Assembly: GCA_964647865.1 (NCBI GenBank)
Contig: CAZYJK010000001.1
Coordinates: 1-49,808 of the forward strand
Direction: 5' to 3'
Length of the DNA: 49,808 nucleotides
Source: an uncultured Veillonellaceae bacterium
GTDB lineage: Bacteria; Bacillota; Negativicutes; UBA1444
This document shows, piece after piece, positions 1-49,808 of this stretch; position 1 is the first letter of the stretch; each line of letters begins with the position of its first letter. Both the position numbers and the translations under genes were made by a program. The notes beneath the pieces were generated by a model, which was given only the letters and a program-made list of their open reading frames with translations, had not been told where the DNA came from and ran no database searches.

Positions 1-1134
1 AAAAATCTTCACTTTCGATCCATCGACGCTGATTTCCTGCTCTTTGCCGCGTCCTGCATTCTTGGCGGCGTCAACCCGTGTTCCCAAAAATTCGAGGCCG
101 TTGCAGATCTGGTCGCGCATGCGCGGTGAGTTCTCGCCCAGTCCGGCGGTGAATACGATGGCATCGACCCCGCCCATGGCTGCCGCATAGCTGCCGATGT
201 ATTTGCGCACGGTATAGGCAAACACGTCAATCGCCAGTTGCGCCCGCTCATTGCCTTTGTCGGCGGCTTCTTCGAGATCGCGGAAATCGCTGGACAGTCC
301 GGATAATCCAAGCACGCCGGATTTCTTGTTCAGGTAAGTATCGACCTCGTCAGGTGTCATGCCTTCTTTGCGCATCAGATACGGAGGAATCGCCGGGTCA
401 ATATCGCCGCAGCGGGTTCCCATGACCAAACCTTCCAGCGGAGTGAATCCCATGCTGGTATCGATCGATTTGCCGTTTTTAATTGCCGTAATGCTGGCGC
501 CATTGCCAAGGTGGCAGGTGATAATCCGCAGGTAGCTCATGTGGTCGCCCATCATTTCTGCTGCACGCTGGGAAACATATTTGTGCGATGTACCATGGAA
601 ACCATACCGGCGAACGCCGTACTTCTTGTATGCTTCGTAGGGAATCCCGTACAGGAAGGCATGTTTGGGCATCGTTTGATGGAAAGCGGTGTCAAAGACA
701 CCGACTTGCGGAACGTTCGGCAATATCTCCGCACAGGCATTGATGCCGGAAATATTGGGCGGATTGTGCAGCGGCGCCAATTCGGTAAACTCGTCGAGAG
801 CTGCCAGAACGGCCGGAGAAATCAACACCGAGTCGCTGAACTTTTCTGCGCCATGCACGACACGGTGGCCGATCGCATCGATTTCTTCGATACTGGAAAC
901 AACGCCGTGCTCGGGGTGAGCCAATGCTTCAAGCACCATTTTGATGGCAATCGTATGGTTCTTGATTTCGGCTGTCAGCGGAACTTTCGGTTTTCCTGTC
1001 GGCTGATGGTTTAGCACCGAACCATCGAGGCCAATCCGGTCGACCAGTCCTTTGGCCAATACGCTTTCATCTTCCATGTTGAACAATTGATACTTGAGCG
1101 AGGAACTTCCACAGTTTACAACGAGTACTTTCAC
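1..1134 (-). CDS. ackA: acetate kinase; the C-terminus runs off the left window edge, so it has no stop and is absent from the ORF track
   Basis: Own translation of the minus strand from GTG at 1134 (GGGAGG 8 nt upstream): [18 protein letters not shown]...[12 protein letters not shown]...[11 protein letters not shown]...[11 protein letters not shown]...TAGLGENS. These are acetate/propionate kinase signatures. The frame stays open to base 1. Confidence 0.93.
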
Positions 1135-1226
1135 CTTTGTTACCTCCCAAAATAAATAATGAATCGAACCAATCTTCGATCCCGGCAGGATAATTTGCTT
1201 TTCCGCCCGAAACATACGTCTAAGTA

Positions 1227-1255
1227 ATTATATTACAAAAGGAACAAACTGACAA
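1227..1255 (-). promoter_or_regulatory. sigma-70-type promoter for ackA (TTGTCA-N17-TATAAT)
   Basis: The minus strand reads TTGTCA (1250-1255), a 17-nt spacer, then TATAAT (1227-1232), about 90 nt upstream of the ackA GTG. The -35 overlaps the tmcAL start codon. Confidence 0.6.
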
Positions 1256-2511
1256 TGAAAACCGTGGGAATCATCTCAGAATACAACCCTTTTCACAAGG
1301 GGCATGCTTATCAGTCCAAGCAAGCCCGGCAGCTGGCGCAGGCCGACGTTGTGATCGCCGTGATGAGCGGCCATTTTACCCAGCGCGGTGAACTGGCAAT
1401 CATCGACAAGTGGCGTCGGGCCGAAGCAGCCGTAAAATCAGGCGTCGACCTGGTGTTGGAACTGCCATCCGTCTTTGCCGTCCGCAGCGCTCAATACTTC
1501 GCTGCCGGCGGCGTTCGTCTGCTTAGCAGTCTGGGTATCGTGGACTATCTCTCATTCGGCGCCGAAAATGCCGATCTTAGCAGCCTCTCGGCAGCGGCCG
1601 CCGGTCTGGACGACCCGCAGGTCGAGGAAAAACTGAAACTGGGTCTGTCCCGGGGGAAAAACTATGCCGCCGCCTTGGCGGATGCTTTGGTCGCAGGCGG
1701 CTACACGGCGCGCGACTTTATCATCTCGCCCAACAATATTCTGGCAGTCGAATATCTTCGCGCCCTGACCCGATATGCGCCGACAATGCGTCCGCTGCCG
1801 GTACGCCGAGTCGGCAGCGGTTTTCATGACAAAAATCTCTCTGACGGTTTTGCCAGCGCGACAGCAATCCGCCATGGATTGTTCCAGTCAGGCAGCGTGA
1901 CGCCGCCGCTCCATGCCGCCCTGCCAGCCGCGACCGCCGCCATCATGGAGTCACTGCTGAAATCCGGTGCGGCGCCGGCCCAAATCAGCGGGCTGGAAAA
2001 TATAATCCTGGCCAGGTTGCGCAGCATATCAGACAAAGAATTGCTGGCGACGCCCGAAATATCGGAAGGATTAGAAAACCGGCTAAAACTTGCGGCGCGA
2101 AATGCCGGAAATTTGTCTGAACTGTTGGAGTTGGTAAAAACAAAGCGCTATCCTTACTCCCGTCTACAGCGATTACTTGTGCACCTGCTGCTGGGAACGC
2201 AACGGGAGCAAATTGAAGCGTTCGACGCATCAGGTCCGCTATATGCCCGGGTTCTTGCCCTGAACAGCCAAGGCCGGGCCGCGCTGCGAGAAATAGCCTT
2301 GCTGGAACGCATTCCGATAATCACCAAAACAACTGCGGCGCTAAACTCGCGTAGCTATCATAAGAAAGATTTTTCGCCGCTGCAGTCGATGCTTGCCGTT
2401 GACATAACGGCGACCGAACTGTTCTGCCTCTGCCTGCCAGCTACCGCAAAGAGAAAAGGCGGCCTTGACTTTCGCCAATCCGCCATTTATCTGCCAAACC
2501 AATATGAATGA
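1255..2511 (+). CDS. tmcAL: tRNA(Met) cytidine acetate ligase (YlbM/TmcAL family nucleotidyltransferase)
   Basis: N-terminus MKTVGIISEYNPFHKGHAYQ...VIAVMSGHFTQRGE...GVDLVLELP closely parallels B. subtilis YlbM/TmcAL. Length 418 aa. Confidence 0.88.
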   Translation: MKTVGIISEYNPFHKGHAYQSKQARQLAQADVVIAVMSGHFTQRGELAIIDKWRRAEAAVKSGVDLVLELPSVFAVRSAQYFAAGGVRLLSSLGIVDYLSFGAENADLSSLSAAAAGLDDPQVEEKLKLGLSRGKNYAAALADALVAGGYTARDFIISPNNILAVEYLRALTRYAPTMRPLPVRRVGSGFHDKNLSDGFASATAIRHGLFQSGSVTPPLHAALPAATAAIMESLLKSGAAPAQISGLENIILARLRSISDKELLATPEISEGLENRLKLAARNAGNLSELLELVKTKRYPYSRLQRLLVHLLLGTQREQIEAFDASGPLYARVLALNSQGRAALREIALLERIPIITKTTAALNSRSYHKKDFSPLQSMLAVDITATELFCLCLPATAKRKGGLDFRQSAIYLPNQYE

Positions 2512-2524
2512 AAAACGAGAGGTC

Positions 2525-3043
2525 TTATTTGCGAAACTGCTGTTTCAATTCATCGTGCCCTTTGCGTACCGTGTCCAATGACTGCGACAAGTTGGTCTCG
2601 ACCAGATTGAACACCTGATCCGCATAGACCATGGCATCCATCGCCAATTCCTGCGCGTTCTTCTGTGCGATCGCCATCATGTCGGCGGCTTTTTCCTCGG
2701 CTTCCCGCAGTGTCTGCTCCGATTCCTTGCGCGCGTTGGTCACGATTTCATTGGCCTGTTCCTGTGCTTGCCGGGTGATCAGGTTTTCATCGGTCAGTTT
2801 GCTGTGGTATGCTTTAGCTTGCTGGATGATCTCGTCAGACTTTTGTTGGGCTTCTTCCAAAATGCGCTGCCGGTCACTTACGATACGACCTGCCTCAACC
2901 AGTTGTGAAGGCATCGCATCACGCAATTCATCGATCAGGCGGGCCATGTCGTCTTCTTCCACCAGTCGCTTGTTCGTAAACGGAACCCGACCCGACTCCA
3001 ATAGGATATTTTCCATTTCTTCCAAAATCTCTTCGACTTTCAT
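2525..3043 (-). CDS. hypothetical coiled-coil protein rich in E/Q/K/A (often annotated ATPase-subunit-like)
   Basis: The 175-aa track ORF begins at GTG 3052. I prefer ATG 3043 (MKVEEILEEM...) because AAAGGA is better spaced from it. The heptad-like low-complexity sequence matches no enzymatic motif. Confidence 0.6.
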   Translation of the reverse strand: MKVEEILEEMENILLESGRVPFTNKRLVEEDDMARLIDELRDAMPSQLVEAGRIVSDRQRILEEAQQKSDEIIQQAKAYHSKLTDENLITRQAQEQANEIVTNARKESEQTLREAEEKAADMMAIAQKNAQELAMDAMVYADQVFNLVETNLSQSLDTVRKGHDELKQQFRK

Positions 3044-3060
3044 GAACGCCACATCCTTTC

Positions 3061-3546
3061 TTACGCCCGGTCGTTCAACCGGCGAACAATCTGTTCTTCC
3101 ACATTGGCCGGAACCAGTCCGCGAATCGAGCCGCCAAACTTGGCCAGTTCTTTGGTCGCTGAAGAGCTGACAAAAGAATACTCGCTGCTGGTCATCATGA
3201 ATACCGTTTCGATATCAGGGTCCACATGCTTGATCAACAAAGCCCGTTGAAACTCATATTCAAAATCCGTGAGCGCCCGCAGACCTCGAACGATGATATT
3301 GGTATTGCGCGCACGGACATATTCGTTCAAGAGACCGGAAAAGCAGTCTACTTGGATATTCGGGATATGTTTGGTCGCATCCTGCAACATCTGAACTCTT
3401 TCTTCCATGGAAAACGCCGGTCGTTTGCCCGGATTATGAAATACTGCGACGATCACCTGGTCAAACATCTTTGCCGCCCGCTCGAAAATATCGAGATGGC
3501 CGCGTGTCACCGGGTCAAAACTACCCGGGCACACTGCAATTCTCAC
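3061..3546 (-). CDS. coaD: phosphopantetheine adenylyltransferase
   Basis: MRIAVCPGSFDPVTRGHLDIFERA... carries the H/TxGH nucleotidyltransferase motif. Length 161 aa. It sits beside rsmD as in Bacillus ylbH-ylbI. Confidence 0.95.
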   Translation of the reverse strand: MRIAVCPGSFDPVTRGHLDIFERAAKMFDQVIVAVFHNPGKRPAFSMEERVQMLQDATKHIPNIQVDCFSGLLNEYVRARNTNIIVRGLRALTDFEYEFQRALLIKHVDPDIETVFMMTSSEYSFVSSSATKELAKFGGSIRGLVPANVEEQIVRRLNDRA

Positions 3547-4141
3547 TATTGCTTCCCTCCTGCTTTATGAAAAAACTCACAACGGTTTCTCCATAAAATT
3601 CGCTACGATAGGCAACAATCCTCTTTAATCCATCAGGAAGTTTTTCATGCCGGGAATGTTCCAGCACGAATATCCCTCCCTCGCGCAATAGCTCAGACTC
3701 GTCCAGACTGGCGAGAACCTTGGGTGCCAGGCCCAGATTGTAGGGAGGATCGCAAAAAATCAGGTCAAAAGATTTTCCGGCCGCCTGTAACCGCCGAAGC
3801 GCCGCCAGCACCTCTTCACGACAGATCACGGCGGCCCGGGACAAGTCGGTCAAAATGGCATTTTCCATCATGATCTTCACACTTTGGATGTTTTTGTCCA
3901 CCAAGGTTGCCGAAGCCGCTCCCCGGCTCAGCGCTTCCAGTCCCAGATTTCCGGTGCCGGCAAATAAGTCGAGGACCTCGGCGTCAACCACATCGGCGGC
4001 CAAAATCCCGAAAACCGATTCTTTGACACGATCTGCCGTTGGCCTGGTATTCATCCCTTTTGGCGTTTTCAGCCTGATCCCTTTTGCTGTTCCGGCAATA
4101 ATCCTCACGTCTGCAAACCCACCAACCATCTCTGACATCAT
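3521..4141 (-). CDS. rsmD: 16S rRNA (guanine966-N2)-methyltransferase RsmD
   Basis: RIIAGTAKGIRLKTP...RPTADRVKESVFGIL...DLFAGTGNLGLEALSRGA...CDPPY are RsmD/YlbH motifs. The start is uncertain: ATG 4141 has no SD, and GTG 4108 (VRIIAG) is preceded by GGTGGG. The gene overlaps coaD by 26 nt. Confidence 0.85.
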   Translation of the reverse strand: MMSEMVGGFADVRIIAGTAKGIRLKTPKGMNTRPTADRVKESVFGILAADVVDAEVLDLFAGTGNLGLEALSRGAASATLVDKNIQSVKIMMENAILTDLSRAAVICREEVLAALRRLQAAGKSFDLIFCDPPYNLGLAPKVLASLDESELLREGGIFVLEHSRHEKLPDGLKRIVAYRSEFYGETVVSFFIKQEGSNSENCSVPG

Positions 4142-4204
4142 TTCAATACTAATATATTACTCGAAAAGTTAACAGATGAAAACACTTTACCTGCTGGAGG
4201 AAGC

Positions 4205-5887
4205 ATGATTCGCCGTTTTTTTATTCATTTGGCCCTGATTTTTATTTTTATCGGCGTAAGTTGGGCTGTATTGTTTCAACACAATCTTGTGCATACGGCA
4301 ACGCCAATCACGCCGAAACCGTCGCCGCACCGCTTCGCTATCGCACTGGTACCTCTTGATAGCCGTCCGCCCTGTACCGACTATGTACGGCAACTGGCAG
4401 CAATGGCAGAATTGCATGTGTCACTGCCCCCCGCGGAACTGCTCGACAACTACCGGAAGCCCGGCGATACCACCCGGCTGAGAAACTGGCTGGCGCAAGC
4501 AGCAGTCCGCTCCGCCGCAGCGATTATCTCGGTGGATATGCTGGTGCACGGCGGGTTGTTGGCATCCCGTCAGGCAAACGACCATCACGCCGATGCGGCA
4601 GCAACCATTCAATTGTTGCGGACGATTCACCGTGAGCAACCTCAGGTGCGCCTGTTTGCCTTTAACATCATTCCCCGCCTGTTCATCGCTGACAATCCGC
4701 TCACTGAAAAGTTCAAGCCCCTGATGTCGGACTGGGCGATGTTGCAGGAAACTATCAGCATCTTTGAAAACCCGGCCGATCTGGAAAAGCTGCGCAAGCT
4801 GGAAGCAGAACTGCCGCCGGAACTGATTGAACGTTATCGCAATCTTTACCGGGACAACCGCCAATTGAACAGCCAACTGCTGGAACTGGTCCAGGAAGGG
4901 ACGCTGGCCGGATTGGTGCTCGGGCAGGACGACAGCGCCCCGTTTGGCCTGGGCAACCTGGAACGCCAGTGGCTTGACGCCGTGATCAGCCGTAGCCCCG
5001 TATTGCAAAACAAGGTCTTTGTCACCCGGGGAACCGATGAGGTGGCGCTAAGCTTGTTGGGACAAGTCATCGCAGGTACTGCCTCATACAGGAACAAAGT
5101 GTATGTCCATTATACCGAAGCGACGACCGCAGACCTGATCCTGCCCTACATGCCTGGGCCGCTGTCTCGTACCGTGGCGGAAAAACTGGCCCTAGGCAAC
5201 GCAGAGCAAAGTCGCGATTTTCCAAGCGCCGATTACATCCTGGTCATTCATGCCGGCTCGGCTCGCAGCCGCAGCGCCGATATGGCAAAATCCGCCGCTT
5301 TGATCAAGGATTGGCTGGCCCGCGGCAAGCAAGTCACCCTGGTAGACCTGGCGGCAGACTGGCGGACCGACCAGGCCCTGTTGCCCTTCCTGCAGCAAAA
5401 CGGCGCACCGCTAAACGGTCTGCTCGCCTACGCCGGCTGGAACACCGCCAGCAACTCGATCGGCACGGCCGTGACCCAGGCTGCCATGGTGCTTAGTGGA
5501 AATCGCGCCGGCTCTGCGGACGCTGCCTTGAACCGAGACCTCCAGCGAATTAGTTTCCTGGCGGAACGAATGCTTGACGACTGGTATTATCAAAAGAGCT
5601 TTCGCCCGATTCTCAACGATTCCCTGCAACGGCAGCAAATCAACCCCTATGACTTGCAGTCAGCGCGAAATAAAGTCAATCGGCGGATTGAACTGCAACT
5701 GGCCGGCATCTTTCCCCATTTGGTCGAGCGGCAGTGGCAAAACAGCCTGTTTGCCTTGCCAACGCCTGCACAGGGTGCGTATGTGATTGCCAACTGGCGA
5801 GTCGCGGCCAGCCTGCCGTGGGACCGCACCTTTGAAATACGGCTGGAAACGATAGCCTTGCCGGCAATGCTCGATGAGCGGCGTTAA
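4205..5887 (+). CDS. DUF4127 family protein with an N-terminal membrane anchor
   Basis: 560 aa. It has an N-terminal hydrophobic helix, then ...IALVPLDSRPPCTDYVRQL..., which I recall as the typical DUF4127 opening motif. GGAGG lies upstream of the ATG. Confidence 0.65.
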   Translation: MIRRFFIHLALIFIFIGVSWAVLFQHNLVHTATPITPKPSPHRFAIALVPLDSRPPCTDYVRQLAAMAELHVSLPPAELLDNYRKPGDTTRLRNWLAQAAVRSAAAIISVDMLVHGGLLASRQANDHHADAAATIQLLRTIHREQPQVRLFAFNIIPRLFIADNPLTEKFKPLMSDWAMLQETISIFENPADLEKLRKLEAELPPELIERYRNLYRDNRQLNSQLLELVQEGTLAGLVLGQDDSAPFGLGNLERQWLDAVISRSPVLQNKVFVTRGTDEVALSLLGQVIAGTASYRNKVYVHYTEATTADLILPYMPGPLSRTVAEKLALGNAEQSRDFPSADYILVIHAGSARSRSADMAKSAALIKDWLARGKQVTLVDLAADWRTDQALLPFLQQNGAPLNGLLAYAGWNTASNSIGTAVTQAAMVLSGNRAGSADAALNRDLQRISFLAERMLDDWYYQKSFRPILNDSLQRQQINPYDLQSARNKVNRRIELQLAGIFPHLVERQWQNSLFALPTPAQGAYVIANWRVAASLPWDRTFEIRLETIALPAMLDERR

Positions 5888-5925
5888 AATGACAAGAACC
5901 GGGCGCTTGCCCGGTTCTTGTCATT
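5888..5925. terminator. bidirectional rho-independent terminator between the convergent DUF4127 and NlpC/P60 genes
   Basis: Perfect 17-bp stem: aatgacaagaaccgggc (5888-5904), loop gctt, gcccggttcttgtcatt (5909-5925). T-rich sequence flanks it in both directions. The 3' arm overlaps the stop codon of the minus-strand gene. Confidence 0.8.
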
Positions 5926-6643
5926 ATTTGAGGATTCTGCGGGCACCGAGATATCGGTCCCGATAATACGTCTTGTTCAGCGGAGTCACTGTGACGTGGC
6001 CCGCGCCGGAACTGGCATGGATGAACTGGTCATTGCCGATGTAGATGCCGACATGGGACGGCCCCGGTTCATACGTTTCAAAAAACACCAAATCGCCAGG
6101 TTCAAGCGAATTTCGCGAAACAGGAATCCCGACTTCAAACTGACCGTCCGCCATCCGTGGCAAGCCATAGCCTAGTTGATCGAACACGTAATAGATAAAC
6201 CCGGAACAATCAAACCCGCTTGGTGAACGACCCGCCCAAACATACGGCACGCCTACATATTGCCGGGCCATGCTGAGCAAGATTTGGGCTTTGCGCGAAT
6301 TGCCCCGTCCACGGCTGATCGAACTGGCACCACGGAAATTCTTCAGCGATTCCCACGTCGACAACCCAACGATTCCATCCGCCGTCAACCCTGCGTCCAT
6401 TTGAAATTGGACCACCGCACTGAGAGTATTGGCGCCGAACCTGCCATCGACCGGATCTTTGTAATAACCGTATTCTTTCAATTTATTTTGCAGCTTGGAA
6501 ACTTCATCGCCATACATCCCGCGTTTCACCGGCATATCAGGACTGGCCGGCTGTGCAGACGCATAGGGAATCGCCAAAAACATCATAACTGCCGCAACCA
6601 CGGCCACTGCCAAATTTCTCAGCTTTAGTTTTTTTCCTCCCAT
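5924..6643 (-). CDS. secreted cell-wall hydrolase: peptidoglycan-binding domain plus NlpC/P60 (C40) peptidase
   Basis: Signal peptide MGGKKLKLRNLAVAVVAAVMMFLAIPYASA. PG_binding_1-like segment GDEVSKLQNKLKEYGYY...DGRFGANTLSAVVQFQ. C40 catalytic region PYVWAGRSPSGFDCSGFIYYVF...GPSHVGIYIG. Confidence 0.88.
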   Translation of the reverse strand: MGGKKLKLRNLAVAVVAAVMMFLAIPYASAQPASPDMPVKRGMYGDEVSKLQNKLKEYGYYKDPVDGRFGANTLSAVVQFQMDAGLTADGIVGLSTWESLKNFRGASSISRGRGNSRKAQILLSMARQYVGVPYVWAGRSPSGFDCSGFIYYVFDQLGYGLPRMADGQFEVGIPVSRNSLEPGDLVFFETYEPGPSHVGIYIGNDQFIHASSGAGHVTVTPLNKTYYRDRYLGARRILK

Positions 6644-6733
6644 GGCTCACCTCTTTTAAATAATTTACTAATGATATTACATTCTGGCTTTTTTTATTTT
6701 TTCCTGCTTTTTCACATCTTTATTCCAAGAAGC

Positions 6734-6763
6734 ATTATATCAGACCGGATTTTGAGTTGACAA
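6734..6763 (-). promoter_or_regulatory. sigma-70-type promoter for the NlpC/P60 gene (TTGTCA-N18-TGaTATAAT)
   Basis: The minus strand reads TTGTCA (6758-6763), an 18-nt spacer, then TATAAT (6734-6739) preceded by an extended -10 TG, about 90 nt upstream of ATG 6643. Confidence 0.55.
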
Positions 6764-6785
6764 TCCCTGTCGGAGTGTGTATAAT
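6757..6785 (+). promoter_or_regulatory. consensus sigma-70 promoter for tRNA-Pro (TTGACA-N17-TATAAT)
   Basis: TTGACA at 6757-6762 and TATAAT at 6780-6785 with exactly 17 nt between them. The tRNA 5' end lies 17 nt downstream of the -10. Confidence 0.8.
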
Positions 6786-6801
6786 TTGAAACTGTGAACT
6801 C

Positions 6802-6878
6802 CGGGGCGTAGCGCAGTTTGGTAGCGCGCCTGGTTCGGGACCAGGAGGCCGCAGGTTCAAGTCCTGTCGCCCCGACCA
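6802..6878 (+). tRNA. tRNA-Pro (anticodon CGG), CCA encoded
   Basis: Folded by hand. Acceptor CGGGGCG/CGCCCCG, D-arm GCGC-AGTTTGGTA-GCGC, anticodon stem CCTGG/CCAGG with loop TTCGGGA, variable loop AGGCC, T-arm GCAGG-TTCAAGT-CCTGT, then ACCA. Confidence 0.93.
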
Positions 6879-6885
6879 ACTATAT

Positions 6886-6926
6886 AAAACAAACAGGGAC
6901 TTCTTCGCGAAGTCCCTGTTTGTTTT
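6886..6926. terminator. bidirectional terminator hairpin after tRNA-Pro and after the convergent nitroreductase gene
   Basis: 18-bp stem aaaacaaacagggacttc / gaagtccctgtttgtttt with a 5-nt loop. The arms end in A/T runs, so either strand yields a U-rich 3' end. Confidence 0.8.
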
Positions 6927-6952
6927 ATATCATCATCGCGATAAATCCAGAC

Positions 6953-7606
6953 TCAGTCAACAATCGTAAGCACTTCCGCCAGCGGCTTGCGCGGCGGCGA
7001 GGCGCCATCGGCAGCCGGAACTCCCAGTGGCGTCAGTGCCGCCAAACTATAACCCGCCTTGTTGAACCCTACCAGTTCGGCGATTTCCGGACCAGCATAC
7101 GTCGGACCGGTCATCCAGCAGGTTCCATAGCCGAGCGTCGCAGCCGCCAGCAACAAATTCTGCATCGCTGCAGCAACATTCTGAACCCCGGGTTTGGTTT
7201 GTTTCATCGCATCGATTTCCTGCTGTGTCAGCCCGGGACCGGCAACCATGTCATCGGAAGGTCCCGGATAAGGTCCGGCAAATACCAACACAACTACAGG
7301 CGCATTCTTGAACACCGTATGATAGCCGACAGATCCCTTGAATGCCTTTTGTTTTTCCGCATCGGCAATAAACGGCAGCAGTTTTTCATGCTTTGTTTCG
7401 ACCAATTTGACCATGTCTTGAATCATCTGCTTGTTGCGCACCACGACAAAGTGCCAATTCTGCTGATTTTTGCCTGAAGGGGCATGAATTGCCGCATCAA
7501 TCAATTGTTCAATCACTTCATTGGAAATCGGTTGTTCGGTAAACTTTCGCACACTGCGGCGACGATAAATAAATTCCAGTGCTGTCCTGTCTTTTTCTGC
7601 CGACAT
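6953..7606 (-). CDS. nitroreductase family protein
   Basis: MSAEKDRTALEFIYRRRSVRKFTEQPISNEVIEQLIDAAIHAPSGKNQQNWHFVVV is the classic nitroreductase N-terminus. I chose ATG 7606 (GGAGGAA 8 nt upstream) rather than the track start at 7633. Confidence 0.88.
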   Translation of the reverse strand: MSAEKDRTALEFIYRRRSVRKFTEQPISNEVIEQLIDAAIHAPSGKNQQNWHFVVVRNKQMIQDMVKLVETKHEKLLPFIADAEKQKAFKGSVGYHTVFKNAPVVVLVFAGPYPGPSDDMVAGPGLTQQEIDAMKQTKPGVQNVAAAMQNLLLAAATLGYGTCWMTGPTYAGPEIAELVGFNKAGYSLAALTPLGVPAADGASPPRKPLAEVLTIVD

Positions 7607-7610
7607 TGTT

Positions 7611-8108
7611 TCATTCCTCCACTGCTTGTTCAATTAGACGGTCCCATATCTCATCCAATACTTCGCCGTCCCAGTCGATGATTCCTTGTTCGAGCAGCTT
7701 ACGACAAACATACTCGCCAAAATCCGGCAATTTTACCCACCAGTTGCGACCACCCGACTCAATTGCTTCACGCAAACGCAATGTTTGGTTTCTGTTCAGT
7801 AAACCGCGCAAAAAGCTCACCGCTAGCGCAACTTCCGCCGGATCCAGTTTGTTCACCTTCAGCAAAATCTGCGCACGTTCCGGTCCGAGTCGCAGCAAAC
7901 AATGCATGCAGATAGTTTCATGCTGCAACGGGTACGCGGTCGCGGATAGTATTTCCTCGCCGCACAGCGGACAAGCCGGGTATTCCACAGGTTCACCCGA
8001 AAGACCGGTTTGCTGCTGAAAACAACTTTCACACCAGCGTTTTCCCATCCAAAAATGAAAAATGCTTTCTGCTGCGCCGCAGCGATGACATTGGGGGACT
8101 GCCTCCAT
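7611..8108 (-). CDS. hypothetical Cys-rich protein with four CxxC pairs (putative double zinc ribbon) and a helical C-terminal domain
   Basis: The track ORF 7611-8378 overlaps the EF-G gene. The internal ATG at 8108 (GAAGAGG upstream) gives 165 aa: MEAVPQCHRCG...WCESC...ACPLCG...ICMHC... I recognise no family. Its stop lies 4 nt before the nitroreductase ATG. Confidence 0.6.
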   Translation of the reverse strand: MEAVPQCHRCGAAESIFHFWMGKRWCESCFQQQTGLSGEPVEYPACPLCGEEILSATAYPLQHETICMHCLLRLGPERAQILLKVNKLDPAEVALAVSFLRGLLNRNQTLRLREAIESGGRNWWVKLPDFGEYVCRKLLEQGIIDWDGEVLDEIWDRLIEQAVEE

Positions 8109-8144
8109 ATTGTCGACCTCTTCCAACAATTCTCCGTATAACGA

Positions 8145-8174
8145 GGACGAGACCCCGCTGGCGGGATCTCGTCC
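8145..8174 (-). terminator. GC-rich hairpin 10 nt after the EF-G-paralog stop (partial terminator or mRNA stabiliser)
   Basis: The minus strand reads GGACGAGATCCCG-CCAG-CGGGGTCTCGTCC, a 13-bp stem including one G-U pair. It is followed by TCGTTAT, which is only a weak U-tract. Confidence 0.4.
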
Positions 8175-8184
8175 GGGGGAGAAA

Positions 8185-10263
8185 TTAATCTTCGTCGTCT
8201 TGTTTTTCTTTTTTGTAGGCCTCAATGATCGCATCGGCCTGACGTTGCGGAACTTCGGCATAATTGTTGAACACCATGCTGAAACTGCCGCGCCCCTGCG
8301 TGATCGAACGCAAATCAATCGCATAACGGAACATTTCTGACATCGGCGCCATCGCCCTGACGATCCCCAGTCCGCCACCGATCGGTTCCATGCCTAGAAT
8401 CCGGCCGCGTTTGCCGTTAAGGTCGCCGATGATATCGCCCATATAGGACTCCGGCACCGTAACTTCAACATTGTAAATCGGTTCCAGCAAGATCGGCTTG
8501 GCTTGCACGACGCCTTTACGAATCGCCAATGCGCTGGCCACTTTGAACGACATCTCCGAAGAGTCGACATCGTGGTAAGAACCGTCGGTAAGGGTCACCT
8601 TGATATCAACCAGCGGATAGCCAGCGATAACGCCTTTGGCAAAGGCTTCGCGCACGCCCTTTTCAACGGCCGGGATAAATTGTTTCGGTACGGACCCGCC
8701 AAAAGTCGCATCGACAAATTCAAACGGAGAACCCGAAGGCATCGGATCGAGTTGCAACCAGACATGGCCGTACTGACCATGACCGCCGGTTTGTTTCTTA
8801 TGTTTACCCTCGACTTTGACGCCGGTACGGATCGTTTCGCGATAGGCGATTTTGGGATCGCTCAGTTTGACTTCAACGCCGAATTTACGTTTCAGTCGCT
8901 CGCCCATAATCGCCAGATGCAAATCACCCATGCCGCTGACCAACAACTGGCTGGTCTCCGCATCTTTTTTGAATTTCAACGTGGGATCTTCATCCGCCAA
9001 ACGATGCAAGGCGTTGCCAATTTTGTCTTCGTCGCCCTTATTCTTCGGTTCCAGGCACATCGTAAACATCAAACCGGGGTAAGCGATTGGTGAATACACA
9101 ACCGGCTTGTCCTTGTCGCACAAGGTGTCGCCTGTGCCGGTCTCCGCCATTTTCGCCACAACAACGATATCGCCGCAATGCGCGATAGTCATCGCATCCT
9201 GTGTTTTACCACGCATCGTGAACAAGTTGCCGATCCGTTCCGTCTTGTCTTTGGTCGAATTGTATAGCATGCTGTCCGGTTTCAACGTACCGGAAAAAAC
9301 CCGGATGAAACTGAGCCGTCCGACAAACGGGTCGGCGGTCGTCTTGAACACGAGAGCGGAGAACGGGTCGCCACAAGCTCTGGTCACGGCTTCATCATTT
9401 TTCGGATTGTTGCCGGTTGCCACCGCTTTGTCGGCATTCGGCGCATATTTGGCAATCGCGTTCAATATTTCGACGATTCCGATGTTCTTGGTCGCCGAGC
9501 CGCAAAATACCGGCACAAACCTTGCATCGGCAAGCCCTTTGACCAGGCCGGTGAAAATCTCTTCGTCCGTCAGTTCTTCCCCTTCCAGATACTTGGCAAG
9601 CACATCGTCATCCGCTTCTGCAGCAGCCTCAATCATGCTCATGCGCGCCAGTTCAGCCGCATCCTTCATATCGTCGGGGATTTCCGTTTCCGTTCCTTTG
9701 CCGCCTTTATAAATCACCGCTTTCATGGAAACCAGATCCACAATGCCGGTGAAGCTTTCTTGTGATCCAATCGGCAGTTGCATCGGCACTACACTGCCGC
9801 CGAAAGTTGCTTTCATGCCTTCTACCGCAGCATCGAAATCGGCGTTTTCCCGGTCCATCTTATTTACAAATGCTATGCGCGGTAATTTCTGATCCGCTGC
9901 ATATTTCCAAACTTTTTCGGTTTCCACCTCGACGCCCGATGCAGCGCATAGAACGACCAACGCCGCATCAACGGCCCGCAGGGCTCCTTTTACTTCCGAG
10001 ACGAAATCCGAATATCCCGGGGTATCCACGACATTGATCTTGAAATCTTTCCATTCACACGGAGCCAAAGCCGCACTGATACTGACCTTGCGCTTGACTT
10101 CCTCCGGTTCGAAATCGGTGGTCGCCGTGCCGTCATCAACACGTCCAAGGCGGGTAACCGCTCCGGCATTAAACAGCATAGCTTCGGCCAGAGAAGATTT
10201 TCCGGCGCCACCGTGAGCAACAATGCCCACATTTTTGATCCTGTCACTTTTGTACTCTTTCAA
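8185..10263 (-). CDS. elongation factor G paralog (EF-G2-like translational GTPase), not in a str-operon context
   Basis: 692 aa with EF-G domain order. G1 reads NVGIVAHGGAGKSS, G3 reads VDTPGYSDF, then NKMD, and the C-terminal domain IV/V-like sequence is present. The start is TTG 10263 with GGAGGGG upstream. Confidence 0.88.
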   Translation of the reverse strand: MKEYKSDRIKNVGIVAHGGAGKSSLAEAMLFNAGAVTRLGRVDDGTATTDFEPEEVKRKVSISAALAPCEWKDFKINVVDTPGYSDFVSEVKGALRAVDAALVVLCAASGVEVETEKVWKYAADQKLPRIAFVNKMDRENADFDAAVEGMKATFGGSVVPMQLPIGSQESFTGIVDLVSMKAVIYKGGKGTETEIPDDMKDAAELARMSMIEAAAEADDDVLAKYLEGEELTDEEIFTGLVKGLADARFVPVFCGSATKNIGIVEILNAIAKYAPNADKAVATGNNPKNDEAVTRACGDPFSALVFKTTADPFVGRLSFIRVFSGTLKPDSMLYNSTKDKTERIGNLFTMRGKTQDAMTIAHCGDIVVVAKMAETGTGDTLCDKDKPVVYSPIAYPGLMFTMCLEPKNKGDEDKIGNALHRLADEDPTLKFKKDAETSQLLVSGMGDLHLAIMGERLKRKFGVEVKLSDPKIAYRETIRTGVKVEGKHKKQTGGHGQYGHVWLQLDPMPSGSPFEFVDATFGGSVPKQFIPAVEKGVREAFAKGVIAGYPLVDIKVTLTDGSYHDVDSSEMSFKVASALAIRKGVVQAKPILLEPIYNVEVTVPESYMGDIIGDLNGKRGRILGMEPIGGGLGIVRAMAPMSEMFRYAIDLRSITQGRGSFSMVFNNYAEVPQRQADAIIEAYKKEKQDDED

Positions 10264-10398
10264 ATCGGGCCCCTCCTATTTTTGTCAATTTGCTTTCAGC
10301 GAGTATCGCGATCATATTTTTTATAAATTCTCGCCTTTGCTGATATTTTCCTGCTGATTCTGACGATTCCAAAAAGTATATCTGAAAATATTTGCATG

Positions 10399-10428
10399 AA
10401 AAAACCGCCCCGGCAAAACCAAGGCGGT
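10399..10428 (-). terminator. candidate rho-independent terminator after the adenosyltransferase gene
   Basis: The minus strand reads ACCGCC-(13-nt loop)-GGCGGT followed by TTTTTT. The stem is short, so confidence is modest. Confidence 0.4.
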
Positions 10429-10434
10429 GGATAA

Positions 10435-10953
10435 CTAATGCATTTCTTCCGGTAGTTCGATTTCGACACGGGACAAGGTAAAACATAGGTCAGACAGCCG
10501 GTTTAGCACCACGATCAGATTCTCATCGATTTTTTCCTGACGGAACAGCCGCCACAACTGACGCTCGGCCCGCCGGGTAGTCGTTCTTGCCACGTCCAAC
10601 GCTGCCGCGCCCGGATTGTCGCCGGGAACGATGAAACGATTCAGCGGGGCCAGTTGAGCGGTAAACCCGTCGATGAGTTCTTCAAGCCAGGTCACGTCTT
10701 TTTCGCCGGTATAGGCAGAAGCTTGTCCCACGCTTGCCAAGTCCGACATCACCCGCTGCATCAAGAGTTTTTGCAGTTCCAGGATCGTACTGCGGACCTC
10801 ATCATTTTTCACATGCGCCCGGGCCATCCCCAGCGCAGAATTGATTTCATCGACGTTGCCATAGGCTTCTACCCGCAGACTGTCCTTGTCGACCCGTTGA
10901 CCCGTGTATAACCCGGTTGTCCCTTTGTCGCCCGTCTTGGTATAGATTTTCAT
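10435..10953 (-). CDS. ATP:cob(I)alamin adenosyltransferase, PduO type
   Basis: MKIYTKTGDKGTTGLYTGQRVDKDSLRVEAYGNVDEINSALG is the canonical PduO-type N-terminus. The start is ATG 10953 with GGAGG upstream; the track start at 10980 is an extension. Confidence 0.9.
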   Translation of the reverse strand: MKIYTKTGDKGTTGLYTGQRVDKDSLRVEAYGNVDEINSALGMARAHVKNDEVRSTILELQKLLMQRVMSDLASVGQASAYTGEKDVTWLEELIDGFTAQLAPLNRFIVPGDNPGAAALDVARTTTRRAERQLWRLFRQEKIDENLIVVLNRLSDLCFTLSRVEIELPEEMH

Positions 10954-10976
10954 GGCTTTTCCTCCATTCCGTTCTG

Positions 10977-11393
10977 TCAAAAAATTTCCGCAGCCGAGAA
11001 AAACGTGGCTGTCTCGCGAACAGCGCTTTCTGGTCCATCAGAGCCGTGAATCACGTTATTGGACATGGTCAGGGCAAAATCGCCGCGAATCGTTCCTGGC
11101 GTTGAATCCAGCGGATTGGTCGCACCCATCATCGTACGAACCGCCTTGATTGCATTCTCACCTTCCACAATCATCGCCACAATCGGTCCTGAAGTGATAA
11201 ACTCGACCAGGCCGGCAAAGAAAGGTTTCCCTGCATGCTCCGCATAATGCCGCTCCGCCATTTCGCGAGTCATCCGGCACAACTTGAGTGCCACGATCTT
11301 GAGGCCACGACGCTCGAAGCGGGCGATGATTTCGCCGCTCAACCGGCGTTCCACGCCATCAGGCTTGACCAGTACCAAAGTTCTTTCCATCAA
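10977..11393 (-). CDS. ndk: nucleoside-diphosphate kinase
   Basis: [17 protein letters not shown]...GATNP...GTIRGDFA...NVIHGSD, including the active-site His. Length 138 aa. Confidence 0.95.
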
Positions 11394-11430
11394 TGCACAC
11401 TCCTACTATTTCATATTCGTAACGAAATTC

Positions 11431-12516
11431 TCAGGCCAACAATTCCTGCATTTTTTTCGCATCCAACTTCCGTATCAAGGCAATCAATAACCGGACTGTC
11501 GATTCATAGTCCTTGCGGCTGATAATGCCATGGTGAGAGTGGATATAACGGGTCGGCACCGACAGTACGATACTGGGCACGCCCTGGGCGTGGAGATGGA
11601 TTCTGCCGCCATCCGTACCGCCGCCTTCGGAAAACTCCAGCTGGAACGGGATTTTTTCCGCCTTGGCTGTCTCCAGAACGAAGTCCCGCAATTTCACATG
11701 CGGAATCAATGAAGCATCATAAATACAGACAGCCACGCCTTCTCCAAGTTTGGCTGAGGCCTGGTCCTCGCTCATACCGGGAGTGTCGCCTGCAATGCAG
11801 GTATCCACGGCAAACGCGACATGCGGGCCGATCACATCGGCGCTTGTCTTGGCGCCGCGACAGCCGACTTCTTCCTGAACCGTTCCAACGCCGAACACAG
11901 TGTTTGGGTGTTTCAGTTTCGCCAGTTGCTGCAACACATCTGTCAGCACGGCGCAACCTACCCGATCATCCCATGCCTTGCCAACCAAAAAATCGGGGTT
12001 GGCCATCGTCGTAAACGGCGCGTATGGCACGATCGGCACGCCAGGAGTCACGCCCATCCGCTCTTCTGCGTCTTTTTTGTCAGCAGCGCCGATATCGATA
12101 TACATTTCACGCTTGGTAACCATCTTTTTCCGTTCGTCCGCCGACAGGACATGCGGCGGCTTTGAACCGATAATGCCGGGGATATCGCCTTTGGGAGACA
12201 TTACAGTGACCCGTTGGCCAAGCATGACCTGCTCCCACCAACCGCCCAAGCTGACAAATTTCAGGAATCCCTCTTTGGTGACCGTCTTCACCAGAAAGCC
12301 GATTTCATCCATATGGGCGGCCAACATCACAATCGGCCCATCGGCGCGACCTTGTTTTTTGAATATCACGCTGCCGATCCGGTCTTCCAGCACTTCACAC
12401 TGCCCCGCCAGTCTTTGGGTCATCAGGTCGCGAACCCTGCGCTCAAACCCGGACGGGCCGGGAACTTCCGAAATCTGCTTGAGCCAGTTCAACAATTTAT
12501 CGGTTTTTTGTTCCAC
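11431..12516 (-). CDS. M42 family metallopeptidase (glutamyl aminopeptidase / YsdC-FrvX-like)
   Basis: ...LLNWLKQISEVPGPSGFERRVRDLM...LAAHMDEIGFLV...AWDDRVGC...TVQEEVGCRGA...HS... are M42 motifs. I chose GTG 12516 (AGGAGAGGG upstream) because the track start at 12615 overlaps the upstream gene. Confidence 0.85.
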   Translation of the reverse strand: MEQKTDKLLNWLKQISEVPGPSGFERRVRDLMTQRLAGQCEVLEDRIGSVIFKKQGRADGPIVMLAAHMDEIGFLVKTVTKEGFLKFVSLGGWWEQVMLGQRVTVMSPKGDIPGIIGSKPPHVLSADERKKMVTKREMYIDIGAADKKDAEERMGVTPGVPIVPYAPFTTMANPDFLVGKAWDDRVGCAVLTDVLQQLAKLKHPNTVFGVGTVQEEVGCRGAKTSADVIGPHVAFAVDTCIAGDTPGMSEDQASAKLGEGVAVCIYDASLIPHVKLRDFVLETAKAEKIPFQLEFSEGGGTDGGRIHLHAQGVPSIVLSVPTRYIHSHHGIISRKDYESTVRLLIALIRKLDAKKMQELLA

Positions 12517-12526
12517 AATCCCTCTC

Positions 12527-13291
12527 CTATTCGCAATCCGCCACGATCCGGTTCTGCAATGAACCGATTCCGGCAATTTCAACGGTAACCCGGTCGCCGA
12601 CCTGCATCGGTCCAACCCCTGAAGGAGTTCCTGTCAAAATGACATCTCCCGGGTATAGCGTCATGACTTTGCTGACGAACTCCACCAAATAAGGCACGGA
12701 AAAAATCAGGTTGTTCGTATTGGAGGACTGCCGCAATTCGTCGTTGACCCAGCCTTTTATCTCCAGCGTATGCGGGTCCAGTTCGGTTTCAATGCAGGGT
12801 CCCAGCGGCAAAAAAGTGTCAAACCCCTTGCCGCGGGTCCATTGCCCGTCACCTTTCTGAATATCTCGCGCGGTGACGTCATTGGCGCAAGTATAACCGA
12901 AGATATATTCGCCGGCTTTTTCAGCTTTGACATGCCTTGCCGTCCTGCCGATGACAACTGCGAGCTCTGCTTCATGGTGAAGGTTATTTGATATGGACGG
13001 ATAACAAACCTCACCGTCCGGATCATTCAATGCCGAGGACGGTTTCAGAAACATCAGCGGCTCTTTCGGCAATTCCGATTTCATTTCTTCGGCATGGTCG
13101 CGATAATTCAAGCCGATGCAAACCGCCTTGCTCGGCTTGCATGGCGCCAGCAGTTTCACTTCATTCAGGCCAACGACATGACCCGTAGGCGTATGTTCCG
13201 CGAAAAAATCTCCCTGCAAAACATTGATGCGATCTCCCGACAGAATGCCACAGAAAACATCATTTTTCCACAAAAAACGGACATACTTCAT
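12527..13291 (-). CDS. fumarylacetoacetate hydrolase (FAH) family protein
   Basis: MKYVRFLWKNDVFCGIL...KAVCIGLNYRDHAEE...HEAELAVVIG...NDVTARD...KGFDTF.. PLGP...LYPGDVILTGTPSGVG are FAH-family motifs. ATG 13291 has GGAGG upstream. Confidence 0.88.
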   Translation of the reverse strand: MKYVRFLWKNDVFCGILSGDRINVLQGDFFAEHTPTGHVVGLNEVKLLAPCKPSKAVCIGLNYRDHAEEMKSELPKEPLMFLKPSSALNDPDGEVCYPSISNNLHHEAELAVVIGRTARHVKAEKAGEYIFGYTCANDVTARDIQKGDGQWTRGKGFDTFLPLGPCIETELDPHTLEIKGWVNDELRQSSNTNNLIFSVPYLVEFVSKVMTLYPGDVILTGTPSGVGPMQVGDRVTVEIAGIGSLQNRIVADCE

Positions 13292-13330
13292 AATACCGCG
13301 CCTCCTTATATATTTTTCGCCGGTTTGCCT

Positions 13331-13369
13331 GAACAAAGACGGCTCTCTGTCTCGAAGCAGAGAGCCGTC
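13331..13369 (-). terminator. rho-independent terminator after htpX
   Basis: 12-bp perfect stem gacggctctctg / cagagagccgtc (13338-13369) with an 8-nt loop. On the minus strand it is followed by TTTGTTC. Confidence 0.6.
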
Positions 13370-13386
13370 CGCGGGCAACCCGGCAA

Positions 13387-14262
13387 TCAGCGCATCGTGC
13401 GCGCCAATTCCTGCAATTTCTCTATCCGCGCCTCGGTGGCCGGGTGAGTGCTGAACAGGCTGGTCAGCCAAGCGCCGGAGCCAGCGAAAGGATTCACGAT
13501 AAACATGTGCGATGTAGCCGGCGTTGCTTCCGGCATCATCCGATGCTGGGCATAGTACTCGATTTTCTTAAGCGCCGAAGCCAGCGCCATCGGTTGACCG
13601 GTCAGCCGGCCGGCTGACTCGTCGGCCATGTACTCCCGCGAACGCGAGATGGCGAACTGAATCAAGGCGGCAGCCAGCGGCGCCAGGATAATCATGAACA
13701 ACGAACCGACAAGTCCGCCGCCGTTATCCTCGTCATCGCTTCTGCCCATGCCGAAAATCGCCGCCCATTGCGCCATATTCGCCAGCATGGTGATTGCTCC
13801 GGCGAGCGAGGAGACCATCGTGCTGATCAAAGTGTCGCGGTGTTTGACATGACTGAGTTCGTGAGCCATAACGCCTTCCAGTTCCGCTTCGGTCAGTCCG
13901 CGCATCAGTGAAGTCGTTACCGCCACTGCGGCATGTTCCGGGTCCCGCCCGGTTGCAAAAGCATTCGGAGCATCTGTATCAATGATATAAACCCGCGGCA
14001 TCGGCAGGTTGTCTTTGCGCGCCAGATTAGCCACCATCCCCACCAGGTTGGGCGCCGTCTGCATATCAACTTCACGGGCTCCATACATCTTGAGGACGAT
14101 CTTGTCACTGTACCAATAGCTAAAAAAGTTCATCAGCATGGACACGACAAACATAATGGTCATGCCGCGCGTCCCGCCGAAGAAACTCCCGGCCGCAATC
14201 AGCAGGCCGGTCAGAGCAGCCAGCAATACGGTCGTTTTTAAGGCATTCACGTTTTTATACAC
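13387..14262 (-). CDS. htpX: zinc metalloprotease HtpX (M48 family)
   Basis: 291 aa with multiple TM segments, the HELSHVKHRD zinc motif, and a downstream E in ...SREYMADE... Confidence 0.93.
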   Translation of the reverse strand: MYKNVNALKTTVLLAALTGLLIAAGSFFGGTRGMTIMFVVSMLMNFFSYWYSDKIVLKMYGAREVDMQTAPNLVGMVANLARKDNLPMPRVYIIDTDAPNAFATGRDPEHAAVAVTTSLMRGLTEAELEGVMAHELSHVKHRDTLISTMVSSLAGAITMLANMAQWAAIFGMGRSDDEDNGGGLVGSLFMIILAPLAAALIQFAISRSREYMADESAGRLTGQPMALASALKKIEYYAQHRMMPEATPATSHMFIVNPFAGSGAWLTSLFSTHPATEARIEKLQELARTMR

Positions 14263-14301
14263 CTCCAGTAAATTTGCAGGTCATTTGGGCCTACAATGTA
14301 T

Positions 14302-14330
14302 ATTATAAGGGTTTTGGGCAATATTCTCAA
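14302..14330 (-). promoter_or_regulatory. sigma-70-type promoter for htpX (TTGAGA-N17-TATAAT)
   Basis: The minus strand reads TTGAGA (14325-14330), a 17-nt spacer, then TATAAT (14302-14307), about 40 nt upstream of ATG 14262. Confidence 0.6.
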
Positions 14331-14362
14331 GATGATTCCTGTTGCGCAGACCCCCTGCCGCC

Positions 14363-14390
14363 AAAAAACAAACCGCAGCCTAGCTGCGGT
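14363..14390 (-). terminator. rho-independent terminator after motB
   Basis: The minus strand reads ACCGCAGC-TAG-GCTGCGGT followed by TTGTTTTTT. Confidence 0.75.
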
Positions 14391-14423
14391 CAAAATTTTC
14401 AGATCAATGCTTCACTGGTACTA

Positions 14424-15221
14424 CTATCTGGTTTGACTCTGCCGCTGACTGCGGATGATCCACACCTCGACCCGTCGGTTTTTTGCGCGGGCCTCATCAT
14501 TGGCATTTGGCGTCACCGGTCGGTATTCGCCATAACCGACAGCACTGAAATTGGCCGGCTTTAATGCAGGTTCCACAGAAAACAGAAACCGCATGAAATT
14601 TACCGCCCGCATGCCGCTCAACTCCCAGTTGGACGGAAACATACCAGTATTGATCGGAACATTGTCGGTATGTCCGGCTACGACGATCTGTTGCGGCAAC
14701 CCGCTAAGCAACTTTGCGATTTCACCGCCCAGTTTTCTGGCTTCCGGAAACAGCTCCGCCTGCCCGGAAGCGAATAATGCCGAATCCTTGATACGAATCC
14801 GCAGTCCGTCTTCCACCAGTTGCGCTTCCAATTCACCGCCCAATCCCTGCAATTTGATATACCGATCCACCGCTTCCTTGACCTGCAGCAACTGAACCGT
14901 TTCCCGGAGCGCGGCCTGGGTTTCACCGATCGATTGCGGCGGACTCATGACTTCCTTGTTCATGCGATTTTCTGAAGGAGGCGGACTGTCAATCGGCACC
15001 AGCTGCGGCGCCGTCTGATTATAAGGCATCAGGGTTGCCGCCCCGCCGCCAAACGCGATATGAAAGGACCTACCCATTTCACCGAGTTTCTTTTCATCGG
15101 TCTTGCCCATCGCAAACAACACGATGAACAACGCCAATAACAATGTCAGCAGGTCCGCATAAGGAACCAGCCAGGTCTCATCTGCATGTTCTTCGTGGTG
15201 CTCCGCATGTTTACGCCCCAT
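14424..15221 (-). CDS. motB: flagellar motor stator protein MotB (OmpA-like C-terminal domain)
   Basis: N-terminus ...ETWLVPYADLLTLLLALFIVLFAM carries the conserved plug/TM region with Asp. The C-terminus ...VAGHTDNVPI...SNWELSGMRA...ARAKNRRVEV is an OmpA/MotB peptidoglycan-binding motif. Confidence 0.9.
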   Translation of the reverse strand: MGRKHAEHHEEHADETWLVPYADLLTLLLALFIVLFAMGKTDEKKLGEMGRSFHIAFGGGAATLMPYNQTAPQLVPIDSPPPSENRMNKEVMSPPQSIGETQAALRETVQLLQVKEAVDRYIKLQGLGGELEAQLVEDGLRIRIKDSALFASGQAELFPEARKLGGEIAKLLSGLPQQIVVAGHTDNVPINTGMFPSNWELSGMRAVNFMRFLFSVEPALKPANFSAVGYGEYRPVTPNANDEARAKNRRVEVWIIRSQRQSQTR

Positions 15222-15227
15222 TGTCGA

Positions 15228-16010
15228 TCAACCTCCCTCGGCCCCTTTGAGGGATTTGCGTTTGGCTGCCGGCAAGAACACGACCAGTTTGGCTTCGATC
15301 GCAACAGGCGAATCGCCGGCCTGCAGGGACAAAATCCCTTCGACCATCATTCGCTTGAGCTCCACTTCTTCTTTGGACATCAGCTTTAATTTATTCGCAA
15401 ACGGATGCCACATGACATAACCGGAAAAAATACCGAACATCGTCGCGACAAAGGCAGCTGCGATTGCATGACCCAGTGCATCGATATCCGCCATGTTGCC
15501 CAGTGCAGCGATCAAACCGATAACCGCGCCAAGCACGCCGAGCGTCGGCGCATACATGCCGGCCTGGGAGAAAATCAGGGCACCGGTCCGGTGCCGTTCT
15601 TCCATCAGTGCGATATCGAGTTCCAAAACATCACGGACAAACGCGCCGTCCATCCCGTCGATAACCATCGTCATCCCGCCGCGCAAAAATGAGTCCTGAA
15701 CCTCATTCAGACTGTTTTCCAGGGCGAGCAGTCCTTCACGGCGCGCCGTCTGAGCAAATCCCACCATGATTTTGACCAAATCCTCCGCGTGCATCAACTG
15801 GGGTTTCTTGAGCAATAATTTGAAATAAACCGGCATTCGCTTGATGATTTCCATCGGAAAAGCATTGAGCAGCGCGCCAAACGTACCGACGAAAATAATC
15901 AGAACCGCCGCCGGATTGATCAACACTTCCGGTGGTGCTCCCTTTAGCGCCATACCAACAACAACGGCCAACAACCCGACAATCATGCCGGCAACTGTCG
16001 AAATCTCCAA
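15228..16010 (-). CDS. motA: flagellar motor stator protein MotA
   Basis: A start at TTG 16010 (GGGGGAG upstream) gives (M)EISTVAGMIVGLLAVVVGMALKG..., which aligns residue for residue with the B. subtilis MotA N-terminus as I recall it. Four TM segments and a MotA/TolQ/ExbB channel region are present. Confidence 0.88.
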   Translation of the reverse strand: MEISTVAGMIVGLLAVVVGMALKGAPPEVLINPAAVLIIFVGTFGALLNAFPMEIIKRMPVYFKLLLKKPQLMHAEDLVKIMVGFAQTARREGLLALENSLNEVQDSFLRGGMTMVIDGMDGAFVRDVLELDIALMEERHRTGALIFSQAGMYAPTLGVLGAVIGLIAALGNMADIDALGHAIAAAFVATMFGIFSGYVMWHPFANKLKLMSKEEVELKRMMVEGILSLQAGDSPVAIEAKLVVFLPAAKRKSLKGAEGG

Positions 16011-16136
16011 ATTTACTCCCCCTATTCCGCCGCGAGCTAAAAGCAATCCTTTGCCTGGTCAAATAATTCGCCGACAAGCAAACGAAGTCCTGCCCGAGCA
16101 GGAAGCCCCTCTTTGAAAAAATTCCCTGCAAATTTG

Positions 16137-16164
16137 TTATCGACAAAATCAGCCGGAAACTGAA
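16137..16164 (-). promoter_or_regulatory. candidate sigma-28 (SigD/FliA) promoter for motAB
   Basis: The minus strand reads TTCAGTTT-N12-GTCGATAA, against the enteric consensus TAAAGTTT-N11-GCCGATAA. That is 6/8 and 7/8 matches, about 120 nt upstream of the motA start. Confidence 0.4.
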
Positions 16165-16205
16165 CCATTTTCGAAAAATAACCTGGACAAAAAAAGAAGC
16201 CGCGA

Positions 16206-16859
16206 TTAATGCAGCGTATACGCCAGGATCTCTTCGACCGTATCAACAAGATAAGTTGGCCTGGCCGAAGTCAATTCAGCCCGGCTACCATATCCGTAGC
16301 TGACGGCAAGCGAATCAAGCTGATTGAGCTTGGCGCCGAGGACATCATGCTTACGATCGCCAATCATCAGCACTTCTTCTGCACATGGTACGCCAAGATT
16401 TTTCAGGGCATGCTCAATGACTTCGGCTTTTTCCACCCTTGATCCATCCAGGTTGCTGCCAGCGACAAAGACAAAAGAATCCGCCAACGCAAAATGCTGC
16501 AATATCCGATTCGCAAAAACATGGGGCTTGGAGGTGGCAACTGCCAAAGTTTTTCCAGCAGACCGCAGTTTTTCCAGCAATTCTGGAATTCCTGCATAAA
16601 CAGCATTCTCATAAATTCCGGTCTGGCTGAAGTATTCGCGATAATACTGAACCGCCTGAACCGACTGCGCCTGATCCATGCTGTAAGACTCACGGAAAGA
16701 GGCAGCGAGTGGCGGCCCGATGAAGTGAATCAATTTTTCCAACGCCGGTTCCTCGATTCCCATGCGCCCCAGCGCATACTGCACCGATTTGGTTATCCCC
16801 ACCTGCGGGTCCGTCAGCGTTCCATCCAGGTCAAACAGAATCGTCGAATAGTGTTTCAT
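16206..16859 (-). CDS. HAD-IA family hydrolase (phosphoglycolate phosphatase / 5'-nucleotidase-like)
   Basis: MKHYSTILFDLDGTLTD is HAD motif I. ...VATSKP... is motif II. ...IGDRKHDVLGA... is motif III/IV. Confidence 0.85.
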   Translation of the reverse strand: MKHYSTILFDLDGTLTDPQVGITKSVQYALGRMGIEEPALEKLIHFIGPPLAASFRESYSMDQAQSVQAVQYYREYFSQTGIYENAVYAGIPELLEKLRSAGKTLAVATSKPHVFANRILQHFALADSFVFVAGSNLDGSRVEKAEVIEHALKNLGVPCAEEVLMIGDRKHDVLGAKLNQLDSLAVSYGYGSRAELTSARPTYLVDTVEEILAYTLH

Positions 16860-17570
16860 CTAGCGAAAAATCTCCGGTCGCAAAATATCCGCCACAAGGC
16901 GATAGGGGATCATCATGCGGACGATGCCTTCACTGTAAGGCGCTACTTCATACGGCTGGAAAAACAGCACGATCCCGTCGTCATTAAGATAAAATGCCGA
17001 ATCGGTTCCAATTCCCTTATACTCCCACATCGGCAGGTTTTTTGCGGCGCCTTGTTCACGGACAAACCGGTTCAAACGTTCGGCATAGTTGCTCCCCGGC
17101 CTGAACAAATCAGGCAACAACAATCGTTGCGCACTCACAAGGTCAATCGTATGACCGGTCTGCCAAGTCATGCCGTGCGCTCCGCCGGTGAATTGGTAAA
17201 TCTTTTGCGTAAGGCTGACAATCGTCATATCACTGCGAAACACTTCATAGTCAGCCATGAACACCAGAGCGTTCTTCACAGCTGCCGGCAATTGCGGCAC
17301 CAGTCGGGTTTCATAGGCAACCGGTTCAAACTCGCGCAGGCGTTGCAGAACGACCTGACGGTAGTATTCATTGAAGATCGCCATGTTTTCACCAGGCATT
17401 CCACTATCCAATTGCGGGATTTTCAGCGAAATCAGACTGCCTTGCTGCAACTGCATCGGCACGATAACGACCGGACTCGCCTCAACCGCTTGCAGCCCGC
17501 CGCCGGTCAGCAGCACGAACCCCAACATTATCAGACAGACATTTCTATTCCAGACGCTTCCCTGTTTCAT
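16860..17570 (-). CDS. secreted DUF3298/DUF4163 domain protein
   Basis: It has a signal peptide and ...IYQFTGGAHGMTWQTGHTIDL..., the GGAHG core typical of DUF3298. It directly abuts the HAD gene. Confidence 0.7.
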   Translation of the reverse strand: MKQGSVWNRNVCLIMLGFVLLTGGGLQAVEASPVVIVPMQLQQGSLISLKIPQLDSGMPGENMAIFNEYYRQVVLQRLREFEPVAYETRLVPQLPAAVKNALVFMADYEVFRSDMTIVSLTQKIYQFTGGAHGMTWQTGHTIDLVSAQRLLLPDLFRPGSNYAERLNRFVREQGAAKNLPMWEYKGIGTDSAFYLNDDGIVLFFQPYEVAPYSEGIVRMMIPYRLVADILRPEIFR

Positions 17571-17595
17571 TCCGCTTCTCCTTTCGTTCGTCCGG

Positions 17596-17624
17596 TTGTT
17601 TCCGGATAAAATCTAAGGTACAAT
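17596..17624 (+). promoter_or_regulatory. candidate sigma-70 promoter (TTGTTT-N17-TACAAT) for the 17664 gene
   Basis: The hexamers lie at 17596-17601 and 17619-17624 with a 17-nt spacer, about 40 nt upstream of the ATG. Confidence 0.45.
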
Positions 17625-17663
17625 AGTAATCAAGAATGTTTCGCCACAAGGAGGTGCATTGTA

Positions 17664-17966
17664 ATGGCAAAACTTGAAATCACGATTACTCCGGCAGCGC
17701 GACAATATATCGCCGAGCATTCCGATTCGGTCCAATTGCTTGAAACCCGCAACTCAATGATCGGTTGATGCAAAGTCAACGTAGGCCCGTCCGTGCGACT
17801 GGGCAAACCACCGGTAACTGACCTGGACAGGTACAACCATATCGTCGTTGATACAATTAATGTCTATCTGCCAAAATCTTTGTACATACCGGGAAATTTC
17901 AGCATTTCACTGTGGCGGTTCCTCTGGATGAAAAGCCTGACAATCGACGGTTGGAAACTGGTCTAA
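17664..17966 (+). CDS. candidate small selenoprotein (in-frame TGA at 17766-17768 read as Sec); CC/UC-motif family-like, 100 aa
   Basis: AAGGAGG (17648-17654) sits 9 nt before ATG 17664. There are 34 sense codons, then TGA-TGC, then 65 further stop-free in-frame codons to TAA 17964-17966. Conceptual product: MAKLEITITPAARQYIAEHSDSVQLLETRNSMIG-U-CKVNVGPSVRLGKPPVTDLDRYNHIVVDTINVYLPKSLYIPGNFSISLWRFLWMKSLTIDGWKLV. Confidence 0.6.
17785..17804 (+). promoter_or_regulatory. SECIS-like hairpin downstream of the in-frame UGA
   Basis: GCCC-GUC / GAC-(U bulge)-GGGC with apical loop CGUGC, starting 16 nt after the UGA. The bulged U and the GU-containing loop recall the E. coli fdhF SECIS architecture. 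Confidence 0.4.
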
Positions 17967-17971
17967 CCGGC

Positions 17972-18757
17972 TCACAGCTCATCGAGTAAAAGCGAGAAAA
18001 AAGATAATTTTCCGGTTGCAGCCTGCTCATCCTTCACCTGGAGGATGAGCTTTTCATTGCCGGCGAGCACTTTTACCCCGCCGCAATTCTGGTGCAATTC
18101 AACCATAAATGCATCTAGCGCAGCCAAGACCGCCCGGTCCAGTTTCGGCACTTCTGCCAGATTAAAGCGGATACCCGGCCGCTCTGAAGCGCAGAACGCT
18201 TTGACTTCTATGGCTAATGCAGCCAGACTGGCAAGCGACAGGTTCGGATGAATCACGACATGCAAAGATCCGTCAGCGACTTTTTCCATATCAAATGGGG
18301 AGTGAACTTCTTCGACCAGCTTGCTCTCCTCGGTTTCACCAAAATGCGCCCGGCGGTGGCGGCGAACCTTTTCACGAAATTCACCGGTGGAAACCGTCTG
18401 CTTCAGAACCGAGGAAACCGTCTCCAACACCTGCTGTTCCGTAAACGGTTTCAGCAAAAAATTCCGCGCGCCACGTTGCAACGCTTCCAGAACGACCGCT
18501 TTTTCTTCCACCGCACTGATCACGACAAACCGCGCATCCGGATACGGCGCGAGTATTTTTGACATGGCCGTCAAACCATTCATGGTCGGCATGCCCAGGT
18601 CCATTGTTACGAGATCAGGCTTGCAACGGACATATTCCAGGTATCCTTTGACACCGGTGTTTGCTTCGCCGACAATTTCATGCCCCGCCGTTTCCAGGAT
18701 ATCGTGCAACATTCGCCGGATCGTCGGCGAATCGTCGACTATCAGAATTCGCGCCAC
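17972..18757 (-). CDS. response regulator: CheY-like receiver fused to a STAS-like (anti-sigma-antagonist-like) C-terminal domain
   Basis: A start at GTG 18757 gives VARILIVDDSPTIRRMLHDILE...DLVTMDLGMPTMNG...LLKPF, a receiver with acidic pocket, phospho-Asp and Lys. The C-terminal ~110 aa reads ...LHVVIHPNLSLASLAALAIEVKAF...IRFNLAEVPKLDRAVLAAL...GGVKVLAGNEKL, a STAS-like pattern without the DSSG serine. Confidence 0.7.
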   Translation of the reverse strand: MARILIVDDSPTIRRMLHDILETAGHEIVGEANTGVKGYLEYVRCKPDLVTMDLGMPTMNGLTAMSKILAPYPDARFVVISAVEEKAVVLEALQRGARNFLLKPFTEQQVLETVSSVLKQTVSTGEFREKVRRHRRAHFGETEESKLVEEVHSPFDMEKVADGSLHVVIHPNLSLASLAALAIEVKAFCASERPGIRFNLAEVPKLDRAVLAALDAFMVELHQNCGGVKVLAGNEKLILQVKDEQAATGKLSFFSLLLDEL

Positions 18758-18800
18758 CCTGTTGTCCCCTTCATCATTGGTTTGTCCGAGTCTGCCGCGG

Positions 18801-19148
18801 CTACAATAACACCAAAGTAATTCCCGGATTGCCCTGCCCCAGATCCCGGTCGCGCGACAAATCCGGACAACTCTCGAGAAACTGGCGTGAATCGGCATGA
18901 AAGATATCCCAGTCCTCGCCGGCCACAAACAAACGGATCGTGTTCTGGCGTTTTTTTCCTGCTAAAAACTGACGGATACCAATCCGCAGCTTGCCGCCGA
19001 CTCCGCTTGACCCATACCCGTGAATCAGCTTGACCGCTTTCGTCCCGGACGCACGGGCCCGTCCCAGTTCGGCGATAAGCCGCTGCTTTGCCTGTTCTAC
19101 GGTCGGCATTCCCTGTTCCAGATTTATCGTCAATATACTTGCCGCCAT
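18801..19148 (-). CDS. Smr domain protein
   Basis: 115 aa. ...VKLIHGYGSSGVGGKLRIGIRQFL... resembles the Smr/MutS2 C-terminal HGxG core. The ATG overlaps the recO TGA by 1 nt (TGATG). Confidence 0.65.
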   Translation of the reverse strand: MAASILTINLEQGMPTVEQAKQRLIAELGRARASGTKAVKLIHGYGSSGVGGKLRIGIRQFLAGKKRQNTIRLFVAGEDWDIFHADSRQFLESCPDLSRDRDLGQGNPGITLVLL

Positions 19149-19909
19149 CAGCGCTCCTCCAGACGTTCCGTGCCCTTCATCATCTGAATGAACCGAACCG
19201 ATTTCAGCGGTCGTTCAATCCGATGGGCAATAAACTCGATCAACATTTTTTCCGCCTGCAGCAATGTTGCGCCCGTCACCTTGAATTGCGGCGGTTGCTT
19301 CCAGTTGACATTCAGCAACTTGTCGACAAAGCCGCAAACCGCATCATCGAGTGGCTGCAGCTCCGAATGTTCGCACGCCGGACAAACGCCGCCCCCGGCA
19401 CAGGCATCAAAAAACGCCGGCAATGCCAGCACCTGTCCACAAGTCACGCAGCGTTCATACTCCGGATGAAAGCCGGCCAGCGCCAACAGCTGCCAGGCGC
19501 CTGCCAGCGAGACCAGACGGGGATTTCGTTCCAGCAGCAAGGAAAAACTACCCAGCAAAACATCATAGGCCGATGGCTCAGGTGATCTATCAGGCCACAG
19601 TTCACTGACCAATTCGGTCAAAAAAGCAGCATAGGTCATCAGTGTGATATCTTCGCGCAGTTCGCGAAAACTCCGTTTTACCTCGCACTGCCCAATGGTT
19701 TCCAGATTGCGGCCAGGCATCAAAGAAACCTCGACCAGCGAAAAACTTTGCACCGAACCGGCCAGCCGACTACGCGGCCGACGCGCTCCATAAGCGGCAG
19801 CAGATAACTTGCCGTGCTCGCGCGAAAAAACCACCGCCAGGCGATCAGCTTCTCCCATGTCCCGCACCGAAAGAATCAATGCTTCTGTCACATATTGCTG
19901 TTGCGTCAC
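19148..19909 (-). CDS. recO: DNA repair protein RecO
   Basis: The N-terminal OB-fold region ...EALILSVRDMGEADRLAVVFSREHGKLSAAAYGARRPRSRL and the C-terminal zinc motif CVTCG...CPAC are present. The position after era matches Bacillus synteny. Confidence 0.9.
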   Translation of the reverse strand: MTQQQYVTEALILSVRDMGEADRLAVVFSREHGKLSAAAYGARRPRSRLAGSVQSFSLVEVSLMPGRNLETIGQCEVKRSFRELREDITLMTYAAFLTELVSELWPDRSPEPSAYDVLLGSFSLLLERNPRLVSLAGAWQLLALAGFHPEYERCVTCGQVLALPAFFDACAGGGVCPACEHSELQPLDDAVCGFVDKLLNVNWKQPPQFKVTGATLLQAEKMLIEFIAHRIERPLKSVRFIQMMKGTERLEER

Positions 19910-21243
19910 GACAATGCGCTCCCCCGATCGGAGTTTTGGGGCTCCAGCATGGCTGAAGAAGCATTAGAAGCCAGCACCCGAATGATACGAAATCCTTCCG
20001 TTTTCAACACCTTAAATTTATATTCACCGATAACAACGGCATCCCCCTTGTTCGGCTGACGGCCGAGCAAGCCAAAGATATAGCCGCCAACGGTATCCTC
20101 TTCATGATCATCCAGTTTGATATTCAGCAATTTCAAAACATCATCAAGCAATACGCCGCCGTCCAGTTGGTATGAACCGTCGGGCATCCGTTGGATTTCC
20201 GGTTCTTCTGGTTTATCATGCTCATCCTGAATCGTACCGACGATCTCTTCGATGACGTCTTCCAGCGCAACCAATCCGGCGGTTCCGCCATACTCGTCCA
20301 CTACCACCGCCAGGTGAATCCGCCGGTGACGCATCAGTTGCAACAGTTTTGCGACCGACATCCCTTCCGGCACCATCAGTACTTCCCGCATCACAGCAGT
20401 AAGGTCAGGAGTTTCCACCCGCTTTTCCATATAATTCATCAAGTCGCGGATATGGACCATTCCCATGACGTGGTCTTTGTCTTCCCGACAAAGCGGATAA
20501 CGGGTATGCGCCGATTCGCGCACCGTTTTTAGATTATCCTCGAAGGGTTCGTCAATAAAAAGGCAGACCATGTCACGGCGCGGAATCATCACTTCCCGCG
20601 CCAACCGATCTGCAAAATCAAAAACGTTGTCAATCAATTCGCTTTCCATCTGGTCCAGAACGCCGCCCCGCCGGCTGGCGCTGACGATCATCCGCAGCTC
20701 TTCCTCCGAGTGGGCAATGTCACTCACGCTGGCTGGCTGAATGCCAAACAGATTGAGCAGGCTCTTTGCCGAGCGCTCAAACAACACAATAATCGGCCAG
20801 CCTAACATGTGAAACAGATACAAGGGCCAGACGATAAACAGCAATATGCTTTCCGTTTTGTGCATCGCCAATGACTTGGGAATCAATTCGCCAAGCACAA
20901 CGGTAACGTATGTGACGATGGCAAAACTGATGAGCAATGACAAGGAATGCAACAACAGATTCGAGCCGGGAAAATAGTGGTAGACCAGCGGCTGAATCAA
21001 AGCTGTCACTGCCGGTTCACCCAGCCAGCCCAGCCCGAGCGATGCAAGTGTGACGCCAAGCTGGACCGCGCCCAGGTAAGAATCGAGCCGGCCAATCATT
21101 TTCAGCGCCAAAACTGCCCGGCCGTCACCACGTTGCGCCAATTCTTCCAGCCGCGTCTGGCGAATCCTCACCAACGCAAATTCGGATGCGACAAAAAAAC
21201 CATTCAGCCCCAACAGAAAAACAATTCCTGCCAGGGCGTTCAT
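19906..21243 (-). CDS. hemolysin-family / CNNM transporter protein (DUF21 - CBS pair - CorC_HlyC)
   Basis: The N-terminal TM region with ...ASEFALVRIRQTRLEEL... is DUF21-like. CBS-like repeats and the C-terminal ...PDGSYQLDGGVLLDDV...DTVGGYIFGLLGR.P.KGD... transporter-associated domain follow. Confidence 0.88.
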   Translation of the reverse strand: MNALAGIVFLLGLNGFFVASEFALVRIRQTRLEELAQRGDGRAVLALKMIGRLDSYLGAVQLGVTLASLGLGWLGEPAVTALIQPLVYHYFPGSNLLLHSLSLLISFAIVTYVTVVLGELIPKSLAMHKTESILLFIVWPLYLFHMLGWPIIVLFERSAKSLLNLFGIQPASVSDIAHSEEELRMIVSASRRGGVLDQMESELIDNVFDFADRLAREVMIPRRDMVCLFIDEPFEDNLKTVRESAHTRYPLCREDKDHVMGMVHIRDLMNYMEKRVETPDLTAVMREVLMVPEGMSVAKLLQLMRHRRIHLAVVVDEYGGTAGLVALEDVIEEIVGTIQDEHDKPEEPEIQRMPDGSYQLDGGVLLDDVLKLLNIKLDDHEEDTVGGYIFGLLGRQPNKGDAVVIGEYKFKVLKTEGFRIIRVLASNASSAMLEPQNSDRGSALS

Positions 21244-21260
21244 ACTATGCGCAGGACCGT

Positions 21261-21881
21261 CTATGTCCGCTCACCCCTCATAACAAAATCATCGACAACA
21301 CATTTTTTCGGCATGATGCTACCTGCCGTCAAAACATACTGTAACGCGCTTTCACTGGTCACGTCAAGAGGCCGGATTTCGCCGCGGGGAACGAATATGT
21401 TGAAACCGGCGGTCAGATTCAGACTCATCGGCACAAAAACACAGACGTGATCTTCCGGCAGGTTTTCTGCCAAGCCTTCACTCAGTTCTGAAGTGACAAA
21501 CCCCAGCGAATAGGCGCCTGGATATGGAAACGGAACCAGAACCGGATGCTTGAGCAGGCTTTTTGATTCCAGCATCGCTGACGAAAGCTGTTTCACACTG
21601 TTATAAACGAACTTGACCCCGGGAATGCGGTTCAGCATCTTTTCGCCCCAGGATAACAGCCACTGCAACGCCCAATGGGTGGACAACAACCCGATCAGCA
21701 CGATGGCGGTCAGCATCACCAACATCGAAACGCCGGGAAATTTCATATACGGAGGCAAAAACCGACCGACCAGCCATTCGGTAAAACTGAATAGCTGCAT
21801 CACGACGAACAGCGTGATGGCGATCGGCACCAGTACGATAACCCCGTTCAAAAAATACTTGGAAACCTTACCCATGGTCAT
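21261..21881 (-). CDS. DUF502 domain membrane protein
   Basis: MTMGKVSKYFLNGVIVLVPIAITLFVV...IPGVKFVYNSVKQL...VPMSLNLTAGFNIFV matches the DUF502 pattern as I recall it. Confidence 0.7.
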   Translation of the reverse strand: MTMGKVSKYFLNGVIVLVPIAITLFVVMQLFSFTEWLVGRFLPPYMKFPGVSMLVMLTAIVLIGLLSTHWALQWLLSWGEKMLNRIPGVKFVYNSVKQLSSAMLESKSLLKHPVLVPFPYPGAYSLGFVTSELSEGLAENLPEDHVCVFVPMSLNLTAGFNIFVPRGEIRPLDVTSESALQYVLTAGSIMPKKCVVDDFVMRGERT

Positions 21882-21904
21882 CTCCTTCGCTCGCCGGGGC
21901 CCAA

Positions 21905-22819
21905 CTATCGATTATCGTTCTTGTCATAACCAAACATTCGCAGGCTGCCTTCCTTGTTGCGCCAGTCATTTTTGACCTTGACCCACAAATCGACAAAGAA
22001 TCGGCTACCAAAGATATTTTCCATATCCAGTCTGGCTTGCTGTCCGATTTCTTTCAGCATCGCGCCTTTGGCGCCAATGATGATTCCTTTTTGCGATTCC
22101 CGTTCCACATAGATTGTCGCCCGCAGAAATACGTCGCCATTGGGCCTGGTCTTCATTTCCTCCACTTCGACCGCTGTCGAGTGGGGAATTTCTTCGCGCG
22201 TCAGGCGAAAAATCTTTTCCCGGATGAATTCGGCGGCGACCACCCGTTCCGGTTGGTCGGTCACTTCATCTTCGGGATAGTATTGCGGCCCTTCCGGCAA
22301 CAGGTCTTTGATCACCGACAACAGCCGGTCCACATTGGAGCCGGCCAGCGCCGAAACAGGAACGATGGCGGCGAAATCACGGAAAGCCGAATACTGGCTG
22401 ATAATCGGCAGCAACTTGTCTTTTGCCACCAGATCCACTTTGTTCAACACCAGGACAACCGGTGTTTTTTCATCTTTAAGCATATCAATAATGAATCGTT
22501 CTCCCGGGCCCACCGATTCGGTCACATCAGAAACAAACAGGATCAGGTCGACTTCCCGCAGGGCGCTGCGAGCACTGTTGACCATGTACTCGCCCAGCTT
22601 GTGCTGTGGTTTGTGAATCCCCGGCGTATCCAAGAATAAAATCTGCGCATCCGGCAGGGTGAGGATGCCCAAAATGCGATTGCGCGTAGTTTGCGGCGTA
22701 TCAGATACGATCGCGATCTTTTGTCCGATGATTTGATTCAGCAAAGTCGATTTGCCGACGTTGGGCCGGCCGACTACGGCGACAAAGCCCGATTTATAGT
22801 GTTTTACCGTCTCATTCAA
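21905..22819 (-). CDS. era: GTPase Era
   Basis: SGFVAVVGRPNVGKSTLLN is G1, DTPG is G3, NKVD is G4, and the C-terminal KH domain reads ...ATIYVERESQKGIIIGAKGAMLKEIG... Confidence 0.95.
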   Translation of the reverse strand: MNETVKHYKSGFVAVVGRPNVGKSTLLNQIIGQKIAIVSDTPQTTRNRILGILTLPDAQILFLDTPGIHKPQHKLGEYMVNSARSALREVDLILFVSDVTESVGPGERFIIDMLKDEKTPVVLVLNKVDLVAKDKLLPIISQYSAFRDFAAIVPVSALAGSNVDRLLSVIKDLLPEGPQYYPEDEVTDQPERVVAAEFIREKIFRLTREEIPHSTAVEVEEMKTRPNGDVFLRATIYVERESQKGIIIGAKGAMLKEIGQQARLDMENIFGSRFFVDLWVKVKNDWRNKEGSLRMFGYDKNDNR

Positions 22820-23234
22820 TTGCGTCAGCCCCTTTCATCTGTTGCGGGCCAAACGCATAGGGCAGCAGGTCTGACAACTCTACCGTTTTGCATTGGCCTG
22901 CTGTATTATACATGAATATCTGCCTGACGCCAAATTCGGCCATAACTTGGCGGCATGCGCCGCAAGGCGCCACCGGTTCCGAACTGTCCGCCACAACCGC
23001 CAGTCGCTGAAGCCGGGTTTCTCCGGCGGCAACCGCGTTAAATATCGCGATCCGTTCCGCGCAGACCGTCAATCCATAAGATGCGTTCTCCACATTGCAG
23101 CCGCTGAAAATTTTGCCGCTCACCGCTTCAACCGCCGCCCCCACCGCAAAATGGGAATAGGGAACATACGCTCGTTGCCGGATTTCCAGCGCTTGTCGGT
23201 GCAACGAATCTTGTAGCGCCTGTTCCCCCGTCAT
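22812..23234 (-). CDS. cdd: cytidine deaminase
   Basis: ...VCAERIAIFNAVAAGE... and ...PCGACRQVMAEF... are the zinc-binding CAE and PCGxCRQ motifs. Length 140 aa. Confidence 0.93.
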   Translation of the reverse strand: MTGEQALQDSLHRQALEIRQRAYVPYSHFAVGAAVEAVSGKIFSGCNVENASYGLTVCAERIAIFNAVAAGETRLQRLAVVADSSEPVAPCGACRQVMAEFGVRQIFMYNTAGQCKTVELSDLLPYAFGPQQMKGADAIE

Positions 23235-23710
23235 CGCCCAATCCCCAATATCGACAGGATTCTCTTTTCCTCAGCCTGCATCTCGGCTTCGGCCGCCGGT
23301 CCCTGTTCATGGTCATAGCCCAGCAGATGCAGCAAGCCGTGCACAGTCAAAAATGCCAGTTCCCGTTCCACCGCATGACCATATTCCGCCGCCTGTTCGA
23401 CCGCCCTTTCGACCGATATCACCAAATCACCCAGCATTCGTTCCGTAGGACCGCCGATAATCTGCGGCGCCGTTTCATCAGGCAACTCTTCTTCCATCGG
23501 AAACGACAGGACGTCAGTCGCTGCGTCCTTATCTCGATAATCACGGTTCAGCGTGCGGATTGTCTCATTATCGACCAGCAATACACTAATTTCCACATCC
23601 GGTCCCAATTCAAGCAAATCAGCCGTTCGTCGCAGAACGCTCTGCACCGTTTCCTTTGTTTTCAACGGCAGCGAGAGATTTTCCGGTTGAACATTTATTT
23701 CCATTTCCAT
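23231..23710 (-). CDS. ybeY: rRNA maturation endoribonuclease YbeY
   Basis: A start at ATG 23710 gives MEMEINVQ...VLLVDNETIRTLNRDYRDKDAATDVLSFPMEE...HGLLHLLGYDH, the H3xH5xH zinc motif. It overlaps the pgpH 3' end by 92 nt. Confidence 0.9.
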   Translation of the reverse strand: MEMEINVQPENLSLPLKTKETVQSVLRRTADLLELGPDVEISVLLVDNETIRTLNRDYRDKDAATDVLSFPMEEELPDETAPQIIGGPTERMLGDLVISVERAVEQAAEYGHAVERELAFLTVHGLLHLLGYDHEQGPAAEAEMQAEEKRILSILGIGR

Positions 23711-25811
23711 TGCGTGGTCGTCTCCTTTCCAGTTCACGGATTGCTTCGGCTGGATACTCGATCCGCGAATGGCAGGTACTGCACAAAACACGGATGAACA
23801 CATCGCCGATCATGTTGAGGTCGCGCAACGTAAGGTCGCATTCATTGAGTTGCCCGTCGCGAAGCCTTTCATTGATCACCCGCCGCACCGTATTCTCGAT
23901 CCGGCTCATGTTGGGTTTGGCAATCGAACGGACCGCCGCCTCGCAACCGTCTGCCAGCATGATCAATGCTGCTTCCTTGGTCTGGGGCTTGGGACCTTCA
24001 TAACGAAAATCTTCTTCGATGATGCACTCGCCATGCTCGCCTTCGGCCGCTTGCTTGTAGAAATACGAAACAAGCGAAGTCCCGTGATGCTGGCCGACTA
24101 TATCTGCAACCACTTCCGGCAGCTTATACTCACGACAGAACTCCAGCCCGTCACGAATATGCGAAGTGACGATCATCGTCGATAGACTCGGCGAAAGCTT
24201 GGCATGCGGATTTTCCATATTTGCCTGATTCTCGACAAAGAAATAGGGACGCTGGATTTTACCAACGTCATGATAATACGCTCCGACACGCGAAAGAATC
24301 GGATCGGCGCCAATCTTGTCCGCCGCGGTCTCGGCAAGATTTCCCACCAGAATGCTGTGATAATAGGTCCCCGGCGCTTCCAGCAGCAATCGCTGCAACA
24401 GAGGATGATTCGGCCTGGCCAGGGTCAATAACTTTTCCGACGTCGTGATTCGGAACGCCTGTTCCAGATATGGTAACAAACCGATCGACAAAATCGCTGC
24501 CGCTACGCCGCCGATCGCCCCCATCGCCGCCTCGGTGAAGATTTGCCGAAGCTCGATCCCATCAATCAAACCGGTGCATAGAATCGTGATCACATTGGCG
24601 AGAGCAATCCACAGTCCCGCCCGCACCAGGCTGTAACCCTGGGTAATCTGCGCCACACTGTAGACACCGACGGCTCCGCCGATCATTACAAACGAAATGG
24701 TTCGCAGGTTCGATTCGGCAATCAGGCCGAACAGCAATGCGGCAATCACGCACAACGCCAAGGCAGCCCGCGGGCCGACAAGGATCGCCGTCAACAACGG
24801 ACCGACCGCCATCGGTGTAACAAAATCAGAATAAAAATGTCCGATCCGGCCGATAACCAAGGTAAGCAAGACAACCAGGCCAACCAGCAACAGCCGGCGG
24901 TCATCAATGAAAATGTCGGGGACGAACTTATAAAAGTAAGCCAGCAACATTCCCATCATCAATAGCACATACAGAGCCAGTCCCCATATCCGTTCCAGGC
25001 CGACTTGGCCGCGATGCAGCCCCAGTTCCCCCATCATTTGCAATTGTTCTTCCGTCACCACATCGCCTTTGCGCACGACTATCTGTCCGATTTTCACGGT
25101 GATCCGGACCGGTTCGATGCTTTTCAGCGCTGCTCGTTTGCGTTGCTCGGTTTCTTTTGTATTGAGGACAAAATTCGGGTTCAGATGCGGTTGTGTAATG
25201 CCGAGAACTACCGCCGCGCCTTTTTCACCCCAGCCCATTCGTTCGACATCGGCGGCAGCCAGCTTGCGGACTGCGTCGACCTCTTCATCGCGTATACCAC
25301 GATACAGATATTTTCGCAGGATCGTTCGCGAATTTTCTTCCAACGCTTCCAGTTCGGCCGCAGAAAAAGTCAACAAGGAAGCCTGAATTGGCTCAGGCAA
25401 CGATCCGGTCAGCAGACTGCGCAATTTCCCGAGTTTTTCTTCCGGCCTGGCGAGTTGTTTGTCAGTCAGGACCGAACGCACAGAACGAAAAATCCGGCTG
25501 ACATCATCTTCAGCCGTTGCCGCTGCACTCGTATCCAGATCGTAAACATTCGCCACGCTGGCGACAACTTCAGTTTCGAGCTTTCGGGTCCGTGGCTCAT
25601 CGACGAAAGAAACCGTCCGGGGTGCAACAACATCACGGTCGCTGACCTGCCCCAGACTCAAGGATACTTTATCCGGCAAAAAATCGATCGACAACAAAAC
25701 CGTGTTCAAAATGAAAAAAAGCAAGAACAATACAATTTTTCGAATCGGCGAGTGTTGCCTTGCAATCGCCGATTCGGTAAAAAATGAATCGATCAGGTTC
25801 CACAATCTCAT
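23619..25811 (-). CDS. pgpH: 7TM-receptor HD-domain phosphohydrolase (PgpH/YqfF-type, c-di-AMP phosphodiesterase family)
   Basis: 730 aa: an extracellular N-domain, seven TM helices, and an HD domain with ...YYHSILVGNLAE...GAYYHDVGK...IVGQHHGT... It ends in a 43-aa R/N/G/K-rich tail after ...RIEYP. Confidence 0.88.
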   Translation of the reverse strand: MRLWNLIDSFFTESAIARQHSPIRKIVLFLLFFILNTVLLSIDFLPDKVSLSLGQVSDRDVVAPRTVSFVDEPRTRKLETEVVASVANVYDLDTSAAATAEDDVSRIFRSVRSVLTDKQLARPEEKLGKLRSLLTGSLPEPIQASLLTFSAAELEALEENSRTILRKYLYRGIRDEEVDAVRKLAAADVERMGWGEKGAAVVLGITQPHLNPNFVLNTKETEQRKRAALKSIEPVRITVKIGQIVVRKGDVVTEEQLQMMGELGLHRGQVGLERIWGLALYVLLMMGMLLAYFYKFVPDIFIDDRRLLLVGLVVLLTLVIGRIGHFYSDFVTPMAVGPLLTAILVGPRAALALCVIAALLFGLIAESNLRTISFVMIGGAVGVYSVAQITQGYSLVRAGLWIALANVITILCTGLIDGIELRQIFTEAAMGAIGGVAAAILSIGLLPYLEQAFRITTSEKLLTLARPNHPLLQRLLLEAPGTYYHSILVGNLAETAADKIGADPILSRVGAYYHDVGKIQRPYFFVENQANMENPHAKLSPSLSTMIVTSHIRDGLEFCREYKLPEVVADIVGQHHGTSLVSYFYKQAAEGEHGECIIEEDFRYEGPKPQTKEAALIMLADGCEAAVRSIAKPNMSRIENTVRRVINERLRDGQLNECDLTLRDLNMIGDVFIRVLCSTCHSRIEYPAEAIRELERRRPRNGNGNKCSTGKSLAAVENKGNGAERSATNG

Positions 25812-25865
25812 TCTGTCTTTTCCTGCCTTACCCCGCTAACGGGAACAGTCGTCCAATCAACGAGT

Positions 25866-26306
25866 CTAATCGCCGATATATTTTGCATGCATTTTCTTGA
25901 TGCAAGTATCCATCACAAACAACAAACCGGCGTCAACTGCGATTTGCTCGGCGGATGGACTCACAACGTCTTCTTGCAACCAAAGCACCTTGGCGCCGAT
26001 TGCCACGGCATCACGGGCAATCTCTTCGCAATCCTCGGAGCGGCGAAATACATCAACTATATCGACAGGCCGTTGAATCTCCCTAAGCGTTGCAAAGACG
26101 GTTCGCCCCAAGATTTCGCCGCCGCCCGGGCGTACGGGTATGACATCATACCCGTGTTCGATCAAATATTTTCCCACCCGGTAGCTGGGCCTGTCTTCTT
26201 GCGGCGACATGCCGACAATCGCAATTGTTTTCAGCGCCAGAACCGAACGGACTTTTTTTTCAAAAGCCTCGCAATCGGCGCCTTCCCCTCTTCTGCACTC
26301 AGTCAT
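25866..26306 (-). CDS. CoA-binding domain protein (YccU/YneT-like)
   Basis: ...LALKTIAIVGMSPQEDRPSYRVGKYLIEHGYDVIPVRP...VDIVDVFRRSE...GAKVLWLQ is the CoA_binding_2 pattern. ATG 26306 has GGGGGAGGA upstream. Confidence 0.8.
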   Translation of the reverse strand: MTECRRGEGADCEAFEKKVRSVLALKTIAIVGMSPQEDRPSYRVGKYLIEHGYDVIPVRPGGGEILGRTVFATLREIQRPVDIVDVFRRSEDCEEIARDAVAIGAKVLWLQEDVVSPSAEQIAVDAGLLFVMDTCIKKMHAKYIGD

Positions 26307-26307
26307 C

Positions 26308-26721
26308 TTAAATCCTCCCCCTGTGTTGTCGCAGGTGACGCAAAGCCAGTGGCGGTGCAATGATTTCAGCCCACACAAGTCCTTGCATCGCCTGACCGGG
26401 GTCCAGTCCCCAAACGGATTGAGTCTCGATTTCTCCTCCAGTGATTTCGTTTACCGGTGCAGTCATCTTAACTCCCCAATCCGGGTCGCCTTCGTCGCCG
26501 GCCGTTCCTTCTTCCTGTACGGCATATAGCGGCATCGGCGGCGGTTTCATGCCGCGCGACAATTCGCCGGGAATGCCGGGAGCTGAAGGATATTGACCAG
26601 TTGGCGGCGTTGGCGCCGGAAAGTCGGGGTACTGATAAGGCTTTTTCTTTTTCAGTCGTTTAAGCAGTTCAGGAACAACATAAACCACAATCATCAGGAC
26701 AATAAATAACCCGATGTCCAT
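26308..26721 (-). CDS. small membrane-anchored Pro-rich hypothetical protein, in the position of Bacillus yqfB
   Basis: 137 aa with the N-terminal TM helix MDIGLFIVLMIVVYVV, a K-rich stop-transfer, then a P-rich linker. It lies immediately downstream of floA. No motif recognised. Confidence 0.55.
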   Translation of the reverse strand: MDIGLFIVLMIVVYVVPELLKRLKKKKPYQYPDFPAPTPPTGQYPSAPGIPGELSRGMKPPPMPLYAVQEEGTAGDEGDPDWGVKMTAPVNEITGGEIETQSVWGLDPGQAMQGLVWAEIIAPPLALRHLRQHRGRI

Positions 26722-26730
26722 AGTGAGCTC

Positions 26731-27729
26731 CTAACGTTTCGGTTCTTCAGGTTTAATCGAAACTGGACTCGATTTGGCAATATTCTCGCGCATCCCGGTA
26801 TCAGCCAGGATATTGTTCATGTTGTAATAATCCATGACCCCGAGTTTCCCCTCGCGTAGCGCCTGGGCCAATGCCTGGGGCACCTCCGCCTGCGCCTCAA
26901 CAACTTTCGCCTGCATCTCCTGGGTACGGGCCCGCATTTCCTGTTCATGGGCCACAGCCATTGCACGGCGTTCTTCGGCCTTCGCCTGAGCGACTTTCTT
27001 CTCTGCTTCCGCTTGGTCAGTCATCAGTTGCGCGCCGATATTGCGACCTACATCAACGTCAGCAATATCGATCGACAAAATTTCGAAAGCGGTTCCGGCA
27101 TCGAGCCCTTTGGACAACACCGTACGCGAGATATGATCCGGGTTTTCGAGCACATCTTTGTGATCGACAGCCGAACCGACACTGGTGACGATTCCTTCGC
27201 CAACACGGGCAATAATGGTCTGTTCGCCTGCGCCGCCGACCAATCGGTCGATATTGGTCCGTACCGTAACCCGGGCCTTGACCTTGAGTTCAATGCCATT
27301 CTTGGCAACTGCCGATACCACCGGTGTTTCAATCACGCGAGGATTTACGCTCATCTGGACCGCTTCCAACACATTTCGGCCAGCCAGATCAATCGCGCAG
27401 GAACGCTCCAGCGACAAGGGGATTTGCGCCCGGGCCGCCGCGATCATCGAATCGATTACCCGGTCGACATTGCCGCCGGCCAGATAATGCGCTTCCAATT
27501 GGTTGACATTGATATCCAGTCCCGCTTTATTCGCCTTGATCAGCGGCATTACAATCTGTCCCGGCGGAACCCGGCGCAAACGCATACCGATCAAAGTAAA
27601 TATCCCCACGCTGGACCCTGCCGCCATCGCGGATATCCAAAGCCCCAATGGTACAAAATGCAGAAAAATCGCCACCGCAATAAAAAAAGCAACCAGAATG
27701 ATCAAACTACCGACAAGTGTTGTTACCAT
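26731..27729 (-). CDS. floA: flotillin-like protein FloA (YqfA family)
   Basis: ...[27 protein letters not shown]...[28 protein letters not shown]...[13 protein letters not shown]...[17 protein letters not shown] is near-colinear with B. subtilis FloA as I recall it. Confidence 0.93.
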
Positions 27730-27760
27730 AATACTTTCCTCCTCATTTCGTTAACGTACT

Positions 27761-29068
27761 TCACTCTTCAATCGCCCGGACCACGACCCGGCTCCCCTGG
27801 ACCCCGAGAACTTTCACCCTGACGCCGGGCTCGATGAACCGGCCTTCGGAGACCACATCCAGCACCTTTTCCCCAATCCGGACTGCCCCTGCCGGCCTGA
27901 GCAAGGTCAGAACCACACCCTCCTGTCCAATCAGTTGGGTCAGGTCTTCACTTGCAGTATACCCCTGTTCCGTCCTCAACTCGTTTCGCAAGACCAGACG
28001 TTTCCAAAGTCCGGAAGACGGCAGATACTTCAATATGAACAAGAACGCCACCACTGCGGCAACAGTCCCTGAAGCCATGATGCTCAGGGCGGAGACGCCG
28101 CCGCCGAGTGTCATGAACAGACTGAACAATATGCTGGCAATACCGGCAATACCAAACAAACCAAACCCTGGCACGAAAAACTCAATCGCCAGTAATACCA
28201 AGCCTGCCAAAAACAACAGCACTTCGACCCATGTCGCCACGCCGGTAACCCATTGCGAACCAAAAAACATCGCTGTTGCAACAAGTCCGATCAAAGCGGC
28301 GACTCCGGTTCCTGCCGTTTTCACTTCCGTCATCACGGCCAGAAATATAATCCCCACCAATGCCGATTTTACGACCGGGTCGGACAACCAACCGGCAATC
28401 CGTTCCTGCCAACCGCCCTGCACCTCCAACACCGGCGCATCCTGCAGCCCAAAATGCTTCAACACGTCTGCCCGGTCAGCAGCCACCAAATCGGCATATC
28501 CCACTTCCATCGCCTGTGAATCTGTCAGCGACAGGATTTTTCCAGGTGCTGCATATTTTTCATAGCCCAGCGACTTATCCACCATTGCTTCCGCCACCCG
28601 GGGATTCCGTCCCATTTTTGCCGCAGTAGCTGCAAATTCAGCCCGAACCGCCGCCACAGTCTTTTCTGTCGTCGGAATCGGCTCTGCCGCGCCGATTGTT
28701 CCGCCAGGCGCAATCGCGATATGTCGGTGCGAAATCGCAACCAGCGCTCCGGCCGACCAAGCGCGGTTCTTGACGTAACAAATCGTTTTCAGCTTTGAGT
28801 CACTGATCATATCACGGATTTTAACCGCCGCATCGACCTGGCCGCCGAATGTTTCGATTTCCACCAGCAAGGCGCCGGCTTTTTTTGCAGTCGCTTCATT
28901 GATCGCCTTGAAGATCAACGCAGTCTGTCCTGCGTCAATTTCACCACGAATACCAACCACAACCACCGGAGCTGCCGCCGCACTTCCCACGGACAATCCG
29001 GCTGCCAGCATGGTAGCGAATAAAAGAAACATGCATAGGATGTTCATCGTTTTTTGCCTGCCGCTCAT
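27761..29068 (-). CDS. NfeD family membrane-bound ClpP-class serine protease (YqeZ-like)
   Basis: A start at ATG 29068 (GAGGAG upstream) gives a signal/TM segment, then ...VVGIRGEIDAGQ...ETFGGQVDAA...AWSAGALV..., a ClpP-like domain. TM helices and a C-terminal NfeD OB domain ...GVVLTLLRPAGAVRIGEKVLDVVSEG.FIE.G..V follow. Confidence 0.85.
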   Translation of the reverse strand: MSGRQKTMNILCMFLLFATMLAAGLSVGSAAAAPVVVVGIRGEIDAGQTALIFKAINEATAKKAGALLVEIETFGGQVDAAVKIRDMISDSKLKTICYVKNRAWSAGALVAISHRHIAIAPGGTIGAAEPIPTTEKTVAAVRAEFAATAAKMGRNPRVAEAMVDKSLGYEKYAAPGKILSLTDSQAMEVGYADLVAADRADVLKHFGLQDAPVLEVQGGWQERIAGWLSDPVVKSALVGIIFLAVMTEVKTAGTGVAALIGLVATAMFFGSQWVTGVATWVEVLLFLAGLVLLAIEFFVPGFGLFGIAGIASILFSLFMTLGGGVSALSIMASGTVAAVVAFLFILKYLPSSGLWKRLVLRNELRTEQGYTASEDLTQLIGQEGVVLTLLRPAGAVRIGEKVLDVVSEGRFIEPGVRVKVLGVQGSRVVVRAIEE

Positions 29069-29175
29069 GCCACCGCTCCTCAATTGCCATTCTTCGATTC
29101 TATGGCTAACTGTATATATTCGCTGTCTGGACAAACATTCCTGTTTTAGCGAGGGAAAACCTGTCGAACAGTGTG

Positions 29176-29212
29176 AAAAAAACCGGCGTCCCTCGGAACG
29201 CCGGTTTTTTTT
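29176..29212. terminator. bidirectional rho-independent terminator (ends the rpsU-yqeY unit on the minus strand)
   Basis: aaaaaaaccggcgt - ccctcgga - acgccggtttttttt: a 7-bp GC core extended by an A7/T8 pairing run. Confidence 0.8.
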
Positions 29213-29235
29213 GAATTTCAAACATCGATGACTTA

Positions 29236-29685
29236 TTAACTTAACAACTCTTTGACAATTGAGTTCACGAGTTTCCCGTCAGCCCGGCCTTTGACTTTTG
29301 GCATCAAAAGAGCCATCACTTTCCCCATGTCTTTAGCGCTTGCCGCCTGTGCATCAGCAACCGCCTGCGTAACCAAGGCCCGGACTTCCGCTTCACTCAT
29401 CTGTTCCGGCAAATATTCCATCAAAATGGCGATTTCCTGCTCCAGCACAGCCAGTAACTCAGGGCGCCCCGCTTTACGAAACTCATCAAGCGAATCGCGT
29501 CGCATCTTGACTTCTTTTGCCACAACATCCAACAGCTCGTTGTCGTCAAGCTCTTTACGCCGATCGATTTCGACATTTTTAGCAGCGGATCGGACCATAC
29601 GAATGACAGACAATTTAAGCTTGCCTGCTTCCTTATCCTTCATCGCCTGTTTCATGTCTTCTGTCAACCGGTCCCTGAGTGTCAT
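29236..29685 (-). CDS. yqeY: GatB/YqeY domain protein
   Basis: MTLRDRLTEDMKQAMKDKEAGKLKLSVIRMVRSAAKNVEIDRRKELDDNELLDVVAKEVKMRRDS matches the YqeY family. It is adjacent to rpsU as in Bacillus. Confidence 0.88.
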   Translation of the reverse strand: MTLRDRLTEDMKQAMKDKEAGKLKLSVIRMVRSAAKNVEIDRRKELDDNELLDVVAKEVKMRRDSLDEFRKAGRPELLAVLEQEIAILMEYLPEQMSEAEVRALVTQAVADAQAASAKDMGKVMALLMPKVKGRADGKLVNSIVKELLS

Positions 29686-29700
29686 CGCAATTCCTCCGAA

Positions 29701-29877
29701 TTACTTGAACTTCCGCTTGCGTGCAGCTTCGGACTTTTTCTTCTTCTTCACGCTCGGTTTGTCATAGTGTTCGTGTTTGCGTACATCAGCCAATACCCCG
29801 GCTTTCTGACAGGAGCGTTTGAACCGGCGCAGCGCGCTATCCAATGTTTCATTCTTTCCTACATGGACTTCCGACAA
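29701..29877 (-). CDS. rpsU: 30S ribosomal protein S21
   Basis: A start at TTG 29877 (GGAGGGAGGGAG upstream) gives 58 aa: (M)[57 protein letters not shown]. The track N-terminal extension is rejected. Confidence 0.9.
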
Positions 29878-29935
29878 TTGTTCTCCCTCCCTCCACATCA
29901 GCCTTCGGGGAGTGTAACGGGTTCTTACCAGCAGA

Positions 29936-29965
29936 ATTATACACGACAACAAGGGTCCTTGTCAA
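29936..29965 (-). promoter_or_regulatory. near-consensus sigma-70 promoter for rpsU (TTGACA-N18-TATAAT)
   Basis: The minus strand reads TTGACA (29960-29965), an 18-nt spacer, then TATAAT (29936-29941), about 55 nt upstream of the rpsU start. Confidence 0.7.
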
Positions 29966-29966
29966 A

Positions 29967-30797
29967 CTAACGTCGAAAATTCCATGCTTTGACGCCATAT
30001 TTATGTTTTACCAGTTCGTCGATGCAGCTGAGTTCGGATTCCGTCCACACATCCGCTTGGAAACGCAAGTCGCATTGCGCTTCAAATCCAGCCCGTATGG
30101 CAACCGCCACATCCGCCGGATCGATCGGCCTGCCGAGGACTTCGTCAAGTCCGATTGCCTTTTCCGCCAGTTCCAGCGCCAGCATTTCGTCGCGGTCAGT
30201 TTTCGCTGACTGCAATACCGCAGCCATCCGTTCCGGCTGCAGAGACAACAAGATGGAACCATGCTGCAACAAAACGCCCTCGCGGCGAACCTGCGCACTG
30301 CCCACCAGTTTTTTACCGGCAACAGTGATCTCATAATGCGACGGCGCGTCAAAACAGGCGGCCGAAGCATGCGACCGGGGCTTACCTCTTTGCGACTCCG
30401 GCGACTTCATCTCGGCAGCTATCCCCAGTCTCGCCAATCCGGCCATGATCGCCCGGCTAAAAAAACGATACGATTCGGTTACCGTGGTTGGGATGTAGGG
30501 TTCATTTTCTCTGACCACCAGACTGTACGTCAGTTCCTGTTCATGCAGTACCGCCCTTCCACCGGTCAATCGTCGGACAATGTCAATGCCAAGCTTTCGA
30601 CAAACTTCCTGGTCGATTTCCGTGGCAAGTCTTTGGAAATAGCCGATGCTGACTGCCGGTGGATTCCAGCCATAAAAGCGCAATGTAGGCCGGCCTGTTT
30701 CACTTTGGCAGCCAATCAGCATTGCCTCATCGGCCGCCATGTTCCAGGCGGCCGATGAGGGTTGGTCCTGTAGTAATCGCCAAGTCGGCATCGTCAT
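29967..30797 (-). CDS. lipM: lipoate-protein ligase family protein, LipM-like octanoyltransferase
   Basis: ...WRLLQDQPSSAAWNMAADEAML...LRFYGWNPPAVSIGYFQ...VRRLTGGRAVLHEQELTYSLVV...ACFDAPSHYEI.V.GKKLVGSAQ parallels B. subtilis LipM, including the Cys and Lys region. It is the last gene of the gcv operon. Confidence 0.75.
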   Translation of the reverse strand: MTMPTWRLLQDQPSSAAWNMAADEAMLIGCQSETGRPTLRFYGWNPPAVSIGYFQRLATEIDQEVCRKLGIDIVRRLTGGRAVLHEQELTYSLVVRENEPYIPTTVTESYRFFSRAIMAGLARLGIAAEMKSPESQRGKPRSHASAACFDAPSHYEITVAGKKLVGSAQVRREGVLLQHGSILLSLQPERMAAVLQSAKTDRDEMLALELAEKAIGLDEVLGRPIDPADVAVAIRAGFEAQCDLRFQADVWTESELSCIDELVKHKYGVKAWNFRR

Positions 30798-30799
30798 TC

Positions 30800-32260
30800 T
30801 CAGGCGGGCTTCCAGCGCAGATTCGGTTTTCTCGCTGCAGCCGCTTCATCCAGCCGGCCTACAACCGTTGTCGTCGGGGCCTGAGTAATCAACGCAGGAT
30901 TTTCCTCGGCCTCTCGCGCTATCTGCCGCATTATCCCGACAAAAGCATCCAGGGTTTCTTTGCTTTCCGTTTCGGTCGGTTCAATCATCAATGCCTCCGC
31001 AACAATCAGCGGGAAATAGATGGTTGGCGGATGAACCCCGTAATCTAGCAATCGTTTGGCGATATCCAGCGTCCGGATCCCTTTGGCATTTTGTTTTTGC
31101 GATGTCAGAACGCATTCATGCATGCAGTGTCTGGCAAAAGGCGCATGGTAAACATCGCGCAGCCGGGCCAGGCAATAATTTGCGTTCAGCACTGCATCTT
31201 CGCTGACTTGACGTAGCCCTGCCGCACCCATGGTCAAAATATAGGCATAGGCTCGGATCAGAATGCCAAAATTGCCGTAAAAAGAATGCATCCGGCCAAT
31301 CGACAACGGCCTGTCTTCGGCGAAACAGTAAATCCCGTCCGCCGTTTGCGTTACAACGGGAATCGGCAAGAACGGCTCGAGAATCTTCTTGACGCCAACC
31401 GGTCCGGCGCCGGGTCCACCGCCGCCATGCGGCGTACTGAAAGTTTTGTGCAGGTTGAAATGGATCACGTCAAATCCCATATCGCCCGGCCTGGTCAGGC
31501 CCATTATCGCATTGGCATTGGCTCCGTCGTAATATACCAGACCACCGGCGGCGTGAACGATTTCAGTCACTGCACAGATGTTTTTTTCAAACAGCCCCAA
31601 CGTACTGGGATTGGTCAGCATCAGCGCCGCTGTGTCCGAATTTACGGCAGCACGCAAAGCATCCAGGTCGATAGCGCCATCGGGATGCGATTTGATTTCG
31701 ACGGTTTCCATGCCGCAGACACTTACCGTAGCCGGATTCGTTCCATGCGCCGAATCCGGTACGATCACGCGGATGCGGTTTTCCTCACCCCGATTGCGAT
31801 GATAAGCCCGAATCAGTTTCAACCCGGTCAATTCGCCCTGCGCACCGGCAACCGGCTGCAACGTCACCGCATCCATGCCAGAAATTTCTGCAAGCATCTG
31901 TTGCAATTCAAACATCAGCTGCAACGCGCCCTGCGTGTCACGAAAATCCTCCAACGGGTGCAGCCCGGACCAACCCGGCAAGGCAGCAACATCTTCGTTA
32001 ACTTTCGGATTGTATTTCATCGTACAGGATCCTAACGGGTAAAATCCCGAATCGACGCCAAAAGTCCGTTGCGACAGTTCTGTGAAGTGACGGACGAGGT
32101 CAAGCTGACTGACCTCCGGGAGTGCAGCAGGCTCGCTACGCAGATAGGCGGCGGGAATCAGTTTTTCGATCTGCTGCTCCGGCACGTCCGATTGCGGCAA
32201 ATCAAGCGCCAGTCGCCCCGGTCGGCTCAATTCAAAAATCAAAGCGGCGGAACTTCTCAT
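30800..32260 (-). CDS. gcvPB: glycine dehydrogenase (aminomethyl-transferring) subunit 2
   Basis: ...IFELSRPGR...[13 protein letters not shown]...[19 protein letters not shown]... includes the PLP-Lys region. Length 486 aa. Confidence 0.95.
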
Positions 32261-33609
32261 ACCGACACCTCTTTCAGCAATCCTGCCAGTAAATCGATTT
32301 CTTCGCGCGTCCGTTTTTCTGTCACGGCCGTCAACATACAGCCAGCAAGTTCGGGGTAATAGCAGCCAAGATCAAGTCCGGCAACCACACCGGCCTCCCG
32401 TAGCTCTTCATTTATTTCGCGCGGCGATAACGGGCAACGAACGACAAATTCATTGAAAACCGGCTGGTCAAAGACTGGGCTGAAACCAGCAATCTTCGCG
32501 ATTGTCTGCCTCGCATAATGTGCTTTCTGCAGGCAGAGCTCCGCGACCTGACGCAAGCCCTGCTTGCCCAGAGCGGATAGATACACCGCGACCGCCAGCG
32601 AACACAAGGCTTCATTGGAGCAAATGTTTGACGTTGCCTTATCTCTGCGGATATGTTGCTCACGAGCCTGAATGGTCAGCACGAAACCGCGCGTCCCGTC
32701 CTGGTCCACAGTCTGTCCTACGATGCGGCCCGGCGTGCGGCGCAGCCATTTGTCGCGCGTCGCCAGAAACCCGATGTATGGGCCGCCAAATGACAACGGC
32801 AGACCCAGCGACTGCGCTTCACCTATCACAATATCCGCGCCCAGGGCGCCCGGCGCTTCCAACACACCCAGGGAAATCGGATTCACTGCGGTAATCAACA
32901 GCGCGCCCTGTTTTTGCGCGATTTCGCCAATACCCCGCAAATCTTCCAGACAACCGAAAAAATTCGGCGTCTGACAGATAACGGCAGCCGTGTTGTCGGT
33001 AACTAGCCTGGAGAGTTCCGCCAGGTTACTTACGCCGTCAAGATAATCAACCGTCAGGATTTTCATCCCACGATCCCGTGCGTAGGTTGCCAAAACGTCG
33101 CGCCAATGCGGATGCACCGTCCGTGAAACCAGCACCTCGCTTCGACCGGTAATCCCGCAGGCCATCATGGCCGCCTCAGCCATCGCCGTCGCCCCGTCAT
33201 AAAGTGAAGTCACCGCCATTTCCATGCCGGTCAACAGACAAATCAGGCTTTGATACTCCCAGAGGGCCTGCAGATATCCCTGAGCAATCTCCGGTTGATA
33301 CTGGGTGTAGGCGGTCAGGAACTCACTGCGACCGACAAGATGCCCGACCACGCTGGGAATATAATGGTCATAAGCACCTGCACCAAGAAAACATAGCGTC
33401 TGTTCATAGTCCCGGTCTTTCATCGCCAGTGTCTGCAAGTGTTCCCGCAGCTCCATCTCCGATAACGGCGGCGGCAGACGAAGCGGACGGCGCAAGCGCA
33501 CTTCCTGCGGAATATCGGCAAACAGTTCTTCTACTCCGGCAACACCGATCGTTTCCAACATCGCAAGCCGGTCTTGCGGGGTGTGCGGCAGATAACTCCA
33601 GCGGGTCAC
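32257..33609 (-). CDS. gcvPA: glycine dehydrogenase (aminomethyl-transferring) subunit 1
   Basis: ...[18 protein letters not shown]...[15 protein letters not shown]...[13 protein letters not shown]... matches GcvPA. I chose GTG 33609, just after the gcvH stop; the track start at 33654 would overlap gcvH. Confidence 0.92.
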
Positions 33610-33610
33610 C

Positions 33611-34006
33611 TTAGTGGCCCCCTTTCGCCACCTGATCCGCGTAGGCCGTGTCATCCATCAACTCTGCCAGTTGGCTGCCATCGGACATTTCAATCACGGC
33701 AATCCAGCCTTCGCCATAAGGAGCTTGATTGATTCTTTCCGGCGCATCGTTTAATCCGTCATTAACCGCAACTATTTTTCCGCTGACCGGTGAAAAGATG
33801 TCCGAAACAGCCTTTACCGACTCGACGACTGAAAACCGTTTTCCGGCAACGACTGTCGCTCCCGGCTCCGGCAACTCGACAAACACGATGTCGCCCAACT
33901 GCGACTGCGCATAATCAGAAATCCCCACGACAGCATTGTTGCCTTCGACCCGGACCCATTCATGTTCTTTGGAATACTTCAAATTGTTTGGAATCAGCAT
34001 TTTCAA
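33611..34006 (-). CDS. gcvH: glycine cleavage system protein H
   Basis: ...[40 protein letters not shown]......[13 protein letters not shown] carries the lipoyl-Lys in the ESVK motif. Confidence 0.95.
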
Positions 34007-35103
34007 ATCCTCCTTCGATAAAATGGTCTGGCGATAATTTTTGCAGCAACCGGTTTTTCCCTGATTTCAATGGCAATTTCCGTCCCTGAGGGTCCAAGAT
34101 TGCGATCCACCAACGCCATCCCCAGGTTTTCCCCCAGGCTGGGTGCCACCGAACCTGAAGTCACAAAGCCTGCGACCTTCCCCTCATGAAGCACGGGGTA
34201 TCCGGCTCGCGCCACGCCGCGCTCCGTCATGGCGAACCCGATCAGTTTCCTGCCCCGCCCGGCTTCGCGCTGTTCCAGCAAAGCCTGCTTGCCGTTGAAA
34301 TCGGTTTTGTCAAAAACGACAAACTTGCCTAGCCCCGCTTCCAGCGGCGTAATATCGGCTGAAAGCTCATGTCCGTACAGCGGCATCGCCGCTTCAAAAC
34401 GCAAGGTATCACGACAACCAAGTCCAGCGGGTTGCAGACCGAATTCCGCACCGGCAACCAGGAGCGCATCCCATATCCTTGTCACTTCGCAAGGATGGCA
34501 ATAAATCTCGAATCCGTCCTCTCCGGTGTATCCTGTTCGCGACACTAGCACCGTCGCACCGGTGATATTCCAACGCGGCCAAAACTCATAATAGGCCAAT
34601 TCTGAGACATCCGCAGCAGAAATCTTTTCCAGGATTGCGGCGGCGAGCGGCCCCTGCAAGGCAATTTCCGCCGTTTCATCCGATTCATCAATCAGCCGCA
34701 CTGCAAAATCTGCCACGTTCTGATTCATCCAGGCAAAGTCCTTGTCTTTGTTCGAAGCATTGACAACCAGCCAAAACTCATCGTTCGCAATGCGATAAAT
34801 CAGGATATCATCCACCGTACCGCCATTTTGATAGCACATCGGCGAATAACGAACCTTGCCGGGCTGCAGGCTGGCGACGTCATTCGTCACCAACTTTTGC
34901 ATATACGCCTCGGCATCCTTGCCGACCACCCGGATTTCGCCCATATGCGAAACATCGAACAAACCGGCCCGCTGCCGTACCGCCCGATGCTCCTCCAATA
35001 TCCCTGCATACTGAACAGGTAACCACCAACCGTTGAAATCGACCATCCGGGCGCCTAGCGCCACATGGGAGTCATACAGTGCCGTCTTGCGCGGTTCAGT
35101 CAC
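34003..35103 (-). CDS. gcvT: glycine cleavage system aminomethyltransferase T
   Basis: ...[51 protein letters not shown]... matches GcvT. The start is GTG 35103 with GAGGAGGGG upstream. Confidence 0.95.
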
Positions 35104-35130
35104 ACCAACCCCTCCTCTTGTTAGAAATAG

Positions 35131-35327
35131 AAAAAGACAGGAAAAAATAAATCTTCCCTGTCTCTGTCTTGTCTACCTGAGAGATTTGCCCTGACGGGCT
35201 CCCCATCGGTGACGCCGTCCGACCTTGGCGGCGTTCTCTCCAGAGTCCGGTCCGATTGCGGTTCTTTTGCCTGAGAGTTTACCAGGTTAGCCTGCCCCTT
35301 CGGCGCCGCTGAAGCGGTCTCTTCCAC
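35131..35327 (-). promoter_or_regulatory. tandem glycine riboswitch (two aptamers) with a terminator expression platform, leader of the gcv operon
   Basis: Aptamer 1 on the minus strand: GGAAGAGACC...GGCGCCGAAGGGGCAGG...AAACUCUCAGGCAAAAGAACCGC. Aptamer 2: ACUCUGGAGAGAACGCC...GUCACCGAUGGGGAGC...AAUCUCUCAGGUAGACAAGACAGAG. Next comes the hairpin GACAGG...CCUGUC (35136-35162) plus UUUUU. Its 5' arm is shared with the end of aptamer 2. Confidence 0.9.
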
Positions 35328-35397
35328 AATCATCATTCCCGGTATTAAGTTTTCATTAGAATTAATTCGGCAGCCCTGACAAAAATCCTGCTTAATT

Positions 35398-36957
35398 TTA
35401 TTTCGCGGGAAAAACGATGCCATATTTTTTCAGTTTCTTCAATACGGCAGTATGGGACAAGCCCAATGCCTCTCCCAGTCGTCGTGATGAACGGTGATGC
35501 TGAACCGCCTGCAACAGCGCCTCCCGCTCGGCCTCCGCCACCGATTCTTCCAGCCGGAATAGCCCGAACGGCTTCTGCGGCTGGGCAATCGGCGCGATGT
35601 TGTCCTGCACCTGGATGTGGTGGGCCAGGATAGCCGGACCGTCGACCAGGTTGACAGCCCGCTCCAGCACATTTTCCAGTTCGCGGATATTGCCTGGCCA
35701 CTGATAGCGGATCAATTTTGCCATGGCAGCTTCACCGATCAGCGGCGATGGTTTTTTGGCGCGAAGAGCAAAGCGACGTAGAAAAAAATCAACCAATAAT
35801 GGAATATCCTCCGGCCGTTCCCGTAGCGGCGGCAGAAACAATGGAATGACGTTCAGCCGATAATAAAGGTCTGCGCGAAACATATCCCGGGACATCAAAT
35901 CTTCCAGGTTGCGATGCGTGGCCGCCATCACCCGCACATCGACGTCGATTTCCATCGTACCGCCGACCCGGCGGATTTTACCGTCCTGCAGCACGCGCAA
36001 AAGCTTGGCCTGCAACGTGCTGGACAGTTCGCCCACCTCGTCCAGCAAGATCGTTCCGCCATCGGCATACTCAAACAATCCTCTTTTTCCGCCGCGGGCC
36101 GCGCCGGAAAAAGACCCTTCCTCATAGCCAAACAATTCGCTTTCCAGCAACTGATCCGGGATAGCCGCGCAATTGATCGGCACGAACATGCGGGATGCGC
36201 GCGGCGAAGCTTCATGGATCGCCCGGGCGAACAATTCCTTGCCGGTACCGGTCTCTCCCCGCAGCAGCACAGTCGAGTCACCGCGGGCAATGGTCCGGGC
36301 CATCGCCAGTGTCCGTTTCATCACGTTGCTTTCATGAACGATCCGATGAAATGCCGCAGGCAACTGTCCGGTCACCGACTGGACCAGTTCACGGACTTCG
36401 CTGATATCCTTGAGTACGGAAACAGCTCCGATAATCCGTCCCGACTGGTCAAAAATCGGTCGTCCACTGGCCAGATAATGACTCTTGGTCTTTTGCAGCA
36501 CAATCTCGCGGTTGTTATAGGCTGACCCGTTTCGCAACGTTTCCATCAACGGCAGATCCGCCGGCAAATGCTCCGTCAGCATATGACCGACGATTTGTTG
36601 ACGCGGCAAATGCAAAATCCGTTCCGCTGCCGGATTATAGTGAGTGACTACACCGGCTGCATCGATTGCCACAATCCCCTCGCTTACCGAGCTCATCACA
36701 GCCTTTAGTTGCTCGGTCCTAACCTGATGCGGCATCAAATCGATCGATACGACATCCAACACCTGGGGAATCGCAAGCAGAGCCGACACCACCTCCTGCC
36801 GGACCGCTGTAGTCATCGGTTCCAGTTCCAGGTAGGCAGTATTCGGCTCTACTTCCATTGAAATAATATTGATTTTACGGGCTGCCAATACCTCGGAGAT
36901 ATCGAGCACCAGCCCGACCCGGTCCACGTTCGGCAGCTTTAGGCGTATGGTTTCCAT
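35398..36957 (-). CDS. sigma-54-dependent transcriptional activator: ACT - PAS - AAA+ - HTH (TyrR-like architecture)
   Basis: The ACT-like N-terminus reads RLKLPNVDRVGLVLDISEVLAARKINIISMEV. A PAS region follows. The AAA+ domain has Walker A GETGTGKE, the sigma-54 contact loop ESELFGYEEGSFSGA (a GAFTGA variant) and the R-finger region. The C-terminal Fis-type HTH reads SSRRLGEALGLSHTAVLKKLKKYGI. Confidence 0.9.
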   Translation of the reverse strand: METIRLKLPNVDRVGLVLDISEVLAARKINIISMEVEPNTAYLELEPMTTAVRQEVVSALLAIPQVLDVVSIDLMPHQVRTEQLKAVMSSVSEGIVAIDAAGVVTHYNPAAERILHLPRQQIVGHMLTEHLPADLPLMETLRNGSAYNNREIVLQKTKSHYLASGRPIFDQSGRIIGAVSVLKDISEVRELVQSVTGQLPAAFHRIVHESNVMKRTLAMARTIARGDSTVLLRGETGTGKELFARAIHEASPRASRMFVPINCAAIPDQLLESELFGYEEGSFSGAARGGKRGLFEYADGGTILLDEVGELSSTLQAKLLRVLQDGKIRRVGGTMEIDVDVRVMAATHRNLEDLMSRDMFRADLYYRLNVIPLFLPPLRERPEDIPLLVDFFLRRFALRAKKPSPLIGEAAMAKLIRYQWPGNIRELENVLERAVNLVDGPAILAHHIQVQDNIAPIAQPQKPFGLFRLEESVAEAEREALLQAVQHHRSSRRLGEALGLSHTAVLKKLKKYGIVFPAK

Positions 36958-36992
36958 GCGACGTCCCCTCTCGCGGTGACGTCCAAAACTTT

Positions 36993-38108
36993 TTACAGCA
37001 AGCCGGTCAGCTCAGTGTAGGGAAGTTTCAGTGCATCAGCCACCGCCTGATAAGTCAGATGACCCTGAGTAACATTGATTCCTTTGGCAAAACCGGCGTT
37101 TTCCTTTGCCATGGCCTTCCAGCCGCGACCGGCAATTTGCAGAGCGTACGGCAATGTGGCATTCGTCAGCGCCAAGGTCGAAGTCCGGGCGACCGCGCCA
37201 GGCATATTGGCTACCGAATAATGAACGACGCCATGTTTAATGAATGTCGGATTGCTATGCGTGGTCACATGGTCGCAGGTCTCCACGCAACCGCCCTGGT
37301 CAATGGCCACATCCACGATGACCGAGCCGGCCTCCATGGTTTTGACCATGCTTTCCGTCACCAGTTTGGGGGCCTTGGCGCCATGGATCAATACGGCGCC
37401 GATCAGCAGGTCGGCTTTACGGGTCCACTCGGCAATATTGTAGGAATTGGAACTGATTGTCATCACGGTACCCTGGAACAGGTCATCCAGTTGGCGCAGC
37501 CGTTCAGCCGAGCTGTCGATGATCGCGACCCTGGCGCCCATGCCTCTGGCGATCCGCGCCGCATTGGTTCCGACGATACCGCCGCCGATTACGACGACCT
37601 GCGCCGGCTCGACTCCCGGTACGCCGCCAAGCAAAACACCCTTGCCGCCTTCATGTTTTTCCAGGAAATGAGCGCCGACCTGCGTCGCCATCCGTCCAGC
37701 AATTTCACTCATCGGAATCAATAACGGCAAACTACGGTTGACACCCTCGATTGTTTCATAGGCAATCCCGGTCACTTTCGCCTTTAGCATGGCACGGGTC
37801 AGTTCCGGTTCCGGCGCCAGATGCAAATAAGTGAACAGCAGTTGCCCCTCATGGAACATTTCATATTCAGGCTCCAGCGGTTCTTTGACCTTCATGATCA
37901 TTTCGGCTCTATCAAACAGCTTCTTCTTGTCAGCGACGATTTCCGCCCCATAATTCGCATACATCGCATCGGCAAAGCCACTGCCGACTCCCGCGCCGGT
38001 TTCCACCAAAACCTGATGCCCCGCCGCCCGAAAAGCTTCCGCTCCCGCCGGGGTCAAGGCGACCCGGTTCTCATTGTTCTTAATTTCTTTGACTACGCCA
38101 ATAATCAT
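36993..38108 (-). CDS. ald: alanine dehydrogenase
   Basis: A start at ATG 38108 (GGAGG upstream) gives [22 protein letters not shown]...[22 protein letters not shown]..., the canonical Ald N-terminus and NAD fold. The 25-codon extension in the track ORF would cover the promoter. Confidence 0.93.
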
Positions 38109-38162
38109 GCCAATCTGCCTCCGCTTCTTCATGTGAAGGGTGTTCCTTCCACATGGAAACAG

Positions 38163-38178
38163 TGCAAAAATCATGCCA
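38163..38178 (-). promoter_or_regulatory. sigma-54 (-24/-12) promoter upstream of ald
   Basis: The minus strand reads TGGCAT-GATTT-TTGCA, against the consensus TGGCAC-N5-TTGCA. GG and GC have exact 10-nt register spacing. The -12 element lies 54 nt upstream of the ald ATG. Confidence 0.8.
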
Positions 38179-38319
38179 ACCAATAGGCGACTTGTTCACA
38201 ACATCGTCGCATCGCAGAATTCACAGTCGTCGGCGGCGCTTACTGCATTCAGCGTTTATTAAGTCCCGCCAAACAGCTCCACGTTTCCGGAATACAATGT
38301 TTCCACAATCGTTAATTTT

Positions 38320-38359
38320 ACTTTACATTTTGTAACGTAAAGTTTCCAGTATGTTTACA
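38320..38359. promoter_or_regulatory. array of TTTAC/GTAAA inverted half-sites, a candidate enhancer (UAS) for the sigma-54 activator
   Basis: ACTTTAC-N10-GTAAAGT (38320-38343) has TTACA-TTT-TGTAA nested inside it, and GTAAAG-N11-GTTTAC extends to 38359. The array sits 140-190 bp upstream of the -24/-12 element. Confidence 0.4.
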
Positions 38360-38360
38360 A

Positions 38361-38391
38361 GAAAACCTTCTCCCATGCGAAGAAGGTTTTC
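38361..38391 (-). terminator. hairpin 15 nt after the EAL-HDOD gene stop (probable terminator, weak U-tract)
   Basis: 11-bp stem gaaaaccttct / agaaggttttc with a 9-nt loop. On the minus strand it is followed only by TTGT. Confidence 0.45.
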
Positions 38392-38405
38392 CATAGCAAC
38401 TGAAA

Positions 38406-39623
38406 TTAAGACAACAATACGAACAGGCCTTGCGCCCACTCCAGCGCCTGACGATAAAGCTTTGCCACATCCTGTTCGGGGATGCCGATCTTTTGCGCCA
38501 TCGCCGAAAACTCTTCCCACTCGGCCTTTTCATAATGTCGTGCCATGATGTGCAATTGGCCCAAATCGTTATCTCCCCGCAGCAACGCGACGACGATATC
38601 GTCTTCCAGCGGCAATTCGCGCAACACATCGGTCATCGGACGGTCCAGCATCGCATCGACCAAAGAGAACAAGCCGACCAGAAAAGCCTGGTTGCTCCGC
38701 TTGCTCCAGCCCATCTGAAACGCCAACAGCTCACCAAAACGCGCCCTGATCAAAGAAAGAACAACAATTTCATCAGGTTTCTCCTGGGCAATATTCTGTA
38801 GCGCCAGCAAAGAAATCCATTTGAGAATTTCCTTACGCCCCAGCATGACCAGCGCCTGACGCACGGACGAGATCTTGTTGCGTACGCCAAAGAAAGAAGA
38901 GTTGATAAACTTGAGCAATTTGAAGGATAACGCGACATCGCGCCGGAAAATCTGTTCCATTTTGTCAAAGTCGATTTCCATCCGGCTGGCTTCCCGCAAC
39001 ATATTAAGATAGTTTACGGTATAACCCGGGATATCCCGTCCGGTAAAGATTTCCGGCCGACCGAAGAAATAACCTTGAAAATACTGATAGCCGAAATCCT
39101 TGGCCTGCTTGAAATCAAAATAACTTTCGACTTTTTCCGCCAGCAGGGCTACCCCCATCGGCGCCAACTGTGCGGCAATCGCTTTGCGTTCGGCTTCTTT
39201 GGTCTTTATGAAATCTACTTTGACCATATCTACCAGTTTGAGGATTTCCGCTGACGCCTTATGATAGACAAAATCATCCAGCACAACCATGTAGCCTTTT
39301 TCTTTCAAATGGCGGCAGGCGGCCACCACATCCGGGTCCGCGTCCACCGTCTCAGAAAACTCGACCGCCAATACTTTTGCTGGCAAGATCGTCATCATCT
39401 CCTGCTTGACCAAGCGCGGCGTGAAGTTTACGAAAGCCTTCTTGCCACCCGCCAAATCATCGACAATCTTGAGAAAAAAGCTGCTGTTGATGACATCTGC
39501 AGTGGCTTGATCCCGGTCCGAACCGGGGAAAAAGTCGCCGGTCCCATTGCGGAATAAAAGTTCATAGCCGATGACCTTCTTGTCCACGTTAAATATCGGT
39601 TGTCTCGCAACATGAACTTCCAT
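38406..39623 (-). CDS. EAL plus HDOD domain protein (PdeH/YuxH-like c-di-GMP phosphodiesterase architecture)
   Basis: MEVHVARQPIFNVDKKVIGYELLFR (an ELL variant of EAL), ...FVNF..., ...EFSE..., ...LDDFVYH..., ...KVDF..., ...LAEKVES...QGYFFGRP. The C-terminal ~200 aa is HDOD-like. I prefer ATG 39623 because the GGAGGG lies inside the first five track codons. Confidence 0.8.
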   Translation of the reverse strand: MEVHVARQPIFNVDKKVIGYELLFRNGTGDFFPGSDRDQATADVINSSFFLKIVDDLAGGKKAFVNFTPRLVKQEMMTILPAKVLAVEFSETVDADPDVVAACRHLKEKGYMVVLDDFVYHKASAEILKLVDMVKVDFIKTKEAERKAIAAQLAPMGVALLAEKVESYFDFKQAKDFGYQYFQGYFFGRPEIFTGRDIPGYTVNYLNMLREASRMEIDFDKMEQIFRRDVALSFKLLKFINSSFFGVRNKISSVRQALVMLGRKEILKWISLLALQNIAQEKPDEIVVLSLIRARFGELLAFQMGWSKRSNQAFLVGLFSLVDAMLDRPMTDVLRELPLEDDIVVALLRGDNDLGQLHIMARHYEKAEWEEFSAMAQKIGIPEQDVAKLYRQALEWAQGLFVLLS

Positions 39624-39826
39624 TTCCAATCCCTCCATATATGTGCATCATGGATAGCTGGGTGAAATCTTTTATTGTTCTGATAATTTCTTCCTGACGT
39701 TATTTCTTCGCGCTACCTGATCTTATTTCCTGCTTTATTGCCGCAGACAGCGCATATTTCTTTTTTTCTCCAGCCACTCCAGGCGTCACTGCTCTTTCAG
39801 TAAACCGATCACCCCTTGACTTACAA

Positions 39827-40990
39827 TTACAATAGCAGCCGCTCGCAGGTCTCCATATCTGTCCCCAGCAAATCCAGCGCCGCCGGTACCAACTTCGGCA
39901 TCACAAAAGCTTTTTTCTGTTGCCAGGAAAAATAATCGGCAACATGCACCGCCGCGACCACTTCCCGGTTCAAGACCGCTTCATTCAACGGATCATGGTG
40001 GAACATGGCAGCCTCGACGATCGGATGCGGCAAGCTCCACCAATTCAGCAAAAACCCGCCGACCTCATCATGGGATATTCCCATCAAGCTGCGTTCGGTA
40101 TCGCGGAACGTCGTCGCCTTGTTTTGAAACACCGACCGCGCCACCCCGGCATAAGGCTGCGCATAATCCTTCAACAGCAGGATGCGGCCGATGTCATGGA
40201 GCAGACCCGCTGTCGCTTCGCTATCCTTCATCGTGCGACCGAGGCAACGCTCAAAGATGGTGTGGGTCATCCGATTGACCCGGTCGGCATGGTCCCACAA
40301 AACGTCTTTGGAAAAGAATCCGCCATGCATCCCGTCGAGTTGTTTAAGAACCGTCAGTCCCAATACGACCGTCTTAAGGTTGGTCAGCCCCATATAGACG
40401 ATTGCCTGCCGGACCGAGCCGGTGCTCATGTTATAATACACCGAATTCGCGACCTGCAATAATTTTGCCGTCACCGTCTGGTCCTGCTCCACGACGTGGG
40501 CGATTTCTTCCACACCGGCCTCGCTCTCGATCAGCGCGCTAACACGCGAGTAAAGCTCCGGCACCGTCGGCAGATCCCGCAGATTGTTAAAAACCTCCAG
40601 CAGCTGTCGGCGTGAAAACAACTCTCCCAAATGCAACAACTTTTCCACTTCAGCCAATAGCTTGGCATTATCCCATGGTTTTAAAATATACATCCGGGCC
40701 GAACCGTCACGCAGGCAATTGATGACATCCTTGCCCTCGGCAAAACCGCTCAGAATCGCCCGCATGGTCGTCGGATACAGCGATCGGACCTGCTTTAGGA
40801 GCTGGTGTCCGTCCATTCCCGGCATTCGCATATCACTTATCACCAAATCGATTTTTTCATCGGCCAAAAGCGCCAACGCAGCTTCGCCGCCGCTTGCCGA
40901 AAACACCTGATGTCCGGCCGGAACAAAGATCCGTTCCAAGGCATGCACTACATTTTCTTCGTCATCGACCAGCAATAACTTTTTTCCCAT
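39827..40990 (-). CDS. response regulator with a CheY receiver and an HDOD output domain
   Basis: The receiver reads MGKKLLLVDDEENVVHALERIF...DLVISDMRMPGMDG...ILKPW. An HDOD-like region follows: ...LPTVPELYSRV...LLQVANSVYY...LLHDIGRILL... Confidence 0.85.
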   Translation of the reverse strand: MGKKLLLVDDEENVVHALERIFVPAGHQVFSASGGEAALALLADEKIDLVISDMRMPGMDGHQLLKQVRSLYPTTMRAILSGFAEGKDVINCLRDGSARMYILKPWDNAKLLAEVEKLLHLGELFSRRQLLEVFNNLRDLPTVPELYSRVSALIESEAGVEEIAHVVEQDQTVTAKLLQVANSVYYNMSTGSVRQAIVYMGLTNLKTVVLGLTVLKQLDGMHGGFFSKDVLWDHADRVNRMTHTIFERCLGRTMKDSEATAGLLHDIGRILLLKDYAQPYAGVARSVFQNKATTFRDTERSLMGISHDEVGGFLLNWWSLPHPIVEAAMFHHDPLNEAVLNREVVAAVHVADYFSWQQKKAFVMPKLVPAALDLLGTDMETCERLLL

Positions 40991-41029
40991 ATCAAAACCA
41001 CCCTTGCTTTTGCTGAATCAATCGCACGC

Positions 41030-41503
41030 TCAGTTTCTGGTGGAAGGGTCGGGCCGCTCTACCCGGCCCACGGCTTCCAGCGGCGCAACGCCGGAGTACA
41101 GCACGTCGGTGAACGCGGCAAAATAGCGGTCCGTCGTAGAAATATTCACCGCAATCAACGTTTCCACCATCCGCCTGGTCAATTCGCCGCCTTCGACATC
41201 GATACTGGTCTTATAGCGGATTTCCCCATCAGTCATATCCAGCTCAAAGTTGCCGATATTCAAGCCATAGTTGATCCGCGCCAATAATTCGGCCACGATC
41301 TGGCGTTGCTCTTCAGCTACCCGAATCGGCACAATCGAATAAAAGACAAAAATCTCGTGATCCTCATTCGCCTGACCAAAACACTCATAACGGGCGCTTT
41401 TGCCGGAAAAACTGAATCGGATCGCCAACTCACCGGGAATTTCCTCGTAACGCCAATCATCTTCCTGCAAAAAAGCGACCACCGAATCAAACACCCGTCC
41501 CAT
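41030..41503 (-). CDS. YbjN domain protein (putative sensory-transduction / chaperone-like family)
   Basis: 157 aa: MGRVFDSVVAFLQEDDWRYEEI...FSFSGKSARYECFGQANEDHEIFVFYSI...LARINYGLNIGNFELDMTDGEIRYKTS is the YbjN pattern. Confidence 0.7.
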   Translation of the reverse strand: MGRVFDSVVAFLQEDDWRYEEIPGELAIRFSFSGKSARYECFGQANEDHEIFVFYSIVPIRVAEEQRQIVAELLARINYGLNIGNFELDMTDGEIRYKTSIDVEGGELTRRMVETLIAVNISTTDRYFAAFTDVLYSGVAPLEAVGRVERPDPSTRN

Positions 41504-41540
41504 CGCCTTACCTCCCGCTGTTCATACCCGTTCGCGTCTT

Positions 41541-41569
41541 ATTCTATCATTTCGCCCAGGCCCCTGCAA
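41541..41569 (-). promoter_or_regulatory. sigma-70-type promoter for the ybjN / RR-HDOD / EAL-HDOD unit (TTGCAG-N17-TGaTAGAAT)
   Basis: The minus strand reads TTGCAG (41564-41569), a 17-nt spacer, then TAGAAT (41541-41546) with an extended -10 TG, about 38 nt upstream of ATG 41503. Confidence 0.55.
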
Positions 41570-41655
41570 CGCGCCCTTTTGCCCGGATAGCTATATCGAC
41601 CGGCAAGCGGGATATGGTAAAATGAAACGGCAATATCTTGGAGAGGGTCGTTTTC

Positions 41656-42822
41656 ATGAGCAAACGCATTTTGTTTATCATATCCGATACTGGCGGCGGT
41701 CATCGCAGTGCTGCCAATGCCATCGCAGCCAGCCTGACCAGTCTCGATCCGGAAATCCGTTTTGAAATGGTCGATCTGCTCAGGGCCAGTCGCCTGCCCG
41801 GCATTCGTAACGCACCAGAGATTTATGCCTTCTTCTCAGCCAAAAGCATCGGGCTTTACAATCTACTGTATCGATTGGCCGACTATACCGGCTTCATGAA
41901 CCTTGCCTCAAAATTCCTTTATCAGTTTGCCCGCTCGCATATTCAGCAAACGATTGAAGGATTCAAGCCAGACTTGGTGGTAGTGATTCATCCGCTGGCA
42001 GTCCGCCCGATATGCGACTATCGCGACGAGACTTCGGCAACCTGGCCGATTGTCACCGTCGTGACAGATCTCGTCAGCATCCATGCATCCTGGGCCTCCG
42101 ACAGGGCCGACTTCTATCTGCTGCCCACTCCGCAAGCCGTCAGGCGACTATTGCAACTGGGCGTCGCCAAAACCAAACTCCGGTTGACCGGGTTTCCTGT
42201 ACATCCCCGCTTTCTCGCCGCATTGCCGGACAGCCAGACAGCGCGACAGTCGTTAGGATTGCCGCTTGATCGCTTTACCGTGCTGTTGACCAGTGGCGGG
42301 GCCGGCGGCGGACAGGTCGCAAGACTCGTCGATGCATTTGAGAAGCATTGCCCCGAATGCAGTCTGCTGGTCGTCACCGGTCGCAACGAAAGGCTGTACG
42401 AACAATTGACCCAACGCACCGTGCCGCAGTTCAGCCGAATTTACCAATTTGTCGACAATATGGAAGTCCTGATGTCAGCCTGCGATGTCGTGGTGACCAA
42501 AGCCGGTCCCGGCACGATCATGGAAACGGCGACACTGGGCAAACCAATCATCCTGACCGGTGCGGTAGGTCTGCAGGAAGAAGGCAACATCGGCTTCGTG
42601 ACCGAAACGCGGCTCGGGGTTTATTGCCCGGACCCGGCCCAGGCAGCCGAATCAGCCGCCGCCATGCGAGCGACGCGACCAACGGATAAACCGCTCAGCA
42701 AGACAATTCCGCCCCTAGCCGGGACCACCGCTATCGCCGAAACTCTTCTATCGCTATTGCCCCGCCAGACAGGCGCAACCGATAAATCCAAAACCGGGGA
42801 GGTCGCTGATGCCCACTCCTGA
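41656..42822 (+). CDS. glycosyltransferase of the MGDG-synthase / UgtP-like (GT28) type, a diacylglycerol glycosyltransferase
   Basis: MSKRILFIISDTGGGHRSAANAI... is the characteristic N-terminal MGDG_synth motif. The C-terminal Glyco_tran_28_C-like region reads ...MSACDVVVTKAGPGTIMET...PII.. I prefer ATG 41656 (GGAGAGGG upstream) over the TTG at 41638. Confidence 0.8.
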   Translation: MSKRILFIISDTGGGHRSAANAIAASLTSLDPEIRFEMVDLLRASRLPGIRNAPEIYAFFSAKSIGLYNLLYRLADYTGFMNLASKFLYQFARSHIQQTIEGFKPDLVVVIHPLAVRPICDYRDETSATWPIVTVVTDLVSIHASWASDRADFYLLPTPQAVRRLLQLGVAKTKLRLTGFPVHPRFLAALPDSQTARQSLGLPLDRFTVLLTSGGAGGGQVARLVDAFEKHCPECSLLVVTGRNERLYEQLTQRTVPQFSRIYQFVDNMEVLMSACDVVVTKAGPGTIMETATLGKPIILTGAVGLQEEGNIGFVTETRLGVYCPDPAQAAESAAAMRATRPTDKPLSKTIPPLAGTTAIAETLLSLLPRQTGATDKSKTGEVADAHS

Positions 42823-45025
42823 TTCGGTCCGCAGCACTGCTGCTGCGCTTCGCGCAAGCGCAATCAAATTTCGCACCCTGTTCGAATGCGCCAATGATGG
42901 CATTTTTGTTTTCGACGGAGTAGCTGTTACCGACTGCAACCATCATATCCGGGAACTGTTCGGGCTTTCGCGCGATGAAATCCTCGGCCATTCGATAGAT
43001 GAATGGTCGCCGCCATTGCAGCCCGACGGCACTGCCTCTGCCGCCAAAATGCAAAGCCTGTTGGCGGCAGCCGCTGCAGGACAACCGCAATCGTTTGAAT
43101 GGCAGCATTGTAAAAAAGATGGCTCGCTGTTCTTTGCCGAAGTCAGTCTGTACCGGATTGAGATTCCGCCCAAACGCAATGTCATTGCTATCTTGCGCGA
43201 TGTCACCGAGCGCCGGCAGCTCTTGACAGACTTGCAGCAAAATAATGAAAAACTGAAGTCGGCCCACGAAGAACTGGCTTCCATGTACCAACAACTGGCC
43301 GCTTCGGAAGAAGCGCTGGCACAGCAGGTCGCCGAGTTGCAGGCCAACTCGCAGAAACTCACCTTCACAGAGCAACGCTACCGGCTGGCGATGGATGCAT
43401 CGGTCGACGCCATTTGGGAAGTCGATTATGCGACAGACAACCTGACTTTTTCCACCCATTGGATGAATCGTTTCGGCATACCGCATGATACCCCGTTTCA
43501 ACGAAAAACATGGCTGGCATTGGTTCACCCTGATGACAGGCCGCTGATCATCGCCGCTTTTGATTCTTACACGCGCTCTATGTCGCCGCACTACGACGTT
43601 GAATACCGGGTACGCGATCTGAATAACAAATACGTCTGGGTGCATGCCCGTGGCAAGGCGCTGTTTGATGACAACGGAAACGTCCTCAGCGTCGCAGGGT
43701 CATTGACCGACATCTCGGAACACAAACTGCAGGAAGACAAAATCTATCATCTGGCATATTTCGACGCACTGACCGGCTTGCCCAACCGGCGCAGGCTGGA
43801 ATTGCTGCTGGCTGAGAAATCGATCCTTGACCAAGCCAGCGGCGCTCTGCTATTCATCGATCTGGACAATTTCAAACTGATTAACGACTCTTCCGGCCAC
43901 GCTTGCGGCGATGCACTGATTGCCGATGTAGCCAGACAATTGGCGATGGCCGTGGGATCGTCCCACATCCTGGCCCGGATCGGCGGCGACGAGTTTATCG
44001 TTGTGCTGACCAACACCAACCGTCAGGCGTTCATCCAGGCCTATGCCCAGCGTCTGATCAACCTTTTCAACACCCCTTTCTCCTGTCAGGGTCATCAATA
44101 CTACCTTTCAGCCAGCATCGGCATCGCGTTCTTCCCCAAAGACGGCGCTGGTCTCGACGATTTGTTGCGCAAAGCAGATACCGCTTTGCATGTGGCCAAA
44201 GCAACCGGTCGCTCCGCATATCGCTTTTTTGAACAATCCATGCAGGATTCGGTGCTGGAAAAAATCGCGCTGGAAAACCGCCTTCGAGCGGCTGTTAAGA
44301 ACAAGGAACAGTTCCATATGCGTTACCAGCCGCAGGTCGACGCCCAAACCGGCCGGCTCGTCGGTATGGAAGCGCTGATGCGCTGGTGCTGCCCCGAACG
44401 GGGAATGATATCGCCATTGCATTTTATTCCGGTTGCGGAAGAAACCGGAATCATCAACGAACTCGGCGACTGGGGCCTGCGCACGGCTTGCCGATTCTGC
44501 CGCGAACTGCACGACGCCGGACATGATTCACTGTCAGTCAGTGTCAACGTGTCGGTGAAACAACTGTCGCTGGACAATTTTGTCGAAAGCGTCGCAGCCG
44601 TGTTGGTAGAAACCGGACTGCCGCCTTCGGCGCTTGAACTGGAAATCACGGAAAGCGTATTGATCCAGGCATTTGAAACAAACGTGGCAAAGCTGGAAGC
44701 GTTGCGCGCGATGGGAATCCGGACCGCACTGGATGATTTTGGCACCGGCTATTCTTCCCTGACCTACCTTCAGCAGTTGCCGATTCACACGCTGAAGATA
44801 GATCAGTCTTTCATCAGCCGGATTCACCATGAGCAAAGTACCCGCACCATCACCGCTACGATCATTTCCCTGGCTCAGCAGTTGGGCATCTCGGTAGTGG
44901 CCGAAGGGGTTGAGACCGAAGAACAACGCGAACTGCTGATTTCTTTTGGTTGCAACACGATTCAGGGCTATTCCGTCAGTCAACCGCTGATATCGAGCGA
45001 TTTCAGGCAATGGCTGGCTAAATAA
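42809..45025 (+). CDS. PAS-PAS-GGDEF-EAL signalling protein (diguanylate cyclase / phosphodiesterase)
   Basis: Two PAS/PAC modules are present. The GGDEF domain reads ...LLFIDLDNFKLINDSSGHACGD...ARIGGDEFIVVL. The EAL domain reads ...GMEALMRW...ELEITES...LDDFGTGYSSL...KIDQSF...AEGVET...QGY. It overlaps the upstream GT gene by 14 nt. Confidence 0.92.
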   Translation: MPTPDSVRSTAAALRASAIKFRTLFECANDGIFVFDGVAVTDCNHHIRELFGLSRDEILGHSIDEWSPPLQPDGTASAAKMQSLLAAAAAGQPQSFEWQHCKKDGSLFFAEVSLYRIEIPPKRNVIAILRDVTERRQLLTDLQQNNEKLKSAHEELASMYQQLAASEEALAQQVAELQANSQKLTFTEQRYRLAMDASVDAIWEVDYATDNLTFSTHWMNRFGIPHDTPFQRKTWLALVHPDDRPLIIAAFDSYTRSMSPHYDVEYRVRDLNNKYVWVHARGKALFDDNGNVLSVAGSLTDISEHKLQEDKIYHLAYFDALTGLPNRRRLELLLAEKSILDQASGALLFIDLDNFKLINDSSGHACGDALIADVARQLAMAVGSSHILARIGGDEFIVVLTNTNRQAFIQAYAQRLINLFNTPFSCQGHQYYLSASIGIAFFPKDGAGLDDLLRKADTALHVAKATGRSAYRFFEQSMQDSVLEKIALENRLRAAVKNKEQFHMRYQPQVDAQTGRLVGMEALMRWCCPERGMISPLHFIPVAEETGIINELGDWGLRTACRFCRELHDAGHDSLSVSVNVSVKQLSLDNFVESVAAVLVETGLPPSALELEITESVLIQAFETNVAKLEALRAMGIRTALDDFGTGYSSLTYLQQLPIHTLKIDQSFISRIHHEQSTRTITATIISLAQQLGISVVAEGVETEEQRELLISFGCNTIQGYSVSQPLISSDFRQWLAK

Positions 45026-45037
45026 AAAAAGCCGCCA

Positions 45038-46393
45038 TTATCCGACGACTTTGTTGCGCCCGGTGCGCTTTGCTTCATAGAGCCTTGCGTCAGCCTTGCC
45101 GATCAACGATTCGACGCTGCTGGTTCCGGCAGCCTCCTCAGAACTGTTGGACACCCCGGCGCTGAAGGTAAACCGGATCAGTTGCCTGTCGTATTCAAAT
45201 TCCCTTGCTCGGACCGCCGCCAAAACCCGTTCAATAATATGCGTTGCCTGCACAATGTCGGTGTTTTGCAGAACTACGATGAATTCCTCACCACCGAAGC
45301 GGCCCAACAGGTCGTACGGACGCAGATGCCCGCCGATCAAACGGGCGAATTCCTTCAAGATATAATCGCCGGCCAGATGTCCGTGCTGGTCATTGATATT
45401 CTTAAAGCGATCAATATCAAGGATGCAAATTGCAAAGACCTTGCCTGTCCGGTCATGCTCCGCCCTCAGCTCTTCCAGCCGTTCGTAAATATAACGCCGA
45501 TTGAAAATACCTGTCAGCGGATCGCGGATCGAAATTTCGCGGATCCGCTTTTCTGTTTCGACATGCTCGGTGATATCCCTGGCGGCAGCGTAAATCGTCG
45601 ATCCGTAAGGATGCGACCGCCATTCGATATAGCGATAAGAGCCATCTTTGCGACGGTAGCGGTTGACAAAATTCAGCACCGTGTCCTGCTCCGTCAGAAT
45701 CTGCATCTGCTGCAACGTTGCTTCAATATCATCCGGATGGACAAAGTCGAGAAATCGTTGCTCCGTAAGTTCTGCAACCGAATAGCCCAAGATATCTTCC
45801 CATGCCTTATTTAGTTTCAAAAAATTGCCGCTCGTATCCGCTATACAAAGCAAATCGAGGTTAACTGAGAAAAAACGTTCCAGCTCCTCACTACGTTGTT
45901 TTTCTGCAGTGATGTCTACATGCACGCCATACATCATCAACGGTTGCCCCCCCGCAGTCCACTCGACAACACGACCCTTGTCGCGAACCCAGACCCAGGA
46001 ACCGTTCTTATGTCTCATGCGAGATTCACAGCTATAGAACTCTGTTTCCCCGGCAAAATGTTTCTGCAACAGCTCATTGGAATTTGCCAGATCATCCGGA
46101 TGAGCAAAACGAACCCAGGTTTCAATCGAGACCGGGGATATCTCCTCCAAGGAATAACCGATGATTTTGGCCCAATACGAATTGAAGCGAGTTTCTCCGG
46201 TCTGAACATTCCATTCCCAGGTAGCCAGCATGCTACCCTCAATGAAATTTTCCAACCGTTTTCGCTGTTCAATCAATTTTTGCAGCAAATCTGCCCGTTG
46301 CTTTTGCGAAACCGCGATTCGCTTGATCAGCCGCCCCGGCAACTTGGCTTGAGATTCGGTTTTCTTCACCAGCCTCCAGCTCCCTATGCGCAC
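45038..46393 (-). CDS. PAS-PAS-GGDEF diguanylate cyclase with an RxxD I-site
   Basis: A coiled-coil leader and two PAS/PAC modules precede the GGDEF domain ...ILDIDRFKNINDQHGHLAGD...RPYDLLGRFGGEEFIVVL. RPYD lies 5 residues before GGEEF. The start is uncertain: GTG 46393, or GTG 46369 preceded by GGAGG. Confidence 0.9.
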   Translation of the reverse strand: MRIGSWRLVKKTESQAKLPGRLIKRIAVSQKQRADLLQKLIEQRKRLENFIEGSMLATWEWNVQTGETRFNSYWAKIIGYSLEEISPVSIETWVRFAHPDDLANSNELLQKHFAGETEFYSCESRMRHKNGSWVWVRDKGRVVEWTAGGQPLMMYGVHVDITAEKQRSEELERFFSVNLDLLCIADTSGNFLKLNKAWEDILGYSVAELTEQRFLDFVHPDDIEATLQQMQILTEQDTVLNFVNRYRRKDGSYRYIEWRSHPYGSTIYAAARDITEHVETEKRIREISIRDPLTGIFNRRYIYERLEELRAEHDRTGKVFAICILDIDRFKNINDQHGHLAGDYILKEFARLIGGHLRPYDLLGRFGGEEFIVVLQNTDIVQATHIIERVLAAVRAREFEYDRQLIRFTFSAGVSNSSEEAAGTSSVESLIGKADARLYEAKRTGRNKVVG

Positions 46394-46416
46394 TTCGCAA
46401 TTATTTTGGGCATCGG

Positions 46417-48228
46417 TTATTCTAACGGTGCAAAGTCCAACTGTGCGATAAACAAGTCGTTAAACAGCGGATGCCGCGACAAATCGATACAGGAAGCAGT
46501 GTCCCGCAATCTGCCGACTGCTTCGCGCCGGTCTCTATGCACCAGATACTCCACCGTACCGGCCAGCGCACTGTTGCCGACCGCCTGGATCTTTCCCCCA
46601 ACCTCAACAGGCAACAGACCGACTGCGACCGCACTGTCCACATCGATCCGGGCGCCGAATCCACCGGCGACAAAAACAGCAGCCACATCCGACCAATTAC
46701 AGCCAAATTCCCGTAACAGGATTTCCAACCCCGTCCGGATCGCTGCCTTAGCCAGCTGAAATTCACGGACATCCTTTTGCGTGAATACAATTGTTTCGCC
46801 GTTTGCCTTTTTGCCCACGGTTATACTGTCTCCCGCTTCGGAATCACCTTGCAGACGTCCAGTCCTGTCGATCATTCCTTCCCGCAATCCTACCGCAATA
46901 ATGTCGACCACTCCGCTGCCGCATATTCCTAGCGGCGCCACATCACCAATCGTCCGAATCGCGATTGCGCCATCCTCAATGTCAAATCGGGAGATCGCCC
47001 CCGGCACACTGCCCATGCCACAGCTGATATTGGCGCCTTCAAAAGCAGGCCCGGCGGCCGTCGATGTGCAGAGAACCCGTTCGGCATTGCCAATCGCCAT
47101 CTCACCGTTTGTTCCCAAATCGATCAACACCGCCACCTGGTCCAGCCTGTCCATTCGGCAGTGCAGCAAACCAGCCACGAGATCCGCTCCGACATAGGCG
47201 CCCAACGAAGGAAGCAGCACCGCTTCACACTCGACCGGAAACTCGCCGAACAACTCCGCTGTACTCAGAGACATTTGCGAACGGGTCACCGGAGCAAACG
47301 GGTGAAGCGCCAGCGAGTCCGGTCGCAATCCCAACAGTAGATGTAACATCGTCGGGTTGCCAACAATCACCAGCTGGACCACCGCTTCCGTTTTCTGGCG
47401 GCAAAGCGCTGTAACGCCATCGGCAATGTCAATGCGCAGGCGCAGCTGCAAAGCATCACTCAACCCCTCTGAAGCTTTTTGAATCCGCGAAATCACATCA
47501 GCACCAAACTGTCGCTGCGAATTGAGCAACGTCATACTATCCACCACGGTGCCAGTTTCCAGATCGACCAGCGAGAGCGCAATCGTCGTAGTGCCAATAT
47601 CAACGCCGATGCCAAACAAAGGTGATTTCTCTGCGGTGCGTACGTACAGCACCCGGTTATCACGAATCGTCAACCAAATTGGCGCAGCGGAATCCGGCGC
47701 AGTAAAGTGTTGCTGCAAAGACTCCGCCATCCAACGTGATAACTGACGTAATGCCTTGGCAGAAAACGACAGTCTTCGCTCCAGCGCCTGACAAATCGAC
47801 TCACTGACGCTACCGCCGACATCCCAACTGCCAGGCATCGCGACGAACCGAACTTTTTCCAAACCGTTGTCGGTTGGCAGCGACTGTCGGAACTTCATCT
47901 CCGTGTTTCCGGCAAAACCTTGTTCCGTCAATGCACTGATGTCGATGCAACATGTTTCCAGTACGGTAGCACGACAGGCCAGCGCCATCTCGCCTGGTTC
48001 CACCAAACGAGCCTCGGATTCTCCCGCAGATGCGACCATCAACCGGCCGGCCACCAGCTCGATTTTGCATTTGCCGCAAGTTCCGCGTCCGCCGCAGGGT
48101 GCATTGACATAAATGCCTTGTTGTTTCAAAATGTCAAGCAGGGATTGATTGGCTACCGCAGTGATTCGCCGATCCTGTTGACCGTCAATAATCGTCAGTT
48201 CAATATTTTCTGCGGGCTCCAGCGTCAT
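46417..48228 (-). CDS. 2Fe-2S ferredoxin domain plus ASKHA ATPase protein (DUF4445 / RACo-like corrinoid reductive-activase architecture)
   Basis: A start at ATG 48228 gives MTLEPAENIELTIIDG...NAPCGGRGTCGKCKIELV...LACR, a plant-type 2Fe-2S Cys pattern. ...FGIGVDIGTTTIALSLVD... and ...VLIDLGTNGEMAIG... are ASKHA phosphate motifs. Confidence 0.8.
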   Translation of the reverse strand: MTLEPAENIELTIIDGQQDRRITAVANQSLLDILKQQGIYVNAPCGGRGTCGKCKIELVAGRLMVASAGESEARLVEPGEMALACRATVLETCCIDISALTEQGFAGNTEMKFRQSLPTDNGLEKVRFVAMPGSWDVGGSVSESICQALERRLSFSAKALRQLSRWMAESLQQHFTAPDSAAPIWLTIRDNRVLYVRTAEKSPLFGIGVDIGTTTIALSLVDLETGTVVDSMTLLNSQRQFGADVISRIQKASEGLSDALQLRLRIDIADGVTALCRQKTEAVVQLVIVGNPTMLHLLLGLRPDSLALHPFAPVTRSQMSLSTAELFGEFPVECEAVLLPSLGAYVGADLVAGLLHCRMDRLDQVAVLIDLGTNGEMAIGNAERVLCTSTAAGPAFEGANISCGMGSVPGAISRFDIEDGAIAIRTIGDVAPLGICGSGVVDIIAVGLREGMIDRTGRLQGDSEAGDSITVGKKANGETIVFTQKDVREFQLAKAAIRTGLEILLREFGCNWSDVAAVFVAGGFGARIDVDSAVAVGLLPVEVGGKIQAVGNSALAGTVEYLVHRDRREAVGRLRDTASCIDLSRHPLFNDLFIAQLDFAPLE

Positions 48229-48253
48229 AGGCAAGCCCCTTTCAGCGTTCTCT

Positions 48254-48775
48254 TCAAGGCCCCGGTTCAATACTGCCATCGACAATCTTGGCATTTTCGA
48301 TCGCAATCGCCGCAAAGGCCGCCAACTGTTCCAAGCCTTCCAGCTCAGCCGCGGAATATTTTTTCTCCGGTCCGGTATGGGCCAGGATCAGCACTCCCCA
48401 CACCGCATTCTTGACAAACAGTGGCACAGCCAACGTTTCCTGCATATCTCCCCAGTAGGGTGCAGGTAATCTAAAAGAATAGCGGTGGTAATCATCCGTC
48501 ACGACGATTTGACCGCTGGCCCACGCCTGACCGCTGATCCCCTCGCCGATCCGGATGACATAGTCCGCCGGCAACTCACGGATCGTCCCGCGATAAAAAG
48601 CAACCCGCATTACATCTTCATATTCGTCACGCAACGCCAGATACGCCAAATCGGCGCTGACAAATTCCTGAGCCCGCCGGACAATGTCCGGCAACAAGTC
48701 CTGCAAGCGGCTGTGCCGCATCAATTCGAGCGAAACATCCTTGAGCAGGGAATACAAAGGATCGGACATACCCAC
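48254..48775 (-). CDS. stand-alone GAF domain protein
   Basis: 173 aa: ...LQDLLPDIVRRAQEFVSADLAYLALRDEY...GEGISGQAWASGQIVVTDDY...LAVPLF..NAVWGVLILAH is the GAF pattern. The start is GTG 48775 with GGAGG 7 nt upstream. Confidence 0.8.
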   Translation of the reverse strand: MGMSDPLYSLLKDVSLELMRHSRLQDLLPDIVRRAQEFVSADLAYLALRDEYEDVMRVAFYRGTIRELPADYVIRIGEGISGQAWASGQIVVTDDYHRYSFRLPAPYWGDMQETLAVPLFVKNAVWGVLILAHTGPEKKYSAAELEGLEQLAAFAAIAIENAKIVDGSIEPGP

Positions 48776-48804
48776 GCGAACGCCTCCTGTAACTTTTTCA
48801 GGTT

Positions 48805-49785
48805 CTACCTCAATTGCACGTCAATCCGCTCAACCAGCACTGCATCCGGTTGCAGGATCGACAAGTCGGATCTCAGATATCTGTCGCCATAATACTCGCG
48901 TGGCAATTCGCGACTCGTTGCCAGCTTCACTGACAAACCACGCACTACGGCTAAAGCGCCGCCACTCCAGTTATGCACGATATTACCGCCATAATCCCAG
49001 CCAAAACCTAAAAACTCAAATGGGCGACCATTTATCTTATTCAACTCGCCAATGCCGGTTCCCGGTTTTATCGCAAATATCGTCCGCCAGCGGCCCTGTT
49101 GTTGACGGAATGAAACTCGTTCCGGCCTTGCGCCGTAAATGTTGTCCTGCCAATACACGATGATTTCATCTGCCGTCCCGCCATATACCACTGTCACATC
49201 GTATTTTTCAATGCCTTCCGGTCCATAGGCGACACGTCTGGAAACATTCCGTGCACCAAAGATTCGGCTCAAATCGGTTATCGAGCTGGTCGGCTCAATC
49301 GGGCCGGCCCGCAGAAGCGGTATACACATCCAGTCATTCTCATCCTGCTTACGGTTGGGAAATATGTATTTTTGCCAATCCGCCAGCGGTATGTACGCTT
49401 CATCGACCAGATAGTTCTGCCACAGAATATCCGTATAGCGAGAATTGACCAAAAACGTTGCCCAGCGAGAACGGTGCCCCGGTCCGCCATCCTCGATATT
49501 AAACCCGACATAAACGCGATAATACTGCTTATCGATCGGACTTGCCGCAACGGGGTCAGGGGTTTGTTCAATCGCTATCACCATTTTATTGTTTGGGTTG
49601 CTGCGGGCCATCTGAGCGATTTCCGGCGCTGCGGCAGTCAAATAGTCGATAACCCGCCTTGCTTCCTGCTCAGAAGACGGTTTACCCGCCGCATTCACCA
49701 CTGTAGGACTTCCTGGCGCCAATACGCAGATGAAAACAACCCATAGGCAGGCTCGCAAGAAGAGTTTTCGCGATAGCAACATCAT
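48805..49785 (-). CDS. secreted hypothetical protein with a signal peptide and no recognised domain
   Basis: 326 aa. The signal peptide reads MMLLSRKLFLRACLWVVFICVLAPGSPTVVNAAG. GGGGGCGAGG lies upstream. It is the first gene of a tightly spaced four-gene minus-strand unit. Confidence 0.6.
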   Translation of the reverse strand: MMLLSRKLFLRACLWVVFICVLAPGSPTVVNAAGKPSSEQEARRVIDYLTAAAPEIAQMARSNPNNKMVIAIEQTPDPVAASPIDKQYYRVYVGFNIEDGGPGHRSRWATFLVNSRYTDILWQNYLVDEAYIPLADWQKYIFPNRKQDENDWMCIPLLRAGPIEPTSSITDLSRIFGARNVSRRVAYGPEGIEKYDVTVVYGGTADEIIVYWQDNIYGARPERVSFRQQQGRWRTIFAIKPGTGIGELNKINGRPFEFLGFGWDYGGNIVHNWSGGALAVVRGLSVKLATSRELPREYYGDRYLRSDLSILQPDAVLVERIDVQLR

Positions 49786-49808
49786 CCTCGCCCCCGTTTC
49801 AGCGTTCG

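Follow-up and report, generated by a model that had tools for sequence, protein, structure and literature searches.

The interval from 17664 to 17966 on the plus strand of the 49,808-nucleotide stretch of DNA analysed here (the window) very probably forms one monocistronic gene which encodes a CC/Se selenoprotein of 100 residues (NF041239, PF28096), and the in-frame TGA at its codon 35 most likely encodes selenocysteine. The gene belongs to a small-protein family which is already catalogued and in which selenium incorporation is predicted. A 2026 review places the CC/Se family among the predicted, not experimentally verified, selenoprotein families (PMC13188914, Table 1). The frame starts with ATG at 17664 and runs through 34 codons to the TGA at 17766-17768, which is directly followed by TGC, and 65 sense codons lead to a TAA at 17964-17966. 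The locus contains the following features, all on the plus strand.

17596..17601, plus strand: -35-like hexamer TTGTTT, by direct reading; TTGT.T in all seven sequences compared.
17619..17624, plus strand: -10 hexamer TACAAT, by direct reading; TA(C/A/G)AAT in all seven sequences.
17625..17647, plus strand: conserved 5' leader AGTAATCAAGAATGTTTCGCCAC, nearly invariant in seven sequences.
17648..17654, plus strand: Shine-Dalgarno sequence AAGGAGG, 9 nt 5' of the ATG; the orthologs keep (A)GGAGG.
17664..17966, plus strand: coding sequence of the CC/Se-family selenoprotein, 100 codons and then TAA; assigned from the translation, the NF041239 match, purifying selection and homologs.
17766..17768, plus strand: in-frame TGA, predicted selenocysteine codon 35; kept in six orthologs and matched by column in relatives.
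17769..17771, plus strand: TGC for Cys36, the partner of selenocysteine in the U-C dyad; invariant in the seven U-C sequences.
17785..17804, plus strand: SECIS hairpin, assigned from the minimum free energy (MFE) fold, the bSECIS criteria and frozen synonymous sites.
17785-17791, 17792-17796 and 17797-17804, plus strand: 5' arm, loop CGUGC and 3' arm of this hairpin, with a bulged U at 17800.
18025..18050, plus strand: tentative terminator-like hairpin with an 11-bp stem, followed by TTTT, 59 nt past the TAA.

The spacing between the two promoter hexamers is 17 nt and is fixed in seven of seven sequences. A promoter scan did not call this pair because the -35 hexamer fits the consensus at only three of six positions. 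Across the six orthologs described below the hexamers, their spacing, the Shine-Dalgarno sequence, the TGA and the hairpin are all conserved, and the leader AGTAATCAAGAATGTTTCGCCAC stays near-invariant in the seven sequences even where the wobble sites of the coding region are saturated. Operator symmetry was sought in this leader (17625-17647) and no convincing inverted repeat was found there. The terminator-like hairpin falls within the 3'-terminal part of the convergent response-regulator ORF and, one terminator-like site being about what is expected from shuffled sequence, is weak evidence for a transcript end at this place. The neighbours of the gene are a divergent PdaC/DUF3298 gene and this convergent response regulator, between which it stands alone. 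In the list of open reading frames the gene appears as two separate ORFs, one of 34 aa and one of 57 aa, the latter starting from GTG 17793, and an antisense 68-aa ORF is listed at 17630-17836.

Most of these elements had already been pointed out in the initial annotation, which was made from the letters and the list of reading frames. The ribosome binding site 9 nt before the start codon, the TTGTTT-N17-TACAAT promoter, the TGA-TGC interruption after 34 codons with the open frame behind it, the antisense ORF, and the hairpin with a bulged U and a GU-containing loop starting 16 nt past the UGA are all present as described there, the last of them in the MFE fold. While each single statement about the sequence could be confirmed, the notion that these features stand out from chance by themselves could not be upheld. 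In the six frames of the 49.8-kb window there are 126 TGA-bridged frames which reach 90 codons or more, and in a comparison with shuffled sequences the 71-nt region folded no better than the shuffles (z = -0.37). As the sequence features alone are no better than chance, the case rests on the comparison with other sequences.

When the product, with U written as C, was compared to NCBIfam, a single model was hit, NF041239, with 67.7 bits at a cutoff of 40 (E 7e-19). The match extends over residues 5-97 of 100 and over positions 2-91 of the 91 positions of the profile, and it crosses the TGA uninterrupted. A RefSeq family named roughly 'CC/Se motif family (seleno)protein' had been mentioned in the initial annotation; it exists, and it is the family described by this model. 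The traits of the family are found in the product, which has 100 amino acids, contains GPSVRLGKPP as its version of P-x-V-x-x-G-x-P and carries the GWK motif in a C-terminal DGWKLV. The dyad, Sec35-Cys36, is located at the conserved loop position, with the partner cysteine on the opposite side as compared to other clades. For the fragments of the orthologs which follow the TGA, matches to PF28096 had been precomputed. An exhaustive profile search yielded 328 cluster representatives at E <= 1e-3, from which 136 relatives of 85-115 aa were taken; all 136 match NF041239 in NCBIfam.

Homologs with either cysteine or TGA at position 35, for which the initial annotation had proposed to look, were both found, and the conservation extends to either side of this position. 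Six orthologs from Negativicutes (L001-L003 and L005-L007, 76-95% identity) all read ...SMIG-TGA-TGC-K..., and the synteny of the window is common to them wherever flanks were obtained. The closest relative in the genome collection has 93% identity and comes from a Sporomusaceae MAG. Exact sequence matches were to sewage and wastewater metagenome contigs only. A second Bacillota clade with about 40% identity (L004, L008, L017-L020, and L024) has Cys-TGA, as has one paralog of Anaeroselena agilis (L012, 15149-15454). In these eight more distant selenocysteine forms the TGA is found in the same column and the cysteine stands before it (C-U). The set of selenocysteine forms comprises 15 genes in three deep clades. 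Seven cysteine forms were compared with them, and CC is found in L009-L011, L021, L022, two further A. agilis paralogs and most database entries. In the clades of 94-100 aa, the selenocysteine (14 of 14 selenocysteine forms) or the second cysteine (five of five cysteine forms) is located seven codons before the proline of GPSVRLG; in the A. agilis paralogs the distance from the dyad to this proline is eight codons in the two cysteine forms and 11 codons in the selenocysteine form. Within this family the clade of the window presents a shifted variant of the dyad, with glycine in the first position and the partner cysteine after the selenocysteine (G-U-C).

In a codon by codon comparison of four sequences the divergent pairs gave a pS of 0.66-0.92 and a pN of 0.07-0.20 for codons 1-34, and a pS of 0.67-0.87 and a pN of 0.10-0.16 for codons 49-100. 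On these values both halves of the gene are under purifying selection. In codons 36-48, the stretch which follows the TGA and encodes the hairpin, pS in the divergent pairs is only about 0.2 instead of about 0.8.

The stem of this hairpin, GCCCGUC paired to GAC-U-GGGC, begins 16 nt past the UGA. The published values for bacterial SECIS elements (PMC13188914) are a loop of 3-9 nt, an upper stem of 4-16 bp, a loop which begins 16-37 nt past the UGA and has a G as its first or second base, with G or U as the usual next base, and an MFE of -7.5 kcal/mol or lower. Next to these values the hairpin at 17785-17804 has the following properties.

Apical loop: 3-9 nt required; CGUGC, 5 nt, in the window.
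Upper stem: 4-16 bp required; 7 bp and a bulged U in the window.
Loop G: required in the first two positions; G and then U at positions 2-3 in the window.
UGA to loop: 16-37 nt required; 23 nt in the window.
MFE: -7.5 kcal/mol or lower required; -8.6 for the bare 20-nt hairpin, measured on orthologs of identical hairpin sequence, to -10.0 for the window with flanks.

The hairpin lies within all of the published limits. A search of Rfam in the gathering and permissive modes matched no SECIS family in the region, a result which is uninformative because bacterial SECIS elements are not modelled in Rfam. More telling is the behaviour of synonymous sites. A homolog of 40% protein identity from an AT-rich genome has the segment GGCCCGTCCGTGCGACTGGGCAAACCACC without a single base change. 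With few exceptions, the hairpin codons in all 15 selenocysteine forms read GGC CCG TCC GTG (C/A)GA CTG GGC; the exceptions are TAC as the first codon in A. agilis, CCC once, TTG once, and CCG twice. One of the four single-base changes among them turns a G-C pair into G-U. In the seven cysteine forms, which encode the same peptide, nearly every wobble position varies and the closing GGC is found in none. One cysteine form, L009, has retained the hairpin almost intact, which looks like a recent conversion from selenocysteine to cysteine. Compensatory covariation in the hairpin is almost nil, and the support comes from invariance and from the one change of G-C to G-U. In the selenocysteine paralog of A. 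agilis the conserved motif is at a greater distance from the UGA, and another hairpin, which is stronger, is located nearer to it. Taken over the genes compared, the pattern of substitutions indicates that the hairpin is under selection at the RNA level only in genes which contain the TGA. The SECIS element proposed in the initial annotation is in this way borne out by its fit to the published model and by the protection of synonymous sites in the selenocysteine forms only.

According to the established pathway of selenocysteine insertion, SelB with Sec-tRNA(Sec) would bind the hairpin with the ribosome positioned at the UGA, and selenocysteine would be inserted at UGA-35, yielding the motif Gly34-Sec35-Cys36. 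As none of selA, selB, selC and selD is found within the 49.8-kb window, we infer the ability of the organism to decode selenocysteine from conservation only. The flanks obtained for relatives contain no selA, selB, selD or tRNA-Sec either, and ARAGORN reported only a tRNA-Pro in the window. Three minus-strand ORFs at 45038-49785 were considered as candidates for selA, selB or selD and were rejected; two of them encode a GGDEF protein and an AcsV-like corrinoid activase, and the remaining one is without assignment. A scan of the window for other genes read through a TGA gave one candidate, upstream of the AcsV-like gene, which was rejected as well, since the stretch that read-through would add to it is the tail of the adjacent GAF gene, read out of frame.

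It may be argued that the TGA is read as tryptophan, glycine or cysteine by means of an alternative genetic code or of read-through which does not depend on a SECIS element, and that no selenium is involved. One database homolog of 94 aa indeed has its TGA written as W in the JGI translation, and no genes of the machinery for selenocysteine lie in the window. An alternative genetic code is excluded because TGA is the commonest ordinary stop codon in the window: it terminates 15 of the 32 genes which are supported by families, at ends which fit the family profiles. In relatives, moreover, the TGA column holds cysteine rather than tryptophan or glycine, and selection preserves a hairpin of the bSECIS type in those genes only which have the TGA. 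Decoding as a standard amino acid is thus quite unlikely. Still less probable is an arrangement of two small genes, one for a 34-aa peptide (17664-17768) and one for a 57-aa protein starting from GTG 17793. Metagenome annotations do list the two ORFs, and the 57-aa piece matches PF28096 by itself; however, the full-length cysteine-form relatives are single polypeptides across both parts, and the NF041239 match, as described above, is unbroken. At the protein level there is conservation in codons 36-43, which separate the TGA from the GTG (CKVNVGPS and VPVNFGPS), and GTG 17793 falls within the loop of the conserved hairpin and lacks a good Shine-Dalgarno sequence. That the locus is a decaying pseudogene, i.e., a CC gene in which TGC or TGT has been changed to TGA by a nonsense mutation, is hardly credible: the TGA is one base away from a cysteine codon, gene callers take it for a stop codon and yield nothing but fragments, and the distant copy L024 is truly disrupted downstream of its TGA, but the TGA of the window gene is kept in six orthologs with near-saturated synonymous sites, two further deep clades also have a TGA in this column, and the 65 codons behind it are constrained (pN about 0.10-0.16 versus pS 0.67-0.87). 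The reading as a selenoprotein with a U-C motif, with which the initial annotation had started, is supported by the family match, by the pairing of selenocysteine and cysteine in one column, by selection, and by the SECIS element.

The family has no assigned function. Its fold was approached by structure prediction. An AlphaFold model was calculated for the cysteine-form relative P0005, which is 40% identical to the window protein, using the alignment of 136 sequences. The model was confident, with a pLDDT of 88.7 and a pTM of 0.74; an earlier model from eight sequences had been poor (pLDDT 60.6), which was fixed by the larger alignment. The top PDB matches of the P0005 model were SufA (2d2a), IscA (1r94 and 1x0g), 2p2e, and AQ_1857 (1nwb), with probabilities of 0.6-1.0 and TM-scores of about 0.5-0.57. 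The entry 2p2e is annotated as a 'putative Fe-S biosynthesis' protein. Weak matches to the Pfam family Fe-S_biosyn (PF01521) were obtained for the window protein and for 13 of the 136 relatives, and no other Pfam family recurs comparably; the score of the window protein, 12.2 bits, is below the cutoff of 26.3. Comparison by hhalign, for which the sequences of A-type carriers were entered by hand, placed the gCCg of the family on the GCSG ligand loop of IscA with a pairwise E of 6e-4 but a probability of only 29%. A profile search of PDB sequences gave no match, so that the link to IscA and SufA is visible at the level of folds and of profile-profile comparison only. In the P0005 model the dyad is found at the tip of a beta-hairpin between strands 26-29 and 32-35. 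From the model we infer that the CC/Se protein adopts a fold like that of IscA, SufA and HesB, the A-type carriers. The C-terminal CGC ligands of these carriers are absent from the window protein.

In the protein folded in this way the U-C dyad would be positioned at the tip of the beta-hairpin which bears the first ligand cysteine (in the GCSG loop) in A-type carriers, and it could be a soft ligand to which a thiophilic metal ion or small cluster binds, probably across a dimer. Because of the A-type carrier fold suggested by the model, the position in the GCSG loop, and the missing C-terminal CGC, such a role as soft ligand for a thiophilic metal or a small cluster would be the most likely one for the dyad. 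The gene neighbourhoods point in this direction in one organism. A. agilis has three paralogs within 20 kb, two of which are each directly 3' of an ArsR/SmtB regulator and a P1B-ATPase of the Zn/Cd/Pb/Hg class, while the third adjoins a ZitB-like CDF exporter. This association with metal efflux was seen in A. agilis only and is the sole repeated gene neighbourhood found; no metal genes adjoin the window gene. A conserved operon was considered too and was rejected, as the neighbours in the 94-aa clade are mixed (NTP-transferase, MatE, beta-eliminating lyase, NlpA/ABC, nitroreductase, and CstA).

Tentatively, these observations may be combined to a joint reading, which we regard as possible rather than probable. 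The family would be a stripped-down A-type-carrier (IscA/SufA) fold without the C-terminal CGC, in which a cysteine/selenocysteine dyad in the loop of the former Cys35 binds Zn, Cd, Pb, Hg or a small cluster across a dimer, and the window protein would use its selenium to buffer or chaperone metals. In this scenario selenocysteine would be ancestral, one SECIS element would have been frozen within the codons for GPSVRLG across clades less than 40% identical, and repeated conversions of selenocysteine to cysteine would have left fossil hairpins such as that of L009.

A different function could be proposed for the same gene, in which the dyad forms a vicinal selenenylsulfide/selenolthiol redox centre and the protein works as a small oxidoreductase or as a relay for selenium or sulfur. 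For most bacterial selenoproteins which are still uncharacterised a redox role is assumed (PMC13188914), some C-U forms of the family read G-C-U-G (L012c) or L-C-U-G (L020), and metal genes are absent from the gene contexts other than those of A. agilis. Against this stand the lack of a thioredoxin-like fold and of a CxxC or UxxC motif, the fold match to A-type carriers, which bind Fe-S clusters and metals, and the fact that metal efflux is the only neighbourhood which was found repeatedly. The redox function is the main alternative to the metal ligand and is possible rather than probable. Redox and metal-ligand roles are not mutually exclusive.

Standard gene callers turn a gene of this type into a pair of 'hypothetical proteins' of 34 aa and 57 aa, or they convert the TGA to tryptophan, and public protein databases therefore contain many fragments; there the closest relatives of the window protein are present as fragments only, mostly as post-TGA pieces of 55-57 aa. 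Correct annotation adds one selenoprotein to an uncultured lineage of Negativicutes which is abundant in sewage, and implies that this lineage decodes selenocysteine. Current understanding is not overturned by this, and the gene would come as no surprise to a specialist for selenoproteins. What is added here is the shift of the register to U-C in the clade of the window and a frozen SECIS element which spans clades and has the cysteine forms as its control. The link to the A-type carrier fold suggested by the model is added as well and may already have been noted by the curators of Pfam or NCBI. For a family without assigned function, this link together with the arrangement of ArsR, P1B-ATPase and CC/Se gene in A. 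agilis leads to a concrete hypothesis of a soft-metal or cluster ligand. A near-identical SECIS element across deeply diverged clades is also a clean natural case of an RNA element which constrains a protein motif.

Compared with known systems, the hairpin resembles the bacterial SECIS element of the E. coli fdhF type, as it is located in the coding region just past the UGA and has a 5-nt loop with G-U at positions 2-3 and a bulged U. Its sequence, however, is unrelated to fdhF, and its bulged U is on the 3' arm. Adjacent cysteine and selenocysteine residues are known to serve as a redox couple or as an Hg(II)-binding pair in the C-terminal G-C-U-G of thioredoxin reductase and the C-terminal Cys-Cys of MerA. 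These adjacent pairs offer an analogy for how the U-C dyad could work; there is no relation in sequence or fold, and the dyads of these large flavoenzymes are on flexible C-terminal tails.

IscA, SufA and ErpA (PF01521) are the best structural matches, and the dyad aligns with their GCSG loop, which bears the first cluster ligand, Cys35 of IscA. In contrast to them, the window protein ends in GWKLV without C-G-C and has no Fe-S assembly genes in its context. The HesB-like selenoprotein (TIGR01911), which we take to be small, of the same fold class, and equipped with selenocysteine in the N-terminal ligand loop, differs in its motif, which is UxGP as opposed to U-C-K-V in the window protein. 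TIGR01911 matched neither the window protein (E <= 1) nor any of the 136 relatives (E <= 0.01). It represents a separate family in the catalogue of selenoproteins (PMC13188914, Table 1). As the CGC is missing and the scores are below the thresholds of PF01521 and TIGR01911, the CC/Se family is to be seen as a fold relative, not as a member, of the A-type carriers.

The closest system is the CC/Se family itself (NF041239 'Moor_selen_rel'; Pfam PF28096 CC_Se_fam). Its members have the same size of about 100 aa, the window protein matches their profile over the full length, and it shares with them the N-terminus of helix and strand, the loop with the dyad, the P-x-V-x-x-G-x-P motif, and the C-terminal GWKL. 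Selenocysteine is found at the dyad in this family as it is here, and the cysteine forms have CC at this place. A representative of the family has been listed as CxxU (PMC13188914). The other selenocysteine forms sampled here are C-U, whereas the clade of the window has G-U-C.

The selenocysteine (Sec) forms of the CC/Se motif family, with TGA at the U-C or C-U dyad, are present in public protein collections as fragments of 55-63 amino acids (P0001-P0003, P0008, P0010-P0013, P0016 and about 12 more entries). In one further database entry, P0004, a tryptophan is written at a position where the DNA was confirmed to have TGA. Tryptophan is also found at the dyad column of P0072, P0127 and P0161, and these may, judging from the protein sequences, be the same misreading of TGA. 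The fragmented and tryptophan-containing entries of Sec forms are a systematic annotation artefact.

Copies of the gene at two loci of relatives:

L009, 55-339: Cys-form (CC) gene with a nearly whole SECIS hairpin
L024, 4001-4287: C-U Sec-form copy with stop codons downstream

In the Cys-form gene the predicted Sec-insertion hairpin is kept almost entire, the sole change being the closing GGC to GGT, and it looks like the fossil of a recent Sec-to-Cys conversion. In the L024 copy stop codons are met about 25 codons past the hairpin, and this copy is either a frameshifted pseudogene or the product of an assembly error.

Upstream of the CC/Se gene of the window lie the following features:

17625-17647, + strand: 5' leader AGTAATCAAGAATGTTTCGCCAC, near-invariant, between the -10 element and the Shine-Dalgarno sequence
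16494-17609, + strand: 371-aa open reading frame
16206-16859: HAD gene, Pfam-supported
16860-17570: PdaC/DUF3298 gene, Pfam-supported

Almost no change is seen in the leader across the window gene and its six Negativicutes orthologs despite saturation of the coding wobble sites there, which suggests a regulatory site. A search of the leader for operator symmetry found no clear one. The 371-aa frame is almost certainly a spurious long open reading frame, lying wholly antisense to the HAD and PdaC/DUF3298 genes.

Three CC/Se paralogs, two of the CC form and one of the C-U Sec form, are located inside one 20-kb metal island of Anaeroselena agilis (L012; JAUOZS010000001, 494568-514885):

L012, 4209-4517, 10001-10318 and 15149-15454: CC/Se paralogs

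This island also carries two pairs of ArsR/SmtB and Zn/Cd/Pb/Hg-class P1B-ATPase genes, and proteins resembling ZitB (a CDF), DsbD and EfeU (a permease) are encoded there too. In the 94-aa clade, NlpA/MetQ-type lipoprotein or ABC-transporter genes adjoin the CC/Se gene at three loci (L009, 350-1165; L010, 3157-3972; L017, 1000-2861); this could reflect a repeated association with methionine-type import, though three loci are too few to judge.

Elsewhere the window contains:

35249-35336, - strand: glycine riboswitch (Rfam RF00504, 64.7 bits)
29967-35103, - strand: gcvT-gcvH-gcvPA-gcvPB-lipoate ligase operon
38406-46393: dense c-di-GMP signalling cluster (EAL-HDOD, response-regulator phosphodiesterase, PAS-GGDEF-EAL, PAS-GGDEF)
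46417-48315: AcsV-like corrinoid activase, next after this cluster

The riboswitch immediately upstream of the gcv/lipoate ligase operon is an ordinary arrangement, and the corrinoid activase fits an acetogen-like Sporomusaceae lifestyle.
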